Shown here one piece after another: positions 1 to 64,000 of a DNA stretch of 64,000 nucleotides (positions within the stretch are counted from its first letter, which is position 1; every line of letters begins with the position of its first letter). Below the pieces are notes generated by a model. It ran no database searches. It saw nothing but the letters and a program-made list of their open reading frames with translations, and was not told the origin of the DNA. Source of the DNA: Oscillospiraceae bacterium. Lineage in GTDB: Bacteria > Bacillota > Clostridia > Oscillospirales > Acutalibacteraceae. The stretch lies in contig SVQA01000009.1 in assembly GCA_015065545.1 (NCBI GenBank), positions 19,016 through 83,015 on the forward strand, given 5' to 3'. The position numbers and the translations under genes were made by a program.

Positions 1-308
1 GTGGACTGTTTTTAAAGAGAGCATTGAGAACACTTCTGACTGTAAACACTCCGCAGCATACGAGGTAAACGCTCTCCTCCATAAACAATCACTGTCACCC
101 GCACCAAAGCATTTAAGCCTGAACCTTTACCAATCGGTGAAAAGTTCAGGCTTGTTTTCAAAAGAAAACTGAAGATGAATTTCTTGGCAACATTACAGTG
201 TTTAAACACTGTTTCGGACTCTTTTCTCAAAATAAAAACCTGCAATTTCACGGGCACATTTCGTTATTAAAAGTCGCCATAATTCACAAAACAAATATAT
301 ATGATAAA

Positions 309-985
309 TCACGCAATCTGCGTAATAACAAGATGAGCAGAAACAGGACGCGTTCCTCCTGCAAGAGGAGTGATTGTCAATGCTACAGCATTACCTGCAG
401 GATTTCGAACGGTCAAAACAGAGTTAATAACAGTAGTTGATACTATAGCCATACCTACAATCTGTGATGCACCTGTTGCTCTTCCAAACACAGTATATTC
501 CAAATCCTCTCCGTTTAAAGTCAACAATAATTGACCTGCTTCATCTACACTTACTTCAAACAGTACCTGATACGTTCCGATTTAAGCCAGATTAAACGAA
601 TCCGCTCCGAGTCTGGAAATATATCAGCACCGCTATTGGGTCCGTCTTGCGGGAAACTAACATCAGTTCCCGGAGCTACCGTTGCCGCATTATCAGGTGG
701 CATTAACGCATAAAAATCTGCATAGTTAAGCACACCTCCTGCAGGACCCTGAGGACCTATGGGACCTACAGGTCCCTGTACCCCCATTAAACCTCTCGGT
801 CCTATGGGTCCTTGAGGTCCTATGGGGCCCTGCTCCCCTGGAGGTCCTTGAGGACCAGGAGGACCAGGGAGGCACTCAGGACAACAAAAGCCACAAGAAC
901 ATTTGTTATCTAAGCTACTTTTTGAACAACTATCATCGTCATTTTCATAACATTTATTGTTATTACTACAATTCCATATTTTCAT
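309..985 (-). pseudogene. BclA-like collagen-repeat exosporium-type protein, disrupted by a frameshift (~612-622) and an in-frame TAA (582-584)
   Basis: Cys-rich N-terminus, then GPx triplets ([18 protein letters not shown]...). After ADI the C-terminal domain continues in another frame ([35 protein letters not shown]...) and joins ORF 309..527. RBS GGAGGTG upstream of the ATG at 985. Confidence 0.8.
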
Positions 986-1270
986 TATATCACCTCCTAA
1001 ATAGGTCTGTTATATATTTTTCTTTCTCACATTTAAGGGACACTTAAAAATATACTATTTTGTTCTACTGTCTTCTAAAAATTACTTTTTTCTACTATTT
1101 AGAATTTATCATAACTATAGCAAAGCTTCATCTATCATAATCCACATCTACTCTCGGGGATCACTGTGAATTTTAAAATCCAACGAAAATTTTCAAACTT
1201 CCCCAAGGTAGCATTACAATTAGTTTTAGGTGCAAGACTATGTAGCTTAAAGTCCTTCAACGGACCATAA

Positions 1271-1302
1271 GAAAAAGGGATACCCTTTTGGCATCCCTTT
1301 TC
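1271..1302. terminator. Intrinsic terminator-like hairpin
   Basis: aaaaagggat-accc-ttttgg-catccctttt inverted repeat with A/T tracts. Confidence 0.55.
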
Positions 1303-1456
1303 AATATTTTTTGTGTGGTATCATAAGGGCAACAGGCTGAATAATGTTTAATCGTCATCAATACTCGCAATTTTAATCACCTTGCAGCCTGCGGAAAATT
1401 ATGCTAAGATGTAACAGGACAAATATCTTTTATTCTGATAGCAAAGGAGAACAAAA

Positions 1457-2010
1457 ATGACCGATAAAATCAAAGAATTTCGAGATGGTATCTTTGCCCT
1501 TCGTACTCGAGATTCGGCACCATTGCCGAGCTTATGATAGAAACCCTTTACAGTTTTACAAAATCCCACAATCAGTTTCACGACCGATACGACGAAGCCG
1601 GACACCAAAGAATCGAAATAAAATTCTCAACTGTTATGAAAGCCAACGATGCCGCTATCAACCGCGAAAACGCCATTGAACAATGCAAGAAAGCAAACCT
1701 TGGAAACCGTGCACTTAACAGTACAGATATGTTAAGCCATAAATTTGATTGCAACATACAGCAGGTAAAATGCTCGGAGTTTGACGTTCTATACTATGGT
1801 CTGTTTTTTGCTGACCGCATCGCAATTTTCAAAATGACCTCAGATGAGCTTCCCGCTTGCCTCGGATATTCCGATAAACAACATAAAGGAAACAAAGGTG
1901 AGGGGCAATTCCACCTAAACAACAAAACTATAGATTTTCATACACAAAGCCACTTTGTTCAGTGGCTTACATACGAAGAGCTGTACGAGCTGTTAGATAC
2001 CAAGAAATAG
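1457..2010 (+). pseudogene. Putative type II restriction endonuclease with a 1-nt frameshift near 1509
   Basis: RBS AAGGAG then ATG 1457 (MTDKIKEFRDGIFALRTR), shifting into the 1534 frame (RFGTIAELMIETLY...). PD-(D/E)xK-like HDRYD...RIEIKFS motif. Convergent with and overlapping the 3' end of an N6-adenine MTase. Confidence 0.6.
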
Positions 2011-4161
2011 GCTTTTGTTTTTCAGAGCATTTCCGATAACTTTTCCTTGCTCTTCATCAAGTCCATACAGTGCCATAATATCTTTATCCAAATCTTCATA
2101 CAGACCGATAATGTTTTGAGACGAACTCATTATGCGGTCTGTTTTTTTTATTACAGCTGTTTGAACTTCTTTGGAAACCATTGGTATGGGCATCTGTTCA
2201 ATATGAGAACGAAGTAGTTTTACGGAATTGAATTTTTTGGAAATATAGTATGCGGCAACACTTGAATTTAGTATAGCAAGGATATACTTCATCTCAAGCC
2301 CCTCAATTTCTGGAATAAGAATGTTACAGCTGTTAAGCGAAAGGGTCTGCTTGTCGTCATAAGCAAACACAGGCACCTCACATATAAAGCGATAAAGGAG
2401 CTTCTCCTTTGCCCGATACAGCTCTGCAGGAGCTACCTGCTGGAAAGCTTCAGGTTCAAAACGAATGTAGTTATCAGAGGGAGTAAATCCGTATCTGTAA
2501 ATATCACTGCCCTTTAAAACGACTTCGTTATCGTCTTGCTTTTCGTCAGAAATAAACTCCTTGTTATTGCCCGTTACAATTCCGAGAGCAAATTTTGCAT
2601 TTTCTTTGAGATACACTGCATTTTCAATATGGCTGATAGTGTTTAGGCATTCATATTCTTCGTCAGATACATTGAAAGCAAAGGCTCCGTCAGAAAAATT
2701 CCTCGGCTGAGATATGGTAAACCTTTCATTATTTACAGAAACTCTGCAGCCTGCTACGTTTTTTTCATAATCCTTTGTAATGCCGAGGATAATAGCAGGA
2801 CACTGAACCCCTGTAAAAGCATTACCAAGATAAGAAATAAATTTAAAGGAACAGCAATCAAGTATGAGCCTTCTCACAGCTTCATGTGCCGCAACACCAA
2901 GTATTGCTTCGGGAAGAACAAAAGACAGCACTCCGCCGGGCAATAGCATATCAAGCGTTTTTTCTACGAATACATCATAGGATTCAATGTTTTTACCAAC
3001 TGCGGTTTTGAACACCTTTCGGCATCTCTCTGCCTCTTCCGGCGTGAAATCACTTCCCCAAGGGGGATTACCGAGAATCACGTCAAATTTACGTTCAAAG
3101 GTTTCAAAGAATGTATTTCCGATAATAATTCTATTACGCAGATCAGCTACAGTCAGATTCGGTGCCATAAGGGCAATATTGATTCTGGCAAGGCAAACAC
3201 TGGTAGGGTCTACATCCTGACCATAAATATTTGAGTAATCGATACCTTTTTTTCCGAGAGATAAAAGGAAGTTACCCGTACCGCAACAAGGGTCGCAAAT
3301 CGTTCTCAAATTAAGCTGTAAATCATTCTCATAAAGCCTTTCTATCATCTCGCCAACTATCTTCTCGGGAGTATAATAAATGCCCGAGCTTTTTCGCTGA
3401 CCAATATCATGCAAAGAAATATAAATAAAACCAAGAGTGTCCTCACCTTTAACAAATGTTATCTCTTTTGTCAAAGCAGGAAGGAGCTTCTTGATTTGGG
3501 AAGCCTTGAGATTATAATTCCCAATCAAATCTTTAACAAGAATATGAAAATCATCTCTGTGAGCTTCAAGCAAAAAGCTATGCAAAACATAATTATCAAA
3601 GTATTCGATCCCATGGCTTTGATAGTAAAGCTGAACGGCAAAGTTAGCCAAAACTATCAGTAAATCCGTTTCATACTCAAAGACTTTAAGTTCCAGAAGG
3701 TCAGAAACCAATCTCTGATTACTCTCATTACGGACATAATCCTTGTAAAGAATCTTACCCATTGCACTCTTTTTGTTTCTTCGGCTTTTGAGCTTTGTGC
3801 TGTTCTCAGATCTGATTTCTGCAACAACCTTCTCAATATATTCACCGCTGAAAAACAATCCGTTCACATCAGGTGTTATCTTACCTAACCGAATCCAGTT
3901 TTTAGCAGTAGCCTTTGAAATTGAGAGAATCCTGCATACATCATCAACCGTCAAAATCTTCGATGATACATCAAAAAGACTCAGTTGATTCTCGTCAACC
4001 TGCTTTTTTCTGGCATCCGAAGGTTTAGGAGCGTCCTCAGGTATCAGCCATACTCCGCTAACCATAGTAGCCCCCTCAATACGTCCCTGCTCACACAAGG
4101 TCTGTACCCGACGTTTTGAGATACCAAACTTTAAAGCTGCATCCCCAACAGAAATATACAT
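1993..4161 (-). CDS. TaqI-like (gamma-class) N6-adenine DNA methyltransferase with two N-terminal excisionase-type HTH domains
   Basis: GIYYTP (motif X), DPCCGTGNF (motif I), GNPPW (motif IV), TaqI_C-like GIVTGNNK...LLYRFI. Start set at ATG 4161 (MYISVG) by GGAGG RBS. Confidence 0.9.
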   Translation of the reverse strand: MYISVGDAALKFGISKRRVQTLCEQGRIEGATMVSGVWLIPEDAPKPSDARKKQVDENQLSLFDVSSKILTVDDVCRILSISKATAKNWIRLGKITPDVNGLFFSGEYIEKVVAEIRSENSTKLKSRRNKKSAMGKILYKDYVRNESNQRLVSDLLELKVFEYETDLLIVLANFAVQLYYQSHGIEYFDNYVLHSFLLEAHRDDFHILVKDLIGNYNLKASQIKKLLPALTKEITFVKGEDTLGFIYISLHDIGQRKSSGIYYTPEKIVGEMIERLYENDLQLNLRTICDPCCGTGNFLLSLGKKGIDYSNIYGQDVDPTSVCLARINIALMAPNLTVADLRNRIIIGNTFFETFERKFDVILGNPPWGSDFTPEEAERCRKVFKTAVGKNIESYDVFVEKTLDMLLPGGVLSFVLPEAILGVAAHEAVRRLILDCCSFKFISYLGNAFTGVQCPAIILGITKDYEKNVAGCRVSVNNERFTISQPRNFSDGAFAFNVSDEEYECLNTISHIENAVYLKENAKFALGIVTGNNKEFISDEKQDDNEVVLKGSDIYRYGFTPSDNYIRFEPEAFQQVAPAELYRAKEKLLYRFICEVPVFAYDDKQTLSLNSCNILIPEIEGLEMKYILAILNSSVAAYYISKKFNSVKLLRSHIEQMPIPMVSKEVQTAVIKKTDRIMSSSQNIIGLYEDLDKDIMALYGLDEEQGKVIGNALKNKSLFLGI

Positions 4162-4286
4162 AGCCGCCTCCAAATTCTTTAATGATTTAACTATACTCTC
4201 TCCTGCGAACAATGTCAACATTAATGATCTAAACGAATTTGTCCTTAATTTATTGAGCTAAGTAAACTCATAAATAATGCTTTTAA

Positions 4287-4319
4287 CCAAACGGGCACCT
4301 TAGAAGGTGCCTGTTTGTC
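4287..4319. terminator. Hairpin terminator between secreted-protein gene and MTase
   Basis: aaacgggcacctt-aga-aggtgcctgttt inverted repeat. Confidence 0.55.
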
Positions 4320-4422
4320 TTTAAATGCAGATAAAACACAAAACAGGCAGCCTCGCTTAATTGCAAGACTGCCTGTGGTGCAGGAACTTTTGGATTGGAT
4401 ATTATTGGTTGCTACTTAATAC

Positions 4423-4914
4423 TTAATAATAGCTGCTTACCTTATATGTACTCTTAACTCTCCATGTAGGATAAGAAGTATAATTTCCTTTAGATAAACA
4501 CTTGATGGTTGCTGCTGTGGAATCCCATTTGATTGTAATGTTATAGGTCTTGTTGGGCTTAAGGTTCAGCTTGATGCTACCGTCTTTAAGTGTTTTGTAA
4601 AACGTATGACTGCCGTCTGTGGCCCTTACGGTAATATCCCACTCACCATACTGATTAGAATTTTTGTATGTAGTTTTACCTGTAAATATATTGTAATTTT
4701 TCTTTGTACAAACACCCTTGCTCTGAGAAATTGTTATTGATTCAGAGCCGGGAATCCAGTAGTTAGCCTTGGTTTTTACAGTAATTGTTCTTGTACTGAT
4801 ACCACTGCTGCAGGTAGCCGCAGATGTAGGCACAGTAATTGCGAACATTGTGCAGAAAATCATTGCGATAGCGATAAGTGTAGTAAAAAGCTTCTTTGTT
4901 CTTGTCATTGTCAT
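4423..4914 (-). CDS. Secreted basic hypothetical protein
   Basis: Sec signal peptide (KKLFTTLIAIAMIFCTMFAITVPTSA|A), GGAGG RBS, Lys/Thr-rich mature region, no recognised family. Confidence 0.75.
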   Translation of the reverse strand: MTMTRTKKLFTTLIAIAMIFCTMFAITVPTSAATCSSGISTRTITVKTKANYWIPGSESITISQSKGVCTKKNYNIFTGKTTYKNSNQYGEWDITVRATDGSHTFYKTLKDGSIKLNLKPNKTYNITIKWDSTAATIKCLSKGNYTSYPTWRVKSTYKVSSYY

Positions 4915-5293
4915 TTTTCATTTCCTCCAAAGTTTGTTGTAATTAAGTTTTATAAGTTATTTAAGTAACATCAATTGCAGCTTTTACAGACCACGAGGGT
5001 CTGTCTTCATATATCCAATCCCTCCCCTATGAAATTTTCAAAGTCCTTTACTGATAAAACTCTGCGATTTTTTATTTTCTCAGGAGTTTTATTTTTTGTA
5101 GCAATTATTTTATTTTGTTTAGTTGCTACACCATAAAGAACACTATAAACAACTGTTTTTCGCAGGAATAGCAGAAATATTTCACAAATATCTGAAAATA
5201 AAATTCTTTTTTCTTTAAATGATGTTATAAGCTATTTTATATGCTATATACTTTTATCCCAAATTCTAAAAAAAGAAAGGACTGACACCATGT

Positions 5294-5992
5294 ATGACCT
5301 ATGTTGTTTCTGATCTGCACGGTTATCCTGTTGAACGTATCGGGCGTAAACTCTCGGAAATCGGCTTTTCACCAGAAGATAACCTTTATGTTCTGGGTGA
5401 CTGTATCGACCGAGGCTCTGACGGACTCAAAATCATCAGATGGATAATGTCCTGCCCCAATGTAATATTGCTTATGGGAAACCACGAATCCATGCTTCTT
5501 AAGAACAGAGGGCTCTTTGAAGGAGACCGAATCCCCTGTGCCAGTGAGCTTACAGGAGCAAAACGCAATTATTATTCTGTTTGGGTTTCCAACGGCGGCT
5601 TTGCTACTATGGATGCTATGCAACAGTATACTCACGCTCAGATAAGATATATGCTGGACTATATTGAAAAAGCTCCTCTCTACAAAGAAATTGAGGTAGG
5701 CGGTAAAAAGTATATTCTTTGTCACAGCGGTCTCGGTGATTTCAATACAGATAAAAAGCTTTCCGATTACTCGGAATACGACCTTTTATGGAGCAGACCT
5801 TCCCTTGAAACAAGATATTACGAAGACGGCACAATTGTTGTTTTCGGTCACACCCCTACTACTCTGTACGGAAGTAAATTCAAGAACAAGCCCGTCTTCA
5901 CAGACACATGGATTGATATTGATGTAGGTGCAGGATTGGGACTTTCTCCTATGATTCTTCGTCTCGATGATATGAAAGAATTTTATTTCTGA
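5294..5992 (+). CDS. Calcineurin-like metallophosphoesterase (PrpA/ApaH-like Ser/Thr phosphatase)
   Basis: DLHG, GDCIDRG, GNHE, HSG and FGHTP motifs; GAAAGGA RBS. Confidence 0.9.
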   Translation: MTYVVSDLHGYPVERIGRKLSEIGFSPEDNLYVLGDCIDRGSDGLKIIRWIMSCPNVILLMGNHESMLLKNRGLFEGDRIPCASELTGAKRNYYSVWVSNGGFATMDAMQQYTHAQIRYMLDYIEKAPLYKEIEVGGKKYILCHSGLGDFNTDKKLSDYSEYDLLWSRPSLETRYYEDGTIVVFGHTPTTLYGSKFKNKPVFTDTWIDIDVGAGLGLSPMILRLDDMKEFYF

Positions 5993-6091
5993 ACAAAATC
6001 CGTCAAAAGGAAACTATATCCTTGACTTATAAATTCAAAGGATATACAATAATATAAATGTAGTTTACTAAATAAAGAAAGGATCATTTTT

Positions 6092-6328
6092 ATGTTCTGT
6101 CCCAATTGCGGTACCGAAAATCCCACAGGTGCTTTCTGCAAAATAAAAGGTCTTGTAATCGCAGGTCTTGTCCTCACAATAATTTACAGCCTTGTATTCT
6201 GTCCCGTTTGGGTTACACTTCTGCTGATTGCTCTTCACATCACTATGATTGTGTTCATCAGTATAGTAAAAAACGAGTACAAGGAATATACTCGCAACCC
6301 TGAAGCTTATGCTCAAAAAAAAGCATAA
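6092..6328 (+). CDS. Small membrane protein with incomplete N-terminal zinc ribbon
   Basis: MFCPNCGTENP...FC followed by two hydrophobic helices; GAAAGGA RBS; terminator downstream. Confidence 0.65.
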   Translation: MFCPNCGTENPTGAFCKIKGLVIAGLVLTIIYSLVFCPVWVTLLLIALHITMIVFISIVKNEYKEYTRNPEAYAQKKA

Positions 6329-6354
6329 CAGCAAATAAGCACACATAAAAATTC

Positions 6355-6388
6355 AGTCCCTGCACAAAAATGCAGGGACTTTTCTTTT
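6355..6388. terminator. Terminator between convergent genes
   Basis: agtccctgca-caaaaa-tgcagggact followed by T tract. Confidence 0.75.
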
Positions 6389-6413
6389 GCGTTATTCTTT
6401 TGTTCTTGCAGCT

Positions 6414-7280
6414 TTATGCCTTAACCTTTGTCTTTGCAACAGCATGGTATTCTGTTACACCTACGATGGTTTCTCCGTCAATCTGCAAGGGTGCAGGGCG
6501 GTCAAACTTAACTGTGATATCGTGACCTGAGTGAATCTTAATCATATTCTTGTACTTCAAGTGTTCACCCTTGAACATTGAAGGAAATGCAATCAGACTG
6601 CGAATCTTACCTTTACCGTAATAGAACATTACAGAAAGCTTACCATCCTCGCTCATTCTGTCCTGCTCGGGAGTAGGCATCATACCACCGCCATAGAAGC
6701 GACCCTTCATTGTGGGAGCAAGCCATACCTTGTTGTACTTATACTCCTTGCCGTCAACAACAAGAGTTGCGTTAGTGGGCTTATAGTGGAACAAAAGACC
6801 CTTAATGGCAATTGAGGTATAATCAACGGGCTTGGGAGATGCTTTTTTCATTTCATCGCCCACCTCACAGCAATAGCCGTCAATACCGAAGCCAACATTA
6901 TTCAGGAAATAGTAATCTTTGCCCTTGACCGTTACAACAGGAAGATTCTGCAGATATTTCTTGATGGAGAAGGGTTCTTTTACTCCTACCTTCTCAACAT
7001 CACGAAGGAAATCGTTACCTGTGCCGATAGCATAATAAAGCACATCACAAGGAATTTTAACCTCTGCAGTATCATTCACGAAACGATTGATTGTACCATC
7101 ACCGCCGCAAAGGATAATCGCATCCTCAGCCGAAACACCGGCGAAGAAATCCTTATAATCAGAAATCTTTGTTACATCCATATTTACAAGCTCAGCATCA
7201 AAGAAATCTGAAAGTTTAGTGATTTTTTCTTCTGCCTTACCATCGCCTGCAAGGGGATTGTATAAAACGTAATATTTCAT
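6414..7280 (-). CDS. Diacylglycerol/lipid kinase family protein (DAGK_cat, YegS/DgkB-like)
   Basis: NPLAG, GGDGTIN, GTGNDF, QIDGE motifs; start at ATG 7280 with GGAGG RBS. Confidence 0.92.
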   Translation of the reverse strand: MKYYVLYNPLAGDGKAEEKITKLSDFFDAELVNMDVTKISDYKDFFAGVSAEDAIILCGGDGTINRFVNDTAEVKIPCDVLYYAIGTGNDFLRDVEKVGVKEPFSIKKYLQNLPVVTVKGKDYYFLNNVGFGIDGYCCEVGDEMKKASPKPVDYTSIAIKGLLFHYKPTNATLVVDGKEYKYNKVWLAPTMKGRFYGGGMMPTPEQDRMSEDGKLSVMFYYGKGKIRSLIAFPSMFKGEHLKYKNMIKIHSGHDITVKFDRPAPLQIDGETIVGVTEYHAVAKTKVKA

Positions 7281-7399
7281 AGTCTGCCTCCATAGTCGAC
7301 AATTTTTTACATTTGTCATTATAAAGACAAAAATAAACTGAAAATAAAGTTTTTGATAAAACATCAGTAACACTTTCCATACAAATGAAGAGTTTTCCA

Positions 7400-7493
7400 C
7401 AAACAAAAAAAGAGGTACTCCACAGTACCTCTTATGTCGGGATGTTAAGAACCCAACGCATATAATATAACATATTTACTCTGCTAATGTCAA
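7400..7493 (-). promoter_or_regulatory. SigA promoter, short hairpin and intrinsic terminator upstream of the lipid kinase (attenuator or small RNA)
   Basis: TTGACA (7493-7488)-18 nt-TGnTATATT (7469-7464); stem GUUGGG/CCCGAC; terminator AAGAGGUACU/AGUACCUCUU plus U7. Confidence 0.6.
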
Positions 7494-7579
7494 TTGATAT
7501 GTTGAAATTTATATGGCATACACCACAATTTCTACGATATGTTATAAATTATTATATTAACTTTGTACAATATTCCATC

Positions 7580-8072
7580 TTGAAAATACCCCTACCCTAT
7601 GCTATATTATAGACAGAAAGGATGATACCAATGAAGAGGTAAAAACCTTCGGGTTCAAAACTACTGCAAAACCAAAATTAAATAAGAAAACTAAAGTTAA
7701 TCTGAAACAAAATCGCTAATTAAAACGTGAAACAAAGGATTAAAAATCTGCAAGGTAAGCAGTACGATCAAAAAGAAATTTACCAAATCTAATTTTTTCA
7801 GGTCACAAAATCCAAAACAGATTGAAATTAAAGCTTACTTAATTCAGTTGCAAGTTTAGAACCTAAAACATTGTAATTCTAAAACTCCATCCGACACATA
7901 AGTAAATCTCGCTTAGGAGATAAAAGAAAGAAAAAGTGATACGGAAGCAGAAACAAGAAAAGCAATGTTATCCTGCAGAACAGAGAGGTAGACAACGATG
8001 TTAGATAACAAGAGTGAACAGATTTAACCCTTGACTTGAGTGTAAAACAAAAGTCAAGGGTTATTTCTTTTT
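7580..8072 (+). ncRNA. Candidate ~450-nt A-rich transcript of unknown class with two RBS-led micro-ORFs
   Basis: TTGAAA-17-TGnTATATT promoter (7580-7608), no ORF in the 60-aa track, C(UUCG)G hairpin 7644-7655, 12-bp terminator 8026-8062 plus T tract. Confidence 0.45.
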
Positions 8073-8260
8073 GTGTAGATTTACGCTAAGCTGTGTATTT
8101 AGCCACTTATTTATATAGCTCTCTCAATGAGAGCTGGCATTTTCAAGAAAATAATGTATTCCTTACGTTCATTATTTGTCAAAAGTCTTTCCTCCTTCTT
8201 CATATTGAAAATTTCTGCAGATTTGCTATAATCAATGTAGAAATTTTACAGAGGGATATT

Positions 8261-8938
8261 ATGAAAATAATTGCAAAAATCAAAACCGACTTCCCCACAA
8301 AATTCGGAATACCAAGACAAAGCGGTCTTATCGACAATGTTGCTACCATTGTTTTCGAGAAGGAATACCGCTTCGACGAAGCACTCAGAGGCATTGAGGA
8401 ATACAGCCATCTGTGGCTTTTGTGGGAATTTTCCGAGGTAAAAGACAAGGAATGGTCACCGACGGTTAGACCTCCCAGACTCGGCGGAAACAAGCGTGTT
8501 GGTGTCTTTGCCACTCGTTCACCCTTCAGACCCAACCCTGTGGGACTTTCCTGCGTTGAGCTTTTAGGGTGTGAAAAGACTAACGAGGGTACGGTGCTCA
8601 TCGTCAAGGGTGCCGACCTTATGAACAACACCCCCATCTATGACATAAAACCCTATATTCCTTATGTGGATTGCAAGCCCGAAGCAAAAGGCAGTTTTTC
8701 AGAGGAGAAAAAGAACTATGCACTTTTTGTGGAGTGTGCAGAGGATTCACTCTCTTTAATTCCGACAGAGAAGCAAAGCCCTCTTTTGCAGCTTCTATCT
8801 CAAGACCCTCGACCTGCTTACATAGATGACCCTGCTCGTATTTATGGTTTTGAGTACGCAGGCTTTGAAGTAAAGTTCAAGGTTGAAAACGACACCTTGT
8901 TTGTAATTGACGTAAAGCTCCTAAATAATTCTTGTTGA
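8261..8938 (+). CDS. trmO: tRNA (N6-threonylcarbamoyladenosine37-N6)-methyltransferase TrmO
   Basis: KFGIPRQSG, TVRPPRLGGN, GVFATRSPFRPNPVGLS, DIKPYIP and QDPRPAY motifs. Confidence 0.93.
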   Translation: MKIIAKIKTDFPTKFGIPRQSGLIDNVATIVFEKEYRFDEALRGIEEYSHLWLLWEFSEVKDKEWSPTVRPPRLGGNKRVGVFATRSPFRPNPVGLSCVELLGCEKTNEGTVLIVKGADLMNNTPIYDIKPYIPYVDCKPEAKGSFSEEKKNYALFVECAEDSLSLIPTEKQSPLLQLLSQDPRPAYIDDPARIYGFEYAGFEVKFKVENDTLFVIDVKLLNNSC

Positions 8939-9011
8939 GAATTTTATACATAAATATTTTGCGGATATGATCCATTTAATCTGGGATCCTATCCGCATTT
9001 TTTCGGAATGT

Positions 9012-9029
9012 ATGTTATTTTTTTAACAT
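9012..9029. promoter_or_regulatory. Putative Rex (NADH/NAD+ sensor) operator
   Basis: ATGTTATTTTTTTAACAT, 18 bp, resembles clostridial Rex consensus TTGTTAANNNNTTAACAA; lies upstream of an NAD-linked hydrogenase operon. Confidence 0.55.
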
Positions 9030-9097
9030 TTATTTTCACTATTTACAGAATATCCCTGAAATATCAGTTTTTTTCCCAAAAGTTTTGCAATTTAATA

Positions 9098-9126
9098 TAG
9101 ACATTCGAGTCTTATTATGATACAAT
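9098..9126 (+). promoter_or_regulatory. SigA-type promoter of the hydrogenase operon
   Basis: TAGACA-17 nt-TGnTACAAT. Confidence 0.6.
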
Positions 9127-9206
9127 ACTTTTGTATGTAAAGTGGTGAATTGCGTATTTACCACGGCTACTTATATAATCTTATTCCACACAGGGAGGAT
9201 ATTATA

Positions 9207-9701
9207 ATGCAAAAGAAACTCAGCACACTTCCTTTTAAGGGTACACCCGAACAGGAAGCACAACTCAAAGAAGTAATCAAAGCTCATTTGGACGATCCCG
9301 GTGCAGTTATGCCCGTACTCCAGAAAGCACAGGACATCTACGGTTATCTGCCCATTGAGGTTCAGGCTATGATCGCAGAGGGTCTCAATGTTCCAATGGA
9401 AGAGGTATATGGTGTTTCCACCTTCTACTCTCAGTTCTCTCTCACTCCCAAGGGTGAGTACACAATCTCTGTTTGTCTTGGTACAGCTTGCTACGTTAAG
9501 GGCTCCGGCGACATCTTCGACAAGCTCTCCGAGCGTCTCGGCATCGGCTCCGAGGAATGCACAGAGGACGGTAAGTTCTCTCTTACTGCTTGCCGTTGCA
9601 TCGGTGCTTGCGGTCTTGCTCCCGTTCTTACAATCAACGAGGAAGTTTACGGCAGACTTACAGTTGACGATGTTGACGACATCCTTGCCAAGTACCTCTG
9701 A
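9207..9701 (+). CDS. hndA: NuoE-like [2Fe-2S] subunit of multimeric [FeFe]-hydrogenase (HndA/HydC)
   Basis: VCLGTACYVKG and CRCIGACGLAP Cys motifs; GGGAGG RBS before ATG 9207. Confidence 0.9.
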   Translation: MQKKLSTLPFKGTPEQEAQLKEVIKAHLDDPGAVMPVLQKAQDIYGYLPIEVQAMIAEGLNVPMEEVYGVSTFYSQFSLTPKGEYTISVCLGTACYVKGSGDIFDKLSERLGIGSEECTEDGKFSLTACRCIGACGLAPVLTINEEVYGRLTVDDVDDILAKYL

Positions 9702-9749
9702 TAACATTTTTATTCAACCCTTATATTCTTACAAAGGGGAAGTTAACCT

Positions 9750-10103
9750 ATGAAAATCAGCACAATGAAAGAACTGCTTGAGGCTGACATCGTTTGCTGC
9801 GAGGAGCTCCTTGACAGCCACGTGTACTCTGCCTGTGGCAGTGATATGATGAGCGACGTGCTTGCTTTTGTAAAAGATCAGGCAGTGCTCCTCACAGGTC
9901 TTGTTAATTCACAGGTCATCCGTACAGCAGAAATGATGGATATGATCTGTATTGTTCTGGTGCGTTCCAAGCTGCCCACACCGGAAATGATAGAACTTGC
10001 AAAGGAAAGCGGTATCGCTATCCTTACCAGTAAAAAAAGAATGTATGACGCCTGCGGTATTCTTTATACCAACGGTCTTGTAGGTAACAAACTCAAGGCA
10101 TGA
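9750..10103 (+). CDS. DRTGG-domain protein
   Basis: ACGSDMMSDVLA, LLTGL, short DRTGG-like fold; within hydrogenase operon. Confidence 0.8.
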   Translation: MKISTMKELLEADIVCCEELLDSHVYSACGSDMMSDVLAFVKDQAVLLTGLVNSQVIRTAEMMDMICIVLVRSKLPTPEMIELAKESGIAILTSKKRMYDACGILYTNGLVGNKLKA

Positions 10104-10525
10104 ACGATCAGGTAGTTTTTACATTCGATGTAGACGGGGACGACTTTACCTCTGCCGGACACGCTTCCATGCAGGTAAAGAAAAATTTAAGACAGCTTGG
10201 TATTGACCCCGACATCATCAGACGCGTTTCCATTGCTATGTACGAAGGCGAAATCAATATGGTAATCCATGCCAGAGGCGGTGTTGCCACGGTTTCGGTT
10301 TCTGAAGAATACATTGAAATCATCCTTAAAGATGAAGGTCCCGGTATCAAAGATATCGAGCAGGCAATGCAAGAGGGTTTCTCAACCGCTCCCGACAACA
10401 TCCGTACTCTCGGATTCGGTGCAGGTATGGGTCTTCCTAATATGAAACGTTACACCGACTATATGCACATTGACTCCACCGTGGATGTGGGCACCACAAT
10501 CACAATGAGAGTTAATCTTCAGTAA
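10100..10525 (+). CDS. RsbT/anti-sigma-factor-like Ser/Thr kinase (HATPase_c)
   Basis: EGEINMVIH, DEGPGI, GFST, GAGMGLPNMK GHKL boxes. Confidence 0.88.
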   Translation: MNDQVVFTFDVDGDDFTSAGHASMQVKKNLRQLGIDPDIIRRVSIAMYEGEINMVIHARGGVATVSVSEEYIEIILKDEGPGIKDIEQAMQEGFSTAPDNIRTLGFGAGMGLPNMKRYTDYMHIDSTVDVGTTITMRVNLQ

Positions 10526-10563
10526 TTTGCACTCAACTTATAAAGAAAGGCAGGTGCACACCT

Positions 10564-11859
10564 TTGGATAATTATGAACATTCAGTTTTTCTTGATGTAA
10601 AAAAATGCATAGGCTGTACAACCTGTCTGCGGCATTGTCCCACTCAGGCAATCCGTATCAAAGACGGACACGCTGTAATAAATCAAGGACGATGCATTGA
10701 TTGCGGCGAGTGTATTAAAACATGTCCTAAAAAAGCAAAGAAGGCGGTTTGCAACAAGCTCTCCGACCTTGACAGCTTTAAGTGGAAAATTGCTTTACCT
10801 GCCCCTACCCTTTACGGTCAGTTCGAGAATATGGAGAATGCCGACTACATTATAGAAGGTCTCATTAAGCTCGGCTTTGACGATGTGGTTGAGGTAGCCA
10901 CAGCAGCAGAGATTGTTTCTGCTTACACAAGGCTTTACCTTAAAGACCCTTCTGTTAAAAAGCCTGTTATCTCTTCTGCTTGTCCTGTTGTAATGCGACT
11001 TATCGCTTTGAGATTCCCATCTCTTACAGATAACATTATGCCGATGCTTCCTCCTATGGAGATTGCGGCTATGATGGCAAGGGACAAAGCAAAGAAAGAG
11101 CATCCCGAGCTTTCTGACGATGACATAGGAGTTTGCTTTATCTCTCCTTGTCCTGCAAAGGCAAGCTATGTAAAAAACGGTTTCGGCAGTTATAAAAGCA
11201 AGGTTGACATTGTTGTTTCCATAAGCGACATTTACTTTGAGCTTGTAAATGCCATGGAGCACACTGAAAACATAAGACCTATCTCCCAGTCCGGCAAAAT
11301 CGGTATCGGTTGGGCTTCTTCAGGCGGCGAATCTACCGCTCTGCTCAACGACTCGTATCTTGCAGCTGACGGTATTGAGAATGTCAACCACATTCTTGAC
11401 CAGATAGAAAACGATACCATCCCTCCTCTTGAGTTTATCGAGCTCAATGCTTGTACAGGCGGTTGCGTAGGCGGAGTTCTTACAATGCAGAATCCCTTTA
11501 TCGCAAAGGCAAAGCTCCAGACTCTCAGACGTTACCTGCCGGTATCCCAGAACTTTCTCTCAAAAGAGCAATTACAGTCTATCCCCGAGGAATTTTTCTT
11601 TGAAGATATGCCTACCTACTATCCCATCTCCAGACTCAGCCCCAGTATGAGCGAGTCTATGAGAATGATGGCAGAAATTCAGGAGCTTCGAAAGAACCTT
11701 CCCGGTATAGATTGCGGTGCCTGCGGTGCTCCAACCTGCAGAGCCTTTGCAGAGGATGTTGTAAAGGGTACAGCGAGTATGAGGGATTGTACAATTCTGT
11801 ATCGAGATGAGCTTAATAAATTTTTAGATAACAAAGGAGAAGCCGATGACTGTAAATGA
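10564..11859 (+). CDS. Group D-like (putative sensory) [FeFe]-hydrogenase: 2x[4Fe-4S], H-domain, C-terminal FeS domain
   Basis: CIGCTTC/CIDCGEC ferredoxin, variant H-cluster motifs SSACP, SPCPAK, ELNACTGGCVGG, C-terminal DCGACGAPTC...C. Confidence 0.85.
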   Translation: MDNYEHSVFLDVKKCIGCTTCLRHCPTQAIRIKDGHAVINQGRCIDCGECIKTCPKKAKKAVCNKLSDLDSFKWKIALPAPTLYGQFENMENADYIIEGLIKLGFDDVVEVATAAEIVSAYTRLYLKDPSVKKPVISSACPVVMRLIALRFPSLTDNIMPMLPPMEIAAMMARDKAKKEHPELSDDDIGVCFISPCPAKASYVKNGFGSYKSKVDIVVSISDIYFELVNAMEHTENIRPISQSGKIGIGWASSGGESTALLNDSYLAADGIENVNHILDQIENDTIPPLEFIELNACTGGCVGGVLTMQNPFIAKAKLQTLRRYLPVSQNFLSKEQLQSIPEEFFFEDMPTYYPISRLSPSMSESMRMMAEIQELRKNLPGIDCGACGAPTCRAFAEDVVKGTASMRDCTILYRDELNKFLDNKGEADDCK

Positions 11860-12172
11860 TTTATGCAATATCGATGGGTTTTCTCCTGTTTCTCTGCCTG
11901 ACGGCGACAGAGAAATAAACGGTGTGTATATCGGAGATTTACTCAGTTGGGTTATGGGCAAAGCAAGGAGCGACAATGCCTGGATTACAATTATGTCCAA
12001 CATAAACACTCTGGCGGTTGCCACACTCACTGATGTGTCTTGCATCATTCTTGCAGAAGGTGTTACCCTTGAAGATAACATCCGAACTGCTGCAGAAAGC
12101 AAGGGCATCAACGTTATCTCCTCAAGATATTCCGCTTACGATACAGCACTTATACTTAATAAAGCATTATAA
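11846..12172 (+). CDS. DRTGG-domain protein
   Basis: YIGDLLSWVMG, WITIMSNIN; paralog-like to 9750..10103. Confidence 0.8.
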   Translation: MTVNDLCNIDGFSPVSLPDGDREINGVYIGDLLSWVMGKARSDNAWITIMSNINTLAVATLTDVSCIILAEGVTLEDNIRTAAESKGINVISSRYSAYDTALILNKAL

Positions 12173-12174
12173 AT

Positions 12175-12900
12175 ATGAATAAGTATTACTACGATTTTCA
12201 TATTCACTCCTGTCTTTCGCCCTGCGCTGATAACGACAACACTCCAAACAACATTGCAGGTATGGCTACCCTTTGCGGACTTAATGTTGTAGGACTTACA
12301 GACCACAACACCTGTCGCAACTGTCCCGGCTTCTTCGAGGCAGCAAAGAAACAAGGTATCATACCGATTGCAGGAATGGAACTTACCACATCCGAGGACA
12401 TTCACATCATCTTCCTTTTTGAAAAACTTGAGGATGCTATGGAATTCTCTGAAGAAGTTAACACAAGACGAATTCTCTTCCCGAATCGCGTCGATGTTTA
12501 TGGTGAGCAATATGTAATGGATGGTAACGACGAGGTTGTGGACACAGACCCCTACCTCCTATCAAATGCCACTACAATTTCCGTTGACGAGTGTCCCGCT
12601 CTTGCAGAAAGGTTTAATGGTATCTGCTACCCTGCCCACGTGGACAGGCAAGCAAACGGTATTATTGCCACTTTGGGTATATTCCCTGATATACAAGGAT
12701 TTAAATGCTGTGAATTTCACGACGCAGAAAAGATAGACGAGTATCTTAATAATCATCCCATCGGCGACAGACACATTATTGTTTCAAGCGACGCCCACTT
12801 CCTCTGGGATATGCGGGATGAAAATAAATACTTTATAATAGACGACGAACCTTACAGCTCTGACCTTGTAAGGAAGCGTATTTTCGAAAAGCTGAGGTGA
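12175..12900 (+). CDS. PHP-domain phosphoesterase
   Basis: DFHIHS, LTDHN, GMELTT, PAHVDR, SSDAH metal-binding motifs. Confidence 0.9.
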   Translation: MNKYYYDFHIHSCLSPCADNDNTPNNIAGMATLCGLNVVGLTDHNTCRNCPGFFEAAKKQGIIPIAGMELTTSEDIHIIFLFEKLEDAMEFSEEVNTRRILFPNRVDVYGEQYVMDGNDEVVDTDPYLLSNATTISVDECPALAERFNGICYPAHVDRQANGIIATLGIFPDIQGFKCCEFHDAEKIDEYLNNHPIGDRHIIVSSDAHFLWDMRDENKYFIIDDEPYSSDLVRKRIFEKLR

Positions 12901-12904
12901 TGCT

Positions 12905-13468
12905 ATGAAGGAAATTTCACTCAACATTTTGGACATAGCAAAAAACTCAACAAAAGCAGGTGCTACCCTAACCCAAATCACTATTGATGAAACCGAGAAC
13001 ACACTCACACTCATCATTGAAGATAACGGTTGCGGTATGACCGAAGAACAGGTAAAAAGTGTATGTGACCCCTTCTTTACCTCCCGTACAACCCGAAAGG
13101 TCGGTATGGGTATTCCGCTTTTAAAGCTCTCTGCAGAGCAGACCGAGGGAAGCTTTGAGATTGTGTCAAAAGCACAGTCTGAGCATCCTGAGGACCACGG
13201 CACAAAGGTCACAGCGGTTTTTAACAAAAACCACATCGACTACACCCCCTTGGGTGATGTTGTCTTCTCTGTCACAACTCTTATTCAAGGCGACCCGGAT
13301 AAAGATTTTCTTTATATCCACCGAACTTCAAACGGTGAGGTAACGTTAGATACAAGAGAACTGAGAAGGGAACTCGGCGAGGATATTCCTCTCTCCACCT
13401 ACGAGGTCATAGTGTGGATAGGCGAATACTTAAAAGAACAGTATGAAACCATAAACTATAATTCGTAG
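12905..13468 (+). CDS. Stand-alone histidine-kinase-like ATPase (HATPase_c)
   Basis: DIAKNS, EDNGCGM, DPFFTSR, GMGIPL, GTKV boxes; no HisKA segment visible. Confidence 0.85.
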   Translation: MKEISLNILDIAKNSTKAGATLTQITIDETENTLTLIIEDNGCGMTEEQVKSVCDPFFTSRTTRKVGMGIPLLKLSAEQTEGSFEIVSKAQSEHPEDHGTKVTAVFNKNHIDYTPLGDVVFSVTTLIQGDPDKDFLYIHRTSNGEVTLDTRELRRELGEDIPLSTYEVIVWIGEYLKEQYETINYNS

Positions 13469-13545
13469 GGGACATTCACGAATGTCCCGCGGACGGTTCA
13501 CAAACCGCCCCTACAATACGGGAGGGCACCGAGATCCTCCCCTAC
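13465..13545. repeat. Cluster of three GTAG-family REP-like palindromes
   Basis: GTAGGGGACATTCACGAATGTCCC; inverted GGACGGTTCACAAACCGCCCCTAC; GGGAGGGCACCGAGATCCTCCCCTAC. Confidence 0.75.
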
Positions 13546-13630
13546 AAACTCTTCTCCCTAAAGAGAAGATAACAAACAAGGAATTAACAAACAATTAATT
13601 TATATTTTATATTCAGAAAGGAAAATAAAT

Positions 13631-14002
13631 ATGAAGTCATTAGCAGAACTCCAGGCAATCAAAGCAAAAATGCAGAACAAAGTTGCTCTGCGTGAAGGTT
13701 CAGGCGAGATGAGAGTTGTAGTCGGTATGGCTACCTGCGGTATCGCAGCAGGTGCTCGTCCCGTTCTCTCCACCTTTGTTGAAGAGGTTGCAAAAGCTGA
13801 CCTTTCATCAAAGGTTACAGTTTCTCAGACAGGTTGCATCGGCATCTGTCAGTTCGAGCCCGTTGTTGAGGTTTACGAGGCAGACAAAGAGAAGGTTACT
13901 TATGTAAAAATGACTCCCGAAAAAGCTAAGAGAGTTATCGAGGAGCATATCAAAGGCGGCAAGGTTGTAGCAGAATACACCTTTGCAAGCGAAAACGCAT
14001 AA
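13631..14002 (+). CDS. hndB: Thioredoxin-like [2Fe-2S] ferredoxin subunit (HndB/HydD)
   Basis: GMATCGIAAGA and QTGCIGICQFEP motifs. Confidence 0.88.
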   Translation: MKSLAELQAIKAKMQNKVALREGSGEMRVVVGMATCGIAAGARPVLSTFVEEVAKADLSSKVTVSQTGCIGICQFEPVVEVYEADKEKVTYVKMTPEKAKRVIEEHIKGGKVVAEYTFASENA

Positions 14003-14018
14003 TCGGAGGTAAGGATTT

Positions 14019-15815
14019 ATGATTCGTTCACATGTTCTGATCTGCGGTGGTACCGGTTGTACATCTTCAGGCTCACTTAAAATTCAGGATGAATTTGTAA
14101 GATGCCTTGAAGCAAACGGTCTCACCGAAGAAGTAAAAATTGTACAGACCGGTTGCTTCGGTCTCTGTGCACTCGGTCCTGTTGTTATTATTCATCCCGA
14201 AGGCACATTCTACAGCCGTGTTGAACCCACAGATGTTGAGGAAATTGTTACAGAGCATCTCCTCAAGGGTAGAGTTGTAGAGCGTCTTGTATATGCTGAC
14301 ACAGGCGAAGAAGCAAAGGAGATTGCTAATGTTTCTCTTAACGACACAGCATTCTACAAGACTCAGCAGCGTGTAGTTCTTCGTAACTGTGGTGTTATCG
14401 ATCCCGAGGACATCAACGAGTACATTGCTATGGACGGTTATGCCGCTCTCGGTAAGGTTCTCACAGAGATGACTCCTGAAGAGGTTATTCAGGTTGTTAC
14501 AGATTCCGGTCTCCGCGGTCGTGGCGGCGGCGGCTTCCCCACAGGTAGAAAGTGGGCTCTCACAGCTCCCAACAAGGCTCCTCAGAAGTACGTTGTTTGT
14601 AACGCTGACGAAGGTGACCCCGGTGCATTCATGGACCGTTCCGTTCTTGAAGGCGATCCCCACTGTATCATTGAAGCTATGGCTATCGCAGGCTATGCTA
14701 TCGGTGCTACAAAGGGTTATGTATATGTTCGTGCAGAATATCCCATTGCTGTAAGACGTCTCCAGCTTGCTATCGATCAGGCTAAGGAACTTGGTCTTCT
14801 CGGCAAGGACATCTTCGGCTCAGGCTTTGACTTTGACCTTGAGATCCGTCTTGGTGCAGGTGCTTTCGTTTGCGGTGAGGAAACTGCTCTTATGACATCT
14901 ATCGAGGGTAACCGTGGTGAGCCTCGTCCCCGTCCTCCCTATCCTGCAGTTAAGGGTCTTTACAATTCTCCCACAGTTGAGAACAACGTAGAGACATTTG
15001 CAAATATTCCCCAGATCATCCTCAAGGGTGCAGATTGGTTTGCATCTATGGGTACAGAAAAGAGTAAGGGTACTAAGGTATTCGCACTCGGCGGTAAGAT
15101 TGAGCACACAGGTCTTGTTGAAATTCCTATGGGCACTACTGTTCGCGACATCGTTTACGAAATCGGCGGAGGTATTCCCGGCGGCAAGAAGTTCAAAGCT
15201 GCTCAGACAGGTGGTCCTTCCGGCGGCTGTATCCCCGCTCGTCTTATCGATACTCCCGTTGACTACGATAACCTTACAGCTATCGGCTGTATGATGGGTT
15301 CAGGCGGTCTTATCGTTATGGACGAAGACACCTGTATGGTAGATATGGCTAAGTTCTTCCTTGAGTTCACAGTTGACGAATCCTGCGGTAAGTGTACTCC
15401 CTGCCGTATCGGTACAAAGAGACTTCTTGAGATGCTCGACCAGATCGTTTCCGGCAACGGTACTCTGGAGCTTATCGACGAGATGGAGAAGCTCTGCTAC
15501 TACATCAAGGACAACGCACTCTGCGGTCTTGGCCAGACAGCTCCCAACCCTGTTCTTTCTACTCTTAACTTCTTCCGCGATGAGTATATTGCTCACGTTG
15601 TTGACAAGAAGTGTCCTGCAGGCGTATGTAAGTCCCTCACCAGCTACAAGATTGTTGCTGACAAGTGTAAGGGCTGTACCGCTTGTGCAAGAGTATGTCC
15701 TGTTGGTGCTATTTCCGGTAAGGTTAAAGAAGCTCATGTAATAGACACAACCAAGTGTATCAAGTGCGGCGCTTGTATGGAAAAATGTAAGTTCGGCGCA
15801 ATTGTTAAAGAATAA
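14019..15815 (+). CDS. hndC: NuoF-like flavin/NAD(P)H-binding subunit (HndC/HydB)
   Basis: GRGGGGFPTG, NADEGDPG, GAFVCGEETAL, ESCGKCTPCRIG, C-terminal 2x[4Fe-4S]. Confidence 0.95.
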   Translation: MIRSHVLICGGTGCTSSGSLKIQDEFVRCLEANGLTEEVKIVQTGCFGLCALGPVVIIHPEGTFYSRVEPTDVEEIVTEHLLKGRVVERLVYADTGEEAKEIANVSLNDTAFYKTQQRVVLRNCGVIDPEDINEYIAMDGYAALGKVLTEMTPEEVIQVVTDSGLRGRGGGGFPTGRKWALTAPNKAPQKYVVCNADEGDPGAFMDRSVLEGDPHCIIEAMAIAGYAIGATKGYVYVRAEYPIAVRRLQLAIDQAKELGLLGKDIFGSGFDFDLEIRLGAGAFVCGEETALMTSIEGNRGEPRPRPPYPAVKGLYNSPTVENNVETFANIPQIILKGADWFASMGTEKSKGTKVFALGGKIEHTGLVEIPMGTTVRDIVYEIGGGIPGGKKFKAAQTGGPSGGCIPARLIDTPVDYDNLTAIGCMMGSGGLIVMDEDTCMVDMAKFFLEFTVDESCGKCTPCRIGTKRLLEMLDQIVSGNGTLELIDEMEKLCYYIKDNALCGLGQTAPNPVLSTLNFFRDEYIAHVVDKKCPAGVCKSLTSYKIVADKCKGCTACARVCPVGAISGKVKEAHVIDTTKCIKCGACMEKCKFGAIVKE

Positions 15816-15833
15816 GAGAGAGGAGAAATACTT

Positions 15834-17573
15834 ATGGAAATGATAAACATTAAAATCAATGGTATGCCTTTCTCTGTTGAGAAGAACACAACCATTCTTG
15901 ATGCTTGCCGTCAGTTCGGCATTAAAATCCCCACACTCTGCTTCCTTCGCGATATAAACGAAATCGGCGCTTGCCGTATGTGTGTAGTAGAGGTTAAGGG
16001 GGCAAGAAGCCTTGTTGCTGCTTGCGTATATCCCATTGACAGAGAGGGCACAGAAATCTTCACAAACACTCCCAAAGTTCAGGAGGCAAGAAGAACTACT
16101 CTGGAGCTTATCCTCTCCAACCACGACAAGAAGTGTCTCTCCTGCCCCAGAAGCAACAACTGTGAGCTTCAGCAGCTTTGTAAGGAGTATGGTGTTGACG
16201 AGTCTAAGTTCGAGGGTGCAAATCCTGTTCAGCCCATCGACACATCTACAGCACATCTTATTCGTAACAACAACAAATGTATCCTCTGCCGTCGCTGCGT
16301 AGCTGCTTGTAAAGAACAGCACGTTGGCGTTATCGGTCCTAACCACAGAGGTTTTGACTCTACTATCGGCTGTGCATTTGACCAGGAGCTTGGCGCTGTT
16401 GCTTGTGTATCCTGCGGTCAGTGTACTGTAGTATGTCCCACAGGTGCTCTCATTGTTAAGAACGAGACAGATAAAGTCTTCGAGGCAATTGCTGATCCCG
16501 AGAAGGTAGTTATCGTTCAGACTGCTCCTGCAGTAAGAGCTGCTATCGGCGAAGAATTCGGTATGCCTATCGGCACAAATGCAGAGGGCAAGATGGTTGC
16601 TTCTCTTAAGCGTCTCGGTTTTGACAAGGTATTCGACACCAACTTCGGTGCTGACCTTACAATCCTCGAGGAAGGCACAGAGTTCCTCGACAGAGTAAAG
16701 AACGGCGGCGTTCTTCCTATGATTACTTCCTGCTCACCCGGCTGGATCAAGTTCTGTGAGCACTACTATCCCGACCTTCTCCCCAACCTCTCTACCTGTA
16801 AGTCTCCTCAGCAGATGACAGGTGCTATCATCAAGAGCTACTACGCAGAGAAAGAGGGCATCGATCCTAAGAACATCGTTTCTGTTTCTGTAATGCCCTG
16901 TACTGCTAAGAAGTTTGAGCATAAGAGAGATAACGAAGGTCATGATGGTATTGCAGATGTAGATATCGTAATCACAACAAGAGAGCTTGCTGATATGATT
17001 AAGGTTGCAGGTCTTGACTTTGTAAATCTTCCCGACGAAGAGTACGATCCTGCTCTTGGTATCTTCACAGGTGCTGCTGTTATCTTCGGTGCTACCGGCG
17101 GTGTTATGGAAGCTGCACTTCGTACTGTTGCAGACAAGCTCACAGGCGAAGACCTCAAGCAGATTGACTACACAGAGGTTCGTGGTACAGACGCTATCAA
17201 GTACGCTACCTATGACGTTGCAGGTATGCAGGTTAAGGTTGCTGTTACTTCCGGTCTCTCCAACGCTGCAAAGCTCCTCGACGATATCCGTGCAGGCAAG
17301 GCTGACTATCAGTTTGTTGAGATCATGTGCTGTCCCGGCGGTTGCGTAAACGGCGGCGGTCAGCCTGTAGTTCCTGCTTCTGTTCGTAACTTCATTGACA
17401 TCAAGAAGGAGCGTGCAAAGGTTCTCTATGCTGAGGACGCAGGTCTTCCCATGAGAAAATCTCACGAGTCTCCCATTGTTAAGAAACTCTATGAAGAGTA
17501 TCTTGGTGAGCCCGGCAGCCACAAGGCACACGAGCTCCTCCACACAACTTATGTTGAGAGAAAGAAGTATTGA
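15834..17573 (+). CDS. hndD: Group A catalytic [FeFe]-hydrogenase subunit (HndD/HydA)
   Basis: H-cluster motifs TSCSPGW, MPCTAKKFE, EIMCCPGGCVNGGGQP; N-terminal 2Fe-2S, His-ligated and 2x 4Fe-4S clusters. Confidence 0.96.
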   Translation: MEMINIKINGMPFSVEKNTTILDACRQFGIKIPTLCFLRDINEIGACRMCVVEVKGARSLVAACVYPIDREGTEIFTNTPKVQEARRTTLELILSNHDKKCLSCPRSNNCELQQLCKEYGVDESKFEGANPVQPIDTSTAHLIRNNNKCILCRRCVAACKEQHVGVIGPNHRGFDSTIGCAFDQELGAVACVSCGQCTVVCPTGALIVKNETDKVFEAIADPEKVVIVQTAPAVRAAIGEEFGMPIGTNAEGKMVASLKRLGFDKVFDTNFGADLTILEEGTEFLDRVKNGGVLPMITSCSPGWIKFCEHYYPDLLPNLSTCKSPQQMTGAIIKSYYAEKEGIDPKNIVSVSVMPCTAKKFEHKRDNEGHDGIADVDIVITTRELADMIKVAGLDFVNLPDEEYDPALGIFTGAAVIFGATGGVMEAALRTVADKLTGEDLKQIDYTEVRGTDAIKYATYDVAGMQVKVAVTSGLSNAAKLLDDIRAGKADYQFVEIMCCPGGCVNGGGQPVVPASVRNFIDIKKERAKVLYAEDAGLPMRKSHESPIVKKLYEEYLGEPGSHKAHELLHTTYVERKKY

Positions 17574-17617
17574 TTTACTGCTTAGTCAAAACAAAATAAG
17601 TTCATAAAATATAAAGA

Positions 17618-17652
17618 AAGAGCCGATACCAGTTAAGGTATCGGCTCTTCTG
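17618..17652. terminator. Bidirectional terminator after hydrogenase operon
   Basis: aagagccgatacc-agttaa-ggtatcggctctt. Confidence 0.85.
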
Positions 17653-17672
17653 TTTACTTTTAAGTTATTATA

Positions 17673-19049
17673 TTAACCTAAATAAATGTCATCTCGGGTA
17701 TATGAATATTCCACATCGTTTACAAACTGTGTCACACCCTCTACATCTTCCCTTTCAACCTCGAATAAGGTCAGGCGGTAATCCATATCACAAGGACCTG
17801 AAGTCGGCTGTGTAACATATCTTTTGATAGTCAGGGTGTCACCCTCTACTGTCAGAGAACCGAAGTTCTGACTGCTTCCGCTACCGCCAATAATAAAGAA
17901 CGTTACAATAAGGGCGTTATCCTCAAAATAACTATCATCATACCTTGTGGGAAGTTCAACCCTGCTCATATATTCTGTATCGACCTTGCTGAAAATCTCC
18001 TGAAGCTCCTGGGCATTTTTCGGAATAAAGCTTACAGGCTCCCAATCATGATTGTACATTCCCACTCTGTATTCATCAAAACCTTTAATATCAATATATC
18101 TTTTGCCATCGGGGGTTTCGGGATTCTGTGGTTTGTCGCTCTTATACTCGATAGCCTCGATTGCTATTTTCAACTCTTCAATAGCTTCTTCTACTATACT
18201 TGCCTCGTCCCAACTCTCACAATTGTAAGCAGACAAGGCATTACTTTCTGCACGCATATAAGTGTTGAAACTCTCGGCTGTAAGGGTTTTGCCTACGGTG
18301 AGTTCCTGTCCCTGTTCTATAAGAGCAAGAAGTTCTATTCTTAAATCCACTATATAGAGATTGTAGTAAATATATCTGTTTTTGATAATTCCTGCAAGGA
18401 ACTTCTGAATTTCGGTAGCATCATTTATGTTGATCTGACCGTCACGGTTTATATCAACAGAAAGAAGTCTTTTTTCGGAAAGAGTCACAATACCTGCAAG
18501 GTGCTTCTGAATCTCGGTTACATCCTTGATATTTACTTTTCTATCACCATTGCTGTCACCGAAGATAAGGCTCTCAAGATTCTCGTAGGCTTTTAAGAGT
18601 TCATCAGCAAGCATAAGCAGTTCTTCTGTCGTGTAAATATCATCATAAGCATTGAGATGTGCCATTCCGGCATTTACCTTTGCAGTAATGTACACTTCAT
18701 AAGATTCATCGGTATAATGTTTCTCGTTTACACCCTGTGTGGCTTCAATCACACTTACAAGATATGCATAAGCTTCATCAAAGGACGCGTCTGCAAGTAT
18801 CTCGTCATCGGTTGAAATCTCATCGGATGTGGAAACTTCATCATCTGTTGACACTTCGTCAGATGTGGAAACTTCATCATCTGTTGCAACCTCATCTGAT
18901 GTGGAAATTTCATCATCTGTTGACACTTCGTCAGATGTAGCTACACCTGTGACCAATACATCCGAAAATTCCTGTGCAGATACAAAGGTCACCGACAACG
19001 ATAAAATCAAAAGGCTCACCAATAACATTGATAATAATTTTTTAAACAT
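17673..19049 (-). CDS. Secreted dockerin protein: acidic xxTxDE repeats, FIVAR-like helices, dockerin, PrcB_C-like domain
   Basis: Signal peptide; GDSNGDRKVNIKDVTEIQK / DINRDGQININDATEIQK dockerin pair; YTDES helical module; C-terminal YFEDNALIV...GSGS...DM. Confidence 0.8.
   Translation of the reverse strand: MFKKLLSMLLVSLLILSLSVTFVSAQEFSDVLVTGVATSDEVSTDDEISTSDEVATDDEVSTSDEVSTDDEVSTSDEISTDDEILADASFDEAYAYLVSVIEATQGVNEKHYTDESYEVYITAKVNAGMAHLNAYDDIYTTEELLMLADELLKAYENLESLIFGDSNGDRKVNIKDVTEIQKHLAGIVTLSEKRLLSVDINRDGQININDATEIQKFLAGIIKNRYIYYNLYIVDLRIELLALIEQGQELTVGKTLTAESFNTYMRAESNALSAYNCESWDEASIVEEAIEELKIAIEAIEYKSDKPQNPETPDGKRYIDIKGFDEYRVGMYNHDWEPVSFIPKNAQELQEIFSKVDTEYMSRVELPTRYDDSYFEDNALIVTFFIIGGSGSSQNFGSLTVEGDTLTIKRYVTQPTSGPCDMDYRLTLFEVEREDVEGVTQFVNDVEYSYTRDDIYLG
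18790..18950 (-). repeat. In-frame 18/36-nt tandem repeat encoding (V/I)(S/A)T(S/D)DE hexapeptides
   Basis: atgtggaaacttcatcatctgttgacacttcgtcag-like units repeated about 3.5 times; about nine hexapeptides in the protein. Confidence 0.9.
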
Positions 19050-19162
19050 AAAAATCAGCTCCTGTCTTTTTTATTTTCGCCTTTCACATATAATACAATC
19101 GAAGAATAAAAAACATCACATAATTTTTACAATTTTTTTAATTATTAAAAAAATTCTTTTTA

Positions 19163-19792
19163 TTAATAAATTCTAATGACCTTATTTCCACTGTCTACAG
19201 AAACTGAAGCACCATTCCATCTGGCAATAGCACTTGCCATAGAGGGTAAATCTATATAAACCTCCTCATCAATCATTTCGCGGATGGGATTTTCTATTCC
19301 GTAAGGAAGATAAATGCAGAAATTCTCGTACTCTGTATTTATATACAGTTCATCGTTACCATACCATAGGGAAAGCTCCGTATCGGTTAACCATTCTACC
19401 TCTGCACCAAATTCTTTGCCAATTAACAAAAGAGGAAGTGCCGGTTCGTCATATCCTTCATACATGGGCAAATAAGCAGATACCTCTTTGCCTTTAACAA
19501 CAAGACTCCATTCCTTAATCTCGTCCTTTTTAGGATCTGTTGGTTTTGGAATAGTAACGATAACCTGTGCTGTAGGCTGAGGTTCAACATAACCATCACT
19601 TGTCAGTTTTGTTTCTTCCACCGACGCTGAAGATGTTGCATTTACAGAAGAAGGCTCTGTAGCACCGATAACCTGTGATTCAGTTTTTTCGGATTCTGAA
19701 ACCTCCTTCGGATCATTTTTTTCAGAAGATGAACAACCTACAAGCCCAATAAGCAGAAGCAGAATAAAAAGTAATATAAAAAATCTTCTCAT
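19163..19792 (-). CDS. Lipoprotein, possibly with copper-amine-oxidase N-terminal (stalk)-like domain
   Basis: Lipobox LVGC; Ser/Thr/Pro linker; PLLLIGKEFGAEVEW...YIDL...GASVSVD. Confidence 0.6.
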   Translation of the reverse strand: MRRFFILLFILLLLIGLVGCSSSEKNDPKEVSESEKTESQVIGATEPSSVNATSSASVEETKLTSDGYVEPQPTAQVIVTIPKPTDPKKDEIKEWSLVVKGKEVSAYLPMYEGYDEPALPLLLIGKEFGAEVEWLTDTELSLWYGNDELYINTEYENFCIYLPYGIENPIREMIDEEVYIDLPSMASAIARWNGASVSVDSGNKVIRIY

Positions 19793-19834
19793 AAAGAATC
19801 TTCCTCTCTTTTAAGTCATAGCACAAAATCCGAA

Positions 19835-22387
19835 TTATTCGGAAATTATATGAACTAAAATATCTTTGCCTAAATCTTCACAAGCTTTAAGCCCTGCAAG
19901 ATGCTTCTGAATCTCTGTTGCATCCTTGATATTAACCGCACCATCGCGGTTAGCATCAGCGGTAAATTTGCCATTCTCCTCAAGGTTATTAAGCCCTGCC
20001 ACACATTTCTGTATAAAAGTTGCGTCCTTGATTGTTACCTTTCCGTCTTTGTCAACATCACCGAGAGTCACATATAACTCGTCGGGTGTAGGTTCATCGG
20101 GAGAGGGCTCAACGGGAGGAGCATCGTTAAGCAGCACGAGAGATTCCATCGCACTCTGAAGCTTCTGTGCAGCTAAATAATACTCCGAGTCACTCTGACC
20201 ATAATAGTAAGTTCCCATAGCATCCGAATAAGCATCGCTATAAACAGACCAACTTTCACCGGTGTAATCTGCTCTCTCTCCTACATCAATCTGTGATTTT
20301 TCTATCACATTCCAAAGGGTCTGCTTTGCCTCGGATGAAACAGGAGGTGCTGTCAAACCTCTGATAGCCTCTGAAACAAGATCTATCTGTTCCACAATTT
20401 CGTTGGTAGTTGCATTTATGTTATCATAAACCAGTCTTGCCTTGTCAAGAGCATCGAGAAGTTGTTTGTAAGACTCGGATGTGTAGTTACCTCCCACAGG
20501 AGCACCTGCTCTGACAATCTTATAAAGTTTTTCACGGGCATTTTTATGAAGCTCATCCATTGCATCATAAAGATCAATAACAGCAAATACATATTCCTCT
20601 TCGATAGAATTTTCGGAATTTAACACTTCAGCCGCATAGGTCTGTACTCTTGTAAACTCGCTCCAGATTTCAGTATCAAAATGGTCAGAAAACACAATTT
20701 TTTCCGACTTTGAAAGGACCTCGGCAAGTGCTTTCTTCTTGTCTTCGGGAATGGGAACAATTTCTTTGAGATTACGATATGCTTCTTCTAATGTTTCTTT
20801 AGCCTTTAAAACTTCCTCTATGCTTGCATCCTCGTTTTCGTAAACTATAGTTGCGTTGGCTATAGCACTTTCCAGAGCCTTTATAGATTTGGAAGTAAAC
20901 TCACCTTCAGGTACACCTTGTTCAATAAGCAAAAGAAGCTCTGCACGAGCAACCTGACGTTCTGCATCTGCAGAAACAAGGCTCTCCATAGCTACACCAA
21001 GGGCATTGGCTGCATTTATAAATTCATTGTCACTTTCGCCATTTTCTAGCACTCTTACAGCCTCAAGGTATGCCTTGATGTAAACACTCCAACTTTCAGG
21101 GGTATAGTTTTCTTCCCCGGAAACCTCATCCCGTGCCAAAGAGATTACATCCGAAAGAAAATTACGAGCTTCTTCAGAAACAATTACTTTTTCCAAAAGC
21201 TTAATAGAATCTTGAAGCTTTGTGTTTTCTGCCTGAAGTTCCTGTAAGGTTGCGTCCTCTTTGACATAAACTGCATTTGCATTATCCAAAGCAAGCTCTA
21301 AACCTTCTACAGATTCTTTGGTGTATTTTTCGCCGCTATTAAGGATTCCGTGAGCAGTATTGATTGTATTCAGCAACTCGTTTTTTGCTCCAATAATGAG
21401 TACATCAACCTTTACAAGCGAAGTCATAGCTTCTCCCAAAGTATTGGCTGCAGAAATAAACTCCTCTTCGCAAGTGCCGAGGCTCTGTACTCTTTTAGCC
21501 TCCTGATATGCATCAAAATACACTCCCCAGCTCTCTGGAGTGTAATCCTTCTCGTCAAAAGCCTTTGCGTCCGCCTGAGAAATTACTCCCGACAAGTACT
21601 CACGCACCTGTGCAGAAATAGTAATCTCTTCCATATAATTCATTGTATTTTCTAATTTATCTGCTTCATAATAAAGCATCTGTGCTGTTGCTGATGTATT
21701 GTAATAAACCTCGTTTGCTGACTCGATTGCTGCTTCCAGCATCTGCAAAGATTCTGCTGTAAAGTTTGAATCACTGTCAAGAGTATTATAGGCTTTGTTA
21801 ATCACAAGCCGCAGATAATCACGAGCCTGAGAAACATTTGAAGCAACAGGCACAAGATTTTTTACAGCAGTATTCAGAGCTTCTGCAGCAGCAATCGCTT
21901 CTTCGTCTGACTGTGCCTGAGTCTGCATACGCTTTGCCTCCAGAAGAGCCGCATAATACACCGTATATGATTCGGGAGTGTAATCAAGCTCTGTGCTTAC
22001 CTTAGATTCAGCCATAACTATTGCAGAGGACAGATAATAAGCTACGTTCTCAGAAACACCCTTCTTCTTCATATTATCTATTGCAGATTTGAGCTTTTTA
22101 GCCTGTAGGTTCATCTGTTCGGCTGTAGCACTCGGATTATAATAAACGCTGTAAGCCTCGCCCATCGCCTGCTCCAGAACCGCACAAGACTCTGGAGTAT
22201 ATGTATTTATATCGGGAGATTGGAGAATTTTTACGGCTTCATCCAGCAATCCTTCCAGATACTCCTTTGCATCTTCGACATCTGCACTTACACTTAAAAG
22301 TTCAGCCTCCTGTGCCGATACAAAGGGCACAGACAAAGAGAAAATCATAAGAACAATAAGTAATATAGAAAGCATCTTTTTAAGCAT
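19835..22387 (-). CDS. Secreted protein of ten ~70-aa FIVAR-like helical repeats with C-terminal dockerin
   Basis: Signal peptide; repeated YT(P/x)ES...A..L..A...L modules; GDVDKDGKVTIKDATFIQK / ADANRDGAVNIKDATEIQK. Confidence 0.85.
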   Translation of the reverse strand: MLKKMLSILLIVLMIFSLSVPFVSAQEAELLSVSADVEDAKEYLEGLLDEAVKILQSPDINTYTPESCAVLEQAMGEAYSVYYNPSATAEQMNLQAKKLKSAIDNMKKKGVSENVAYYLSSAIVMAESKVSTELDYTPESYTVYYAALLEAKRMQTQAQSDEEAIAAAEALNTAVKNLVPVASNVSQARDYLRLVINKAYNTLDSDSNFTAESLQMLEAAIESANEVYYNTSATAQMLYYEADKLENTMNYMEEITISAQVREYLSGVISQADAKAFDEKDYTPESWGVYFDAYQEAKRVQSLGTCEEEFISAANTLGEAMTSLVKVDVLIIGAKNELLNTINTAHGILNSGEKYTKESVEGLELALDNANAVYVKEDATLQELQAENTKLQDSIKLLEKVIVSEEARNFLSDVISLARDEVSGEENYTPESWSVYIKAYLEAVRVLENGESDNEFINAANALGVAMESLVSADAERQVARAELLLLIEQGVPEGEFTSKSIKALESAIANATIVYENEDASIEEVLKAKETLEEAYRNLKEIVPIPEDKKKALAEVLSKSEKIVFSDHFDTEIWSEFTRVQTYAAEVLNSENSIEEEYVFAVIDLYDAMDELHKNAREKLYKIVRAGAPVGGNYTSESYKQLLDALDKARLVYDNINATTNEIVEQIDLVSEAIRGLTAPPVSSEAKQTLWNVIEKSQIDVGERADYTGESWSVYSDAYSDAMGTYYYGQSDSEYYLAAQKLQSAMESLVLLNDAPPVEPSPDEPTPDELYVTLGDVDKDGKVTIKDATFIQKCVAGLNNLEENGKFTADANRDGAVNIKDATEIQKHLAGLKACEDLGKDILVHIISE

Positions 22388-22565
22388 AATAACTCTCCTT
22401 CTGCATTTTTACATCTTAATAATACAATATTATTATAGAACAAATCTCGGGGTATGTAAACATAATTATTATTTGACTCTCCCTCAATCTTTTTTTTGCA
22501 TTGAAAAAAAAGACAGCTCCCCTTGCCAGAGGAGCTGCGAATACTTAAGCTTGCAAAACAAAATA

Positions 22566-22769
22566 TTATTGCATATCATTCTGTGCCTGTTTGGCGAATT
22601 CTGTATTGAGGTTATCTGTGCTATGAGGCTTTACGGGATTTGTGGCAGGTTTTATGTCAATTTCGTTTCTTACCACATTCTCAATAACGCCGTGGTCATA
22701 GTTTTTCTTGCTTCCTGCAGGCATTTCTTCGGGAAATCTTCCGGGTTTGTTTTCGTTTTTATTATCCAT
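22566..22769 (-). CDS. Small hydrophilic hypothetical protein (67 aa)
   Basis: AAAGGTGA RBS before ATG 22769; own terminator at ~22510-22540. Confidence 0.55.
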   Translation of the reverse strand: MDNKNENKPGRFPEEMPAGSKKNYDHGVIENVVRNEIDIKPATNPVKPHSTDNLNTEFAKQAQNDMQ

Positions 22770-22936
22770 AATATCACCTTTTCTTTTCGATTTAAGAATA
22801 TTATCCTCAAAACTTAAAAGAAAATTCAAAATATCATTGTATTTTCCTTTTAAATGGAGTAATATAGACACAGTTTATTAAATGATTATTTCACAAAACT
22901 TTATATATTTTGCTTTTCAAAAAGGAGCACAAAACT

Positions 22937-24295
22937 ATGAAAATTGTAATTGTCGGTTGCGGCAAAATCGGAAAATCCCTTATTGCAAGTTTGGTTACCG
23001 AGGGACACGAAGTTGTTGTAATTGATAAAAAGCAAGAAAAAGTTGCAGATGCAATTAATATCTATGACGTTATCGGTGTTTGCGGTATAGGTACCGACTC
23101 AGTTACACTTACCGAAGCAGGCGTTGACAAGGCGGATATTTTTATTGCCGTAACAGGCTCGGACGAGCTTAATATGCTCAGCTGTTATATTGCCAAAACT
23201 CTGGGCGCAGAAAACACAGTTGCACGTATCCGTGACAGAGCATACAACGAGAATTCTCTGGGATTTCTTCAGCAGAAGCTTAACCTTTCAATGTCAATAA
23301 ATCCCGAGAGATTTGCCGCCGAGGATATTTATAACGTTCTTAAGGTTCCCGGTGCAGCCCACATAGAAACCTTCTCTACCAGAAACTTTGAGATTATCGA
23401 GCTTCTGCTTAAAGAAGACAGCACACTTCACAATGTAAAGGTTATGGATCTGAGAAAGCAGTACAAAGCCAACTTCCTTATCTGTGCTGTGCAGAGAGGG
23501 GAAGAGGTATTTATTCCCGACGGTAACTTTGTACTTCAAAGCGGTGACAAAATTGCTCTTACCGCCCCTCCTACCGAAATTCTCAAGCTTCTCAGAAGCC
23601 TTAAGATTACTCGTAAGCAAGCAAGAAATGTTATGATTTTAGGCGGCAGCCGTACTGCATACTACCTTGCAAAAATGCTTCTTAATTCAGGCAACTCGGT
23701 TACTATTATTGATAAAGATCCCGTAAGATGCCGAGAGCTTGACGAAGCACTACCCGGTGCTACCATAATTCACGGAGACGGTGCACAGCAGGAAGTTCTC
23801 CTTGAAGAAGGACTTAAAAATATGGATGCCTTCATCTCTCTTACGGGTATGGACGAGGAAAATATACTTATCTCCTACTATGCCGCTTCCCAGAACGTTC
23901 CCAAGGTTATTACCAAGGTTAATCGAAGCGAGTTTGTTGCAGTTGCAGGCAGAATGGGACTCGACACCCTCGTATCTCCCCGAAGAACAATTACAGACGT
24001 TATAGTTCGATACGCAAGAGCTCTGCAGAACACCGTAGGCAACAATGTTGAAAAGCTCTACAAAATTATGGATGGCAACGCAGAAGCTCTGATGTTCAAT
24101 GTAAATTCTGACTTTGAATATATTGATATACCTCTCAAGAATATTTCCTTTAAGAAAAATCTTCTTATTGCAGGTATTCTTCGTAACCGCAAGGCAAGCG
24201 TTCCCACAGGTAACGATGTTATCATGGCAGGCGACAAGGTTGTTGTTATCAGTACTGATCACATTCTCTACGACCTTGCTGACATAATCGCATAA
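22937..24295 (+). CDS. trkA: Trk potassium uptake regulatory subunit TrkA
   Basis: Two RCK/NAD-binding halves (IVGCGKIG; ILGGSRTA); adjacent trkH. Confidence 0.95.
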   Translation: MKIVIVGCGKIGKSLIASLVTEGHEVVVIDKKQEKVADAINIYDVIGVCGIGTDSVTLTEAGVDKADIFIAVTGSDELNMLSCYIAKTLGAENTVARIRDRAYNENSLGFLQQKLNLSMSINPERFAAEDIYNVLKVPGAAHIETFSTRNFEIIELLLKEDSTLHNVKVMDLRKQYKANFLICAVQRGEEVFIPDGNFVLQSGDKIALTAPPTEILKLLRSLKITRKQARNVMILGGSRTAYYLAKMLLNSGNSVTIIDKDPVRCRELDEALPGATIIHGDGAQQEVLLEEGLKNMDAFISLTGMDEENILISYYAASQNVPKVITKVNRSEFVAVAGRMGLDTLVSPRRTITDVIVRYARALQNTVGNNVEKLYKIMDGNAEALMFNVNSDFEYIDIPLKNISFKKNLLIAGILRNRKASVPTGNDVIMAGDKVVVISTDHILYDLADIIA

Positions 24296-24308
24296 ACGAG
24301 GTACCGAT

Positions 24309-25760
24309 ATGAACAGACGAATGGTACTTTATACACTGGGACATATCTCGGTGGCAAATGCGGCTCTGCTCACTCTGCCGATGGTAGTCTCTCTTATTTA
24401 CGGAGAGTTTTGCAGCATGCTGGCATTCCTTATTTCCGCAGGTATATCTATAGTACTGGGACTTTTGTTGCGATTTACAGCCCGTCCCGGAACAAAAGTT
24501 ATTTATGCAAAAGAAGGCTTTGCAATAGTCTCTTATGCATGGCTTCTTATGGCGGCAATAGGTGCTCTGCCCTTTGTTATAGAGGGCGCTATCCCCTCTT
24601 ATTTTGATGCTTTCTTTGAAACTGTCAGCGGATTCACCACCACAGGTGCTTCTATACTTTCAGGAGAAAGCATTACATCTATGAGCCACGGACTTCTTTT
24701 CTGGCGAAGCTTCACCCACTGGATTGGCGGTATGGGTGTACTTGTATTTGTAATGGCAATTATCCCAAACATTTCTGACCGCTCAATTCACATTATGCGT
24801 GCTGAAATGCCCGGCCCTGAGGTTGGTAAGCTCCTGCCAAAAGCAAGGGATACCGCAAAAATCCTTTATCTTATCTACATTGTGATGACCGCAGTAGAGA
24901 TTATCCTTCTGCTTTGCGGCGGAATGCCTTTCTTTGACAGCGTAGTTCATTCCTTCGGTACAGCAGGTACAGGCGGCTTTGGTATTAAGCCCGACAGTAT
25001 TGGTAGCTACAGTCCCTATCTCCAGTGGGTAATTGCAATTTTTATGCTGATTTTCGGCATAAACTTCAACCTGTTTTACCTTATCCTTATCCGAAAGTTC
25101 TCTCATGTTTTCCGAAACTCAGAGCTTTGGTGCTATCTTGGCATTGTGGGAATTTCGGTTTGTATTATTACTGCAAATATATTCTCTATGTATAACGGTC
25201 TGGAAGAGAGTCTGAGAATGTCTGCATTCCAGGTTGCTTCTATAATTTCCACAACAGGCTATGCCACCACAGACTTCAATATGTGGCCTCAGCTTTCTAA
25301 GTCCATACTGCTTATCCTGATGTTCACAGGTGCCTGTGCAGGCTCAACAGCAGGCGGACTTAAAATGTCCAGAGTTGTGCTTCTTGGTAAATCTATTTTC
25401 AGAGAGCTAAAAAAGATGCTTCACCCAAGGTCTGTAAAGGTTGTCAAGGTTGACGGCAAACGGGTAGACGAACAGGTGCTTGCAAGCACAACCTCTTACT
25501 TTGCAGTTTATATGCTTTGTGTTCTTGGCATTTTTGTGCTATTAAGCATTGAACCCTTCAGTATGGAAACGAATTTTTCTGCAACCGTTGCCTGCTTTAA
25601 CAACATAGGCCCCGGTCTTGCAGGAGTAGGTCCTGCTGCAAACTACGGTGCATACTCAGATTTCTCAAAAGTTCTTCTCTCTCTTGCTATGCTTTTAGGC
25701 CGACTTGAGATATTCCCTCTTATTTTGGGACTCAACCCCCTTGTATGGAAGAAAAAATAA
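24309..25760 (+). CDS. trkH: Trk potassium uptake membrane subunit TrkH
   Basis: FETVSGFTTTG, GTAGTGGF, ISTTGY, CAGSTAGGLK, FNNIGPG, LGRLEIF pore-loop motifs. Confidence 0.95.
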   Translation: MNRRMVLYTLGHISVANAALLTLPMVVSLIYGEFCSMLAFLISAGISIVLGLLLRFTARPGTKVIYAKEGFAIVSYAWLLMAAIGALPFVIEGAIPSYFDAFFETVSGFTTTGASILSGESITSMSHGLLFWRSFTHWIGGMGVLVFVMAIIPNISDRSIHIMRAEMPGPEVGKLLPKARDTAKILYLIYIVMTAVEIILLLCGGMPFFDSVVHSFGTAGTGGFGIKPDSIGSYSPYLQWVIAIFMLIFGINFNLFYLILIRKFSHVFRNSELWCYLGIVGISVCIITANIFSMYNGLEESLRMSAFQVASIISTTGYATTDFNMWPQLSKSILLILMFTGACAGSTAGGLKMSRVVLLGKSIFRELKKMLHPRSVKVVKVDGKRVDEQVLASTTSYFAVYMLCVLGIFVLLSIEPFSMETNFSATVACFNNIGPGLAGVGPAANYGAYSDFSKVLLSLAMLLGRLEIFPLILGLNPLVWKKK

Positions 25761-25772
25761 GCATTATATAAC

Positions 25773-25803
25773 AAAAGCCCGAGTTGAATTGACTCGGGCT
25801 TTT
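25773..25803. terminator. Bidirectional terminator
   Basis: aaaagcccgagt-tgaattg-actcgggctttt. Confidence 0.85.
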
Positions 25804-25808
25804 CACTA

Positions 25809-26300
25809 TTATACTTGCAGTTCAAAATTACTTATATCAAGGTATCTGCCGAATTTTTCGCCAACCTGATGAATTGTTCCGCAGAAGGTAAATCCCATTT
25901 TATCGTGGAGCCTTTCGCTCACACGATTTTCGCTGGTAATAACAGAAACAACCGTATGAATATTCTTATCCTCTTTTGCCATTCTGATAATCTCTTGCAT
26001 AAGAGCAGTTGCAACACCCCTGCCTCTATACTCCTTTGACACATAAACCGAAAGCTCAACGGTTGACTTGTAGGCTTCCTTCTCTCTGTAGGGAGAAAGA
26101 GATGCATAGCCTGCAACCACACCCTCAAGCTCGGCAACAATCAGAGGATGATTATCTACATTGTGAGCATAAAACCACTGGGTCCACTGCTCCAAGGTCT
26201 TTTCGTTCAAATCAAATGTAGCAGTAGAATTTATAACCTCGTAATTATATATATCCAATAAGGCTTCAATATCTTCTTTTTGTGCTGTACGAATTATCAT
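25809..26300 (-). CDS. GNAT N-acetyltransferase (phosphinothricin/methionine sulfoximine acetyltransferase-like, YncA/Pat family)
   Basis: IYNYEVINSTATFD, ELSVYV...RGRGVA, VGEKFGRYLD. Confidence 0.88.
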   Translation of the reverse strand: MIIRTAQKEDIEALLDIYNYEVINSTATFDLNEKTLEQWTQWFYAHNVDNHPLIVAELEGVVAGYASLSPYREKEAYKSTVELSVYVSKEYRGRGVATALMQEIIRMAKEDKNIHTVVSVITSENRVSERLHDKMGFTFCGTIHQVGEKFGRYLDISNFELQV

Positions 26301-26374
26301 TTTGCCTCTCCTTTAAAAGAATAACACAGATAATATATCACATTATTCTCTCTGTGGCAAGAGATAAAGCAAAG

Positions 26375-27046
26375 TCAGATTACATAAAAGAATATGCAAA
26401 CAAACTGGCAAACGCTTCCGATAAGACAGAAGATGTGGAACACAGAATGAACGTACCTGTGTTTTTTTCCAATACCGTAAAGCACGGCACCAATTGTATA
26501 TGCCACTCCGCCCAAAAGAAGCCAAATAAGACCCTGAAGTGCAATAGCACTTATGGTTACCTTTGCGGCAATAACTACACACCAACCCATACCAATATAG
26601 GTAATCATATTAAGCTTTGCAAATTTCTTATGGTCAATAGCAGAGAAGGTTGCACCCATAGCCGCAAGCCCCCACACAATACCAAACAGAATCCAACACC
26701 AAACAGGTGAAACCCTGCGGATAGCTGAAAGTACAATGGGAGTATATGTTCCTCCAATAAGGAAATAGATTGTACAGTGATCAAGCACCTGCATAACCTT
26801 CTTGCCCATACCGCTTACAAGCCCATGATATACGCTGGACATTGTGTAAAGTACAACAAGCGATGCTCCGTATATTGCACTGCCTACCACAGCCCAAGGG
26901 TCACGGTGAATTGCTGAAAATACAACACAAAGCACAAGTGCCACCACGCCAAAAGCACCGCCCACAATATGAGTTGTCATATTTACAAGCTCTTCTTTTC
27001 TTGTGTATGCAGGCAAAATTCTGTCTTTAAGCTTTGTTCTTGTCAT
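26375..27046 (-). CDS. Hemolysin III / PAQR family membrane protein
   Basis: EELVNMTTH, SSVYHG, LDHCTIYFLIGGTYTP, HSVFHIF. Confidence 0.93.
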   Translation of the reverse strand: MTRTKLKDRILPAYTRKEELVNMTTHIVGGAFGVVALVLCVVFSAIHRDPWAVVGSAIYGASLVVLYTMSSVYHGLVSGMGKKVMQVLDHCTIYFLIGGTYTPIVLSAIRRVSPVWCWILFGIVWGLAAMGATFSAIDHKKFAKLNMITYIGMGWCVVIAAKVTISAIALQGLIWLLLGGVAYTIGAVLYGIGKKHRYVHSVFHIFCLIGSVCQFVCIFFYVI

Positions 27047-27373
27047 AAAAAAGCCTCCATAGTTTTAGATCTTTTATTAGTTTGTTAAGAGCTTTTACAC
27101 TCCTGAAAATTTCTGCTTACAATTATAAAACTCATTCCCACTTTACTCAACCTACTACTATGCTTTTCGGCTATACAGGTGCAAATACCTGCGGTAGAGG
27201 TACTCTATCTACTCTCTACTTACAGTAGAGTACCCCGTAAACATCACAAAATCCGGCATTGATTTCTTACAAATAATATGATATTATTTATACACAGATT
27301 CTACGGTAGAGTTTCATTTCTACCATTATTAGAATCTTAAATTCCCAATCATTTAAAATATAAGGAGCATTTT

Positions 27374-28027
27374 ATGGACCAGATCAAACACACAATTTCA
27401 AAAAACATAACTGCTCTTCGCCTTGCAAAAGGGATAACCCAGATTGAGCTTGCCGAAATGCTCAACTACTCTGACAAAGCAATCTCAAAATGGGAGAGAG
27501 GCGAATCCATCCCCGACGTTACCGTACTTTACCGCATATCCGAAATCTTCGGAGTTACCCTTGATTACCTTGTGCACCCCCATAAAGAAGTTGACGATTC
27601 AGGCATAAAGCTTCACGATGCCGCAAGAAAGAGAAATCATATTGTTATCACTTGTATGAGTGTGCTTCTGGTGTGGCTTATTGCTACCATTGCATTTGCG
27701 TTATTTGATATGATACCTATGGAAACAAAAGCTTTGCACAGCCTTGCTTTTATTTATTCCATTCCCATTTCTGCAGTTGTGTGGCTTGTATTCAACTCTA
27801 TATGGTTTAATGCTAAAAGGAATTACCTCATTATTTCTCTTATTATGTGGTCGTTGCTTGCATCGCTCTACCTTTCTTTCCTCGCATTTTTGCAAAGCAA
27901 CTTCTGGATTATCTTTACTCTTGGTCTACCCGGACAGATAATTATTCTTCTTTGGTCAGGAATTAAATATCCTAAAATGACAAAAACATTCAAAAGAAAG
28001 AAAAAAACAGATAAAATAAAAAACTAA
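27374..28027 (+). CDS. XRE-family HTH regulator with C-terminal membrane domain
   Basis: LRLAKGITQIELAEMLNYSDKAISKWERGESIPD then about four TM helices. Confidence 0.9.
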   Translation: MDQIKHTISKNITALRLAKGITQIELAEMLNYSDKAISKWERGESIPDVTVLYRISEIFGVTLDYLVHPHKEVDDSGIKLHDAARKRNHIVITCMSVLLVWLIATIAFALFDMIPMETKALHSLAFIYSIPISAVVWLVFNSIWFNAKRNYLIISLIMWSLLASLYLSFLAFLQSNFWIIFTLGLPGQIIILLWSGIKYPKMTKTFKRKKKTDKIKN

Positions 28028-28078
28028 AGCGGTACAGCAGAAAGAATGCTGTACCGCTTACTTTTATTAGAATAATTT

Positions 28079-29356
28079 TTATTCTGTTTCTTCAGGTAAT
28101 GCTCCTACACTAAAAGACTCAAGAGGAGTTGTGTTTGCTTCAACCGAGGAGAGTTTTCTGCAAATCTGACGAGTGCGGACACCCACCAGTTTATCAAGCT
28201 CGGAATTCGCTTGGTCAAGTCTTTGCTGTGTGAGCATAAGAACATCGTTAAACTTCTCAAACTCTGTTTTAACAGAGCCTAAAATCTTCCAGACCTCTGC
28301 AGAGCGTTTCTGCACAGCAAGGGTCTTAAAGCCCATCTGCAAGGAGTTAAGCAGCGCTGCCATTGTGCTGGGACCTGCAATATTCACCTTGTATTCTCGC
28401 TGCAAAACTTCAACCATACCTCTGTTTACCGCCTCTGCATACAAGCCCTCTGTAGGCAGAAACATAACCGCAAACTCTGTGGTTGAGGGTGGGTCGATAT
28501 ATTTATCCCTGATGTCTTTAGCTTCTTTCTTAAGTGTAGTGAGTAGTACCTTTGCCGCCGCATCAACAGCCTCTTTTGAGCCCGATTCGTAAGCATCCTG
28601 CAAAGCCAAATAGGTATCTCCGGGGAATTTAGAATCGATAGGAAGATAAACAAAGCCTTCATCCTCTGCAGGAAGCTTAACTGCGAACTCTACTCTCTCT
28701 GTGCTTCTGGGCTTTGTTGCAACGTTCTCCTCGTACTGTTCGGGAGCAAGTATCTCCTTAAGTATAGAGCCCAGCTGAATTTCACCTAAAATACCACGAG
28801 TCTTAACATTAGAGAGAACTTTCTTAAGGTCGCCCACACCAACAGCAAGGGTACGCATTTCACCGAGACCCTTGTAAACCTGCTCAAGACGTTCGTTAAC
28901 AAGAGCAAAGGACTGAGTCATTTTATCCTCGAGGGTCTTCTGGAGCTTTTCGTCAACAGTCTTACGCATTTCATCAAGCTTGCGATTGTTGTCTTCCTGC
29001 ATATAAGCAAGACGCTTCTCTACGGTTGTGCGGATAATATCCAGCTTTTGCTCGTTCTCCAGAGAAAAGGTCTTAAAACGTTCTTCAAAGCCTATCATTT
29101 TTTCGTTCTGACTTGCAGCCGCATTCTGCTGATTGAGCGAGAGAATGTCTCCTAAATTTTTAACCGATTGCTGAACATTCTGAGATACCTCCTGCCTGAG
29201 TGCCTGAGCATCCTTGGAGGAATTCTCTGAAATTTTGCGAATCAGCCCCTCGGTATTATCCTTCTTTGAAAACACCTTCAAAGCAATCACAATCAAAAGA
29301 ATAAAAACGACTGCAATGAGGGAAAGTAAAATATAAAACTGTGTATCTGAGGGCAT
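28079..29356 (-). CDS. rmuC: DNA recombination protein RmuC
   Basis: N-terminal TM and coiled coil; KTRGILGEIQL, LPIDSKFP, MFLPTEGLYAE, GPSTMAALLNSLQMGF. Confidence 0.93.
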   Translation of the reverse strand: MPSDTQFYILLSLIAVVFILLIVIALKVFSKKDNTEGLIRKISENSSKDAQALRQEVSQNVQQSVKNLGDILSLNQQNAAASQNEKMIGFEERFKTFSLENEQKLDIIRTTVEKRLAYMQEDNNRKLDEMRKTVDEKLQKTLEDKMTQSFALVNERLEQVYKGLGEMRTLAVGVGDLKKVLSNVKTRGILGEIQLGSILKEILAPEQYEENVATKPRSTERVEFAVKLPAEDEGFVYLPIDSKFPGDTYLALQDAYESGSKEAVDAAAKVLLTTLKKEAKDIRDKYIDPPSTTEFAVMFLPTEGLYAEAVNRGMVEVLQREYKVNIAGPSTMAALLNSLQMGFKTLAVQKRSAEVWKILGSVKTEFEKFNDVLMLTQQRLDQANSELDKLVGVRTRQICRKLSSVEANTTPLESFSVGALPEETE

Positions 29357-29489
29357 ATTTCTGCCTCCTTTCTTCTATGCATTTATAATATCATTTGTGG
29401 CATTTCAAAGTCAACCATAATTCACATATTCAAAAGTCACTGTCCTAAATATAGTACATACCCTGCAAGATTTTGCAGGGTATGTGAAT

Positions 29490-30416
29490 TTATACAGTAA
29501 AATACGTTGCAATATGTTTTTCGCACATATCGGGAGAATACTGAAACTCGTCAATATGAGAGGCATTTGTAAAGTATCTGGGCTTCTGTGGACTGTATTT
29601 ATAATCAAAGGTTTCCACAATAATGAGCTTTATCTTCATTTTTGAGGGAATGATACTTTTTATGTATACGCTTGCCTGCTGACCTACCCTTATCCCTTCT
29701 TTACTCTCGGCAAGTCCGGCAAGGTTAGGTGCAAGCTCTACAAAGGCACCATAATTTTCTATTGATCTTATAACTCCTGCTACGGTCTCCCCTGCAGAAA
29801 AAAGCTCTGCGTTCTCCTGCCATGTACCAAGAAGCTCCTTGTGGCTCAGAGATATTCTGCCGTTTTCCATAGATTTGATTATCGCTTTGATGTCCATTCC
29901 AACAGTAAATCTCTCTGATGGGTGCTCAATTCTTGATACCGAAATGGCGTCAATGGGCAGAAGTGCTACAATTCCGCAACCGATGTCTGCAAAAGCACCG
30001 AAGGTTTCAAGGTGGGTGATCTTTGCATCGACCACATCCCCCACCGACAGCTTATCTACAAAACCATCAAGACACCTTTTCTGTGCCGCTTCTCTTGAAA
30101 GCAGTGCTACGGTTGCACCGCTTTCATCTCGGTCAAAGCCTGTTATCACAAAGCTTACAGGTCGGTTAACACGAGAAATCACCGCAATATCCCTTACCTT
30201 TCCCTCTTTGATACCAAGTGCTCCCTCACATCTTGGTATAATACCCTTGATACAGCCCAAATCTACTGTTAAATTATGAGCCGCATCACATACAGTTGCT
30301 CTTGCCTCAAGAATTTTGCGGTCACGATACGCTTCGCAAAGTGAGGATATACTCTCCATATACATCGCATTTTCCTCTTTTTCCATAAGACATCCTTCAG
30401 GTAAAAAGTCCGTCAT
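29490..30416 (-). CDS. S1 RNA-binding domain protein (three S1 repeats)
   Basis: THLETFGAFADIG, RSIENYGAFVELA S1 signatures; GGAGG RBS before ATG 30416. Confidence 0.85.
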   Translation of the reverse strand: MTDFLPEGCLMEKEENAMYMESISSLCEAYRDRKILEARATVCDAAHNLTVDLGCIKGIIPRCEGALGIKEGKVRDIAVISRVNRPVSFVITGFDRDESGATVALLSREAAQKRCLDGFVDKLSVGDVVDAKITHLETFGAFADIGCGIVALLPIDAISVSRIEHPSERFTVGMDIKAIIKSMENGRISLSHKELLGTWQENAELFSAGETVAGVIRSIENYGAFVELAPNLAGLAESKEGIRVGQQASVYIKSIIPSKMKIKLIIVETFDYKYSPQKPRYFTNASHIDEFQYSPDMCEKHIATYFTV

Positions 30417-30565
30417 ATTAAAAGCCTCCGAAATATTTTCTTTTAAAACATTTCTATGATTCAAAACTTCATATTATTCCCTTATTAAAATCACATTTTG
30501 TATTGAAAAATTCACAATTATATAGTAAAATATAAGTATCTATTGCAAACGGAAGGTATATTTCA

Positions 30566-31318
30566 ATGAAATCAAAATCCATATTGGCTTTTTGCCTTTG
30601 TCTTCTTCTTTGTTGCAGTCTGTTTCTGACTGCCTGCAACAAAGAATATAGCTCACAGAAGGCTTCCGCCGACACAGTAACCACCACCTCTGCTGTTTCT
30701 ACAGAAGATGAGGCTATGCAGTTAATCACCGGCATAGAGACAACTTCTGAAGTTAGCACTTCCACCGAAGCTCCCACAACAGAGGCACAAACCACAGTCC
30801 CCAAAAAGACAACTGCTCCTCAAAAGCAGGAAACTCCCCAGCAAAATAATGACGGCGGAAACAACTCAAGCGCAGGACCTGTTGACAGCAAGCCTATGAC
30901 CTGCACCATAACTGTGGGCGAAAAGAACCTTAAGGCAGAATACGGCGATGTCCTCACCTATACATACTATTTAAAGACACCAAAAATGATTGAAAATGTA
31001 CAGGCAGCCGTTAATTACACCCCAAACTGCCTGCAACTTATTGATGATAAGATTGAAACCACACTCCCTGTTATCCATTCAGGTGCAATTATCAACACAG
31101 AGAATCAGGGTGTTGTCAAATACAACGCAATCAACATTTCAGGCTTTGACTTCAGAGAAGAGGGTGTGCTCATTACTCTCCGCTTTAAAGTTATCTTCGG
31201 CGGCAGCGGTGCAATTGTAAATGCCATTGAATTTATGGACGAAAAGGGTGCCGAGGTCGCTTACGTTGACAACTTCAAAATGTCCAAAGATATTAAAATC
31301 AGAGAAGAATTAAAATAA
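30566..31318 (+). CDS. Lipoprotein with Thr/Glu/Pro linker and C-terminal cohesin-like domain
   Basis: Lipobox LTAC; linker; GDVLTYTYYL...VNYTPNCLQLI...VKYNAINISGFDF...GVLITLRFKV pattern typical of cohesin beta-sandwich. Confidence 0.6.
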   Translation: MKSKSILAFCLCLLLCCSLFLTACNKEYSSQKASADTVTTTSAVSTEDEAMQLITGIETTSEVSTSTEAPTTEAQTTVPKKTTAPQKQETPQQNNDGGNNSSAGPVDSKPMTCTITVGEKNLKAEYGDVLTYTYYLKTPKMIENVQAAVNYTPNCLQLIDDKIETTLPVIHSGAIINTENQGVVKYNAINISGFDFREEGVLITLRFKVIFGGSGAIVNAIEFMDEKGAEVAYVDNFKMSKDIKIREELK

Positions 31319-31338
31319 TATGTTCGGAGGAAGTTTAA

Positions 31339-32152
31339 ATGAAATCTAAAAAATTTTTAAGTCTGCTTCTTGCAGGCACAATGATACTTGGCTCCTCGGT
31401 TGCTCTCTCTGGCTGTGATAAGGACGATGTAAAAACTGACACAACCGCATCTGCAACTCAAGCCACCGAAAATGAAGAAACCCCAACCGCTACTTCACAA
31501 GTAACCACTACAAACAAGGAGACTCCATCCGATATGAAAGCTTACAAACCCACTCTTAATCCCGAAATCAAAAAAGACACAGAAAATACTATCGGCTATC
31601 AGCTGGAAATGCCAAAGGCAGGCGACCAGATTGCTGTTATCCACACCACTATGGGCGACATCACTCTACAACATCCGCGGTTCCGTATCTATGGCAAACT
31701 CAGGTAAGAACACAAACGGCAGCCAGTTCTTTATCAACCAGTCAGGTGCAGAAAGCTTCAGCCGCTCATCTTACGATTATCAGGACGGTATCGACTTCAC
31801 CGAGCTTTACAATGAGCTTATTACCTATTATCCAGAATATGTTTCCTACTATGGTGAGACTTTCAAGGCACAGTATCCCACAGAAGAGGATTTTGTAGCA
31901 TACTATCTTTCTCAGCAGTTCTCTCCCTTAAAATCCGAGGTTCCCGAGGAGGTTTGGAAGCTTTACGAAGAGAACGGCGGTAACATTCACCTTGATGGTG
32001 CTCTCAGAATCTCCGGCGGTCACACAGTATTCGCTCAGGTTATTGAGGGTATGGATGTAGTAGATGCTATCGCAAAGGTTGAGGTTGACAGTGAAACCAA
32101 CAAGCCCAAGACCGACGTTAAAATCACAACTGTAGAAATTAAAACCTACTGA
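31339..32152 (+). pseudogene. Lipoprotein cyclophilin-type PPIase with an apparent 200-nt internal deletion and frameshift
   Basis: Lipobox LSGC; GDITL joins directly to YNIRGSVSMAN in another frame at CTCT 31664-31667; the intact paralog downstream has 200 nt between the equivalent CTCT copies. Confidence 0.85.
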
Positions 32153-32239
32153 TAAACCACAAAAGGAAATTACAAAATACTGATTCAGTACTTTGTTTAT
32201 ATATTTCAGTTCACTTTAATTCAGAAAGGAAAAATCACA

Positions 32240-33142
32240 ATGAACGCAAAAAAAATCATCAGCATGACTCTTGTAATCCTGCTCGCATTCGGTGCAATCT
32301 TTGCTATGACAGGCTGCAAGAAAACTTCCGAGAAGTATCATCCCGACGCACAGGAAGTTACTAACCTTGAGGGTTACGAAGTTGGCTATCAGCTCGAGAT
32401 GCCCAAAGACGGCGACCAGATTGCTATCATCCACACAACTATGGGTGACATCACTCTCCGTCTCTTCCCCGAGGCAGCTCCCAAAGCTGTTGAGAACTTC
32501 ATTGCTCTCTCCGAGGCAGGCACATACAACGGAACACTCTTCCACAGAGTTATCAACGACTTTATGATTCAGACAGGCGACTACGAGAAGGGCGACGGCA
32601 CAGGCGGTAAGAGCACATGGGACGAGGCTTTCGAAGACGAGTTCACAAACAAGCTCTTCAATATCAAAGGTGCTGTTTCTATGGCTAATAACGGTGTTGA
32701 CTCCAACGGCAGCCAGTTCTTCATCAACACAGCAAGCCCCGACGCCTTTGACGCAGATGCTATAGATTTCGATACAATGTACGATCAGATGGTTGATTCC
32801 TACGAAATGATGAAGGAATACTATGGTTATCAGTTCTACAAATCATTCAAGAATGCCGATGACTACATCAGAGCTTCTCAAGAAGAAGGCGGTGCAGGCG
32901 GCATCTACCCCTTAAGCTACGAAATTCCTGAGGAAGTTCTTGAGCTTTACAAGAAGAACGGTGGTAACATCCATCTTGACGGCGCATTCAGAGAGAGCGG
33001 CGGTCACACAGTATTTGCTCAGGTTATCGACGGCTTTGATGTTGTAGACAAGATTCAGAAGGCAGCTGTTGACGAGAACAACAAGCCCACTACAGACATC
33101 AAGATCACTTCCATCGAAATCACAACCTACAAAGCAAAATAA
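32240..33142 (+). CDS. Lipoprotein cyclophilin-type peptidyl-prolyl isomerase with large insertion
   Basis: Lipobox MTGC; FHRVINDFMIQTGD, GAVSMAN, NGSQFFI, HLDG...HTVFAQV. Confidence 0.93.
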   Translation: MNAKKIISMTLVILLAFGAIFAMTGCKKTSEKYHPDAQEVTNLEGYEVGYQLEMPKDGDQIAIIHTTMGDITLRLFPEAAPKAVENFIALSEAGTYNGTLFHRVINDFMIQTGDYEKGDGTGGKSTWDEAFEDEFTNKLFNIKGAVSMANNGVDSNGSQFFINTASPDAFDADAIDFDTMYDQMVDSYEMMKEYYGYQFYKSFKNADDYIRASQEEGGAGGIYPLSYEIPEEVLELYKKNGGNIHLDGAFRESGGHTVFAQVIDGFDVVDKIQKAAVDENNKPTTDIKITSIEITTYKAK

Positions 33143-33174
33143 TCCCCACACTACTTTATAAAAGGTGTGATAAT

Positions 33175-34023
33175 ATGAGCGATAAACCGATAATCGCCAT
33201 AATGTATGACTTTGATAAAACCTTAAGCACTCGGGATATGCAAGATTTTGCTCTTATTCCGAGTCTCGGAATGGAGTCAAGCGACTTCTGGCAGGCGGCA
33301 AATGACTTTGGCAGAGAGCAAAAGATGGACGGTATACTGGCTTATATGTACACCGCTATCCGTGAATCGCGCCGACACAACAAGCCCCTGCGACGAGAAA
33401 ACCTCCTTGCCCACGGCAAGTATGTTGAATTCTTCCCCGGTGTCGAAACTTGGTTTAACAGAATCAATGAATACGCAAAAACTCAAGGTGCAGAGGTCGA
33501 GCACTACATAATTTCTTCGGGAATGAAGGAAATTATCGAGGGTACTCCAATAGCCAATGAATTCAAAGAAATATTCGCCTGCGAATACTACTTTGATGAA
33601 AATGGTGATGCTGTCTGGCCTAAAACCGCAGTTAACTATACAAACAAAACCCAGTTTGTTTACCGAATAAACAAGGGTGTGCTTGATGTATCCAACGACA
33701 CCGACCTTAACCGCTCAATGCCTGACGACTCAAAACGTGTTCCATTTACCAATATGATTTACTTAGGTGATGGACTTTCAGACGTTCCATGTATGAAAAT
33801 GATGCAGGCTTACGGCGGCACATCTATTGCGGTTTATCCCGAAGGTCAGAGAAACAAGGTTGAGGAGCTTCTGCTCAAGGACAGGGTAAACTTCATCTTC
33901 CCTGCAGATTACAGACAGGAAAGCGAGCTCTCAAAGGCTATGGAGAGCATAATCCGTAAAATTGCAATCTGCGACACCTTAACCGAAATCTCTGAAGCTC
34001 AACTTAAAAGTATCAATAGCTAA
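33175..34023 (+). CDS. HAD-superfamily hydrolase
   Basis: YDFDKTL (motif I), ISSG (II), K, YLGDGLSDVP (IV). Confidence 0.88.
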   Translation: MSDKPIIAIMYDFDKTLSTRDMQDFALIPSLGMESSDFWQAANDFGREQKMDGILAYMYTAIRESRRHNKPLRRENLLAHGKYVEFFPGVETWFNRINEYAKTQGAEVEHYIISSGMKEIIEGTPIANEFKEIFACEYYFDENGDAVWPKTAVNYTNKTQFVYRINKGVLDVSNDTDLNRSMPDDSKRVPFTNMIYLGDGLSDVPCMKMMQAYGGTSIAVYPEGQRNKVEELLLKDRVNFIFPADYRQESELSKAMESIIRKIAICDTLTEISEAQLKSINS

Positions 34024-34187
34024 CACAGAAGGCATAGTTCAAATCTGAACTATGCCTTTCTTTTATATAATGAATGGATATTGTTTAAATACATTATTTA
34101 GTTAAACTTCGATATAATAGAAGAACACCGCTTCCCAAAAGAGAAGCGGTGTTTTGTTAGCTTTATAGGGAGTAAATCACTATGTGA

Positions 34188-37184
34188 TTACATATCTTCC
34201 CACATATTTGTCTGCTGGTTGTATGCTTTATCCCATTCGATTGTAAGGTCACCTGTCTGCTGACCGTTACCGCCGTTATTGAATACTACTCTGTTGTACT
34301 GATCACTAATCTGGCATCTGTAGATACCGTTACCCATTGACTCCATCTGAAGACCGGGCCACTCTGCAGCAGAGCCGCCGCCGTCTGTCCATACGTGACA
34401 ATGCAAGTTACCCCAGTCGAGAGTATTCTTAAAGTAGATATAATCTCCATCGGGTACAGGAGGATTGGGGTCATCTGTTCCGGGACCGGGATCGGGGTTA
34501 TTGGGAAGCAGAGAAGGATCAAGGGGGAACTTTGTAACGTCTACAACATCAGAAAGTAAACCTGCCCAATCGTTCTTTGCCATATCAAAGATTGCAAAGT
34601 TATCGGGAATTACAAGGTCATCTGTCTGTGCACCGCCGTTATCATTGAAGATAATTCTGTTAGCAGACTTATCTACCATTGCAAAGTAGTAGCCGCCGCC
34701 AACGGACTGCATCTGTGTGCCGGGCCATGCGTCGTAAGCGTCACCGCCGTCAGTCCAAGTATGAGTATAGGGATTAGAATAGCTTGAGTTGATAAGAACG
34801 ATTACATTTGTATCAAGCTGTGTAAGGTCAACTGTGCCGTCAGGCTGAATAGGTGTAGTATCTGTTGTGGGCAGTGTGGGAATCACAGGATTATCTGCAG
34901 GTTTTGTTGTGGGCTTGGTTGTAGGATTAACAGGTGTATCCTCACTGCCCTTATAGAGAACATTCTCGCCGATAGCAAAGCCTGTCTCAATATCTGCAAC
35001 ACATTTCTGAATAGCTGTTGCATCCTTAACGTTTACTGTTTCGCTGCCGTCAACATTAGCTGCAAACTTAGCCTTGTCATCAAAACTCTCAAGACCTGCA
35101 ACGAATTTCTGAACAGCAGTTGCATCCTTAACATTTACCTTACCGGAAAGGTCTGCGTCACCGAGTACTACATACTCTGCAGGAATGTTAATGTTGCCGT
35201 TGCTTGTGGGGATTGTTGTGGGCTTTGTTTCTGTTGTAGGAGTAGAGGGAATGGGCTGTGTGGGCTTAGTTGTGGGAATCTCTGCACCTGCTGCAAGCTC
35301 AACAAGGATTGTGCCGTGTGCACCGGAGTTGAAGATTACTTTGCCATTCTCTACAGTAGCTGTCTTGCCGTCATAAGCATTGCGAACTGTTGCACCGTTA
35401 GCAAATGTGTTGCCGAGAGTAATTGTAATGTTTGTGTTGTTGTTTGCACCAACTACACAAGCTACGTTATCTGTAACGCCGCCTTTATTATATGTACGGG
35501 CAAATGCTACACCGTTTGTAGCGTTGAGGTTTGTGTGTGCACCTGCACCAACTGCAACGTGGTTGTTACGGAATGTACCAACCTTCTGCCAGTGGTCAAG
35601 AACCTTTGAAGCCTCGCTGGAGGAATTGGAAAGTTCGGACCAGTTCATAAAGCCTCTGGGCTTATGATCGGGAATGGAGCAGTCTACAAGCTGTCTGTTG
35701 GATTCGTCGCCGTAGAAGATCTGAACACCACCGGGGAGAAGCAGGAATGCAGAACCCTGATAGTAGATATCATTACGGCAAAGACCTGTATCGTGAGAAG
35801 AAATGTATGTGAGTACATTGAAGTTGTCGTTTGTGTTGATCTTACCTGCGTAACTTGCATAAGTTTCGTTGAGGTTACCAACCTTCTTCATACCATCACA
35901 GCCTGAACCTGTGCTGGATCCTGTTAAGGAGAAGTTAATCATAGAATCAAAGCCGTTCTGGTAATACTGGTTGTAGTCAACACCCTGACCGTAGTTTTCA
36001 CCTGTCATCCAGAACTCTTCGTCCCAGTTTGCACCGGGTGCATTGGGGTTAGCCTTTCTCCAGTTCTCAAGAGCTTTTGTACAAGCTGTGGAGAGAGCCT
36101 TCCAAGACTCCTGCTCAACGTGCTTTGCTGTATCGCAACGGAAACCGTCGATACCAAACTGCTCAACCCACTGTGCATACCAAGCAACAAGGTGGTTACG
36201 AACTGTTCTGCCGCTGAGGTTATACTTCTGGAATGTAGCGTTAAGCTCATTCATCTTCTGGCTGTATGTACCCTCTTTTGTCCACTTTGTCTTGAGGTAT
36301 GTGGGAACATCTGAGAAAGTCTTTGTGGATTCTGTCTTAAAGTCGGGGAGATATACCTGAGAGTTTGTCAGGTCATTTGTGCCGTCTGCTTTGTAGCCTG
36401 CAAGACCTGCACGAATCCAATCTGCACCCCACCATCTGAGCCAAGCATTAGGATCAGAGTCGTAGTCGATTACGCTGTGGTAATTATCCTGGCTGATCTT
36501 GGAGAAATTAAAATACTTATCCTGCCAACCGTTCTTAAGAGTACCGAAGTTGTACTCGTTCATATCATAGATTGTATTATAGCCGGGGTGATTAAGAACT
36601 ACGTCAAGAACAATACGGATGCCCTTGCTGTGAGCTGTATCAATCATCTCTTTGAACTCTGCTTCTGTACCGAAGTTCTTATCAAGCTCAGAGAAATCAG
36701 CGCCATAGTAGCCGTGGTAAGCATAGTGTGCAAAGCTCTGTTTACCGTCACCGCCTACTGTGTAGCCGTGAATCTGCTCAAACCAACCGGCAACCCAGAT
36801 TGCGTTTACACCAAGGTCTGTGAAATAACCTTCGTTAAGCTTCTTGGTAATACCTTTGAAGTCACCACCCTGGAAGGTTGCAACATTACCGTTGAAGGTA
36901 GAGCTACCATTTCTGATTGTACCATAATCAACCTTATTGCCATTTTTGTCAAGTCCGCGATTATAGCTGTTGTCGTTACTTGTGTTACCGTTGTTAAAAC
37001 GGTCTGTGAGAAGGAAGTAAACTGTTGCGTTGTCCCAAGTGAAGTCGTTTGCTGCTTTGGGATATGCAACTGCTGTTTCTGCTACCTGAGTTTCGGCAGC
37101 CTGAGTAGTGAAACCAATTGCAAAGACAGACACTAAAGTCATAATTGCAAGGATAACACTGAGAAGTCCTTTAGCTCTTTTCAT
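34188..37184 (-). CDS. Secreted GH13 alpha-amylase (MalS/GH13_19-like) with internal dockerin and two CBM26-like starch-binding modules
   Basis: FTWDNATVYFLLTDRF, DVVLNH, GFRCDTAKHV, TGENY, ISSHDT; dockerin GDADLSGKVNVKDATAVQK; WPGTQM / WPGLQM modules; GAAAGGA RBS before ATG 37184. Confidence 0.92.
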   Translation of the reverse strand: MKRAKGLLSVILAIMTLVSVFAIGFTTQAAETQVAETAVAYPKAANDFTWDNATVYFLLTDRFNNGNTSNDNSYNRGLDKNGNKVDYGTIRNGSSTFNGNVATFQGGDFKGITKKLNEGYFTDLGVNAIWVAGWFEQIHGYTVGGDGKQSFAHYAYHGYYGADFSELDKNFGTEAEFKEMIDTAHSKGIRIVLDVVLNHPGYNTIYDMNEYNFGTLKNGWQDKYFNFSKISQDNYHSVIDYDSDPNAWLRWWGADWIRAGLAGYKADGTNDLTNSQVYLPDFKTESTKTFSDVPTYLKTKWTKEGTYSQKMNELNATFQKYNLSGRTVRNHLVAWYAQWVEQFGIDGFRCDTAKHVEQESWKALSTACTKALENWRKANPNAPGANWDEEFWMTGENYGQGVDYNQYYQNGFDSMINFSLTGSSTGSGCDGMKKVGNLNETYASYAGKINTNDNFNVLTYISSHDTGLCRNDIYYQGSAFLLLPGGVQIFYGDESNRQLVDCSIPDHKPRGFMNWSELSNSSSEASKVLDHWQKVGTFRNNHVAVGAGAHTNLNATNGVAFARTYNKGGVTDNVACVVGANNNTNITITLGNTFANGATVRNAYDGKTATVENGKVIFNSGAHGTILVELAAGAEIPTTKPTQPIPSTPTTETKPTTIPTSNGNINIPAEYVVLGDADLSGKVNVKDATAVQKFVAGLESFDDKAKFAANVDGSETVNVKDATAIQKCVADIETGFAIGENVLYKGSEDTPVNPTTKPTTKPADNPVIPTLPTTDTTPIQPDGTVDLTQLDTNVIVLINSSYSNPYTHTWTDGGDAYDAWPGTQMQSVGGGYYFAMVDKSANRIIFNDNGGAQTDDLVIPDNFAIFDMAKNDWAGLLSDVVDVTKFPLDPSLLPNNPDPGPGTDDPNPPVPDGDYIYFKNTLDWGNLHCHVWTDGGGSAAEWPGLQMESMGNGIYRCQISDQYNRVVFNNGGNGQQTGDLTIEWDKAYNQQTNMWEDM

Positions 37185-37462
37185 AATAACATTCCTTTCA
37201 ATTAGTTTTTGTAAAGCCAATCCCTTACAAATAACATTATATCAAAATACACCAATAAATAACAAGGTGCAAACTTTACAAGTGTATGGCTGTTTTTTAT
37301 CTAATTTTCGTCATCATACAGAAATCAGGTTATTTTTTCATATTATTTTTCTTTTCTATATATAACACAAGCAAAATAAGGAAAACACCACACTCTTTTT
37401 AATAATAGCAATTTATATAAAAATAGTCCTGCAAATTCTATGTTTTAATCTAATAAAATCAA

Positions 37463-37499
37463 TTGACAAATTGACAGTATACAATTATAATTCTATACT
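37463..37499 (+). promoter_or_regulatory. Two overlapping near-consensus SigA promoters for potABCD
   Basis: TTGACA(37463)-17-TATAAT(37486) and TTGACA(37471)-17-TATACT(37494). Confidence 0.75.
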
Positions 37500-37556
37500 G
37501 TATAAATCTACAAATTTATATAAAATACCTTAATATTCTTTCGGGGGTGTTGTTTT

Positions 37557-38972
37557 TTGGAACAGAAATCAATTGTTTCACTTAGGAATATCAACGTAAA
37601 ATTTGACGGTGAAGTTATACTCAATAATATTGATTTAGATATACGAAACCATGAATTCATAACACTTTTAGGTCCTTCCGGCTGCGGAAAAACCACTACA
37701 CTTCGAATCATCGGCGGTTTCTTGGAGCCTGACAATGGTGATGTTTTCTATGATGGAAACCGAATCAACGGTACTCCTCCCAACAAGAGAAACGTCAATA
37801 CTGTCTTCCAGAAGTATGCACTCTTCCCTCACCTTAATGTTTTTGACAATGTTGCTTTCGGTCTTAAGCTCAAGAAGCTTCCCAAGGACGAAATCAAGCA
37901 GAAGGTAAACAAGATGCTCTCTATTGTAGACCTTAAGGGCTACGAGCGTCGCTCTGTAAGTAAGCTTTCGGGCGGTCAGCAGCAACGAGTTGCAATTGCA
38001 CGTGCTCTTGTGTGCGACCCTGATGTACTCCTTCTTGACGAGCCTCTGGGTGCACTTGACCTTAAACTGCGTAAGGATATGCAGATTGAGCTCAAGAGAA
38101 TTCAGAAGATGACAAAGAAGACCTTTGTATATGTTACTCATGATCAGGAGGAAGCTCTTACAATGAGCGACCGCGTTGTAGTAATGAACAACGGTAAAAT
38201 AGAACAAATAGGTACACCCATTGACATTTACAACGAGCCTGCAAACGCATTCGTTGCCGACTTCATCGGCGAGGCAAACATTCTTGATGGCATAATGCTC
38301 AAGGACTACAAGGTGCGTATTCTCGGCTCTGATTTCCCCTGTGTTGACAAAGGCTTTGGCGAGAATACCCCTGTGGACATTGTTATCCGTCCCGAAGATA
38401 TTGAAATCACTACTCCTGCCGAGGGCACTATTGAAGGTGATGTAACAGGTGTTGTGTTCAAAGGTGTTCACTACGAAATGGAAGTACGTTCCAAGGGCTG
38501 TATTATCCTTATTCACTCAACCGTATCAAGTCCTGTCGGCAGTCATATCGGTATGAAGGTAGACCCGAATAATATCCATATCATGAGAAAGCTCTTCCCC
38601 ACTCCCTACAACGAGTTCGAGGCAGAAGTTACTTACACGGACGAAAGCGAAAACACAGTTACAATTGATATTGAAGGCAACGAGGTTGACCTTCCCGGAT
38701 ATACTTTCGAAAAAGGTACAAAGCTCAGAATCACACTTCCTCCCGAGGGTCTTTACGTTGACGGTGACGGTGTGGGTCAGCTCTCAGACGTTTACATTGA
38801 ATCAGTTATCTGGAAGGGTATGCACAACGAGATCATCCTTGAGTCTGACGAGAGAAAATGGATTATGCACAGCGAACAGGACGAGCAGGTTGCTACATAC
38901 GTTCCCATTTGCTTTAACTTCTCTGAAGCATCTGTTGAAGTAATCTCGGGGGAGGCTCTAAATGAAGACTAA
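37557..38972 (+). CDS. potA: Spermidine/putrescine ABC transporter ATPase PotA with extended C-terminus
   Basis: [45 protein letters not shown]; TTG start. Confidence 0.93.
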
Positions 38973-39756
38973 AAAACTGATTATCCCCTATCTTCTGTGG
39001 ATGTTTCTGTTTACACTGGTACCTCTTGCGCTGATTATCAGCAATGCATTCCGCGGTGCTGACGGAAACTTCACTCTGGAGTTCTTTAGAAAAGCTCTGG
39101 AATACAGAAGCCAGTTCTTCTATTCCTTGTGGGTTGCCTTTCTCTCTACTTCTATTTGTCTTATTCTGGCTTACCCATTGAGCTACTTTATCTCTAGAAG
39201 CTCCGCTCGTGCACAGAGAACTTACACCATGCTTATAATGGTGCCTATGTGGATGAACTTTCTTCTGCGTATTCGTGCATGGGTACTTCTTCTCCAGAAT
39301 GGAGGCCCTGTTGATTCACTGCTCAACATATTCGGTATTGATGCTCAGCTTATGGGCAATACTACTGCAGTTGTGCTTGGTATGGTTTACGAATTCCTAC
39401 CCTTTATGATTCTTCCTCTGTGCACCGTTATGGGCAAGATTGACAAGAGTCTTATTGAGGCGGCTCAGGATTTGGGCTGCAGCAAACTGAATGTTATCAG
39501 AAAGGTGGTATTCCCCCTCTCTGTACCCGGTATTATCTCCGGTATCACAATGGTATTCGTACCCTCAGCAAGTACATTCCTTGTTTCTCAGTATTTAGGC
39601 GGTCCCGAAAACAGAATGATCGGTGATATTATCGAAATGCTCTACAAGAGTGACAGAAACACAGCCTCTGCAATTGCACTGTGTCTGATGGTTGTTATTC
39701 TTGCATTTATGGTAATTATGAACCGCTTTGGCGATGAGGAGGCGGTTGGAATATGA
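38962..39756 (+). CDS. potB: Spermidine/putrescine ABC permease PotB
   Basis: [23 protein letters not shown] loop. Confidence 0.92.
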
Positions 39757-41612
39757 AAAAGCTTTTCTCAGGCAAAAAGTTCTACATCGGACTTATCTTT
39801 CTTTTCCTCTATGCTCCCATCATCGTACTTATAGCTTATTCCTTCAACGCAAGTAAATCTTCCGTTTGGAGCGGATTTACATTTGATTGGTACATAAAGC
39901 TCTTTCAGGACAGAGCTTTGATGACAGCACTGAGCAATACCCTGATGGTTGCAATCCTTGCCGCAATATTCTCCACAATCCTCGGCACAATTGCTTCTCT
40001 GGGTATGTATAACCTAAAGGGCAAAAAAAGAAAGTTTCTGCAGACCGTTTCAAACATTCCCATCATAAATCCCGAGATCGTTACAGGTATCTCTCTGATG
40101 CTTCTCTTTGTTGCATTGGGACAAGTGCTGAATTTTGAAAATGGCTTTGTAACTCTTCTTCTTTCCCACATAGGTTTCTGTACGCCCTATGTTATTCTTT
40201 CTGTTACACCTAAAATCAGACAGATGGATAAGCATCTTTTTGAAGCCGCACAAGATTTGGGTTGCACTCAATTTCAAGCCTTCTTTCAAGTAGTTATCCA
40301 TGAGCTTCTGCCCGGTATTATTTCCGGATTCCTCATTAGCTTTACTTATTCTCTGGACGATTTTATTATTTCGTTCTTTACAAGCGGAAAATTCCAGACT
40401 CTTCCCATTGCGATTTACTCAATGCTTAAAAAGAAGGTTCCGCCCAAGATTAACGCACTCTCTGCTATCCTTTTTGTTGTAATTTTCTCAGCCCTTATTA
40501 TCTCCAATATTGCAGGTGCAAGAAAAGAAAAGAAGGGTATCGAAAGCAAAGGCAGTGGCAAAAAGCTTCTTTGTATTGCTCTTGCGGTGCTGATTCTTCT
40601 GAGCGGTACTCTTATCTTTACAAGATGCTCCAGCAAGGTAGAACTAAATGTATTCAACTGGGGCGAAAACATCTCTATCGGTGAAGACGATACAATGGAT
40701 GTTATTGCAGAATTCGAGCGTCAGTATAACTGCAAGGTAAACTACAACAACTACGAATCCAACGAAGAGATGTACACAAAAATTCAGAACGAAAGCTATG
40801 ATGTAATCATTCCCTCTGACTATATGATCGGTAAGCTCATTGCCGAGGATATGCTCAAACCCCTGAATTTTGACAATATTCCCAATTACGAGAACATCGG
40901 CGAAGCATACAAAAATCTCCCCTACGACCCCGACAATACCTATTCTGTTCCTTATACTTGGGGTGTTGTGGCTCTATGCTACAACGAAGATATGGTTGAG
41001 GGTGAGGTTAAAGGCTTTGATGCTCTTTGGGACAAAGAACTTGATGGCGAGATTCTTATGTTCAATAACAGCCGTGACGCACTGGCTATTGCTCTGCAAA
41101 GGCTGGGACTTGATGCTTCCAATCCCTCAAAAGAGAACATAGACAAGGCAGCAGAGCTTCTTAAAGAGCAACAGCCCCTTGTTCAGCAGTATGTTATGGA
41201 TCAGGTTTACGACCTTATGGAAGGCAACCAGTCCGCTATTGCCCCCTACTACGCAGGCGACATTTACTTTATGATGGACAACAACGAGTCCCTTAACTAC
41301 TGTCTGCCGGAGGAGGGTACAAACTTCTTTGTAGACGCTATGTGTGTTCCCAAGAATGCAAAGAACCCCGACCTTGCCGAAGCTTTCATCAACTTTATGC
41401 TTGAGCCCGAGGTTGGTAAAGCTAACAGCGAATACATTGGCTATGCTTCTCCAAATCTGGAAGTTCAGAAGATTCTCGACGAGGATATTATTACCAACGA
41501 GCTTATCTATCCCGATAAGGAATACCTTGACAAATGCTATATGTATGTGAACACTCCCAAAGACATCTATGACTATATGCAGGAAAAATTCATAGCAGCA
41601 TCTACAAATTAA
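39753..41612 (+). CDS. potC: PotC permease fused to PotD substrate-binding domain
   Basis: FTYSLDDFIISFF permease half, then LNVFNWGENI, YESNEEMY, PSDYMI, VPYTWG, PEEGTNFFVDAMCVP in one ORF. Confidence 0.9.
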   Translation: MKKLFSGKKFYIGLIFLFLYAPIIVLIAYSFNASKSSVWSGFTFDWYIKLFQDRALMTALSNTLMVAILAAIFSTILGTIASLGMYNLKGKKRKFLQTVSNIPIINPEIVTGISLMLLFVALGQVLNFENGFVTLLLSHIGFCTPYVILSVTPKIRQMDKHLFEAAQDLGCTQFQAFFQVVIHELLPGIISGFLISFTYSLDDFIISFFTSGKFQTLPIAIYSMLKKKVPPKINALSAILFVVIFSALIISNIAGARKEKKGIESKGSGKKLLCIALAVLILLSGTLIFTRCSSKVELNVFNWGENISIGEDDTMDVIAEFERQYNCKVNYNNYESNEEMYTKIQNESYDVIIPSDYMIGKLIAEDMLKPLNFDNIPNYENIGEAYKNLPYDPDNTYSVPYTWGVVALCYNEDMVEGEVKGFDALWDKELDGEILMFNNSRDALAIALQRLGLDASNPSKENIDKAAELLKEQQPLVQQYVMDQVYDLMEGNQSAIAPYYAGDIYFMMDNNESLNYCLPEEGTNFFVDAMCVPKNAKNPDLAEAFINFMLEPEVGKANSEYIGYASPNLEVQKILDEDIITNELIYPDKEYLDKCYMYVNTPKDIYDYMQEKFIAASTN

Positions 41613-41699
41613 TATTTATTTTACAAAAGCCCGATTGAAATATATCGGGCTTTCATTTATAATATAGTTAGAAAGATACTCTTATAAAGGGGTGTTATT

Positions 41700-42671
41700 A
41701 TGAAGAAAAGTACCAAAACCGCTTTGATTGCCACAGGCATAGCTGCCGCAAGTGCAACTGTGCTTGTAACTTTGCATCAGCTTACAGCCCGTGGTTTTAT
41801 GAAATTTGCCCTTGACCGCAAAGCTCCCAAAATTCTGGAGAAAAACCAGACCGCCTTTATGGGCTCAAAAGAAATATTCAATTATATAGATAAGCTCAAC
41901 GAAGGAGCCGAAGCTTTAAAACGCAAAAACTGCGAAACAGTAGAGCTATTGTCATACGACGGCATAAACCTTGTGGGTCATTGGTATCCCTGCAAGAATG
42001 CAAAAAGAGTTATCATTGCTGTTCACGGCTGGCGTGCAAACTGGGCAAGGGACTTTGGCGTAATCGCTGACTTTCTCCACGAAAACGACTGCAGTGTGCT
42101 CTTCATTGAACAACGTGCTCAGGGCGAAAGCGGCGGAGAATATATGGGCTTTGGACTCTTGGAGCGATATGATTGCTACGAATGGGCAAAGTGGGCAGAC
42201 CTGAAAACTGATGGCAAACTCCCTATCTATCTTATGGGAGTTTCTATGGGTGCAACAACAGTTCTTATGACCACAGGATTCAAGCTTCCAAAATCCGTGA
42301 AGGGTGTGATTGCCGACTGCGGCTTCACCTCTCCTCACGCAATATGGAAGCACGTTGCAGAGAATAACCTTAAAATTCCCTTTGGGCTTTACAGTGCTAT
42401 TTCCAATGAAATATTCAAGAAACGAATCCGAATAGGAGCTAACGAATACACCTGTGCAAAAGCCCTTGAGAACTGCACGATTCCCGTACTTTTTGTTCAC
42501 GGCACAGACGACTCCTTCGTACCTGTAACAATGACTTTTGAAAATTACAAGGCATGCAAATCAGAAAAGCGGATGTTCATTGTCCCCGATGCTGAGCATG
42601 GTATGAGCTATATTGTTGACAAAAAGGGTTACGAAGAAAAGCTCCTTGAATTCTTTAATGATTTTGGCTGA
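41700..42671 (+). CDS. Alpha/beta hydrolase (YqkD-like)
   Basis: HGW, GVSMG nucleophile elbow, HGTDDSFVP, AEHG. Confidence 0.9.
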   Translation: MKKSTKTALIATGIAAASATVLVTLHQLTARGFMKFALDRKAPKILEKNQTAFMGSKEIFNYIDKLNEGAEALKRKNCETVELLSYDGINLVGHWYPCKNAKRVIIAVHGWRANWARDFGVIADFLHENDCSVLFIEQRAQGESGGEYMGFGLLERYDCYEWAKWADLKTDGKLPIYLMGVSMGATTVLMTTGFKLPKSVKGVIADCGFTSPHAIWKHVAENNLKIPFGLYSAISNEIFKKRIRIGANEYTCAKALENCTIPVLFVHGTDDSFVPVTMTFENYKACKSEKRMFIVPDAEHGMSYIVDKKGYEEKLLEFFNDFG

Positions 42672-42720
42672 TAAAACATAAAAAGCACTTGCTGATTCAT
42701 CCCCAGCAAGTGCCTTTATT

Positions 42721-43224
42721 TTAATCTGAATACTCAAAATCCGCGCATAAGCTTATTTCTTTTATAGAAATATTTTGAATGTACCCTTTACTATCAGTCT
42801 GTACTTCATATTCTCCGCTCTGTGATTCACCTTTAAAAAGCCAATCTCCGTTCTCGGATTTTGTAGCTTTATCATTTTCATAAAGAGAATTCAGCACATT
42901 GTATATTCCTTGAGAAAAAGAAAACTGTGGCAAATAATCCTTTTCCGTTTTGCAGTGCAGGTTTTTATATACCATCTCAAACTCTTCACCCCAGATATAA
43001 GAAAGCCCGCTTATTTCTTTTGGTGAAATAACTGTTATTTCCACATTGTTACTGTTTTCTACAGAAATATCTGCCTTGAGTAAAAAGTTCTCAAGGTCGG
43101 TTTCTATATCCCTGACCGTTACCACAGCCTCAAAATCACCTTTAATCTTTGGCGGTACATCTTTACTGCAGGAAGAAAGAAAAACCGAAACAATATAGCA
43201 GAAAACAAGAAGATATTTTTTCAC
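42721..43224 (-). CDS. Lipoprotein of unknown function, possibly LolA/GerS-like
   Basis: Lipobox LSSC. Position after nnrD resembles clostridial nnr-gerS-alr neighbourhoods (inference). Confidence 0.5.
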   Translation of the reverse strand: MKKYLLVFCYIVSVFLSSCSKDVPPKIKGDFEAVVTVRDIETDLENFLLKADISVENSNNVEITVISPKEISGLSYIWGEEFEMVYKNLHCKTEKDYLPQFSFSQGIYNVLNSLYENDKATKSENGDWLFKGESQSGEYEVQTDSKGYIQNISIKEISLCADFEYSD

Positions 43225-43250
43225 ACCAAAACCGCTTTACAAATAATAAA

Positions 43251-44135
43251 TTATACTTCCCGGGATTTAAGAACAGACTTTATGGCTTTTGGAATATAAT
43301 CTATAATATCCGAGGGCAGAAGGGAATACTCTGTAAGTTCTCTTGCCCCCAAATCTCCTGCAAGTCCGTGCAGGTAAACGCCTGCCAATGCTGAGTCAAA
43401 AGCATTTACGCCCTGTGCCATTAAAGAGGCAATCATACCCGCAAGCACATCACCCGAGCCTGCAACAGCCATTCCCGCATTACCCGTTGGATTTTTATAC
43501 ATTTCTTTGCTATGCTGTAATATCAAGGTATCCTTACCCTTAAGCACAGTTACAGCTTTATATTCTTCGCAGAAGCTCTTTAAAACAGCTTCTCGGTTAT
43601 TATGAATATACGAAGAAGGAATACCTGTAAGCCTCTTCATCTCTCCCTCATGAGGAGTAAGCACCAAAGGCTTTTTCACATCTTTCAGTATATCTATATG
43701 TTTGTTGATGATATTTATTCCATCCGCATCCAAAAGCAAAGGAGTATCGGTTTCAAATACCAAAGACTCAACTATGCTTTTGGCATCCTCACTCTGACCC
43801 AAACCGCAACCGCAAAGAACAGCATCTGCCTTATTTGCCGCCTTAATAATCTCCTTTGTATAGCGAGCACTTACTGCTCCGCCCTTACCTGAAGGCAAAA
43901 CAAGGAAAACCGCCTCGGGTACTGCTGCAGACACAATAGGATAAATCTCCTCTGTTACCACGCACCTTACATATCCTGCACCGGTGCGAAGTGCCGCCCT
44001 TGCCGAAAGAACAGCCGCTCCTGCCATGGTGTAGCTTCCTGCCACACATAACAGAGAGCCGACGCTGTATTTATTGGCGTCGGCTGATCTTTTGGGCATT
44101 ATACTTTTTATATACTCGGGGCATATAACTTTCAT
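43251..44135 (-). CDS. nnrD: ADP-dependent NAD(P)H-hydrate dehydratase
   Basis: AGSYTMAGAA, GCGLG, LLDADG, LTPHEGEM, LKG, AGSGDVLAG. Confidence 0.92.
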   Translation of the reverse strand: MKVICPEYIKSIMPKRSADANKYSVGSLLCVAGSYTMAGAAVLSARAALRTGAGYVRCVVTEEIYPIVSAAVPEAVFLVLPSGKGGAVSARYTKEIIKAANKADAVLCGCGLGQSEDAKSIVESLVFETDTPLLLDADGINIINKHIDILKDVKKPLVLTPHEGEMKRLTGIPSSYIHNNREAVLKSFCEEYKAVTVLKGKDTLILQHSKEMYKNPTGNAGMAVAGSGDVLAGMIASLMAQGVNAFDSALAGVYLHGLAGDLGARELTEYSLLPSDIIDYIPKAIKSVLKSREV

Positions 44136-44147
44136 ACAATCACCTGA

Positions 44148-44684
44148 TTATTTCTTATAAAAATACTTCATTACAACCTCGCGGGTCATATAAGGACGCA
44201 TACCCTCAATAATCTTCTCATTTGGAGAGAAAATCATAAGACACTTGCCTCTTTCTGATTCGTTATAAATACAGTAGTAGTTACCCTCATAACCGCCTTT
44301 ACTGCACTCATAGGTTTTGGCATACTTAACATTCGGAACATTATCGTTCTTTATAATATCGAACTCTGTAATGTTACCGATTTCAACCTTGTTAAGTTTC
44401 TTACGTTTTTTGCTTGCGATAACCTTATCAATATAAAGGAAATTACCAACAACGGAATAGTCATACTCCACCTTGAAAATGCTCGGAACTGCCTTTGCAA
44501 CAATAAAAGCTGCCGCAATGCCAATCATCAAAACCAAAACACCCCAGAAAGGATTAAAGGACAGAAGAAAAAGCAGAATGAAAAAAATCTCAAGCAGTAA
44601 AAAGAATACTATCATTCCCCATGCAATAACGTGCTGTTTTACACCGTTTTTTCGGCTTACAACCTGCTCGCAAAAAGTATCCAT
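44148..44684 (-). CDS. Conserved membrane protein (DUF6106-like)
   Basis: MDTFCEQVV start, two TM helices, EYDYS...IDKVIA..KRK. Confidence 0.7.
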   Translation of the reverse strand: MDTFCEQVVSRKNGVKQHVIAWGMIVFFLLLEIFFILLFLLSFNPFWGVLVLMIGIAAAFIVAKAVPSIFKVEYDYSVVGNFLYIDKVIASKKRKKLNKVEIGNITEFDIIKNDNVPNVKYAKTYECSKGGYEGNYYCIYNESERGKCLMIFSPNEKIIEGMRPYMTREVVMKYFYKK

Positions 44685-44811
44685 ACAATCACCTGATTCT
44701 CAAGAATTAATAATATATTTGCAATTATAACACAGTTATTTGATTTTTTCAACAAAACACTTGCCAAATTAACAATTTAGTGATAATATTATTTTTAATT
44801 GATACCGACTA

Positions 44812-45057
44812 AAACGCTATGACGAAGAAAGTAACTTTCAAAGGTACTTTGTAAAGAGAGCGGATGCCGAGGCTGAAAGCATCCGACAAAGTTATGAAAG
44901 TGAAGTTCCCTTCTGAGCGGTGAGGCTGAAATTCACAGTAGGCTTCAACGGCAGGCACCGTTACAAGCCACGGGAGTGTTTGCTTCTTTTGATGCAAAAA
45001 TCAGGGTGGTACCACGGATATTATTCGTCCCTGCGTGTTTTCACGCAGGGAATTTTT
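44812..45057 (+). promoter_or_regulatory. T-box riboswitch (Phe specifier) upstream of pheST
   Basis: AGAGA and GCTGAA stem I elements, specifier GAAG-TTC-CC (44906-44908), T-box AATCAGGGTGGTACCACGG (44999-45017), terminator ccctgcgtg/cacgcaggg. Confidence 0.93.
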
Positions 45058-45077
45058 ATTTTTAACGGAGGTTTTTC

Positions 45078-46130
45078 ATGGAAAATCAAATCATTGCTTT
45101 AAGAAATGAAATCGCAGAAAAGCTCCAGACAGTCAGCGACCTTCAGGAGCTTGACGGTCTGAGAGTTGCCTACTTAGGCAAAAAGGGCAGTATTACCACT
45201 CTGCTCAAGGGAATGAAGGATCTTTCTCCCGAAGAGAAAAAATCCTTCGGCGCTAAGGTTAACGAACTCAAAGAAGAAACTACCGAAAAGATTGAAAAGA
45301 AGATGGAGGAGCTCAAGGAAGCTGAAATTCAGAAAGAGCTCAGCGAAATGCCTCTCTTTGACATTACAACTCCCGCAGATACAGACCGCGGCTCCTATCA
45401 TCCCATTACACTTGTGCAAAGACAGTGCGAAACTATCTTCAAGTCTATGGGCTTTGCTGTAATCGACTATCCTGAAATCGTTACCGACTACGAGTGTTTC
45501 GAGGCTCTCAATATCCCCAAGCACCACCCTGCAAGAGATATGCAGGACACCTACTATCTTACAAACGGTCAGCTTCTTAAATCCCATACCTCTGCCGCAC
45601 AGAATGCTATACTCAAAAAGTACGGCAAGAATTTAAAAGAAAATGGTGTTCCTATCAAGGCAATCTTCCCCGGCAGATGCTTCAGAAACGAGGCTACCGA
45701 TGCTTGCCACGAAAACACCTTCTTCCAGATGGAAGGCGTTATGGTTGACAAGGATATTTCTATCTCCAACCTTATCTATTTTATGAAGACTATGCTCTCT
45801 GAGGTTTTCCGCAAGGATATAAAGGTAAGACTTCGTCCCGGCTTCTTCCCCTTCGTTGAGCCCGGCTTTGAGCTTGACATAAGCTGTCTTATCTGCGGCG
45901 GCGAAGGCTGTCCTTCCTGTAAACAGAGCGGTTGGCTTGAACTCTGCCCCTGCGGTATGATTCACCCCAACGTACTGCGTGAAGGCGGTATCGACCCCGA
46001 CGAGTACACAGGCTTTGCATTCGGTCTGGGACTTACCCGTCTTGCTATGATGAAGTACGGTGTTAAAGACATCAGAAACCTAAACTCAGGAAGTCTTAAG
46101 GCACTTTCTCAGTTTACAGACGACGAATAA
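45078..46130 (+). CDS. pheS: Phenylalanine-tRNA ligase alpha subunit
   Basis: GSYHP, HPARDMQDT, FFQMEG, FFPFVEPG, GFAFGLGLTRL. Confidence 0.97.
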   Translation: MENQIIALRNEIAEKLQTVSDLQELDGLRVAYLGKKGSITTLLKGMKDLSPEEKKSFGAKVNELKEETTEKIEKKMEELKEAEIQKELSEMPLFDITTPADTDRGSYHPITLVQRQCETIFKSMGFAVIDYPEIVTDYECFEALNIPKHHPARDMQDTYYLTNGQLLKSHTSAAQNAILKKYGKNLKENGVPIKAIFPGRCFRNEATDACHENTFFQMEGVMVDKDISISNLIYFMKTMLSEVFRKDIKVRLRPGFFPFVEPGFELDISCLICGGEGCPSCKQSGWLELCPCGMIHPNVLREGGIDPDEYTGFAFGLGLTRLAMMKYGVKDIRNLNSGSLKALSQFTDDE

Positions 46131-46143
46131 GGAGGGTTAAAAT

Positions 46144-48513
46144 ATGTTATTATCAATGAATTGGATTGAAGATTTCGTAGACCTTTCCGGTCTTGATAAA
46201 TTAGAGCTTATCCACAAGCTTTCTCTCTCCACTGCAGAGGTTGAGAATGAAATTTTCTTCAAAGGCTCTGACCTTTCGGGCGTAGTTGTTGCAGAGATTA
46301 AATCTGTTGAAAACCACCCCGAGTCAAAGAAGCTCCATCTCTTAAAGGTTGACGCAGGCGACGGCAAGCTCACCGATGTTGTATGTGGTGCTCCTAACGT
46401 TAGAGTAGGAATGAAGACTGCATTTGCAAAGGTAGGAGCAAAGCTCGGCGAAATTGAGATTGCTCCCCGTCCCCTTGCAGGCTTTGAATCCTTCGGTATG
46501 TGTTGCTCCGAAGCAGAGCTTGGTATTTCAGATGATCACTCGGGCATTATGGATATTACCGAGGACGTACCGGTTGGTACAGACATCAAGAATGTTTACA
46601 CTATCGACGACATTATCTTTGAAATCGACAACAAGTCCCTTACTAACCGCCCTGACCTTTGGAGCCACTACGGCTTTGCAAGAGAGTTTGCAGCTCTTGC
46701 AGGCAGAGAACTTAAGCCTTTGGAGGTTGAGGATTTAACTGCTTACGACAACCTCAAAAAAGTTGATATGAAAATCGAAGACCCCCTCTGTCAGCGTTAC
46801 AGCTGTATGCAGGTTGAGAACATTAAAAGAACTGAGAGCCCCGTCAATATGCGTATCCGCCTTAACTACTGCGGTATGCGAGGCATCAACTTCCTTGCAG
46901 ACCTTACAAACTACCTTATGCTTGAGGTTGGTCAGCCCATGCATGCATTCGACTCCAGAAAGGTGGAGAAAATCCGCGTTAAGCGTTTTGATACTCCCTT
47001 TACATTTACAACTCTTGACGGTGTAGAGAGAAACATCGACGAAAACACCCTTATGATTTGCGACGACAACACTCCTGTTGCCATTGCAGGTATTATGGGC
47101 GGTCTTGACTCCGAAATTGTTGAAGACACTACAACTCTTACCCTTGAATCTGCTACCTTTGATGCTGTTTCTATCCGTAAGTCAACAGTTCGTCTTGCTC
47201 ACAGAACCGACGCTTCCATGCGTTATGAAAAATGCCTTGACCCCGAGATGACAACTCTGGCAATCGGCAGATTTATAAATCTCTTGAAGAAATATGATAG
47301 TGATGTACAGGTTGTATCCGCTCTTACAGACGAGTATGCTTACAAGTACGACACAGTTACTCTCGACTTTGACAAGAACTTTGTTGACCGATACACAGGC
47401 ATTGAAATCGATAATGACACAATCGTCAAGACTCTCACAGACTTAGGCTTCAAAGTAACACTTGAGGGCGACAACTTCTCTGTTGTAGTACCCTCCTGGA
47501 GAGCTACAAAGGATGTTACCATCAAGGCAGACATCATCGAAGAAATCACTCGTATCTACGGCTACGATAACTTTGACATCAACACAACCCGCTCACCTCT
47601 TTATCCTGTTCGTGCAGAGGCTATCAAGAGTGCAGAGGACAAAGTAAAGGATATGTTGGTTAAAAAATTTAACCTTCACGAGCTTCACTCTTATGTTTGG
47701 GCATACAATGACGAGATGAAGGATTTAAGTCTTCCTGTTGAGGATAACGTTCGCCTTGCAAATGCAACAAATCCCAACATTGAAACAATCCGTAACTCCA
47801 TTATTCCCACACAGCTTTGTCAGCTTAAGACAAACACAGGCTACAAAGCTGACTTTGGTATCTTTGAGGTAGGCAGAGTAGTTAAAGGTCTTAAGGAAGA
47901 CGGTCTTTGCAACGAGCAGAAAATGCTTGCTCTGACCCTTTTCAGCAAGACTAAAGACATTAAGACTCTTTACTTTGAGCTTCGAGATATGCTTGCGATT
48001 ATTGCAGGAGATTTGAAGCACAAGGTTCTCTCCTTTAAAGCTGTGGCACCTACCCACGCTTACGAGCATCCCACAAACCTCAATAACATTCTTATAGACG
48101 GCAATGTGGTTGGTACAATGGGTATACTTCATCCTTCTGTACTCAAAAAGATTGACAAGAAAGCAAACATTGTTTTTGCAGAAATCAATATGAGTACATT
48201 CACGGAAGCAGAAGTTGCTCCCATTGTTTACGACGAGCCCTCCAAGTTCCCCTCAATGACCTACGACATAAGCGTAGAAATTCCCGCAGGCATACTCTTT
48301 GAGAGTCTTGCTAAATGCTGGGAGAACGAGGGCAAGGGTCTGCTTAAATGCACTCGTATCGTAGACACATACGACACCGAGGAGATTCATTCAATCACCG
48401 TTCGTTTTGAATTCTCTTCAAGCGAGAGAACCCTCTCCACCGCTGAGATTCAGGAGATTATGGACAAGGTACTCGCAAACCTTTCTGCAATCGGTGTAAC
48501 ACTCAGAGGCTGA
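46144..48513 (+). CDS. pheT: Phenylalanine-tRNA ligase beta subunit
   Basis: VVCGAPNV, LTNRPDL, GQPMHAFD, TDASMRYEK, EEITRIYGY, FDX-ACB tail. Confidence 0.97.
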   Translation: MLLSMNWIEDFVDLSGLDKLELIHKLSLSTAEVENEIFFKGSDLSGVVVAEIKSVENHPESKKLHLLKVDAGDGKLTDVVCGAPNVRVGMKTAFAKVGAKLGEIEIAPRPLAGFESFGMCCSEAELGISDDHSGIMDITEDVPVGTDIKNVYTIDDIIFEIDNKSLTNRPDLWSHYGFAREFAALAGRELKPLEVEDLTAYDNLKKVDMKIEDPLCQRYSCMQVENIKRTESPVNMRIRLNYCGMRGINFLADLTNYLMLEVGQPMHAFDSRKVEKIRVKRFDTPFTFTTLDGVERNIDENTLMICDDNTPVAIAGIMGGLDSEIVEDTTTLTLESATFDAVSIRKSTVRLAHRTDASMRYEKCLDPEMTTLAIGRFINLLKKYDSDVQVVSALTDEYAYKYDTVTLDFDKNFVDRYTGIEIDNDTIVKTLTDLGFKVTLEGDNFSVVVPSWRATKDVTIKADIIEEITRIYGYDNFDINTTRSPLYPVRAEAIKSAEDKVKDMLVKKFNLHELHSYVWAYNDEMKDLSLPVEDNVRLANATNPNIETIRNSIIPTQLCQLKTNTGYKADFGIFEVGRVVKGLKEDGLCNEQKMLALTLFSKTKDIKTLYFELRDMLAIIAGDLKHKVLSFKAVAPTHAYEHPTNLNNILIDGNVVGTMGILHPSVLKKIDKKANIVFAEINMSTFTEAEVAPIVYDEPSKFPSMTYDISVEIPAGILFESLAKCWENEGKGLLKCTRIVDTYDTEEIHSITVRFEFSSSERTLSTAEIQEIMDKVLANLSAIGVTLRG

Positions 48514-48538
48514 TTAAAATTTACATTCATTCTTTCAC

Positions 48539-48573
48539 AAAAAAGGCTCCCTTGAGTAAAGGGAGCCTTTTTT
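48539..48573. terminator. pheST terminator
   Basis: aaaaaggctcccttg/aagggagccttttt hairpin with T tract. Confidence 0.85.
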
Positions 48574-48676
48574 GTGAAATAAATACTATGTTTTTGCTTA
48601 TGCTTCTTGAAACTTATCATACAAACTGATATAATTTTATTAAGTTTATCAAAACCAACTACGGAGGTAAAGAATT

Positions 48677-50416
48677 ATGAGCAGTGTTTTATTTGTTGTT
48701 CCTGTTTTTAAGGAAGCAATTCGCCAAGAATGCAACGTCACCCTGCTTCTTGCAACAATACTTAAAGGAAACGGCATTGACACAGGCATATACAGATATT
48801 ATGAAGCCTCACCGGATCTTGGTTTTGACTCTTTTTTGGACAACTCCGTTAACAATATTCTCTCCCACAACCCTCAGATTGTTTCCTTTTATTGTCGCGG
48901 TGACAGCTATCTTGCAAACATTATGGTTGCAAAAAAACTCAAAGCTATCCGTCCCGAAATACATATTGTATTTGGCGGTCCTCAGGCAGACATTACCGCA
49001 AGAGAAACAATGAATCAAATTCCTTGGGTTGACTACTGCTGCTCAGGCGAAGGAGAAACAACCATTTATCCGCTTTTCAAAGGCTTATTAAACGGCGAAG
49101 ATATAACCTACATAAAAGGTCTGACATACAGAAACACATCAAACGAAATAATTTCTAACCCTCGTCCCGAACTTATAGAGAATTTAGACGAGCTTCCTTT
49201 TATCGACTACACATTTATTCCCCAATGCACTCTGTCAAAGAATATGGAAACTCCCCCGAAAGTGCTGATGGACGTGGGAAGAGGCTGCCCATACAACTGT
49301 GCGTACTGCTCTACCAGCTTATTCTGGCAAAGAAAATTCAGACTAAAAAGTGCAGACAGAATTGTTGAGGAGATGAAACGACTTTACGATAAATATGGTA
49401 TCAAAAAGTTTGTTTTTGACCATGATCTTTTCACAGCCAGCAAAAAAAGAGTTTTCGAGTTTTGCCGTGTTCTTAAAGAAAGCGGGCTCGGTCTTGAGTG
49501 GTCTTGCTCCTCCAGAGCTGATACCATTGATAAAGAAACAATTGAAGAAATGGCTTCAGCCGGTATGCGTTCAATCTATATGGGTATTGAAAGCGGCTCA
49601 CCACGTATGCAAAAAATTATGCATAAAAACCTCAACATCGAAAAAGCCATGAAAACAATCAAATGTCTTATTGATAACAAAATGCGGGTTACTACATCCT
49701 TTATTTACGGATACCCCGAGGAAACCTACGAGGATTTAGAAGAAACTCTAAAAGTGATATATTCACTTTACAAATACGGTAATGTTTCCATTCAGCTTCA
49801 TCTTTGTTCAATCCTACCCGGTACAGAGTATTTCAGCAAATACAAAAAGGAGCTGGTATGGGCAGAAAATTTTTCTGATATAACAGGCGACTTCGGTGTA
49901 GAAGAAAATATAGATTTCATCCGTGAGCACAAAGAGCTGTTCCCATTCTATTACGAGTACCACAACGAGCTTCGTTCCCGACTTAACGGATTGAACAAAA
50001 GAATTATGCTCTTTATGGAGCTGTACGATTATTTGATAACAGTTGACCCAGAGAAATATTCAGATAAGCGTATAATCGACCTTTACCTTGATTTTATTGA
50101 TGCAAACGAGCATATCTTCAAAAACGATACTGATATGGTATATTCAGAAATAAAGCAGGAGCTTTATTATAACTATATATCCTCTGCTTATGATGAAGAT
50201 AATGCACAAAAGTTCAAAGAAATACTCACCTTCAAAATTGACCTGCAAAAAATAAAGGAAGAGGGAAAAGATACCTCTGATGTAAAGATTTATAATATTG
50301 ATATTGATGCAGTCATTAAAGAAAAAAAACTGAAGGATATAAGAAAAAGAACCTCTATGGTTTATATTACGGTTGTGAACAACAAGGTTTCCTGCGGGGT
50401 TCAGTATTTAGATTAA
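48677..50416 (+). CDS. Cobalamin-binding radical SAM protein (class B methyltransferase-like)
   Basis: N-terminal B12-binding domain (VFGGPQA, CSGEGE), GRGCPYNCAYC, DDLFT-like DHDLFT, GIESGS, IYGYPEET; promoter TTGAAA-17-TATAAT at 48607-48635. Confidence 0.9.
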   Translation: MSSVLFVVPVFKEAIRQECNVTLLLATILKGNGIDTGIYRYYEASPDLGFDSFLDNSVNNILSHNPQIVSFYCRGDSYLANIMVAKKLKAIRPEIHIVFGGPQADITARETMNQIPWVDYCCSGEGETTIYPLFKGLLNGEDITYIKGLTYRNTSNEIISNPRPELIENLDELPFIDYTFIPQCTLSKNMETPPKVLMDVGRGCPYNCAYCSTSLFWQRKFRLKSADRIVEEMKRLYDKYGIKKFVFDHDLFTASKKRVFEFCRVLKESGLGLEWSCSSRADTIDKETIEEMASAGMRSIYMGIESGSPRMQKIMHKNLNIEKAMKTIKCLIDNKMRVTTSFIYGYPEETYEDLEETLKVIYSLYKYGNVSIQLHLCSILPGTEYFSKYKKELVWAENFSDITGDFGVEENIDFIREHKELFPFYYEYHNELRSRLNGLNKRIMLFMELYDYLITVDPEKYSDKRIIDLYLDFIDANEHIFKNDTDMVYSEIKQELYYNYISSAYDEDNAQKFKEILTFKIDLQKIKEEGKDTSDVKIYNIDIDAVIKEKKLKDIRKRTSMVYITVVNNKVSCGVQYLD

Positions 50417-50464
50417 CTTCAGATAAAAAAGGAGCGGTATATCCGCTCCTTTTTTGTATCAATA

Positions 50465-50657
50465 TTGATTTTTTGAAAACAAAGTGGTATACTAAAGTTG
50501 CGACTCAGATGAATATTTTTCCCACCACGGGCAAGCATTTTTTTGTAAAAAATGCTTGCTCTTATTTTGCATACTTGCTTGTGTTGGGATGTAAACTGAG
50601 TCGCGTCAGTAGAGCTATGCGTTTTTTTGTGCGTAGCTTTATGCTGCGCACTTTTTT
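50465..50657 (+). ncRNA. Candidate ~155-nt structured small RNA
   Basis: TTGATT-17-TGnTATACT promoter; closing stem GCGACUCAG/CUGAGUCGC; nested stems; terminator GUGCGUAGC/GCUGCGCAC plus U6. Confidence 0.55.
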
Positions 50658-50761
50658 ATTTGCTCCCGTAACAGCCATTTGATATTTTTATTATTAAACC
50701 TATAATCTGCATTATTAAGGGGAAATAATCCCCATATAAAAAATATAAGGAGATGGAATTT

Positions 50762-50911
50762 ATGACGAAATCATCAAAGGAAAATCCACAAAAACAGACA
50801 AAAGAATCTCAGGAAAACCTCCCCGGCTACTTGTATCTGGAAACCTTGCGTAAAGATTACAACGAGTCTCTGAATATTATGGATAACTTCCTTAAAAAGC
50901 TCGAGGAATAA
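50762..50911 (+). CDS. Small hypothetical protein, 49 aa (MTKSSKENPQ...FLKKLEE), below the ORF-track cutoff
   Basis: AAGGAG RBS; clean ATG..TAA reading frame read by hand. Confidence 0.6.
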   Translation: MTKSSKENPQKQTKESQENLPGYLYLETLRKDYNESLNIMDNFLKKLEE

Positions 50912-51029
50912 TTCTGCCTTTTAGCACTTGAAATCTTTAGATTAATATAGTATAATTATTGCGGTATAAGATTTTACATATTTCTTTTCCCCAATATCCT
51001 ATAATAATTTACAGACGGAGGTGTTTCGG

Positions 51030-51275
51030 ATGTTGGATAAGACTATGGTATTCTCTCTGGGCGGCGATAGAGATGATGAGATTAAGCGTGCATTGCTTAT
51101 AGTTTACGATGCATTGCGTAAGAAGGGTTATAACCCCATCAACCAAATCGTAGGCTACATTCTTTCTGAGGATCCTACCTATATCACAACCTACAACAAC
51201 GCCCGAAATATCATTTCGAAGATTGACAGAGACGACCTCTTGGAAGCCCTTGTCAAATCATACATCAAGAGCTAA
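51030..51275 (+). CDS. ireB: IreB/ReoM family regulatory phosphoprotein (DUF965)
   Basis: KGYNPINQIVGYILSEDPTYIT...AR...IDRDDLLE; start could also be GTG 51021. Confidence 0.93.
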   Translation: MLDKTMVFSLGGDRDDEIKRALLIVYDALRKKGYNPINQIVGYILSEDPTYITTYNNARNIISKIDRDDLLEALVKSYIKS

Positions 51276-51289
51276 CGGAGGAAAACACT

Positions 51290-51580
51290 TTGGCAAATAA
51301 AGAATTTTTCAGCTACAAGGGCAAACCCCTTGTGCGCTGCGGTGACGAGCTTTACTACGGCAGTATGGCAGACAATTTCGTTATCCGTATGCAGATAAAA
51401 ACAAAAAAAGAAGTAAACGGCTTGCAGGTTGCCGACAAGGTTGCAGTTCAGCTTATGTGCACCGACCCCGACTTAAGCCCCAGAAAACAGCTTGTTAAGG
51501 CTTCCGAGAAAACAGGTCTCTTTGCCGCTATGGACATTGCAGACATCTGGCTTGAGAGAGCGCTCAACAACAAAATGTGA
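51290..51580 (+). CDS. Conserved hypothetical protein
   Basis: GGAGG RBS with TTG start; YKGKPLVR...YYG; terminator downstream. Confidence 0.75.
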   Translation: MANKEFFSYKGKPLVRCGDELYYGSMADNFVIRMQIKTKKEVNGLQVADKVAVQLMCTDPDLSPRKQLVKASEKTGLFAAMDIADIWLERALNNKM

Positions 51581-51640
51581 TTAAACTTAAACACCGTGCT
51601 GAAAATTCAGCACGGTGTTTTTCTGTCTTAATTTAGATTA

Positions 51641-52852
51641 TCAGAAAATGGGATAATCCTTCTCAAAGAGCACGTCTTCATAAAGGAAAAGTTTGTTTAT
51701 TCCTTGTGTTAATTCCTTAGAAACCTCAACATAACATCCTACATATTTCATATCGTCGGTATATCCACATCCGGGCTTAAGGTCCACAATACAGCCTTCA
51801 AAATAAATTGCATCTCCCTGCTTATAAAGAGCTTTCACCTCGTAGTCGATGCAACCGCTTCCAAAAACCTTATTTACAAATACAAGATTGTTATTCTCAA
51901 AAAACTCCTCGGTATAAACATCGCTGTTTTCACCGAATACACCAAAATACTCCTCGGTATTTGTAATATATTCCGCAACCTCTTTTTCCCTAAAATATTT
52001 TTCTGTCAGTTTTACATCACAATCCAGCTTCTCTGCATCTTCGGGAATATCGGTAGAGGTTATTCCTTCATTCCTCCAATAGTTAAATGGCAGGTCTGCA
52101 AGGTACTTCTGTATGTTAGTTACGTCCTTGACATTCACCTTGTAGTCTCCATCAAAATCGGAATAAGCGTAGCAAAACATCGCATAAATATCCTCTATGA
52201 CATAGCCCTCAACTCCTGCAAGGAACTTCTGAATATATGTTGCATCCCTTACTGTAATTTCGCCATCTGCATCTGCGTCGCCGATTTTTCTTGCTATACC
52301 CTCTTCGTCACACCAATCTTTGAGGTCTTCAAAGTTTGCTTTTACCGCATCTTCAAGGATCAGTACTTCCTCCGTCTCGGGAATCACTACATAGTAGCCA
52401 AGTCCAAGATAGCAAGAAACTCCGTAGTGTATTTCATTCGTGTATATACGGTCTCCAATCTTTACATCCGCATTTTCAACCTCAGAATCGGTTTCATCAA
52501 AGTTTATATCGAAAACTGCATAGTCAACAGTAGCCTCGTTTTGATACACACAAACCATATCGATTGTATAAGAAATCTCATAGTTACCCCAAGGTCTGTC
52601 CCCTTCAAAGCGGTTAACTCCGCCCATCTGTTTGAGCATATATTCCCACACAAGCTGTGTGAGTGCCGATTCGTCAAATGTTGCTTCGTCAGTTGTAGCC
52701 TCAGAAGTATCATCTTCGTCCTTTGATGCTTCGTCCGAGGTAACACCTATGCCTGTGCTATTCTCTGTATCTGCCTCCTGTGCAGAAAACGAGAAGCTCC
52801 CCATAGAAATCACCATAATAAAAGAGAGTAAAAATGCCAATATCTTTTTCAT
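51641..52852 (-). CDS. Secreted dockerin protein with acidic xTxDE N-terminus and PrcB_C-like C-terminal domain
   Basis: Signal peptide; GDADADGEITVRDATYIQK / DFDGDYKVNVKDVTNIQK; YTEEFFENNNL...GSG...TDDM; AAAGGAG RBS before ATG 52852. Confidence 0.8.
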   Translation of the reverse strand: MKKILAFLLSFIMVISMGSFSFSAQEADTENSTGIGVTSDEASKDEDDTSEATTDEATFDESALTQLVWEYMLKQMGGVNRFEGDRPWGNYEISYTIDMVCVYQNEATVDYAVFDINFDETDSEVENADVKIGDRIYTNEIHYGVSCYLGLGYYVVIPETEEVLILEDAVKANFEDLKDWCDEEGIARKIGDADADGEITVRDATYIQKFLAGVEGYVIEDIYAMFCYAYSDFDGDYKVNVKDVTNIQKYLADLPFNYWRNEGITSTDIPEDAEKLDCDVKLTEKYFREKEVAEYITNTEEYFGVFGENSDVYTEEFFENNNLVFVNKVFGSGCIDYEVKALYKQGDAIYFEGCIVDLKPGCGYTDDMKYVGCYVEVSKELTQGINKLFLYEDVLFEKDYPIF

Positions 52853-52987
52853 AAAAAACACTCCTTTCAAAGCTTTTTCGCTTTTCATTTATTAGACGAT
52901 ATTAAATATATAGACCTCACAAAAATTTTTAATTATTTTACAAAAACTGCCCTCTTAAACATAAAAGAGAGCAGTAGGCTTTGCATA

Positions 52988-53356
52988 TTACTGTTTTTCA
53001 AGATGTAACTTTATTGCCTCAAGAGTTGTGTCACTTATAACGTGTTCCATCTTGCAAGCATCCTGAGAAGCTGTGTCTTCGTCAACACCCAAAGATACAA
53101 GAAACTCAGTAAGGACTCTGTGGCGGTGGTAAATCTTCTCTGCCACTTCCCTGCCAACATCTGTGAGCAGAATATAGCCGTCCTTATCAACTGTTATATA
53201 ACCGCCGTCTTTAAGAAGCTTTACAGCACGGCTTACAGAAGGCTTTGAGAAATTACGATACTCCGCAACATCAAGAGAGCGGACTGCCTGCTTTTCTTTT
53301 GTAAGTACCAGTATTGCTTCTAAGTACATTTCGCCTGATTCCAAAAGCTTTGCCAC
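52988..53356 (-). CDS. DtxR/MntR-family metal-dependent repressor (short form, no FeoA domain)
   Basis: ESGEMYLEAI, SKPSVSRAV, RHRVLTEFL, DACKMEHVIS. Confidence 0.93.
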   Translation of the reverse strand: MAKLLESGEMYLEAILVLTKEKQAVRSLDVAEYRNFSKPSVSRAVKLLKDGGYITVDKDGYILLTDVGREVAEKIYHRHRVLTEFLVSLGVDEDTASQDACKMEHVISDTTLEAIKLHLEKQ

Positions 53357-53510
53357 CCTATCACCCTCTCATTTATGATGTAAATATTATACCATACCCC
53401 TTTTTTTATTTCAATATAATATCTATTTTTGAATTTTGCACAATATATTTTTGCACAAAAAATCCTCCCTGCGCATTTTGACGAATTTTACTAAAAACCA
53501 TTTCCATAAC

Positions 53511-53562
53511 TTGACAAAAGAAAATTTATAATGTAATATATATACAGTTAGCATATGCTAAC
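53511..53562 (+). promoter_or_regulatory. feoA promoter with DtxR-type palindromic operator
   Basis: TTGACA-17-TGnTAATAT; perfect palindrome GTTAGCATATGCTAAC at 53547-53562. Confidence 0.75.
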
Positions 53563-53629
53563 CAATGCATTTTTCGCATTATTACCCCTTAATTGTAATA
53601 ATGTTAAGTATATAAAAGGGAGAACATCT

Positions 53630-53851
53630 ATGAATACTTTAAAAGATGTTAAAGTCGGCAAAACCGCAAAAGTACTTAAAGTTCACGGCGAGGGTGCCGT
53701 AAGACGCAGAATTATGGATATGGGTATTACAAAAGGTGTAGAAATTTTAATCCGAAAAGTTGCACCTCTCGGCGACCCTATGGAGCTTACGGTCCGCGGC
53801 TACGAGCTTTCTCTGAGAAAAGCAGATGCCGATATGATTGAGGTCGTGTAA
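53630..53851 (+). CDS. feoA: Ferrous iron transport protein A
   Basis: RRIMDMGITKG...KVAPLGDPMELTVRGYELSLRK; start at ATG 53630 by RBS. Confidence 0.95.
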   Translation: MNTLKDVKVGKTAKVLKVHGEGAVRRRIMDMGITKGVEILIRKVAPLGDPMELTVRGYELSLRKADADMIEVV

Positions 53852-53901
53852 TCAGCACAAAATACAACACGGGGATATTCCCCTTTACTTTTTACACTTC
53901 G

Positions 53902-53917
53902 GTTAGCTTATGCTAAT
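53902..53917. promoter_or_regulatory. Second DtxR-type operator between feoA and feoB
   Basis: GTTAGCTTATGCTAAT, 14/16 identical to the upstream palindrome. Confidence 0.65.
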
Positions 53918-53936
53918 CACGAAAGCGAGGAAACTT

Positions 53937-56084
53937 ATGGGTATCAGAATCGCCCTTGCGGGCAATCCAAACTCAGGTAAAACCACCCTTTTTAATGCCC
54001 TTACAGGCTCCAACCAGTATGTGGGCAACTGGGCAGGCGTTACCGTTGAGAAAAAAGAAGGTAAACTAAAAAAGCAGAACGATGTTATCCTCACCGATCT
54101 GCCGGGTATTTACTCTCTCTCTCCTTACACATTAGAGGAGGTAGTTGCCCGAAATTACCTAATAAACGAACGGCCGGATGCAATCCTAAATATTGTTGAC
54201 GGAACAAATCTTGAACGTAACCTTTACCTTACAACTCAGCTTATGGAGCTTGGTATTCCTGTTGTAGTTGCTATCAATATGATGGATATTGTAAGGCGAA
54301 ACGGTGACGAGATTGACACAGAAATCCTCTCAAAGCGACTCGGTTGCAGAGTTATTGAGATCTCTGCTTTAAAGGGTGACAGCATCGACACCGCCGCAGA
54401 TTTGGCTATTGAGGCGGCAAAGGCTCCCCGCAAAAAGCCCCGTCACATATTCTCGGGTGTTGTGGAGCACGCTCTTGCTCATATTGAGGAGGCTGCAATC
54501 CACAATATGCCCGAAGAACAGCAGCGTTGGTACTCGGTTAAAATCTTTGAGCGTGACGAAAAGGTGCTCCAGAGTCTCAAACTTAATCCATCTGTAATAA
54601 AACACATGGAATATGACATCAAAGAGGTCGAAGAAATTATGGACGATGACGCAGAGAGCATCATTACAAACGAGCGATACAATTACATTGTTTCCATAAT
54701 GCAGGTTTGTTACAAGAGAAAGCACTCAAACAAAATGACAATCTCTGACAAAATCGACAGAGTGGTAACAAACCGTATTCTTGCTCTGCCCATTTTTGCG
54801 CTGATTATGTTTCTCGTTTATTATCTCGCTATTGGCTCCGTTGGTAACTGGACAGTAGATTTTATGAACGAAAAGCTCTTTGGTGAATGGATTATTCCTG
54901 CGGCAAACAGCGGACTCGAAAGCCTCAACTGTCCCACATGGCTTGTTGGACTTGTATCCGACGGTATCCTTAGCGGTGTAGGTGCTGTTCTTGGCTTTGT
55001 GCCTCAGATGTTTATTCTGTTTTTACTGCTTTCTCTTCTTGAGGACTGCGGATATATGGCACGAATTGCATTTATTATGGACAGACTTTTCCGCAAGTTC
55101 GGACTTTCGGGCAAAAGCTTTATTCCTATGCTTGTAGGCGTTGGTTGCGGTGTGCCCGGTGTTATGGCATCGAGAACAATCGAAAATGAGCGTGACCGCC
55201 GTATGACAATTATGACAACCTGCTTTATCCCCTGTGGTGCAAAGATGCCCATTATCGGACTTTTTGCAGGTGCAATATTCGGCGGCAGCGGACTTGTTGC
55301 GGTTTCTGCATACTTTATGGGTATTGCTTCTGTTATAATCTCAGGCATAATGCTTAAGAAAACAAAGATTTTCTCAGGGGATCCTGCTCCCTTTGTTATG
55401 GAGCTTCCCTCCTACCACGCACCCGTTCCCATCAACATCTTCCGTGCAACATGGGAAAGAGGTTGGTCATTCATCAAAAAGGCAGGTACAGTAATTCTGC
55501 TTTCCACCATTATTCTTTGGTTCTTACAGGGCTTCGGCTTTGAAAACGGTGCTTTTGTAATGGTAGAAAACAACGACAACTCCCTGCTTGCATACATAGG
55601 CAATGCAGTAGCATTTATTTTTGCTCCCTTGGGTTTTGGCAACTGGAAGTCTGCTGTTGCAACCTTTACGGGTCTTATGGCAAAGGAGGGCGTTGTTTCC
55701 ACCTTTGGCGTTCTTCTGAATGTATCAGGCGAGGTTACAGAAGCCTCCTCTGCTTTACATCTTGCTGTATCTCAGCATTTTGGCGGTTCAGGTCTGGTTG
55801 CTTACAGCTTTATGGCATTCAACCTCCTTTGTGCTCCCTGCTTTGCAGCTATGGGTGCAATCAAAAGAGAAATGAACAGCCCCAAGTGGACTTTCTTTGC
55901 TATCGGTTACATGACCGCTTTTGCTTACGCTGTATCACTTATGATATATCAGTTTGGTTCTCTCTTTACAGGAAACGGAAATATAATCGGCACCATCTTT
56001 GCTTCGATTATACTTTTGTTCTTTGTATATATGCTTGTAAAGCCTTACAAAGAATCCACAAAACTCACAAGAAATCTTAAATAA
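53937..56084 (+). CDS. feoB: Ferrous iron transport protein B
   Basis: GNPNSGKTT, VGNWAGVTVE, DLPGIYS, NMMD GTPase motifs; GFGC-like GVGCGVP gate. Confidence 0.97.
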   Translation: MGIRIALAGNPNSGKTTLFNALTGSNQYVGNWAGVTVEKKEGKLKKQNDVILTDLPGIYSLSPYTLEEVVARNYLINERPDAILNIVDGTNLERNLYLTTQLMELGIPVVVAINMMDIVRRNGDEIDTEILSKRLGCRVIEISALKGDSIDTAADLAIEAAKAPRKKPRHIFSGVVEHALAHIEEAAIHNMPEEQQRWYSVKIFERDEKVLQSLKLNPSVIKHMEYDIKEVEEIMDDDAESIITNERYNYIVSIMQVCYKRKHSNKMTISDKIDRVVTNRILALPIFALIMFLVYYLAIGSVGNWTVDFMNEKLFGEWIIPAANSGLESLNCPTWLVGLVSDGILSGVGAVLGFVPQMFILFLLLSLLEDCGYMARIAFIMDRLFRKFGLSGKSFIPMLVGVGCGVPGVMASRTIENERDRRMTIMTTCFIPCGAKMPIIGLFAGAIFGGSGLVAVSAYFMGIASVIISGIMLKKTKIFSGDPAPFVMELPSYHAPVPINIFRATWERGWSFIKKAGTVILLSTIILWFLQGFGFENGAFVMVENNDNSLLAYIGNAVAFIFAPLGFGNWKSAVATFTGLMAKEGVVSTFGVLLNVSGEVTEASSALHLAVSQHFGGSGLVAYSFMAFNLLCAPCFAAMGAIKREMNSPKWTFFAIGYMTAFAYAVSLMIYQFGSLFTGNGNIIGTIFASIILLFFVYMLVKPYKESTKLTRNLK

Positions 56085-56095
56085 GAGGTGGCAAA

Positions 56096-56284
56096 ATGTT
56101 TGATTGGATTATAAATAATATTGGCACAATCGCAGTTTGCACAGTACTTCTTGCTATTGTTACCGCAATAACTATTTATCTCATAAGAAACAAAAAAGCA
56201 GGTAAAAACTCCTGCAGTTGCGGATGCGGTTGTACTCATTGTGCAATGAAGGACTCCTGCCACGCAGGAAAAGACACAAAATAA
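56096..56284 (+). CDS. FeoB-associated Cys-rich membrane protein
   Basis: One TM helix then CSCGCGCTHC...CH; directly after feoB. Confidence 0.9.
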   Translation: MFDWIINNIGTIAVCTVLLAIVTAITIYLIRNKKAGKNSCSCGCGCTHCAMKDSCHAGKDTK

Positions 56285-56498
56285 AACACTTTCATATTTA
56301 TTTACCCCTTTTTAAAGCTCCCGATGTTTTATCGGGAGCTTTTTCTTGCAGTAAGGGAGTGTTTATTTTTTCTTTTAAATATTTCAAAAACTCCCCACCA
56401 AAATACTGGACTAATTGTTCCGATTATGATATTATAAAAAGTGTTTGTTAATATTCAATATACATTAACATTAACTTAAAACGAAATGAGGTATATGA

Positions 56499-58172
56499 AT
56501 GGCTGTAAAGAAAATCAAAAAGCCAAAAACAACCGAACCAAAGCTTCGGTTCACAGTAAATCATGCACTTGCAGGAATTTATGTATTTTTGCTTTTTACA
56601 ATTCTTCCTCTGTTCCAGTCCAAGCTCTACTCTGCAACAAGACGAGATAAGTTTGCTCTCTTCATAATACTTACCACTATTGCAGGTGTGGCTGTGGGAG
56701 CAGTAGCACTGGCAAACTATCTTACCCGAAACAATGAGTACAACAAAAAGCTCAATACATATCGTGACCCTTTTAAGTTAAGTATTACCGATATTGGTCT
56801 TGGTGCTTTTCTTATCGTTTCACTCATCTCTACACTTTTCAGCAAATACAGAAGCACCTGCTTCATTGCCTATCATACCGAAGAAGTAACCCTTATAAAC
56901 CAAAACGGTGTGGGAGTTACCAAAGAAGTAAATTCAGGCAGAAATATGGGACTTCTGATGATACTTATGATAGTTGTGTGCTATCTGGTAATTTCACGTT
57001 TCTTCTTCAGTAAAAAGTTTGTTTATTACGGAATTTTTATGGGAATAACTTTAGTTGTAGGACTTGCTATCCTCAACTATCACCGCATTGATCCTCTTGG
57101 TATTTTTGAGAAATATGCAAGCAATGAGAACGTTCAGCAGAACTTCACCTCCACAATAGGCAACAAGAACTACCTTTCGGCTCTTGTGTGTGTGTCCCTT
57201 ATGTTCTCCTTTGGTATGGCTATTGTTACCAAAGACCTCGTTATGAGAATTGTTGCTTTTTTAAGCACAGCAATTCAGTTCATGGGACTTATCGTCGCAA
57301 CATCTGACGGTGGCTTCCTCGGCTTCTTTGCAGGTATGGCAGTACTTCTTATCATTGCAAGCAGAGATGCAAAAAGACTTATGTGGTACTTCCTCGGACT
57401 TTTCATTATGATGGCAAGTGCAAAAGTACTTTCTATCTTCCAGAATTCCTCCAAAGGCTACACAAGTTTTTCCGACTTATTCCTGAACAGCGGACTTACC
57501 TATATTGTTTTGGCAATCAGCGCAGGACTTTTTGCACTGCTGTTTATCCTCGGCAATAAAATTGAAAATTTCCGTTTGCCTTCTTTCCTTTTCTTTATTG
57601 TAATCGGTGTTATCGGTGCAGCAGTTACTGCTGTTATCGGACTCTTTGTTTATTACAGCGTAATCGACACAACCTCTGTTATTCCTAAAGATGACTTCAG
57701 ACGATTCTTCCGCTTTGATGACAAGTGGGGTACTCACAGAGGTCTGTTCTGGAACAGAGCCTTCGATATCTTCGGCGATATGAATTTCTTTGAAAAACTC
57801 TTTGGCTGTGGTCCCGAAACCTTCTACTTCAAGTATAAACCCTATAATCAGGAGCTTTATAATCTTCACAATGAGTTTACAAACAACTCTGCTCACAACG
57901 TTTACATTAACTACCTTATCACTCATGGTGTTCTGGGACTCGGCGCATACCTTACCTTTATCGGTGCCGCGATTGTACGTGCATTCAAGAATGCAAAAGA
58001 GAATCCTCTTTCTTACATCTGTCTCGGTGTTATGGCAGCTTATGCCGCACAGGATATTGTAAATATCGCAAATCCCCTTAATGTTTCCTGGTTTATCGCA
58101 TTCATTGCTATTTCCGAGGCTTGTGTGCTCAAAGCTAACAGAAGTAACCAACTCATAACAGACAAGTTCTGA
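56499..58172 (+). CDS. O-antigen ligase/Wzy_C-like polytopic membrane protein
   Basis: About 12 TM helices; STIGNKNY, HRGLFW, FGCGPETF, AHNVYINYL..HGVLG. Confidence 0.8.
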   Translation: MAVKKIKKPKTTEPKLRFTVNHALAGIYVFLLFTILPLFQSKLYSATRRDKFALFIILTTIAGVAVGAVALANYLTRNNEYNKKLNTYRDPFKLSITDIGLGAFLIVSLISTLFSKYRSTCFIAYHTEEVTLINQNGVGVTKEVNSGRNMGLLMILMIVVCYLVISRFFFSKKFVYYGIFMGITLVVGLAILNYHRIDPLGIFEKYASNENVQQNFTSTIGNKNYLSALVCVSLMFSFGMAIVTKDLVMRIVAFLSTAIQFMGLIVATSDGGFLGFFAGMAVLLIIASRDAKRLMWYFLGLFIMMASAKVLSIFQNSSKGYTSFSDLFLNSGLTYIVLAISAGLFALLFILGNKIENFRLPSFLFFIVIGVIGAAVTAVIGLFVYYSVIDTTSVIPKDDFRRFFRFDDKWGTHRGLFWNRAFDIFGDMNFFEKLFGCGPETFYFKYKPYNQELYNLHNEFTNNSAHNVYINYLITHGVLGLGAYLTFIGAAIVRAFKNAKENPLSYICLGVMAAYAAQDIVNIANPLNVSWFIAFIAISEACVLKANRSNQLITDKF

Positions 58173-58333
58173 TAATTTTTCTTTTGATTTATTTCAACTA
58201 AAATTGTTTTTTGTGTTTTAAAATATTTGTTTACATCAAAAAAACTCATCAGTTTTTATTGACAGATAAGCCATTGGGGTGTAAAATAAATTGTTCGCAA
58301 AAACAAATCCATTTTGTGAAAGGTTTTGATTAT

Positions 58334-59515
58334 ATGCATTATACCGGCGTTACTTCCAGAGGTATCATTTGTCCTATCTTCAAAGAGGGCGATGATCTCG
58401 TAGCATCTATCGTTAAGAGCGTTACCGACGCTTCCAGAGAAGAAGGCTTTGAGCTTCACGATAAAGACATCATCGGTGTTACCGAGGCTGTTGTTGCTCG
58501 TACTCAGGGCAACTACGCAACCTGTGACCAGATTGCAACAGATATCCGCAACAAATTCGGCGGCGAAGACATGGGTATTGTATTCCCCATCCTCAGCCGT
58601 AACCGTTTTGCTATTCTTCTTCGTTCAATTGCTATGGGTTGCAAGAAGCTCTATGTTCAGCTTTCTTACCCTTCTGACGAGGTAGGCAACTCCTTTATCA
58701 CCTACGACCAGATCGACGAAGCAGGCGTTAACCCCTATTCTGACAGCTTCAACGAAGAAGAGTTCAGAAAAATCTTCGGTTATGAAACAAAGCATACCTT
58801 CACAGGTGTAGACTATATCGAGTATTACAAGAGTCTGGGCGACAACATCGAGATTATCTTCTCCAACGACCCCAGATACATCCTCAAGTACACAAAGAAT
58901 GTTCTCAACTGCGACATTCACACCCGTTACCGCACACAGAGACTTCTCAAGGCTGCAGGCGGCGAGCGAGTTTTCCGTATGGACGAAATTCTGACAGAAA
59001 GCATTGACGGCTCAGGCTACAACGCTCAGTACGGTATCCTCGGCTCCAACAAGGCTACAGAGGACAAGGTTAAGCTCTTCCCCCGTGATTGTCAGGAGTT
59101 TGTAGACAGACTTTCCGAAGAAATGTTCAAGGCAACAGGCAAACACATCGAGTGTATGGTTTACGGCGACGGCGGCTTCAAAGACCCCGTTGGTGGAATT
59201 TGGGAGCTGGCAGACCCTGTTGTATCTCCCGCATTCACTCCCGGTCTTGCAGGCAAGCCCAACGAGCTTAAGATGAAGTACTTTGCAGACAACGACTTTG
59301 CAGACCTTTCAGGCGAAGAGCTTAAAGAGGCTATGAAGAAGCTTATCAAAGAAAAGGAAAGCAACCTTGTAGGCAGTATGCAGTCTCAGGGTACTACACC
59401 CAGACAGATTACAGACCTTCTCGGTTCACTCTGCGACCTTACAAGCGGCTCAGGCGACAGAGGTACACCCGTAATTCTTGTTCAGGGCTACTTCTCAAAC
59501 TACGCATCCGAATAA
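58334..59515 (+). CDS. CofE-like (coenzyme F420-0:L-glutamate ligase family) protein
   Basis: GIICPIFKEGDDL, VTEAVVAR, VYGDGGFKD, DLTSGSGDRGTPVILV. Confidence 0.8.
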   Translation: MHYTGVTSRGIICPIFKEGDDLVASIVKSVTDASREEGFELHDKDIIGVTEAVVARTQGNYATCDQIATDIRNKFGGEDMGIVFPILSRNRFAILLRSIAMGCKKLYVQLSYPSDEVGNSFITYDQIDEAGVNPYSDSFNEEEFRKIFGYETKHTFTGVDYIEYYKSLGDNIEIIFSNDPRYILKYTKNVLNCDIHTRYRTQRLLKAAGGERVFRMDEILTESIDGSGYNAQYGILGSNKATEDKVKLFPRDCQEFVDRLSEEMFKATGKHIECMVYGDGGFKDPVGGIWELADPVVSPAFTPGLAGKPNELKMKYFADNDFADLSGEELKEAMKKLIKEKESNLVGSMQSQGTTPRQITDLLGSLCDLTSGSGDRGTPVILVQGYFSNYASE

Positions 59516-59621
59516 CAAAAGTATATTTTATAAAACTATCCCCTCTGTATTTGCAGAGGGGATTTTTGTACATAAAAAAGCCTGAAGGATGAGAAAAGAA
59601 CTCACCCGTCAGGCTTATTTT

Positions 59622-60059
59622 TTATTTTAAGTTTTTAGTCATAAGCAGGGCATCTTCCACAGGGTCTTTGTAGTACTTGGGTCTTTTGCCCATAGGCTCA
59701 AAGCCGAATTTTTTGTAAAGATTTATGGCAGGGGTGTTGCCCTCTCGTACCTCTAAGGTTATAAACTGCAAATCTCTTTCCAGCGCTTCGGTTATAAGTG
59801 CCTGCATTAAAAGATTTGCAATTCCCTTTTTACGCTCTGAAGGCAAAACTGCAATATCCGTAAGGCTGCCTTCGTCCAGCACCCATTCAAGTGCCGCGTA
59901 ACCCACAAGTTTATCCTCTTCAAAAGCACCAAAGCACTCGGCACTATTGCTCTCAAGAAGTGATTTTATGGTATCTTGAGACCAAGGATTTGTAAAGGAC
60001 GAAGATAAAACAGAAAACACATCCTTCGCATATTCGGTTGTGAGTTTAGTTATCGTCAT
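59622..60059 (-). CDS. rimI: Ribosomal-protein-alanine N-acetyltransferase RimI-like GNAT
   Basis: PWS, IAV..RKKGIA, TLEVREGN..AINLYKKFGF, RPKYY..PVEDA. Confidence 0.88.
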   Translation of the reverse strand: MTITKLTTEYAKDVFSVLSSSFTNPWSQDTIKSLLESNSAECFGAFEEDKLVGYAALEWVLDEGSLTDIAVLPSERKKGIANLLMQALITEALERDLQFITLEVREGNTPAINLYKKFGFEPMGKRPKYYKDPVEDALLMTKNLK

Positions 60060-60483
60060 TTTCCTCACCCAGAAATTCTAAAAACTCTTCAACTTTCTCC
60101 AGTATTTCATTACCGCATTGTTCATATCTTTGCAGACTTCCTCCGTAAGGGTCGGCTACATTAAAAACAAAAATTCTGTTTCTGTCTATGCCGTAAACCT
60201 GTGCTAATACGTCTGCGTGTTCGTCGGTCATCGCACCAAAATAATCTATCTCGGAAAGACTCACATCATCTATAGAAGCAGAAGCAAAAGAAAGGTCCTT
60301 TACACCCATTTCCTTAATAACGCAAAAAGAGTTTGCTGATATAGGCAATCCTGTTACAGTACATATTCCTGCAGATTTTGCGGTATATGGCAACTTGCGG
60401 TTTGAGCAAATGGCATTGAAAATTTTCTCTGCCATAGGACTACGGCAAGTGTTGCCTGTGCATACAAATAAAATATTTTTCAT
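60046..60483 (-). CDS. Low-molecular-weight protein tyrosine/arginine phosphatase (YwlE-like)
   Basis: LFVCTGNTCRSPMAE P-loop; DPYGG. Confidence 0.92.
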   Translation of the reverse strand: MKNILFVCTGNTCRSPMAEKIFNAICSNRKLPYTAKSAGICTVTGLPISANSFCVIKEMGVKDLSFASASIDDVSLSEIDYFGAMTDEHADVLAQVYGIDRNRIFVFNVADPYGGSLQRYEQCGNEILEKVEEFLEFLGEENDDN

Positions 60484-60493
60484 AATTTTCCTC

Positions 60494-63052
60494 TTAAGAT
60501 TTTGCGTCAAACCAGGTTTCACCCATAGAAGCTTCTGCAACCAAGGGTACAGAAAGTTTAACCGCATTTTCCATTTCTTCCTGCAATACCATAGCCGCCA
60601 TCATAGCCTCGTGCTGTGGTGCTTCCACAATAAGTTCGTCGTGGACCTGCAGAATAAGCTTTGACTCCATTCCCTCAGATTTCAGACGCTCGTCAACTCT
60701 TATCATAGCAATCTTAATAATATCTGCCGCTGTACCCTGAATAGGCATATTACGGGCTACTCGCTCACCGAAAGCTCTTGTAATATGATTGGAAGCGGTA
60801 AGCTCGGGCAGGTATCTGCGTCTGCCGAAAATAGTTTCAACAAAGCCTGTAAGCTTTGCGTTCTCAATAACTGACTTCATATAGCTGTCAACACCCGAAT
60901 AATGAGCAAGATAATTCTTTATATATTGGGATGCTTCTTTGTTTGTAACACCAATATCCTTTGCAAGTGAAAAAGCACCGATTCCGTAAACGATACCGAA
61001 GTTTACCGCCTTTGCTCTGCTACGCATAACAGGAGTCACCATTTCCTTAGGCATAGAGAAAACCTCGGAAGCGGTAACAGTGTGAATATCAGTACCCAAA
61101 AGGAAAGCTTGACGCATATTCTCGTCTTTTGCAATGTCCGCAAGCACACGAAGCTCAATCTGGGAATAGTCCGCATCCACCAAAACACAGCCGTCTTTTG
61201 CCTTGAAGAATTTTCGCAGTTCTCTGCCAAGCTCTGTTCTTACGGGAATATTCTGAAGATTGGGCTCTGTGGAGCTTATTCTGCCTGTACGGGTTTCTTT
61301 CTGATTAAAGCTTGAGTGGATTCTACCATCCTCTGCAATAACCTTCAAAAGTCCGTCGCAATAGGTAGATTTGAGCTTTGCAAAGGTTCTGTACTCCAAA
61401 ATCATAGCCACAACAGGATGATAGGCACGAAGCTCCTCCAGCACCTCTGCATTAGTTGAGTAACCGCTTTTTGTCTTTTTCTTTGCAGGGAGAGCAAGTT
61501 TTTCAAAAAGTGCCACTCCAAGTTGCTTTGGAGAATTTATATTGAACTCGTAGCCTACGGAAGCATAGATTTCTTGCTCCAATAAGGAAATCCGCTCACC
61601 AATGTATTCACCGTATTGCTCAATGCCATCTTTATCAACAGCAAAACCGATGTTTTCCATTCTTGCAAGCACCCTTGCAAGAGGGAGTTCTATGGTATCA
61701 AGGAGGTTTTTCTGCTGTTTTTCTTCGATTTCCTTCTGAAGTTTCTTATAAATCAAGGGAAGAGAAGCAAAAGCAGGCTCAACCCCCTCACCCTCCACCA
61801 AAGCTTCGTCTATTCTGTATTCGGCACAAAGCCTTGGGGGCGAATAATCAGAAGATGATGGATTGAGAAGATATGCCGCTAAAGACACATCAAAAGATGC
61901 CTCGGGCATATCTATCCCCATTTTATCTGCATAAGAATAAACAGGTTTTGTATCGTAAAAATTTTTTTTACTATTATCTCTTAAAAACTCTTTAAATACA
62001 TTCAGGTCATCAGTTACATAAGCTTCGTCCTCTGTATAAACACAAAGACGAGAAAATTCACCCTCGTGAAACTCTACATCCGCTACCGTATTTTCGGAAA
62101 GTTTAATCTGAGAAAAAGACTTTACTTCTGTAATCTTTACAGCTATCTTCTCTTTGGTTTCTTCCTGAAAAACTCCGCCTGCTGTATTAAGTCCCATTTT
62201 ATCCATAAGCTTAAAGAGTTCAAGCCTTGCCATATATCTTGCAGCGGCTGCAGGGTCTTTCATCTCCACCTTATAATTTTCGGGATTTGTATCAATGGGA
62301 ACTGTGCGGCAAATCTCGCCCAGCATTAAACTTAATAATGCATTTTCTTTATCTGCAATCAGTTTATTTCTTACAGAATCCTTAATCTGCTCAGAGTCGA
62401 TATTATCATAAACCGCCTGAAGACTTCCGAATTTCAAAATAAGGTCGGTAGCACCCTTGGGACCAATACCCGAAACACCGGGGATGTTATCGGAGGTATC
62501 GCCCTGAATTGCCTTTATATCTATAAGTTTGCGAGGCTCAACGCAGTAGTCCTCCAAAACCTTCGCAGTATCATAGAGCACTGCTGTAGGTGTACCCTGC
62601 TTTGTGGCGGCGAGACGTACAGTAACCTTATCGCTCACAAGCTGCAGTGAATCTCTGTCTCCCGTTGCGATAACACACTCGTCACCACGCTCTTCGCAGG
62701 AAGCGGCAAAAGTGCCCAGAATATCGTCTGCCTCATAACCTTCCAAAGATACAAGCTTATAGCCAAGAAGCAAGAGAAGCTCTTTGAGAGGCTCAACCTG
62801 CTGTGCCAGCTCCTCCGGCATACCCTTACGCTGTGCCTTATAACCTGCATAAGCCTTGTGCCTGAAGGTAGGTGCACGAAGGTCAAAGGCAACTGCAACC
62901 GAGTCGGGATTTGTGTCTGCTTTAATTTTCTCAAGCATTGTCAGAAATCCGTATATAGCATGAGTAAACTGTCCGTCCTTTGTAGTAAGAGGACGAATTC
63001 CGTAATATGCACGGTTTAAAATACTGTTACCGTCAACTGCTAAAAGTCTCAT
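60494..63052 (-). CDS. polA: DNA polymerase I
   Basis: 5'-3' exonuclease (DGNS, YEADD, GDTSDNIPGV); polymerase motifs TGRISSTEPNLQNIP, DYSQIELR, KAVNFGIVYG, QVHDEL. Confidence 0.98.
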   Translation of the reverse strand: MRLLAVDGNSILNRAYYGIRPLTTKDGQFTHAIYGFLTMLEKIKADTNPDSVAVAFDLRAPTFRHKAYAGYKAQRKGMPEELAQQVEPLKELLLLLGYKLVSLEGYEADDILGTFAASCEERGDECVIATGDRDSLQLVSDKVTVRLAATKQGTPTAVLYDTAKVLEDYCVEPRKLIDIKAIQGDTSDNIPGVSGIGPKGATDLILKFGSLQAVYDNIDSEQIKDSVRNKLIADKENALLSLMLGEICRTVPIDTNPENYKVEMKDPAAAARYMARLELFKLMDKMGLNTAGGVFQEETKEKIAVKITEVKSFSQIKLSENTVADVEFHEGEFSRLCVYTEDEAYVTDDLNVFKEFLRDNSKKNFYDTKPVYSYADKMGIDMPEASFDVSLAAYLLNPSSSDYSPPRLCAEYRIDEALVEGEGVEPAFASLPLIYKKLQKEIEEKQQKNLLDTIELPLARVLARMENIGFAVDKDGIEQYGEYIGERISLLEQEIYASVGYEFNINSPKQLGVALFEKLALPAKKKTKSGYSTNAEVLEELRAYHPVVAMILEYRTFAKLKSTYCDGLLKVIAEDGRIHSSFNQKETRTGRISSTEPNLQNIPVRTELGRELRKFFKAKDGCVLVDADYSQIELRVLADIAKDENMRQAFLLGTDIHTVTASEVFSMPKEMVTPVMRSRAKAVNFGIVYGIGAFSLAKDIGVTNKEASQYIKNYLAHYSGVDSYMKSVIENAKLTGFVETIFGRRRYLPELTASNHITRAFGERVARNMPIQGTAADIIKIAMIRVDERLKSEGMESKLILQVHDELIVEAPQHEAMMAAMVLQEEMENAVKLSVPLVAEASMGETWFDAKS

Positions 63053-64000
63053 AATTTATACATCACATCCACAACCTTGCCGTTTTCCATATACACTCTG
63101 GGTACACGCTTGGAAACGGCACAGATAATCTCGTAATTTATTGTATCAGCAAATTTTGCCAAGTCATTTACTGTAGGTGCTCCGTCATTTCCGTCAGAGA
63201 AAATTACAACCTCATCGCCGATTTTAACATCAGGAATATCGGTAACATCCACAACGGTCTGGTCCATACATATTCTGCCCAGAATCTTTGCAGATTTACC
63301 CTTAATGCCCATATAGCCGTCCTTGGATATTGCACGCAGATACCCGTCTGCATATCCGATGGGAACAGTAGCAACCACCATATCTCTGTCTGCAACAAAG
63401 GTTCTGCCATAACTTACAGAAGCACCTTTGCGAAGCTTCTTAACATGGGCAATCGTTGATTTTAAAGTCATTGCGGGCTTGAGAGGAATCTCATTATCAA
63501 TTGCGGGATTGGGAGCAAGACCATAGAGAATAATACCTGCACGAACCATATTTCTGTGAGTATCTCTATAATATTCGATAGCACCGCTGTTTGCATGATG
63601 CACAAGCCGGAATGAAATTCCTCTGTCTGCAAGCAATTTAATAGCAGTATTAAACGCATCAAACTGAGCATTTGTAAATTCCTTGCCTGCTTCACCCTCG
63701 TCAGCAACCGCAAAATGAGCCATAACTCCTTGTATTTTAAGACAAGGCAGCTTGCAAGTTTTTTCTATATCATCAATAGACTGTGTATCTTCGGGGAAAC
63801 TCTGACACATAAAGCCAAGTCTGCTCATACCCGTATCCAGTTTAATATGCACATCTATGGAAACTCCGCTCTTTTCACAAGCCTTTGAAAGCTCATTTGC
63901 ATATTCAAGACTGTAAACCGTCTGCTCAATATTATATGCAGAAAGTTTTGCCGCAAGCTTTACAGGTGTGAATCCAAGCACCAGGATAGGCTCCTTGATT
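63049..64000 (-). CDS. alr: Alanine racemase, 5' end outside window
   Basis: HIKLDTGMSRLG, ANSGA, VRAGIILYG, SYGRTF, PIGYADGY, GRICMDQ, TINYE. Confidence 0.95.
   Translation of the reverse strand, partial: IKEPILVLGFTPVKLAAKLSAYNIEQTVYSLEYANELSKACEKSGVSIDVHIKLDTGMSRLGFMCQSFPEDTQSIDDIEKTCKLPCLKIQGVMAHFAVADEGEAGKEFTNAQFDAFNTAIKLLADRGISFRLVHHANSGAIEYYRDTHRNMVRAGIILYGLAPNPAIDNEIPLKPAMTLKSTIAHVKKLRKGASVSYGRTFVADRDMVVATVPIGYADGYLRAISKDGYMGIKGKSAKILGRICMDQTVVDVTDIPDVKIGDEVVIFSDGNDGAPTVNDLAKFADTINYEIICAVSKRVPRVYMENGKVVDVMYKL

What the first reader, a model, noticed from the sequence alone, without database searches (positions are those of the whole stretch)
7580..8072. A ~450-nt A-rich transcription unit with no protein gene: micro-ORF, UUCG hairpin, AAAAC/AAAUC repeats, micro-ORF, terminator
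Seen: promoter TTGAAA-17-TGnTATATT; RBS GAAAGGA then ATG AAG AGG TAA (MKR*, 7631-7642), immediately followed by an AACC-UUCG-GGUU tetraloop hairpin; about 270 nt of very A-rich sequence with 8 AAAAC and 5 AAATC motifs (7640-7910) and stops in all frames; a second RBS GAGAGGT with MLDNKSEQI* (7998-8027); and a 12-bp intrinsic terminator. Full expression signals with no conventional product is unexplained. Inference: a protein-sponge RNA (by analogy to A-rich CrcZ or repeat-bearing CsrB), a ribosome-protected stable RNA, or a micro-peptide operon.
Basis: partly seen in the sequence, partly recalled or inferred. Interest (0 to 1): 0.7.

Follow-up and report, generated by a model that had tools for sequence, protein, structure and literature searches.

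The report
Abundant gut-bacterial RNA with two micro-ORFs
This stretch is a real, very highly expressed ~455-base RNA gene from a family found in many gut Ruminococcus-like bacteria and absent from the RNA-family catalogue searched; it carries two tiny conserved reading frames, and the stop codon of the second forms the base of the transcription terminator.

Summary
Window 7580-8073 is a stand-alone transcription unit with no protein gene.

- **Expression:** In gut metatranscriptomes this RNA and its relatives reach word depths of thousands to about 46,000, while flanking genes read 0.
- **Family:** It is one member of a family I found in 36 species-level genomes and about 40 metagenome contigs. 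All named genomes belong to Ruminococcus, Oscillospiraceae or Acutalibacteraceae. Rfam 15 gave no match.
- **Universal core:** A conserved ribosome-binding region precedes a 9-codon ORF (M-L-D-x-K...; a second class reads M(I)EP...). The terminator stem starts with the stop codon: UAA pairs with UUA in 32 of 32 sequences, and two paralogs have UGA paired with UCA.
- **5' end:** A Shine-Dalgarno sequence sits at the very 5' end, followed in about 80% of members by a 2-3-codon ORF.
- **Middle:** It is A-rich and variable, from 157 to 397 nt, with one covarying hairpin.
- **Promoter:** Conserved 22-bp-spaced direct repeats precede it.
- **Not family traits:** The AAAAC/AAAUC "repeats" and the UUCG loop.

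Best reading: a ribosome-stabilised micropeptide or dual-function RNA. The function itself is unproven.

The parts
7528..7579 (+). Conserved promoter-upstream region: ATTTCT (7528-7533), a distal box ATATGTTATAA (7537-7547), a proximal box CTTTGTACAAT (7561-7571) and ATTCCATC (7572-7579). The two boxes are direct repeats about 22 bp apart that abut the -35, so this is a probable transcription-factor site.
   Evidence: One search aligned the promoters of about 50 family members at the -35. In one search the proximal box (1 mismatch or fewer) was present in 23 of 35, the distal box (2 mismatches or fewer) in 21 of 35, and ATTTCT in 22 of 35. The proximal box plus -35 occurs only once in the 64-kb window.
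7580..7608 (+). Sigma-70-type promoter: TTGAAA, 17-nt spacer, extended -10 TGcTATATT.
   Evidence: One search gave 10 of 12 matches with a TG extension. The -10 region and the sequence after it are identical in relatives L001 and L004, and the promoter is conserved family-wide.
7615..8072 (+). The RNA itself, about 455 nt. The 5' end is inferred at about 7614-7616 and the 3' end in the T-tract.
   Evidence: A 444-nt metatranscriptome contig from a relative (depth 2051) begins at the position matching 7619. A 177-nt contig identical to 7746-7922 is in RNA run X24, with no other long identical contig in 20 kb. MFE z-score is -4.15. Strand is inferred from promoter and terminator, because contigs carry no direction.
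7614..7642 (+). 5' module: a Shine-Dalgarno sequence at the extreme 5' end (CAGAAAGGAUGAU), an 8-nt spacer, and the 3-codon mini-ORF AUG AAG AGG UAA (7631-7642).
   Evidence: The block is identical in 12 Ruminococcus-type members. Of 42 promoter-anchored unique 5' ends, 34 carry a 2-3-codon ORF (MKR, MYR, MI, MF and others) and 6 keep only the SD. SD/anti-SD duplex is -12.2 kcal/mol against a window-gene median of -9.6.
7644..7655 (+). Small hairpin AACC-UUCG-GGUU just after the mini-ORF stop.
   Evidence: Present in the sequence. Relatives have ACC..GGU-type hairpins with other loops. It is marginal thermodynamically.
7656..7890 (+). A-rich, G-poor variable spacer. It contains a clade-conserved block at 7742-7805 that includes the hairpin CUGC-AAGGUAA-GCAG (7748-7762).
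   Evidence: Large indels between relatives: L004 lacks about 100 nt. The distance between the 5' and 3' modules is 157-397 nt in the family. A content is 0.44-0.52 in most members and 0.27-0.37 in GC-richer ones. The 7742-7805 block reaches depth of about 4,000-5,000 in RNA runs.
7906..7921 (+). Conserved internal hairpin AUCUC-GCUUAG-GAGAU. The family consensus is UCUCR-CUUA-YGAGA, preceded by AAGUAAA.
   Evidence: RNAalifold predicts it, with a UA to GC compensatory change. Other lineages show CCUC/GAGG, UCCC/GGGA and GCUC/GAGC. A larger enclosing helix was not significant.
7973..7997 (+). 3' ribosome-binding region CUGCAGAACAGAGAGGUAGACAACG (SD GAGAGGU at 7983-7989).
   Evidence: Identical in L001 and L004 from 7977 on; 7973-7976 is CUGC here and CUGU in both. 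The family consensus CUGYAGAAAGAGAGGU is kept even in paralogs with a different ORF.
7998..8027 (+). 9-codon micro-ORF AUG UUA GAU AAC AAG AGU GAA CAG AUU UAA (MLDNKSEQI*).
   Evidence: The ORF is open and 9 codons long in 34 of the 39 real members found with an anchor that did not specify it; 3 copies are frameshifted, L063 has 8 codons and L070 was not examined. Those members give 19 unique ORFs. The consensus is M-L-D-[NTI]-K-[STNI]-x-[QE..]-[KR]. RNA word depth over it is up to about 46,000.
8025..8073 (+). Intrinsic terminator: 13-bp stem (8025-8037 with 8051-8063) whose first three pairs are the stop codon UAA with UUA, a 13-nt loop, and a T-tract at 8064-8073.
   Evidence: Folding z-score is -4.2. 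On 32 non-redundant members, 95.9% of cells are paired, 41 cells are compensatory, and 0 of 500 shuffles reach this. Two paralogs have UGA paired with UCA.

Best explanation
**Shown**
- Window 7615-8072 (+) is an independently transcribed, very abundant small RNA.
- It belongs to an uncatalogued, often multi-copy gene family of gut Eubacteriales (Ruminococcus, Oscillospiraceae, Acutalibacteraceae).
- It has two conserved units of the same build: a Shine-Dalgarno region, a very short ORF, a stop codon and a hairpin.

**Inferred mechanism**
- The RNA is made from a strong sigma-70-type promoter. A dedicated DNA-binding regulator controls that promoter through two direct repeats next to the -35.
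- A ribosome loads on the Shine-Dalgarno sequence at the very 5' end. It usually cycles on a 2-3-codon ORF. This shields the 5' end from 5'-to-3' decay, as STAB-SD and ermC-type stabilisers do in Firmicutes.
- The A-rich, G-poor spacer keeps the 3' ribosome-binding site open.
- The 9-codon ORF is translated right up to the terminator. Its stop codon is the first three pairs of the stem, so no unprotected 3' UTR exists. Ribosome occupancy and hairpin formation alternate.
- The result is a long-lived RNA whose main output is a nonapeptide (MLDNKSEQI here). The conserved internal hairpin may give the RNA a second, RNA-level role.

In short, I read it as a micropeptide mRNA or dual-function small RNA.
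For: **Transcription and abundance**
- RNA depth is 590-24,000 over the whole RNA of an L026-like relative, against 0 over 2.5 kb of flanking genes.
- Depth reaches about 46,000 over the ORF core.
- The window's own RNA is seen as an identical 177-nt contig.

**Family**
- 36 genome loci and about 39 metagenome loci.
- A covariance-model search found extra paralogs.

**Evidence that the 3' ORF is translated**
- Its length is fixed and its frame stays open with no in-frame stop, although codons 6-9 vary freely.
- Ser switches between AGY and UCA, and Leu between UUA, UUG and CUC.
- A second class, M(I)EP, keeps Ile through AUA and AUU.

**Stop codon in the stem**
- Supported by covariation, including UGA paired with UCA.

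**5' end**
- A 5'-terminal SD is present in nearly all members and a 2-3-codon ORF in 34 of 42.

**Promoter**
- Conserved direct repeats precede the promoter.
Against: - No ribosome-profiling or peptide data exist, so translation is inferred from comparison only.
- A 9-residue hydrophilic peptide with no export signal has no obvious target. Residues 6-8 vary widely.
- Codons 2, 3 and 5 are invariant even at third positions (TTA 18 of 19, GAT 19 of 19, AAG 19 of 19), while codon 9 uses AAA and AAG equally. This points to a nucleotide-level constraint on the initiation region, not only to selection on the peptide.
- Codons 4 and 6 vary mainly at the middle base, giving N, T, I or S, which are chemically unlike.
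- Some copies lack the 5' AUG.
- The SDs are good but not exceptional.
- The strand of the transcript is not shown directly.
Confidence: 0.45

Rival explanations
1. The act of translation matters, not the peptide. The RNA is a riboregulator that holds ribosomes on two dead-end micro-ORFs. Each has a strong SD behind it and a hairpin at or just after the stop. The RNA would then act as a ribosome trap or a sensor of translation state. A terminating ribosome melts the terminator and exposes its 3' arm and U-tail to partners or to decay.
For: - Architecture is conserved more than sequence. ORF length and the stop-in-stem arrangement are kept with covariation, while codons 6-9 vary freely.
- The 5' mini-ORF changes its amino acids (MKR, MYR, MI, MF and others) but keeps its position and its 2-3-codon length.
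- The first 16 nt of the 3' ORF are invariant at the nucleotide level.
- Paralogs with a completely different ORF keep the same layout.
- Abundance is extreme.
- The two ribosome-binding regions share CAGAAAG..GGU.A.ACCAAUG.
Against: - Synonymous codon switches that preserve Leu, Ser and Ile, and the shared M-[LI]-[DE] start of both peptide classes, suggest that amino-acid identity is selected.
- The SDs are not unusually strong.
- No known precedent exists for a ribosome-sponge RNA.
Confidence: 0.3
2. It is a protein-sponge or otherwise non-translated regulatory RNA, as the first reader suggested by analogy with CrcZ and CsrB. An RNA-binding protein would bind the A-rich region or its hairpins, and the micro-ORFs would serve only to stabilise the RNA.
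For: - The RNA is A-rich and G-poor in most members and very abundant.
- It has a conserved covarying internal hairpin, UCUCR-CUUA-YGAGA, with a conserved AAGUAAA flank.
- The apical terminator loop GUGUAAAGAAAC is conserved in several lineages.
Against: - AAAAC and AAAUC are not enriched family-wide beyond composition.
- GGA is not enriched, and there are no tandem repeats.
- The A-rich part varies from 157 to 397 nt between the modules and is nearly absent as conserved sequence.
- Short forms of about 255 nt lack the internal hairpin.
- GC-richer members are not A-rich.
Confidence: 0.08
3. It is a cis-acting leader or attenuator. Translation of the 9-codon ORF would control read-through of the terminator into the downstream gene, which here is trmO.
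For: - The layout (short ORF ending in a terminator) is that of ribosome-dependent attenuators.
- trmO lies within 3 kb in 12 loci from several lineages.
Against: - The downstream gene is not conserved. It is convergent in L007 and L018, a different ORF follows in L001, and relatives with 72-76% TrmO identity have trmO without the RNA.
- trmO has its own near-consensus promoter at 8205-8232.
- RNA depth drops from thousands to 0 after the terminator.
- Copies occur in tandem arrays.
Confidence: 0.03
4. It is a decayed protein gene or a chance assembly of signals in a long AT-rich spacer.
For: There are stops in all frames and a 980-nt gap between genes.
Against: - The same modular architecture recurs in about 75 loci from three families.
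- It has a conserved promoter and a covarying terminator, and it is expressed at a very high level.
- No long ORF is found at the homologous place in any relative.
Confidence: 0.01

Closest known systems
Small regulatory RNAs that also carry a small ORF (S. aureus RNAIII/hld, B. subtilis SR1/SR1P, C. perfringens VR-RNA; review PMC12612679)
   Same: It is a stand-alone, abundant 250-500-nt transcript with its own promoter and terminator and a small ORF. Like agr P3-RNAIII and VirR-VR-RNA (my own knowledge), its promoter is preceded by two direct repeats next to the -35.
   Different: The ORF has only 9 codons, against 26-43 or more in the known cases. There are two micro-ORFs, and the stop codon lies inside the terminator stem. 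There is no sequence or Rfam similarity. No base-pairing target is known.
Leader-peptide transcription attenuators released as trans-acting RNAs (S. meliloti rnTrpL with the 14-aa peTrpL; PMC7298713, PMC7968998); also the 9-codon cat86 and cmlA leader ORFs (my own knowledge)
   Same: An SD and a very short ORF run into an intrinsic terminator, and the terminated product accumulates as a small RNA that also encodes a tiny peptide.
   Different: There is no conserved downstream gene to regulate. No regulatory codons or antiterminator were identified. The ORF is not at the 5' end of the transcript but follows a spacer of about 157-397 nt.
5' mRNA stabilisers of Firmicutes that work through ribosome binding (STAB-SD of cryIIIA, the ermC leader; my own knowledge), and the two-codon 'bar' minigenes of phage lambda
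   Same: A Shine-Dalgarno sequence lies within a few nucleotides of the 5' end. In most members an AUG, 1-2 sense codons and a stop follow it.
   Different: The stabilising effect and any peptidyl-tRNA drop-off are untested here. STAB-SD needs no start codon, and 6 of 42 members indeed lack one.
Protein-sponge RNAs CsrB/RsmZ and CrcZ
   Same: The RNA is abundant and has an A-rich character.
   Different: There are no repeated GGA hairpins and no conserved A-rich motifs. The spacer is not conserved in sequence or length.
tmRNA
   Same: It is an abundant RNA with a roughly 10-codon ORF ending in UAA next to a helix.
   Different: It has no tRNA-like domain (ARAGORN; Rfam), and it has a normal SD and AUG.

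Membership tests
Any Rfam 15 family | Covariance-model match at or above the gathering score | tested here: not met
   No match even at E<=1 in 6500-9500. The only window hit is an unrelated T-box. Nine other family loci gave only sub-threshold chance hits.
CsrB/RsmZ-type sponge | Many GGA motifs displayed in repeated hairpin loops | tested here: not met
   4 GGA in 458 nt against 5.6 expected. No tandem repeats.
CrcZ-type sponge | Several conserved A-rich (CA/AAnAAnAA-type) motifs | tested here: not met
   AAAAC and AAATC reach only z 2.8 and 1.9 over 36 members against dinucleotide shuffles. The top enriched words belong to hairpins, not A-rich motifs.
tmRNA | tRNA-like domain with a tag ORF that has no SD or AUG | tested here: not met
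   ARAGORN finds nothing in 7000-8600. The ORF has an SD and an AUG.
Ribosome-dependent transcription attenuator | Short ORF immediately upstream of, or overlapping, an intrinsic terminator | tested here: met
   A 9-codon ORF whose stop codon is paired in the stem.
Ribosome-dependent transcription attenuator | A conserved downstream gene or operon under its control | tested here: not met
   Neighbours differ and are often convergent. trmO has its own promoter.
Ribosome-dependent transcription attenuator | An alternative antiterminator structure | not tested
   No systematic search was made. None was obvious in the alignments.
Dual-function (coding and regulatory) small RNA | Stand-alone abundant transcript | tested here: met
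Dual-function (coding and regulatory) small RNA | The small ORF is translated | not testable with these tools
   Only comparative evidence is available: an open frame of fixed length, synonymous codon switches and a conserved SD.
Dual-function (coding and regulatory) small RNA | A base-pairing or protein-binding RNA activity | not tested
   A conserved covarying internal hairpin exists, but no partner is known.
STAB-SD / ermC-type 5' stabiliser | SD-like sequence at or near the 5' end of the mature RNA | tested here: met
   The -10 ends at 7608 and the SD starts at 7616. A relative's contig starts at the position matching 7619. An SD is present in nearly all of 42 promoter-anchored 5' ends. 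The TSS itself is inferred.
STAB-SD / ermC-type 5' stabiliser | RNA half-life depends on ribosome binding there | not testable with these tools
   This needs rifampicin chase experiments with SD and AUG mutants.
Lambda bar-type minigene | SD, AUG, 1-2 sense codons and a stop | tested here: met
   34 of 42 members meet it; in the window the ORF is MKR*.
Lambda bar-type minigene | Peptidyl-tRNA drop-off or tRNA sequestration on expression | not testable with these tools
   This can only be tested experimentally.
Type III toxin-antitoxin RNA (ToxI-like) | Tandem ~36-nt repeats followed by a toxin gene | tested here: not met
   No tandem repeats and no conserved downstream gene.

The most novel reading that the evidence does not exclude
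The RNA is a ribosome-engaging regulator and not a vehicle for a peptide. It is an extremely abundant, transcription-factor-controlled RNA. It parks ribosomes on two dead-end micro-ORFs, each with an SD behind it and a hairpin at the stop. In this way it would tune or report the cell's free translation capacity. Termination inside the terminator stem would transiently unmask the 3' arm. This would be a kind of bacterial riboregulation without precedent, in some of the most abundant gut commensals.
Probability: 0.15. Interest if true: 0.9.

Novelty: new variant of a known kind. Interest (0 to 1): 0.75.

Why it matters
- **Abundance with no annotation:** This RNA and its relatives are far more abundant than their neighbouring genes in animal-gut metatranscriptomes. 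They come from Ruminococcus, Oscillospiraceae and Acutalibacteraceae, which are major fibre-degrading commensals. Neither Rfam nor the searchable literature has any entry for them.
- **A testable small-ORF model:** The micro-ORF is among the shortest conserved bacterial ORFs I know of. It gives a tractable case for asking whether the peptide or the act of translation is what selection keeps.
- **An unusual coupling:** The stop codon is locked into the terminator stem, with UAA/UUA and UGA/UCA covariation. This links translation termination to RNA 3'-end structure, and I know of no family where that has been described.
- **An unidentified regulator:** The conserved direct repeats upstream of the promoter point to a regulator and its regulon.
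- **Practical uses:** The cassette is a natural design for very high RNA accumulation in Clostridia. It is also a marker transcript that is currently unassigned in gut metatranscriptomics.

Tried and rejected
1. **Rfam:** Searched at permissive thresholds on the window and on nine relatives. Only chance sub-threshold hairpin hits came back.
2. **tmRNA or tRNA:** None found.
3. **Phage origin:** 0 hits in viral contigs.
4. **Synteny with trmO as a cis target:** Held only in the closest relatives (L001, L004) and lost at 72-76% TrmO identity. TrmO is nearby in some distant lineages but in varying orientation. I read this as residual synteny.
5. **AAAAC/AAAUC as binding motifs:** Not conserved.
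6. **A larger three-helix core around the internal hairpin:** It is the MFE fold in the window. RNAalifold did not predict it, and a cognate versus non-cognate permutation test gave p=0.29. I do not claim it.
7. **A long-range 5'-3' helix (ACAGA with UCUGU):** The 3' side is invariant while the 5' side changes, so there is no covariation. I do not claim it.
8. **'Exceptionally strong SD':** The 5' site is above the median for window genes and the 3' site is about average; neither is extreme.
9. **Tandem repeats:** None.
10. **Literature:** No paper holds the peptide strings. General searches returned nothing relevant; the TTGTACAA hits looked unrelated (cloning and strain-construction papers) and were not opened.
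11. **Tool limits:** The exact-protein look-up for the window's TrmO failed.
12. **The shared ribosome-binding motif elsewhere in the window:** No other site was found, but the patterns were poorly matched to the window's own variant.

Full report
**1. The observation**

The interval lies in a 980-nt gap. On one side is a minus-strand DagK/YegS-like gene (6414-7280). On the other is a plus-strand trmO gene (8261-8938).
- **Promoter:** TTGAAA, 17 nt, TGcTATATT (7580-7608).
- **5' module:** GAAAGGA 7616-7622; ATG AAG AGG TAA 7631-7642; AACC-UUCG-GGUU 7644-7655.
- **Composition:** 45% A, with stops in all six frames.
- **3' module:** GAGAGGT 7983-7989; MLDNKSEQI* 7998-8027; then a terminator.

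I make three corrections.
- The terminator stem is 13 bp (8025-8037 with 8051-8063) and includes the stop codon.
- The AAAAC and AAATC excess is only marginal against dinucleotide shuffles (p 0.04 and 0.011).
- The UUCG hairpin is weak on its own.

**2. It is transcribed, at very high level**

Four gut metatranscriptome runs hold contigs that match parts of the region.
- Word depth reaches thousands over 7742-7805 and up to about 46,000 over 8001-8028. The flanking genes read about 0. These depths come largely from related species that share the conserved blocks.
- For a relative with a matched locus (L026), the whole RNA has depth 590-24,000 in run X26. The adjacent 2.5 kb of genes read 0.
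- The window's own species is rare in these samples. Even so, an identical 177-nt contig from the species-specific middle (7746-7922) is present. No other long identical contig is present in 20 kb.
- A 444-nt contig from a relative starts at the position matching 7619. That is a few nucleotides from the start site predicted from the -10.
- Runs from other studies (bovine gut, an anaerobic digester) also hold the conserved words.

Contigs carry no direction. I infer the strand from the promoter, the terminator and conservation.

**3. It is a gene family**

The neighbouring TrmO protein places the organism among Ruminococcus-like MAGs. In syntenic relatives with 80-82% TrmO identity, two blocks are identical or nearly so. 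One is 7590-7643, identical in both. The other is 7973-8027, with two substitutions (C/T at 7976 in both relatives; a synonymous ATT to ATC in one). The middle has large indels.
- **Genome scan:** A degenerate scan for the peptide in one genome per GTDB species gave 36 loci. All were from Ruminococcus sp., Oscillospiraceae, Faecousia, Acutalibacteraceae or unclassified Clostridia. The samples came from human, goat, roe deer and other guts.
- **Metagenome scan:** This scan was anchored only on the ribosome-binding site and on TAACCC. It left the ORF unspecified and gave 40 loci, one of them a chance hit.
- **Viral contigs:** Nothing.
- **Rfam 15:** No match for the window or for nine relatives.
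- **Literature:** No paper holds the peptide strings.
- **Location and copy number:** The locus is not syntenic beyond close relatives. Several genomes carry two or three copies, some in tandem.

**4. Anatomy from comparison**

*(a) Promoter.* The sigma-70-type promoter with an extended -10 is conserved. The 60 bp upstream of the -35 are conserved too. They contain ATTTCT, two direct repeats (roughly TTTTGTAYAA) about 22 bp apart, and ATTCCATC next to the -35. The proximal box plus -35 occurs once in the window. From general knowledge, this geometry is that of promoters activated by response-regulator or LytTR-type factors, such as agr P3-RNAIII and VirR-VR-RNA. That is an analogy. I did not identify a factor.

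*(b) 5' module.* A Shine-Dalgarno sequence begins within a few nucleotides of the predicted 5' end. Of 42 unique 5' ends anchored on the promoter alone, 34 have an AUG followed by only 1-2 sense codons and a stop (MKR, MYR, MI, MF, MQR and others). Six keep the SD without an AUG. Position and length are conserved. The amino acids are not.

*(c) Spacer.* The distance between the 5' and 3' modules runs from 157 to 397 nt. The spacer is A-rich in most members and less so in GC-richer ones. Short forms of about 255 nt consist of little more than one long hairpin with an A-rich loop. One internal hairpin, UCUCR-CUUA-YGAGA (window 7906-7921), recurs across lineages with compensatory changes. A larger enclosing fold is not supported.

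*(d) 3' module, the universal part.*
- The ribosome-binding region CUGYAGAAAGAGAGGU is conserved.
- Among 19 unique ORFs found without specifying the ORF, length is always 9 codons, or 10 with a second AUG. No in-frame stop occurs.
- The consensus is M-L-D-[NTI]-K-[STNI]-x-[Q/E mostly]-[K/R mostly].
- Three frameshifted copies sit in low-coverage or otherwise error-prone-looking contigs.
- The stop codon forms the first three pairs of the terminator stem.
- On 32 non-redundant members, 95.9% of cells pair and 41 cells carry compensatory changes. No shuffle out of 500 reaches this.
- The covariance model found further paralogs. Two of them use UGA paired with UCA in place of UAA with UUA.
- Other paralogs carry a different ORF (MIEPNNEER, MIEPKHSGNNP, MEPTQHMK) in the same layout.

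**5. What is selected**

Evidence for selection on amino acids:
- Leu is kept through UUA, UUG and CUC.
- Ser is kept through AGY and UCA.
- Ile is kept through AUA and AUU in the second class.
- Both classes start M-[LI]-[DE].

Evidence for constraint on nucleotides and architecture:
- Codons 2, 3 and 5 are fixed even at third positions, while codon 9 uses AAA and AAG equally.
- Codons 4 and 6 vary at the middle base.
- Codon 7 is free, codon 8 is mostly CAG and codon 9 mostly AAR.
- ORF length and the stop position are fixed.

Both signals are present. The genome-scan set was selected by the peptide pattern, so it cannot count as unbiased evidence.

**6. Mechanism**

*Shown.* This is a stand-alone, abundant RNA family. 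It has two units built as SD, micro-ORF, stop and hairpin. It has a conserved regulated promoter and a terminator that contains the stop codon.

*Inferred.*
- Ribosome loading at the extreme 5' end protects the RNA. This is known for STAB-SD and ermC-type stabilisers against 5'-exonucleolytic decay in Firmicutes (my own knowledge).
- The A-rich, G-poor spacer keeps the second site accessible.
- The 9-codon ORF is translated to the base of the terminator. A terminating ribosome must therefore open the stem, and no naked 3' UTR exists.

I commit to a ribosome-stabilised micropeptide mRNA or dual-function RNA as the most likely reading (0.45). The main rival is that ribosome occupancy itself is the function (0.30). 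The sponge reading (0.08), the cis attenuator (0.03) and a decayed gene or chance (0.01) are poorly supported, for the reasons given under each rival. The SDs are good but not extreme, so I make no claim of unusual ribosome affinity.

**7. Comparison with known systems, and novelty**

The RNA works most like small RNAs that carry a small ORF, and like orphan leader-peptide-terminator RNAs (rnTrpL/peTrpL; PMC7298713, PMC7968998, PMC12612679). It is not a member of any catalogued family. It differs in four ways: the 9-codon ORF, the double micro-ORF design, the stop codon inside the stem, and the lack of a regulated downstream gene. I rate it a new variant of a known kind. It is of high interest because of its abundance and spread in gut commensals. 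Function remains untested.

Noticed in passing
window 7398-7493, minus strand: A tiny transcription unit lies back-to-back with the RNA's promoter. It has a near-consensus promoter (TTGACA, 18 nt, TGtTATATT; 7493..7464). It would give a ~55-nt RNA with a first hairpin and then a strong terminator (7433..7410; fold z -3.9). It ends 125 nt upstream of the DagK/YegS-like gene. The same layout is seen in relative L004. There is no Rfam match. It could be a leader/attenuator or a small RNA.
   Followed up: partly
window 44810-45035 (+): T-box leader (Rfam RF00230, 134.6 bits). This is the only Rfam family hit in the window.
   Followed up: no
L034 3603-5888; L055 2813-10489; L037 446-5909; L021 150-941: The RNA gene is multi-copy in some genomes. 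L034 (Faecousia) has three copies, two of them adjacent. L055 has three copies within 8 kb. L037 and L021 have two each. Two MAGs carry copies on separate contigs (L012 with L044; L032 with L038).
   Followed up: partly
L055 8804-8918 and 2813-2926; L063 4386-4503: A second micro-ORF class (MIEPNNEER*, MIEPKHSGNNP*, MEPTQHMK*) sits in the same SD-ORF-terminator layout. In one copy the stop has moved to a TGA further inside the stem.
   Followed up: partly
L034 3603-3725; L021 150-274: These paralogs use the stop codon UGA, and the pairing partner in the terminator has changed from UUA to UCA. This is a compensatory change that involves a stop codon.
   Followed up: yes
L001 2348-2875: In one close relative, a 175-aa ORF with hydrophobic N- and C-terminal segments and no Pfam hit is inserted between the RNA and trmO.
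   Followed up: no
window 7614-7633 and 7976-8000; family-wide: The two ribosome-binding regions of the RNA resemble each other across the family (CAGAAAG..GGU.A.ACCAAUG). This suggests a duplicated module or a shared binding partner.
   Followed up: partly
window 8153-8182, minus strand: A promoter-like site (TTGACA, 18 nt, TACATT) points back toward the RNA's terminator and could give an antisense transcript. I did not check its conservation or expression.
   Followed up: no
terminator loops of many members (e.g. L013, L027, L031, L053; window 8038-8050): The apical part of the terminator hairpin (RUGUGUAAAGAAACAY) is conserved in several otherwise divergent lineages. This hints at a binding site in the loop.
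   Followed up: no

What the first reader, a model, noticed from the sequence alone, without database searches (positions are those of the whole stretch)
30566..31318. Lipoprotein-anchored cohesin: a possible new way to tether an amylosome-like complex
Seen: lipobox (LTA-C), an ~85-aa Thr/Glu/Pro/Gln linker, then a ~130-aa domain (from ~30896) with the cohesin-like strand pattern GDxxTYTYYL..., VNY...LQL, VKYNA...GFDF...GVLITLRFKV. Established: ruminococcal scaffoldins are usually sortase-anchored, and clostridial ones SLH-anchored. Inference: a membrane-tethered monovalent scaffoldin that captures the dockerin amylase encoded 3 kb away and the other dockerin proteins. It is the first gene of an apparent operon with two lipoprotein foldases. 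This is the best protein-level candidate for an undescribed system in the window.
Basis: partly seen in the sequence, partly recalled or inferred. Interest (0 to 1): 0.75.

Follow-up and report, generated by a model that had tools for sequence, protein, structure and literature searches.

The report
Lipid-anchored cohesin in a starch-degrading Ruminococcus
This gene encodes a small surface protein that is predicted to be fastened to the cell membrane by a lipid, carries a flexible stalk, and ends in a cohesin, the docking module gut Ruminococcus use to assemble starch-degrading enzyme complexes; this way of anchoring a cohesin did not turn up in the literature searched.

Summary
ORF 30566-31318 (250 aa) has a canonical lipoprotein signal peptide (lipobox LTA-C, Cys24), an ~85-aa disordered Thr/Ser/Glu/Pro stalk and a C-terminal cohesin. 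Pfam's cohesin model misses the query. However, a family profile hits R. bromii Sca5 cohesin 2 (7urp, E=7e-13), and the AlphaFold model (pLDDT 93-98) matches only cohesins in the PDB. About 60 family sequences were inspected and all keep the lipobox Cys, a 61-106-aa stalk and a terminal cohesin. In 19 of 23 genome loci, and in three divergent members, the gene heads a cassette of cohesin, 1-3 lipoprotein cyclophilins and a HAD hydrolase, next to a divergent S1 gene. Cohesin-less relatives, including R. bromii strains, have S1|PPIase-HAD directly. So the gene is a clade-specific addition, not the positional orthologue of Sca1-5. Paralogues use VPPTG sortase signals or C-terminal TM helices, which makes the lipobox a third anchoring solution. 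The window encodes four dockerin proteins, one an Amy4-like amylase 3 kb away. Lipidation, surface exposure and dockerin binding remain untested. Verdict: a real feature and a new variant of a known kind (anchoring scaffoldin). Interest is moderate.

The parts
30503..30531 (+). sigma-70-like promoter candidate (TTGAAA-17-TAAAAT, 10/12) upstream of the cohesin gene
   Evidence: This is a consensus match only: the region holds 9 such sites against 8 expected.
30551..30556 (+). ribosome-binding site GGAAGG, 9 nt before the ATG
   Evidence: read directly from the sequence
30566..30637 (+). type II (lipoprotein) signal peptide, residues 1-24, lipobox L-T-A-C with Cys24 at 30635-30637
   Evidence: Cys24 is invariant in alignment A1. 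A lipobox is present in all family members inspected.
30638..30889 (+). disordered Thr/Ser/Glu/Pro/Gln-rich stalk (residues 25-108), with a degenerate copy (SADTV) of the family motif [ST][PA]DE[AV] near its membrane end
   Evidence: pLDDT 32-53. Family linker length is 61-106 aa.
30890..31318 (+). cohesin module (residues 109-250) plus stop codon; the protein ends with the last beta-strand and has no C-terminal anchor
   Evidence: AlphaFold pLDDT 93-98. Foldseek top 50 are all cohesins, best 7urp and 7uvg. Profile against PDB gives 7urp at E=7e-13. PF00963 hits family members.
31339..32152 (+). lipoprotein cyclophilin-type PPIase gene (lipobox LSGC), a pseudogene in this strain: a ~190-nt deletion plus frameshift near 31665 removes ~63 codons of the catalytic core
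   Evidence: The same broken form is in L024. An intact form exists in related strains in runs X8 and X10.
32240..33142 (+). intact lipoprotein cyclophilin-type PPIase (300 aa, lipobox MTGC)
   Evidence: PF00160 E=1.6e-45; N-terminus read
33175..34023 (+). HAD-family hydrolase (282 aa, no signal peptide), last gene of the unit
   Evidence: PF12710 E=3.4e-8; conserved position
34028..34059 (+). first + strand terminator-like hairpin after the unit; a second, bidirectional one lies at 34122-34155
   Evidence: There is no + strand terminator between 30566 and 34023.
34188..37184 (-). convergent secreted GH13 alpha-amylase with a dockerin (about 35004-35162) and two CBM26 modules; a candidate ligand
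   Evidence: Pfam. The GH13 core is closest to R. bromii Amy4, 9qf3, E=1.7e-178.
17673..19049 (-). secreted dockerin protein (458 aa); a candidate ligand
   Evidence: PF00404 E=3.4e-11
19835..22387 (-). secreted FIVAR-repeat dockerin protein (850 aa); a candidate ligand
   Evidence: PF07554 and PF00404
51641..52888 (-). secreted protein with a partial dockerin (first repeat only; 415 aa)
   Evidence: PF00404 E=1.9e-4, below the gathering score; sequence

Best explanation
The gene encodes a monovalent, lipid-anchored anchoring scaffoldin of an amylosome-like system in an uncultured gut Ruminococcus related to, but distinct from, R. bromii. Proposed mechanism: (1) The N-terminal type II signal peptide sends the protein through Sec. 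Lgt adds a diacylglycerol to Cys24 and LspA cleaves before it, leaving the mature protein held in the outer leaflet of the cytoplasmic membrane. This step is inferred from the sequence and from family-wide conservation. (2) The ~85-residue disordered Thr/Ser/Glu/Pro stalk, with a contour length of about 32 nm at 0.38 nm per residue, acts as a spacer that lets the C-terminal module reach into or through the cell wall. This step is inferred, and is supported by linker length scaling with anchor depth across the three anchor classes. (3) The C-terminal cohesin binds, in a Ca-dependent way, the dockerin of one secreted partner and so tethers it to the cell. The partner could be an enzyme such as the Amy4-like amylase 3 kb away, or a dockerin-bearing adaptor. 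This step is inferred by homology to R. bromii cohesins whose dockerin binding has been measured. (4) The gene was inserted at the head of an older lipoprotein-cyclophilin/HAD transcription unit and is probably co-transcribed with it. The gene order is shown; co-transcription is inferred.
For: Cohesin identity: the AlphaFold model has pLDDT 93-98 over residues 110-250. All 50 best Foldseek PDB matches are cohesins, led by R. bromii Sca5 Coh2 and Coh1 (E=3.4e-9 and 6e-7). The family profile hits 7urp at E=7e-13, plus type II cohesins and the Amy4 cohesin. PF00963 hits homologues. An exhaustive profile search finds 1,165 representative clusters, many of them polyvalent scaffoldins with 3-10 copies. 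Lipoprotein: the n-, h- and lipobox regions are canonical. Cys24 is invariant in 15 of 15 aligned sequences. A lipobox is present in all 19 syntenic genome orthologues, in 18 of 18 further 50%-identity cluster representatives, and in all 60 sequences listed. Paralogous cohesins in the same clade instead carry type I signal peptides plus VPPTG sortase signals or C-terminal TM helices. There is no C-terminal anchor. Stalk: median linker length is 73 aa for lipobox, 60 aa for TM and 47 aa for sortase forms. Ligands exist: four dockerin proteins are encoded in the window. R. bromii cohesins of this type bind amylase dockerins experimentally (PMC4611034, PMC5814915). Unit structure: intergenic gaps are 20, 87 and 32 nt, there is a promoter-like site upstream, and terminators occur only after the HAD gene. 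The cassette is conserved in 19 of 23 loci and in three divergent members. The cohesin gene is intact in all strains seen, even where the adjacent PPIase gene has decayed.
Against: Nothing here shows lipidation, surface exposure or dockerin binding. Pfam's cohesin model does not hit the query itself even at E<=1. An 85-aa stalk would have to be nearly fully extended to cross a typical 20-40 nm Gram-positive wall (general knowledge, not measured for this organism), so the cohesin may sit inside or under the wall. The amylase is not next to the cassette in every genome. Because the PPIase-HAD unit predates the cohesin gene, co-location may be opportunistic. No RNA data were available. The conserved [ST][PA]DE[AV] motif near the lipid anchor is unexplained and could be a release site.
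Confidence: 0.6

Rival explanations
1. Membrane-proximal assembly or folding station. The lipid-anchored cohesin stays beneath or within the wall. There it transiently captures the dockerins of newly secreted, Pro/Thr-linker-rich amylosome proteins as they leave the Sec channel, holding them next to the co-encoded lipoprotein cyclophilins for prolyl isomerisation before they move on to wall-anchored scaffoldins.
For: The cohesin gene is fused to the head of a lipoprotein cyclophilin unit in every family locus examined, and all partners are lipoproteins. PPIase copy number is 1-3 in cohesin-containing loci but 1 in cohesin-less loci. The stalk is short relative to a Gram-positive wall. The clade also has sortase-anchored cohesins that could serve as the final display sites.
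Against: The PPIase-HAD unit exists without the cohesin in relatives, including R. bromii. One of the two PPIase genes has decayed in this strain while the cohesin is intact. No direct PPIase-cohesin link was found (the PPIases have no dockerin). Conserved gene order within a collinear clade is weak evidence of coupling.
Confidence: 0.15
2. Released, cell-free monovalent cohesin. The protein is shed, either by proteolytic 'shaving' near the lipid anchor or by signal peptidase I cleavage. It then acts in solution, as is presumed for R. bromii Sca3 and Sca4, for example as a cap or competitor that regulates which dockerins occupy cell-bound scaffoldins.
For: Single-cohesin R. bromii Sca4 is regarded as cell-free (PMC12663171). 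A conserved short motif, [ST][PA]DE[AV], lies 6-18 residues after the lipidated Cys in 47 of 60 members against ~1.6 expected, and it could be a processing site. Lipoprotein shedding is known in Firmicutes (general knowledge).
Against: Strict conservation of the lipobox Cys and of a long stalk in all members would be unnecessary for a protein that is simply secreted. Paralogues meant for other fates use ordinary type I signal peptides. The motif is degenerate in the window's own copy.
Confidence: 0.12
3. The domain has a cohesin fold but another ligand. It would bind something other than a dockerin (carbohydrate, host molecule or another cell-surface component), as some non-cellulosomal cohesin-like and Ig/CBM-like beta-sandwiches do.
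For: Pfam's cohesin model misses the query. Identity to solved cohesins is only 9-20%. No binding data exist. The cohesin diverges much faster than its neighbours (~41% versus ~80% identity).
Against: There are no CBM or generic Ig hits among the 50 best fold matches. Its nearest solved relatives are R. bromii amylosome cohesins with proven dockerin binding (PMC5814915, PMC9112005). The same cohesin type is repeated in polyvalent scaffoldins. The genome carries many dockerins.
Confidence: 0.08

Closest known systems
R. bromii Sca5 and Sca2 (sortase-anchored amylosome scaffoldins; Sca5 cohesins solved as PDB 7uvg and 7urp)
   Same: They are the closest solved relatives of the cohesin module by both sequence profile and fold. 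They play the same role of holding dockerin-bearing amylases at the cell, in the same starch-degrading Ruminococcus lineage.
   Different: Their anchor is a C-terminal sortase signal that links them covalently to peptidoglycan, not an N-terminal lipid. Sca5 has two cohesins plus X25 starch-binding modules, whereas this protein has one cohesin and nothing else. Identity is only ~20%. R. bromii has no gene at the syntenic site.
R. bromii Sca4 (L2-63_00829), a single-cohesin scaffoldin 'presumed cell-free'
   Same: It is a small scaffoldin with one cohesin, and it binds the dockerins of the GH13 amylases in vitro (PMC4611034).
   Different: It is not at the S1|PPIase-HAD locus, so it is not the positional orthologue. 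No family member was found in heavily sampled human R. bromii. Its sequence and signal-peptide type could not be retrieved here, so a distant relationship, or an unnoticed lipobox in Sca4, remains untested.
C-terminal transmembrane-anchored single-cohesin proteins (R. difficilis, Ruminococcus spp. JE7B6, zg921, zg924 and HUN007; also H. luporum and C. cibarium)
   Same: They are monovalent cohesins tethered directly to the cytoplasmic membrane, in several cases in amylase-rich relatives of R. bromii (PMC13463774, PMC11557425). Homologous examples were seen here (P0044, P0048 and others).
   Different: Topology and chemistry are reversed. Those proteins run signal peptide, cohesin, linker, C-terminal TM helix. 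This one runs N-terminal lipid, linker, C-terminal cohesin. It forms a separate orthologous group with its own conserved locus.
VPPTG (LPXTG-like) sortase-anchored CBM26-cohesin proteins in tandem arrays (loci L020-L023)
   Same: They are the nearest paralogous cohesins (about 33-35% identity) and come from the same clade of animal-gut Ruminococcus.
   Different: They have a type I signal peptide, often an N-terminal CBM26, a C-terminal sorting signal and shorter linkers (median 47 aa).
Classical anchoring scaffoldins: R. flavefaciens ScaE (sortase); C. thermocellum SdbA, OlpB and Orf2p (SLH)
   Same: The logic is the same: a cohesin plus a cell-envelope anchoring device.
   Different: The anchoring devices differ (sortase or SLH versus lipobox). 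Those systems assemble cellulosomes, not starch-degrading complexes.
Lipoprotein foldases of Firmicutes (cyclophilin-type SlrA of Streptococcus pneumoniae; parvulin-type PrsA of Bacillus subtilis), recalled from general knowledge
   Same: The downstream genes are lipid-anchored extracytoplasmic PPIases of this general kind (PF00160 plus lipobox).
   Different: These are partners in the unit, not relatives of the cohesin. No link between such foldases and cohesin-dockerin systems turned up in the literature searches made here.

Membership tests
Cohesin module (Pfam PF00963 / cellulosome-amylosome cohesins) | Nine-stranded beta-sandwich (jelly-roll) cohesin fold | tested here: met
   The AlphaFold2 model has pLDDT 93-98 and is all-beta. 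The 50 best Foldseek PDB matches are all cohesins. The best is 7urp, with E=3.4e-9, TM 0.69 (normalised to the target) and rmsd 3.3 A.
Cohesin module (Pfam PF00963 / cellulosome-amylosome cohesins) | Significant sequence match to cohesin profiles | tested here: inconclusive
   The query alone gets no PF00963 hit at E<=1. The family does match: 2 of 15 homologues hit PF00963 (best 3.9e-8), many more distant relatives carry it, and the family profile hits R. bromii Sca5 Coh2 at E=7e-13, type II cohesins at 4e-5 to 5e-3 and the Amy4 cohesin at 0.017. So the feature is met at profile level but not by the curated single-sequence threshold.
Cohesin module (Pfam PF00963 / cellulosome-amylosome cohesins) | Ca-dependent binding of a dockerin | not testable with these tools
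A wet-lab assay is needed.
Cohesin module (Pfam PF00963 / cellulosome-amylosome cohesins) | Dockerin-bearing proteins encoded in the same genome | tested here: met
   Four are encoded in the 64-kb window, at 17673-19049, 19835-22387, 34188-37184 and 51641-52888.
Bacterial lipoprotein (Lgt/LspA substrate) | Signal peptide with a basic n-region, a hydrophobic h-region and the lipobox [LVIFM]-x-[GAS]-C | tested here: met
   MKSK / ILAFCLCLLLCCSLF / LTAC. There are weak N-terminal matches to several NCBIfam lipoprotein models.
Bacterial lipoprotein (Lgt/LspA substrate) | Lipobox Cys conserved across homologues | tested here: met
   It is invariant in A1 and present in all ~60 family sequences down to ~30% identity. 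Paralogues with other anchors lack it.
Bacterial lipoprotein (Lgt/LspA substrate) | Actual diacylglyceryl modification and LspA cleavage; lgt and lspA present in the genome | not testable with these tools
   This needs mass spectrometry, globomycin treatment or fractionation. The rest of the genome is not in the window.
Sortase-anchored scaffoldin (ScaE / Sca2 / Sca5 type) | C-terminal LPXTG-like motif, then a hydrophobic stretch and a basic tail | tested here: not met
   The protein ends ...DIKIREELK with the last cohesin strand. Paralogues do carry VPPTG signals.
SLH-anchored scaffoldin (SdbA / OlpB type) | SLH repeats | tested here: not met
   No SLH hit in Pfam, and there is no sequence beyond the cohesin.
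C-terminal TM-anchored single cohesins (PMC13463774) | Signal peptide, N-terminal cohesin, linker, C-terminal TM helix | tested here: not met
   The domain order is reversed and there is no C-terminal hydrophobic segment. True examples are shown.
R. bromii Sca4 orthologue | Same genomic position or close sequence identity to L2-63_00829 | tested here: inconclusive
   Position is not met. R. bromii 5AMG and ATCC 27255 have RmuC, one gene, PPIase, one gene, RavA, with no slot for a cohesin; this matches cohesin-less L030 and L031, and Sca4 lies elsewhere. Sequence could not be compared, because the Sca4 sequence was not retrievable.

The most novel reading that the evidence does not exclude
The lipid-anchored cohesin and the co-encoded lipoprotein cyclophilins form a membrane-proximal 'dockerin reception and folding station'. 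In this reading, cohesin-dockerin recognition is used to hand newly exported amylosome subunits to foldases at the membrane before they are passed outward to wall-anchored scaffoldins, as well as for final display. The conserved [ST][PA]DE[AV] motif next to the lipid anchor would be part of this machinery, or a regulated release site.
Probability: 0.15. Interest if true: 0.8.

Novelty: new variant of a known kind. Interest (0 to 1): 0.55.

Why it matters
How amylosomes and cellulosomes are fixed to the cell determines whether degradation products are captured by the producer or shared with the community. Until now the recognised anchors were SLH domains, sortase signals and, recently, C-terminal TM helices. 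A conserved family of lipobox-anchored cohesins (at least ~24 clusters at 50% identity, in ruminant and other gut Ruminococcus) adds a third or fourth solution. It shows that closely related starch degraders use several anchors in parallel, and it suggests that cohesins 'presumed cell-free' because they lack a C-terminal anchor should be re-examined for lipoprotein signals. It gives a compact natural module (lipobox, stalk, cohesin) for surface display in Firmicutes. Its fixed association with lipoprotein PPIases also offers a testable link between the secretion and folding machinery and the assembly of these complexes.

Tried and rejected
- **Pfam and NCBIfam on the query alone:** no cohesin hit. 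A family profile and a structure were needed.
- **Finding R. bromii Sca4:**
  - Full-text searches for its locus tags found nothing.
  - Supplements of PMC4611034, PMC12663171 and PMC13463774 are not held.
  - The profile search returned no protein named R. bromii.
  - S1-neighbour hits and cluster name look-ups gave only 'Ruminococcus sp.' MAG labels.
  - The question was only partly resolved, through the pan-genome table of PMC5814915.
- **PDB code 7URP in the literature:** nothing found. Its identity came from the Foldseek description.
- **First attempt at the exhaustive profile search:** It was redone with permitted sub-sequences.
- **RNA evidence for co-transcription:** no RNA runs hold the gene.
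- **Second lipoprotein (19163-19792) as a hidden cohesin:** no similarity to the family profile, so this was rejected.
- **The window amylase as the Amy16 orthologue:** considered because of its length and its CBM26/dockerin order. Rejected because its GH13 core is much closer to Amy4.
- **The break in the first PPIase gene as an assembly artefact:** rejected, because the same form occurs on independent contigs and an intact allele exists in related strains.
Full report
**1. What is there**

ORF 30566-31318 on the + strand encodes 250 aa. It has an ATG start preceded by GGAAGG at 9 nt. It has three parts.
- Residues 1-24, MKSKSILAFCLCLLLCCSLFLTAC, form a textbook type II signal peptide: two Lys, an uncharged hydrophobic core, and the lipobox L-T-A-C.
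- Residues 25 to ~108 are Thr/Ser/Glu/Pro/Gln/Ala-rich, and AlphaFold2 predicts them to be disordered (pLDDT 32-53).
- Residues ~109-250 form an all-beta domain modelled with pLDDT 93-98.

The protein ends with the last strand, so it has no sortase motif, no SLH repeats and no C-terminal hydrophobic segment.

**2. Is the domain a cohesin?**

Pfam's PF00963 does not hit the query even at E<=1, and phmmer against PDB sequences gives only a marginal cohesin hit (5g5d, E=0.4). The family evidence is much stronger.
- Fourteen homologues were found, and two of them carry PF00963 (best E=3.9e-8).
- A profile of the full-length family hits PDB 7urp at E=6e-7.
- A domain-only profile hits 7urp at E=7e-13, several type II cohesins at 4e-5 to 5e-3, and the cohesin of R. 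bromii Amy4 (9qf3) at 0.017.
- Foldseek of the model against the PDB returns only cohesins among its 50 best matches. The two best are 7urp ('Second cohesin module from Sca5 of Ruminococcus bromii', E=3.4e-9, TM 0.69) and 7uvg (first cohesin of Sca5, E=6e-7).
- An exhaustive HMMER search of 1.84 billion representatives finds 1,165 clusters at E<=1e-3 and 90 at E<=1e-30. Many are polyvalent scaffoldins with 3-10 copies of this cohesin type.

Dockerin binding itself remains untested.

**3. Is it a lipoprotein?**

- Cys24 is invariant in the 15-sequence alignment.
- All 19 syntenic orthologues recovered from GTDB genomes have a lipobox. The regex missed L013 and mis-placed L015, but both show LxAC on inspection.
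- All 18 further short representatives from the exhaustive search also have one: LTAC, LSGC, LCGC, LGGC, LVGC, LWGC and so on.
- Altogether ~60 sequences, down to ~30% identity, keep the same plan: 2-4 basic residues, a hydrophobic core, [LFMV]-x-[AGS]-C, a 61-106-aa low-complexity stalk, then a terminal cohesin.
- Paralogous single-cohesin proteins of the same clade have ordinary type I signal peptides instead. They end either in D-[VT]-P-P-T-G plus a hydrophobic stretch and RKK (an LPXTG-like sortase signal), often with an N-terminal CBM26, or in a plain C-terminal TM helix.

The lipobox is thus a specific, conserved property of one orthologous group, not an accident of a Cys-rich signal peptide. 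Linker length also follows anchor depth. The median is 47 aa for sortase-anchored forms (n=36), 60 aa for TM-anchored forms (n=55) and 73 aa for lipobox-anchored forms (n=45). This fits a spacer that has to start from the membrane.

**4. Genomic context**

The gene is followed at 20 nt by a lipoprotein cyclophilin gene (31339-32152). An intact lipoprotein cyclophilin (32240-33142) follows at 87 nt, and a cytoplasmic HAD hydrolase (33175-34023) at 32 nt. A promoter-like site lies at 30503-30531. The only + strand terminator-like hairpins come after the HAD gene, at 34028-34059 and at 34122-34155, the latter shared with the convergent amylase gene. Upstream and divergent are an S1-domain protein and RmuC.

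- In 19 of 23 loci from GTDB genomes the order is RmuC, S1 | cohesin lipoprotein, 1-3 cyclophilin lipoproteins, HAD.
- The same holds for three of the most divergent family members (L025, L026, L028).
- The Amy4-like dockerin amylase lies just downstream in about half of these loci.
- The neighbours are ~75-93% identical to the window's, but the cohesin proteins are only ~36-63% identical. It is by far the fastest-evolving gene of the neighbourhood.

**5. Origin, and relation to R. bromii**

In more distant relatives, where the S1 protein is 71-72% identical, S1 is followed directly by PPIase then HAD. Only 160-205 nt separate them, which leaves no room for another gene (L029-L031). The pan-genome table of PMC5814915 lists the following for R. 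bromii 5AMG and ATCC 27255: RmuC (n), PPIase (n+2), RavA ATPase (n+4), a hypothetical protein (n+5) and a transglutaminase (n+6). This is exactly the order of L030 and L031, with a single tag, the S1 position, between RmuC and the PPIase.

So the cohesin gene is a clade-specific addition at the head of an older lipoprotein-PPIase/HAD unit, and R. bromii proper lacks it at this site. The five known R. bromii scaffoldins are located elsewhere: Sca4 is L2-63_00829, and Sca2 and Sca5 are 01067 and 01064. None of the family's clusters is named R. bromii or is seen on more than a handful of contigs, although human R. bromii is very heavily sampled.

[quoted passage not shown] Its sequence could not be retrieved, so whether it has a lipobox, or is a very distant relative, remains open.

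The window's organism is an uncultured gut Ruminococcus. The exact protein occurs in 39 blocks of the assembly collection. The locus is fully held by several 'feces metagenome' runs and partly by sheep-gut runs. The related MAGs come from goat, roe deer and sheep, and from other samples whose host is not stated in the record titles.

**6. Candidate ligands**

The window encodes four dockerin proteins:
- 17673-19049;
- 19835-22387, which also has FIVAR repeats;
- the GH13-dockerin-2xCBM26 amylase at 34188-37184;
- 51641-52888, which has only a partial dockerin.

The amylase's catalytic core is closest to R. bromii Amy4 (9qf3, E=1.7e-178), but it lacks Amy4's cohesin. Three of the dockerins show two near-identical Ca-loop/helix repeats of the kind ...VN[IV]KDAT.IQK..AG....

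**7. Mechanism proposed**

Sec export is followed by Lgt/LspA processing at Cys24, which gives a lipid anchor in the outer leaflet of the membrane. The ~85-aa stalk has a contour length of about 32 nm, and the cohesin at its tip captures one dockerin-bearing partner. This makes the protein a monovalent anchoring scaffoldin.

- Shown here: the fold, the homology, the lipobox and its conservation, the architecture, the conserved cassette, and the presence of dockerins.
- Inferred: lipidation, reach through the wall, dockerin binding, co-transcription, and the identity of the partner.

The main rival, at about 0.15, is that the cohesin stays near the membrane and works with the co-encoded PPIases as a reception and folding station for newly exported dockerin proteins. 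Lesser rivals are release into the medium (0.12) and a ligand other than a dockerin (0.08).

**8. Comparison with what is known**

Anchoring scaffoldins are known with SLH domains (clostridia), with sortase signals (R. flavefaciens ScaE; R. bromii Sca2 and Sca5) and, more recently, with C-terminal TM helices (PMC11557425; PMC13463774, for R. difficilis and the rumen-associated strains JE7B6, zg921, zg924 and HUN007). Neither of those two surveys mentions lipoproteins or lipoboxes. A full-text search for cohesin + dockerin + lipoprotein + lipobox returned only general reviews and a genome paper.

The finding is therefore a new variant of a known kind: a known module and a known role with an unreported anchoring device and a distinctive, conserved locus. 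It is a sequence-based prediction, so interest is moderate (0.55).

**9. Side observations**

- The first PPIase gene has lost ~63 codons of its catalytic core, with a frameshift, relative to L001. The same allele is on an independent contig. Contigs of ~98%-identical strains in runs X8 and X10 carry ~190 extra bases at 31664-31667, so this is a recent strain-specific pseudogene.
- A short motif, [ST][PA]DE[AV], lies 6-18 residues after the lipidated Cys in 47 of 60 family members, against 1.6 expected from shuffles. It is absent from the PPIase lipoproteins of cohesin-containing loci but present in the PPIase leaders of the cohesin-less loci L030 and L031. Its function is unknown, and it is degenerate (SADTV) in the window's copy.

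Noticed in passing
window 31339-32152 (+): The first lipoprotein cyclophilin gene is split into two ORFs by a ~190-nt deletion plus frameshift near 31665, which removes ~63 codons of the catalytic core relative to the intact L001 orthologue. The same allele is on contig L024 and in run X1, but ~98%-identical strains in runs X8 and X10 carry the missing ~190 nt. It is therefore a recent, strain-specific pseudogene.
   Followed up: yes
window 30638-30700, and family-wide (alignments A1 and A3; P0259-P0309; L002-L019): A conserved short motif, [ST][PA]DE[AV] (typically ATPDEA), lies 6-18 residues after the lipidated Cys in 47 of 60 cohesin lipoproteins (1.6 expected from shuffles). It is degenerate (SADTV) in the window copy. 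It is absent from 26 PPIase lipoproteins of cohesin-containing loci, but present in the PPIase leaders of the cohesin-less loci L030 and L031. Its function is unknown; it could be a release site or a leader inherited from the ancestral PPIase gene.
   Followed up: partly
L020:86-4718, L021:7464-13696, L022:7317-13066, L023:4648-13064: Tandem arrays of 3-6 single-cohesin genes in related MAGs. They have the form SP-(CBM26)-cohesin-VPPTG sortase signal, or SP-cohesin-C-terminal TM helix. These animal-gut Ruminococcus therefore use several anchoring modes in parallel.
   Followed up: partly
window 19163-19792 (-): A 209-aa lipoprotein (lipobox LVGC) with a ~70-aa T/S/E/P linker is encoded between two dockerin-protein genes. 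It has no similarity to the cohesin profile. By eye, its C-terminal repeats resemble copper-amine-oxidase-N-type 'stalk' domains. There was no Pfam hit at E<=0.01.
   Followed up: partly
window 34188-37184 (-): The dockerin amylase has a GH13 core closest to R. bromii Amy4 (9qf3, E=1.7e-178). Unlike Amy4, it carries no cohesin, and its module order is GH13-Doc-CBM26-CBM26.
   Followed up: partly
window 30566-31318 compared with its flanks, across L001-L019: The cohesin protein is only ~36-63% identical between genomes whose flanking S1, RmuC and HAD proteins are 75-93% identical (63% versus 90-97% for L001). This points to strongly accelerated divergence of the surface protein.
   Followed up: partly
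window 30575-30637: The hydrophobic core of the signal peptide is unusually Cys-rich (CLCLLLCC), and this recurs in many family members.
   Followed up: no
window 551-985 (-) and 1993-4221 (-): There is a small ORF with collagen-like GPP/GPQ triplet repeats (PF01391, E=7.8e-8). Next to it is a 742-aa Eco57I/TaqI-C-type N6-adenine methyltransferase with HTH domains (a type IIG-like R-M enzyme).
   Followed up: no
one search hits P0244-P0257 (not in the window): Large polyvalent scaffoldins (up to 3,685 aa, with 4-7 cohesins of this same type) exist in related metagenomic organisms. Amylosome-like systems in this clade can therefore be much more elaborate than in R. bromii L2-63.
   Followed up: no
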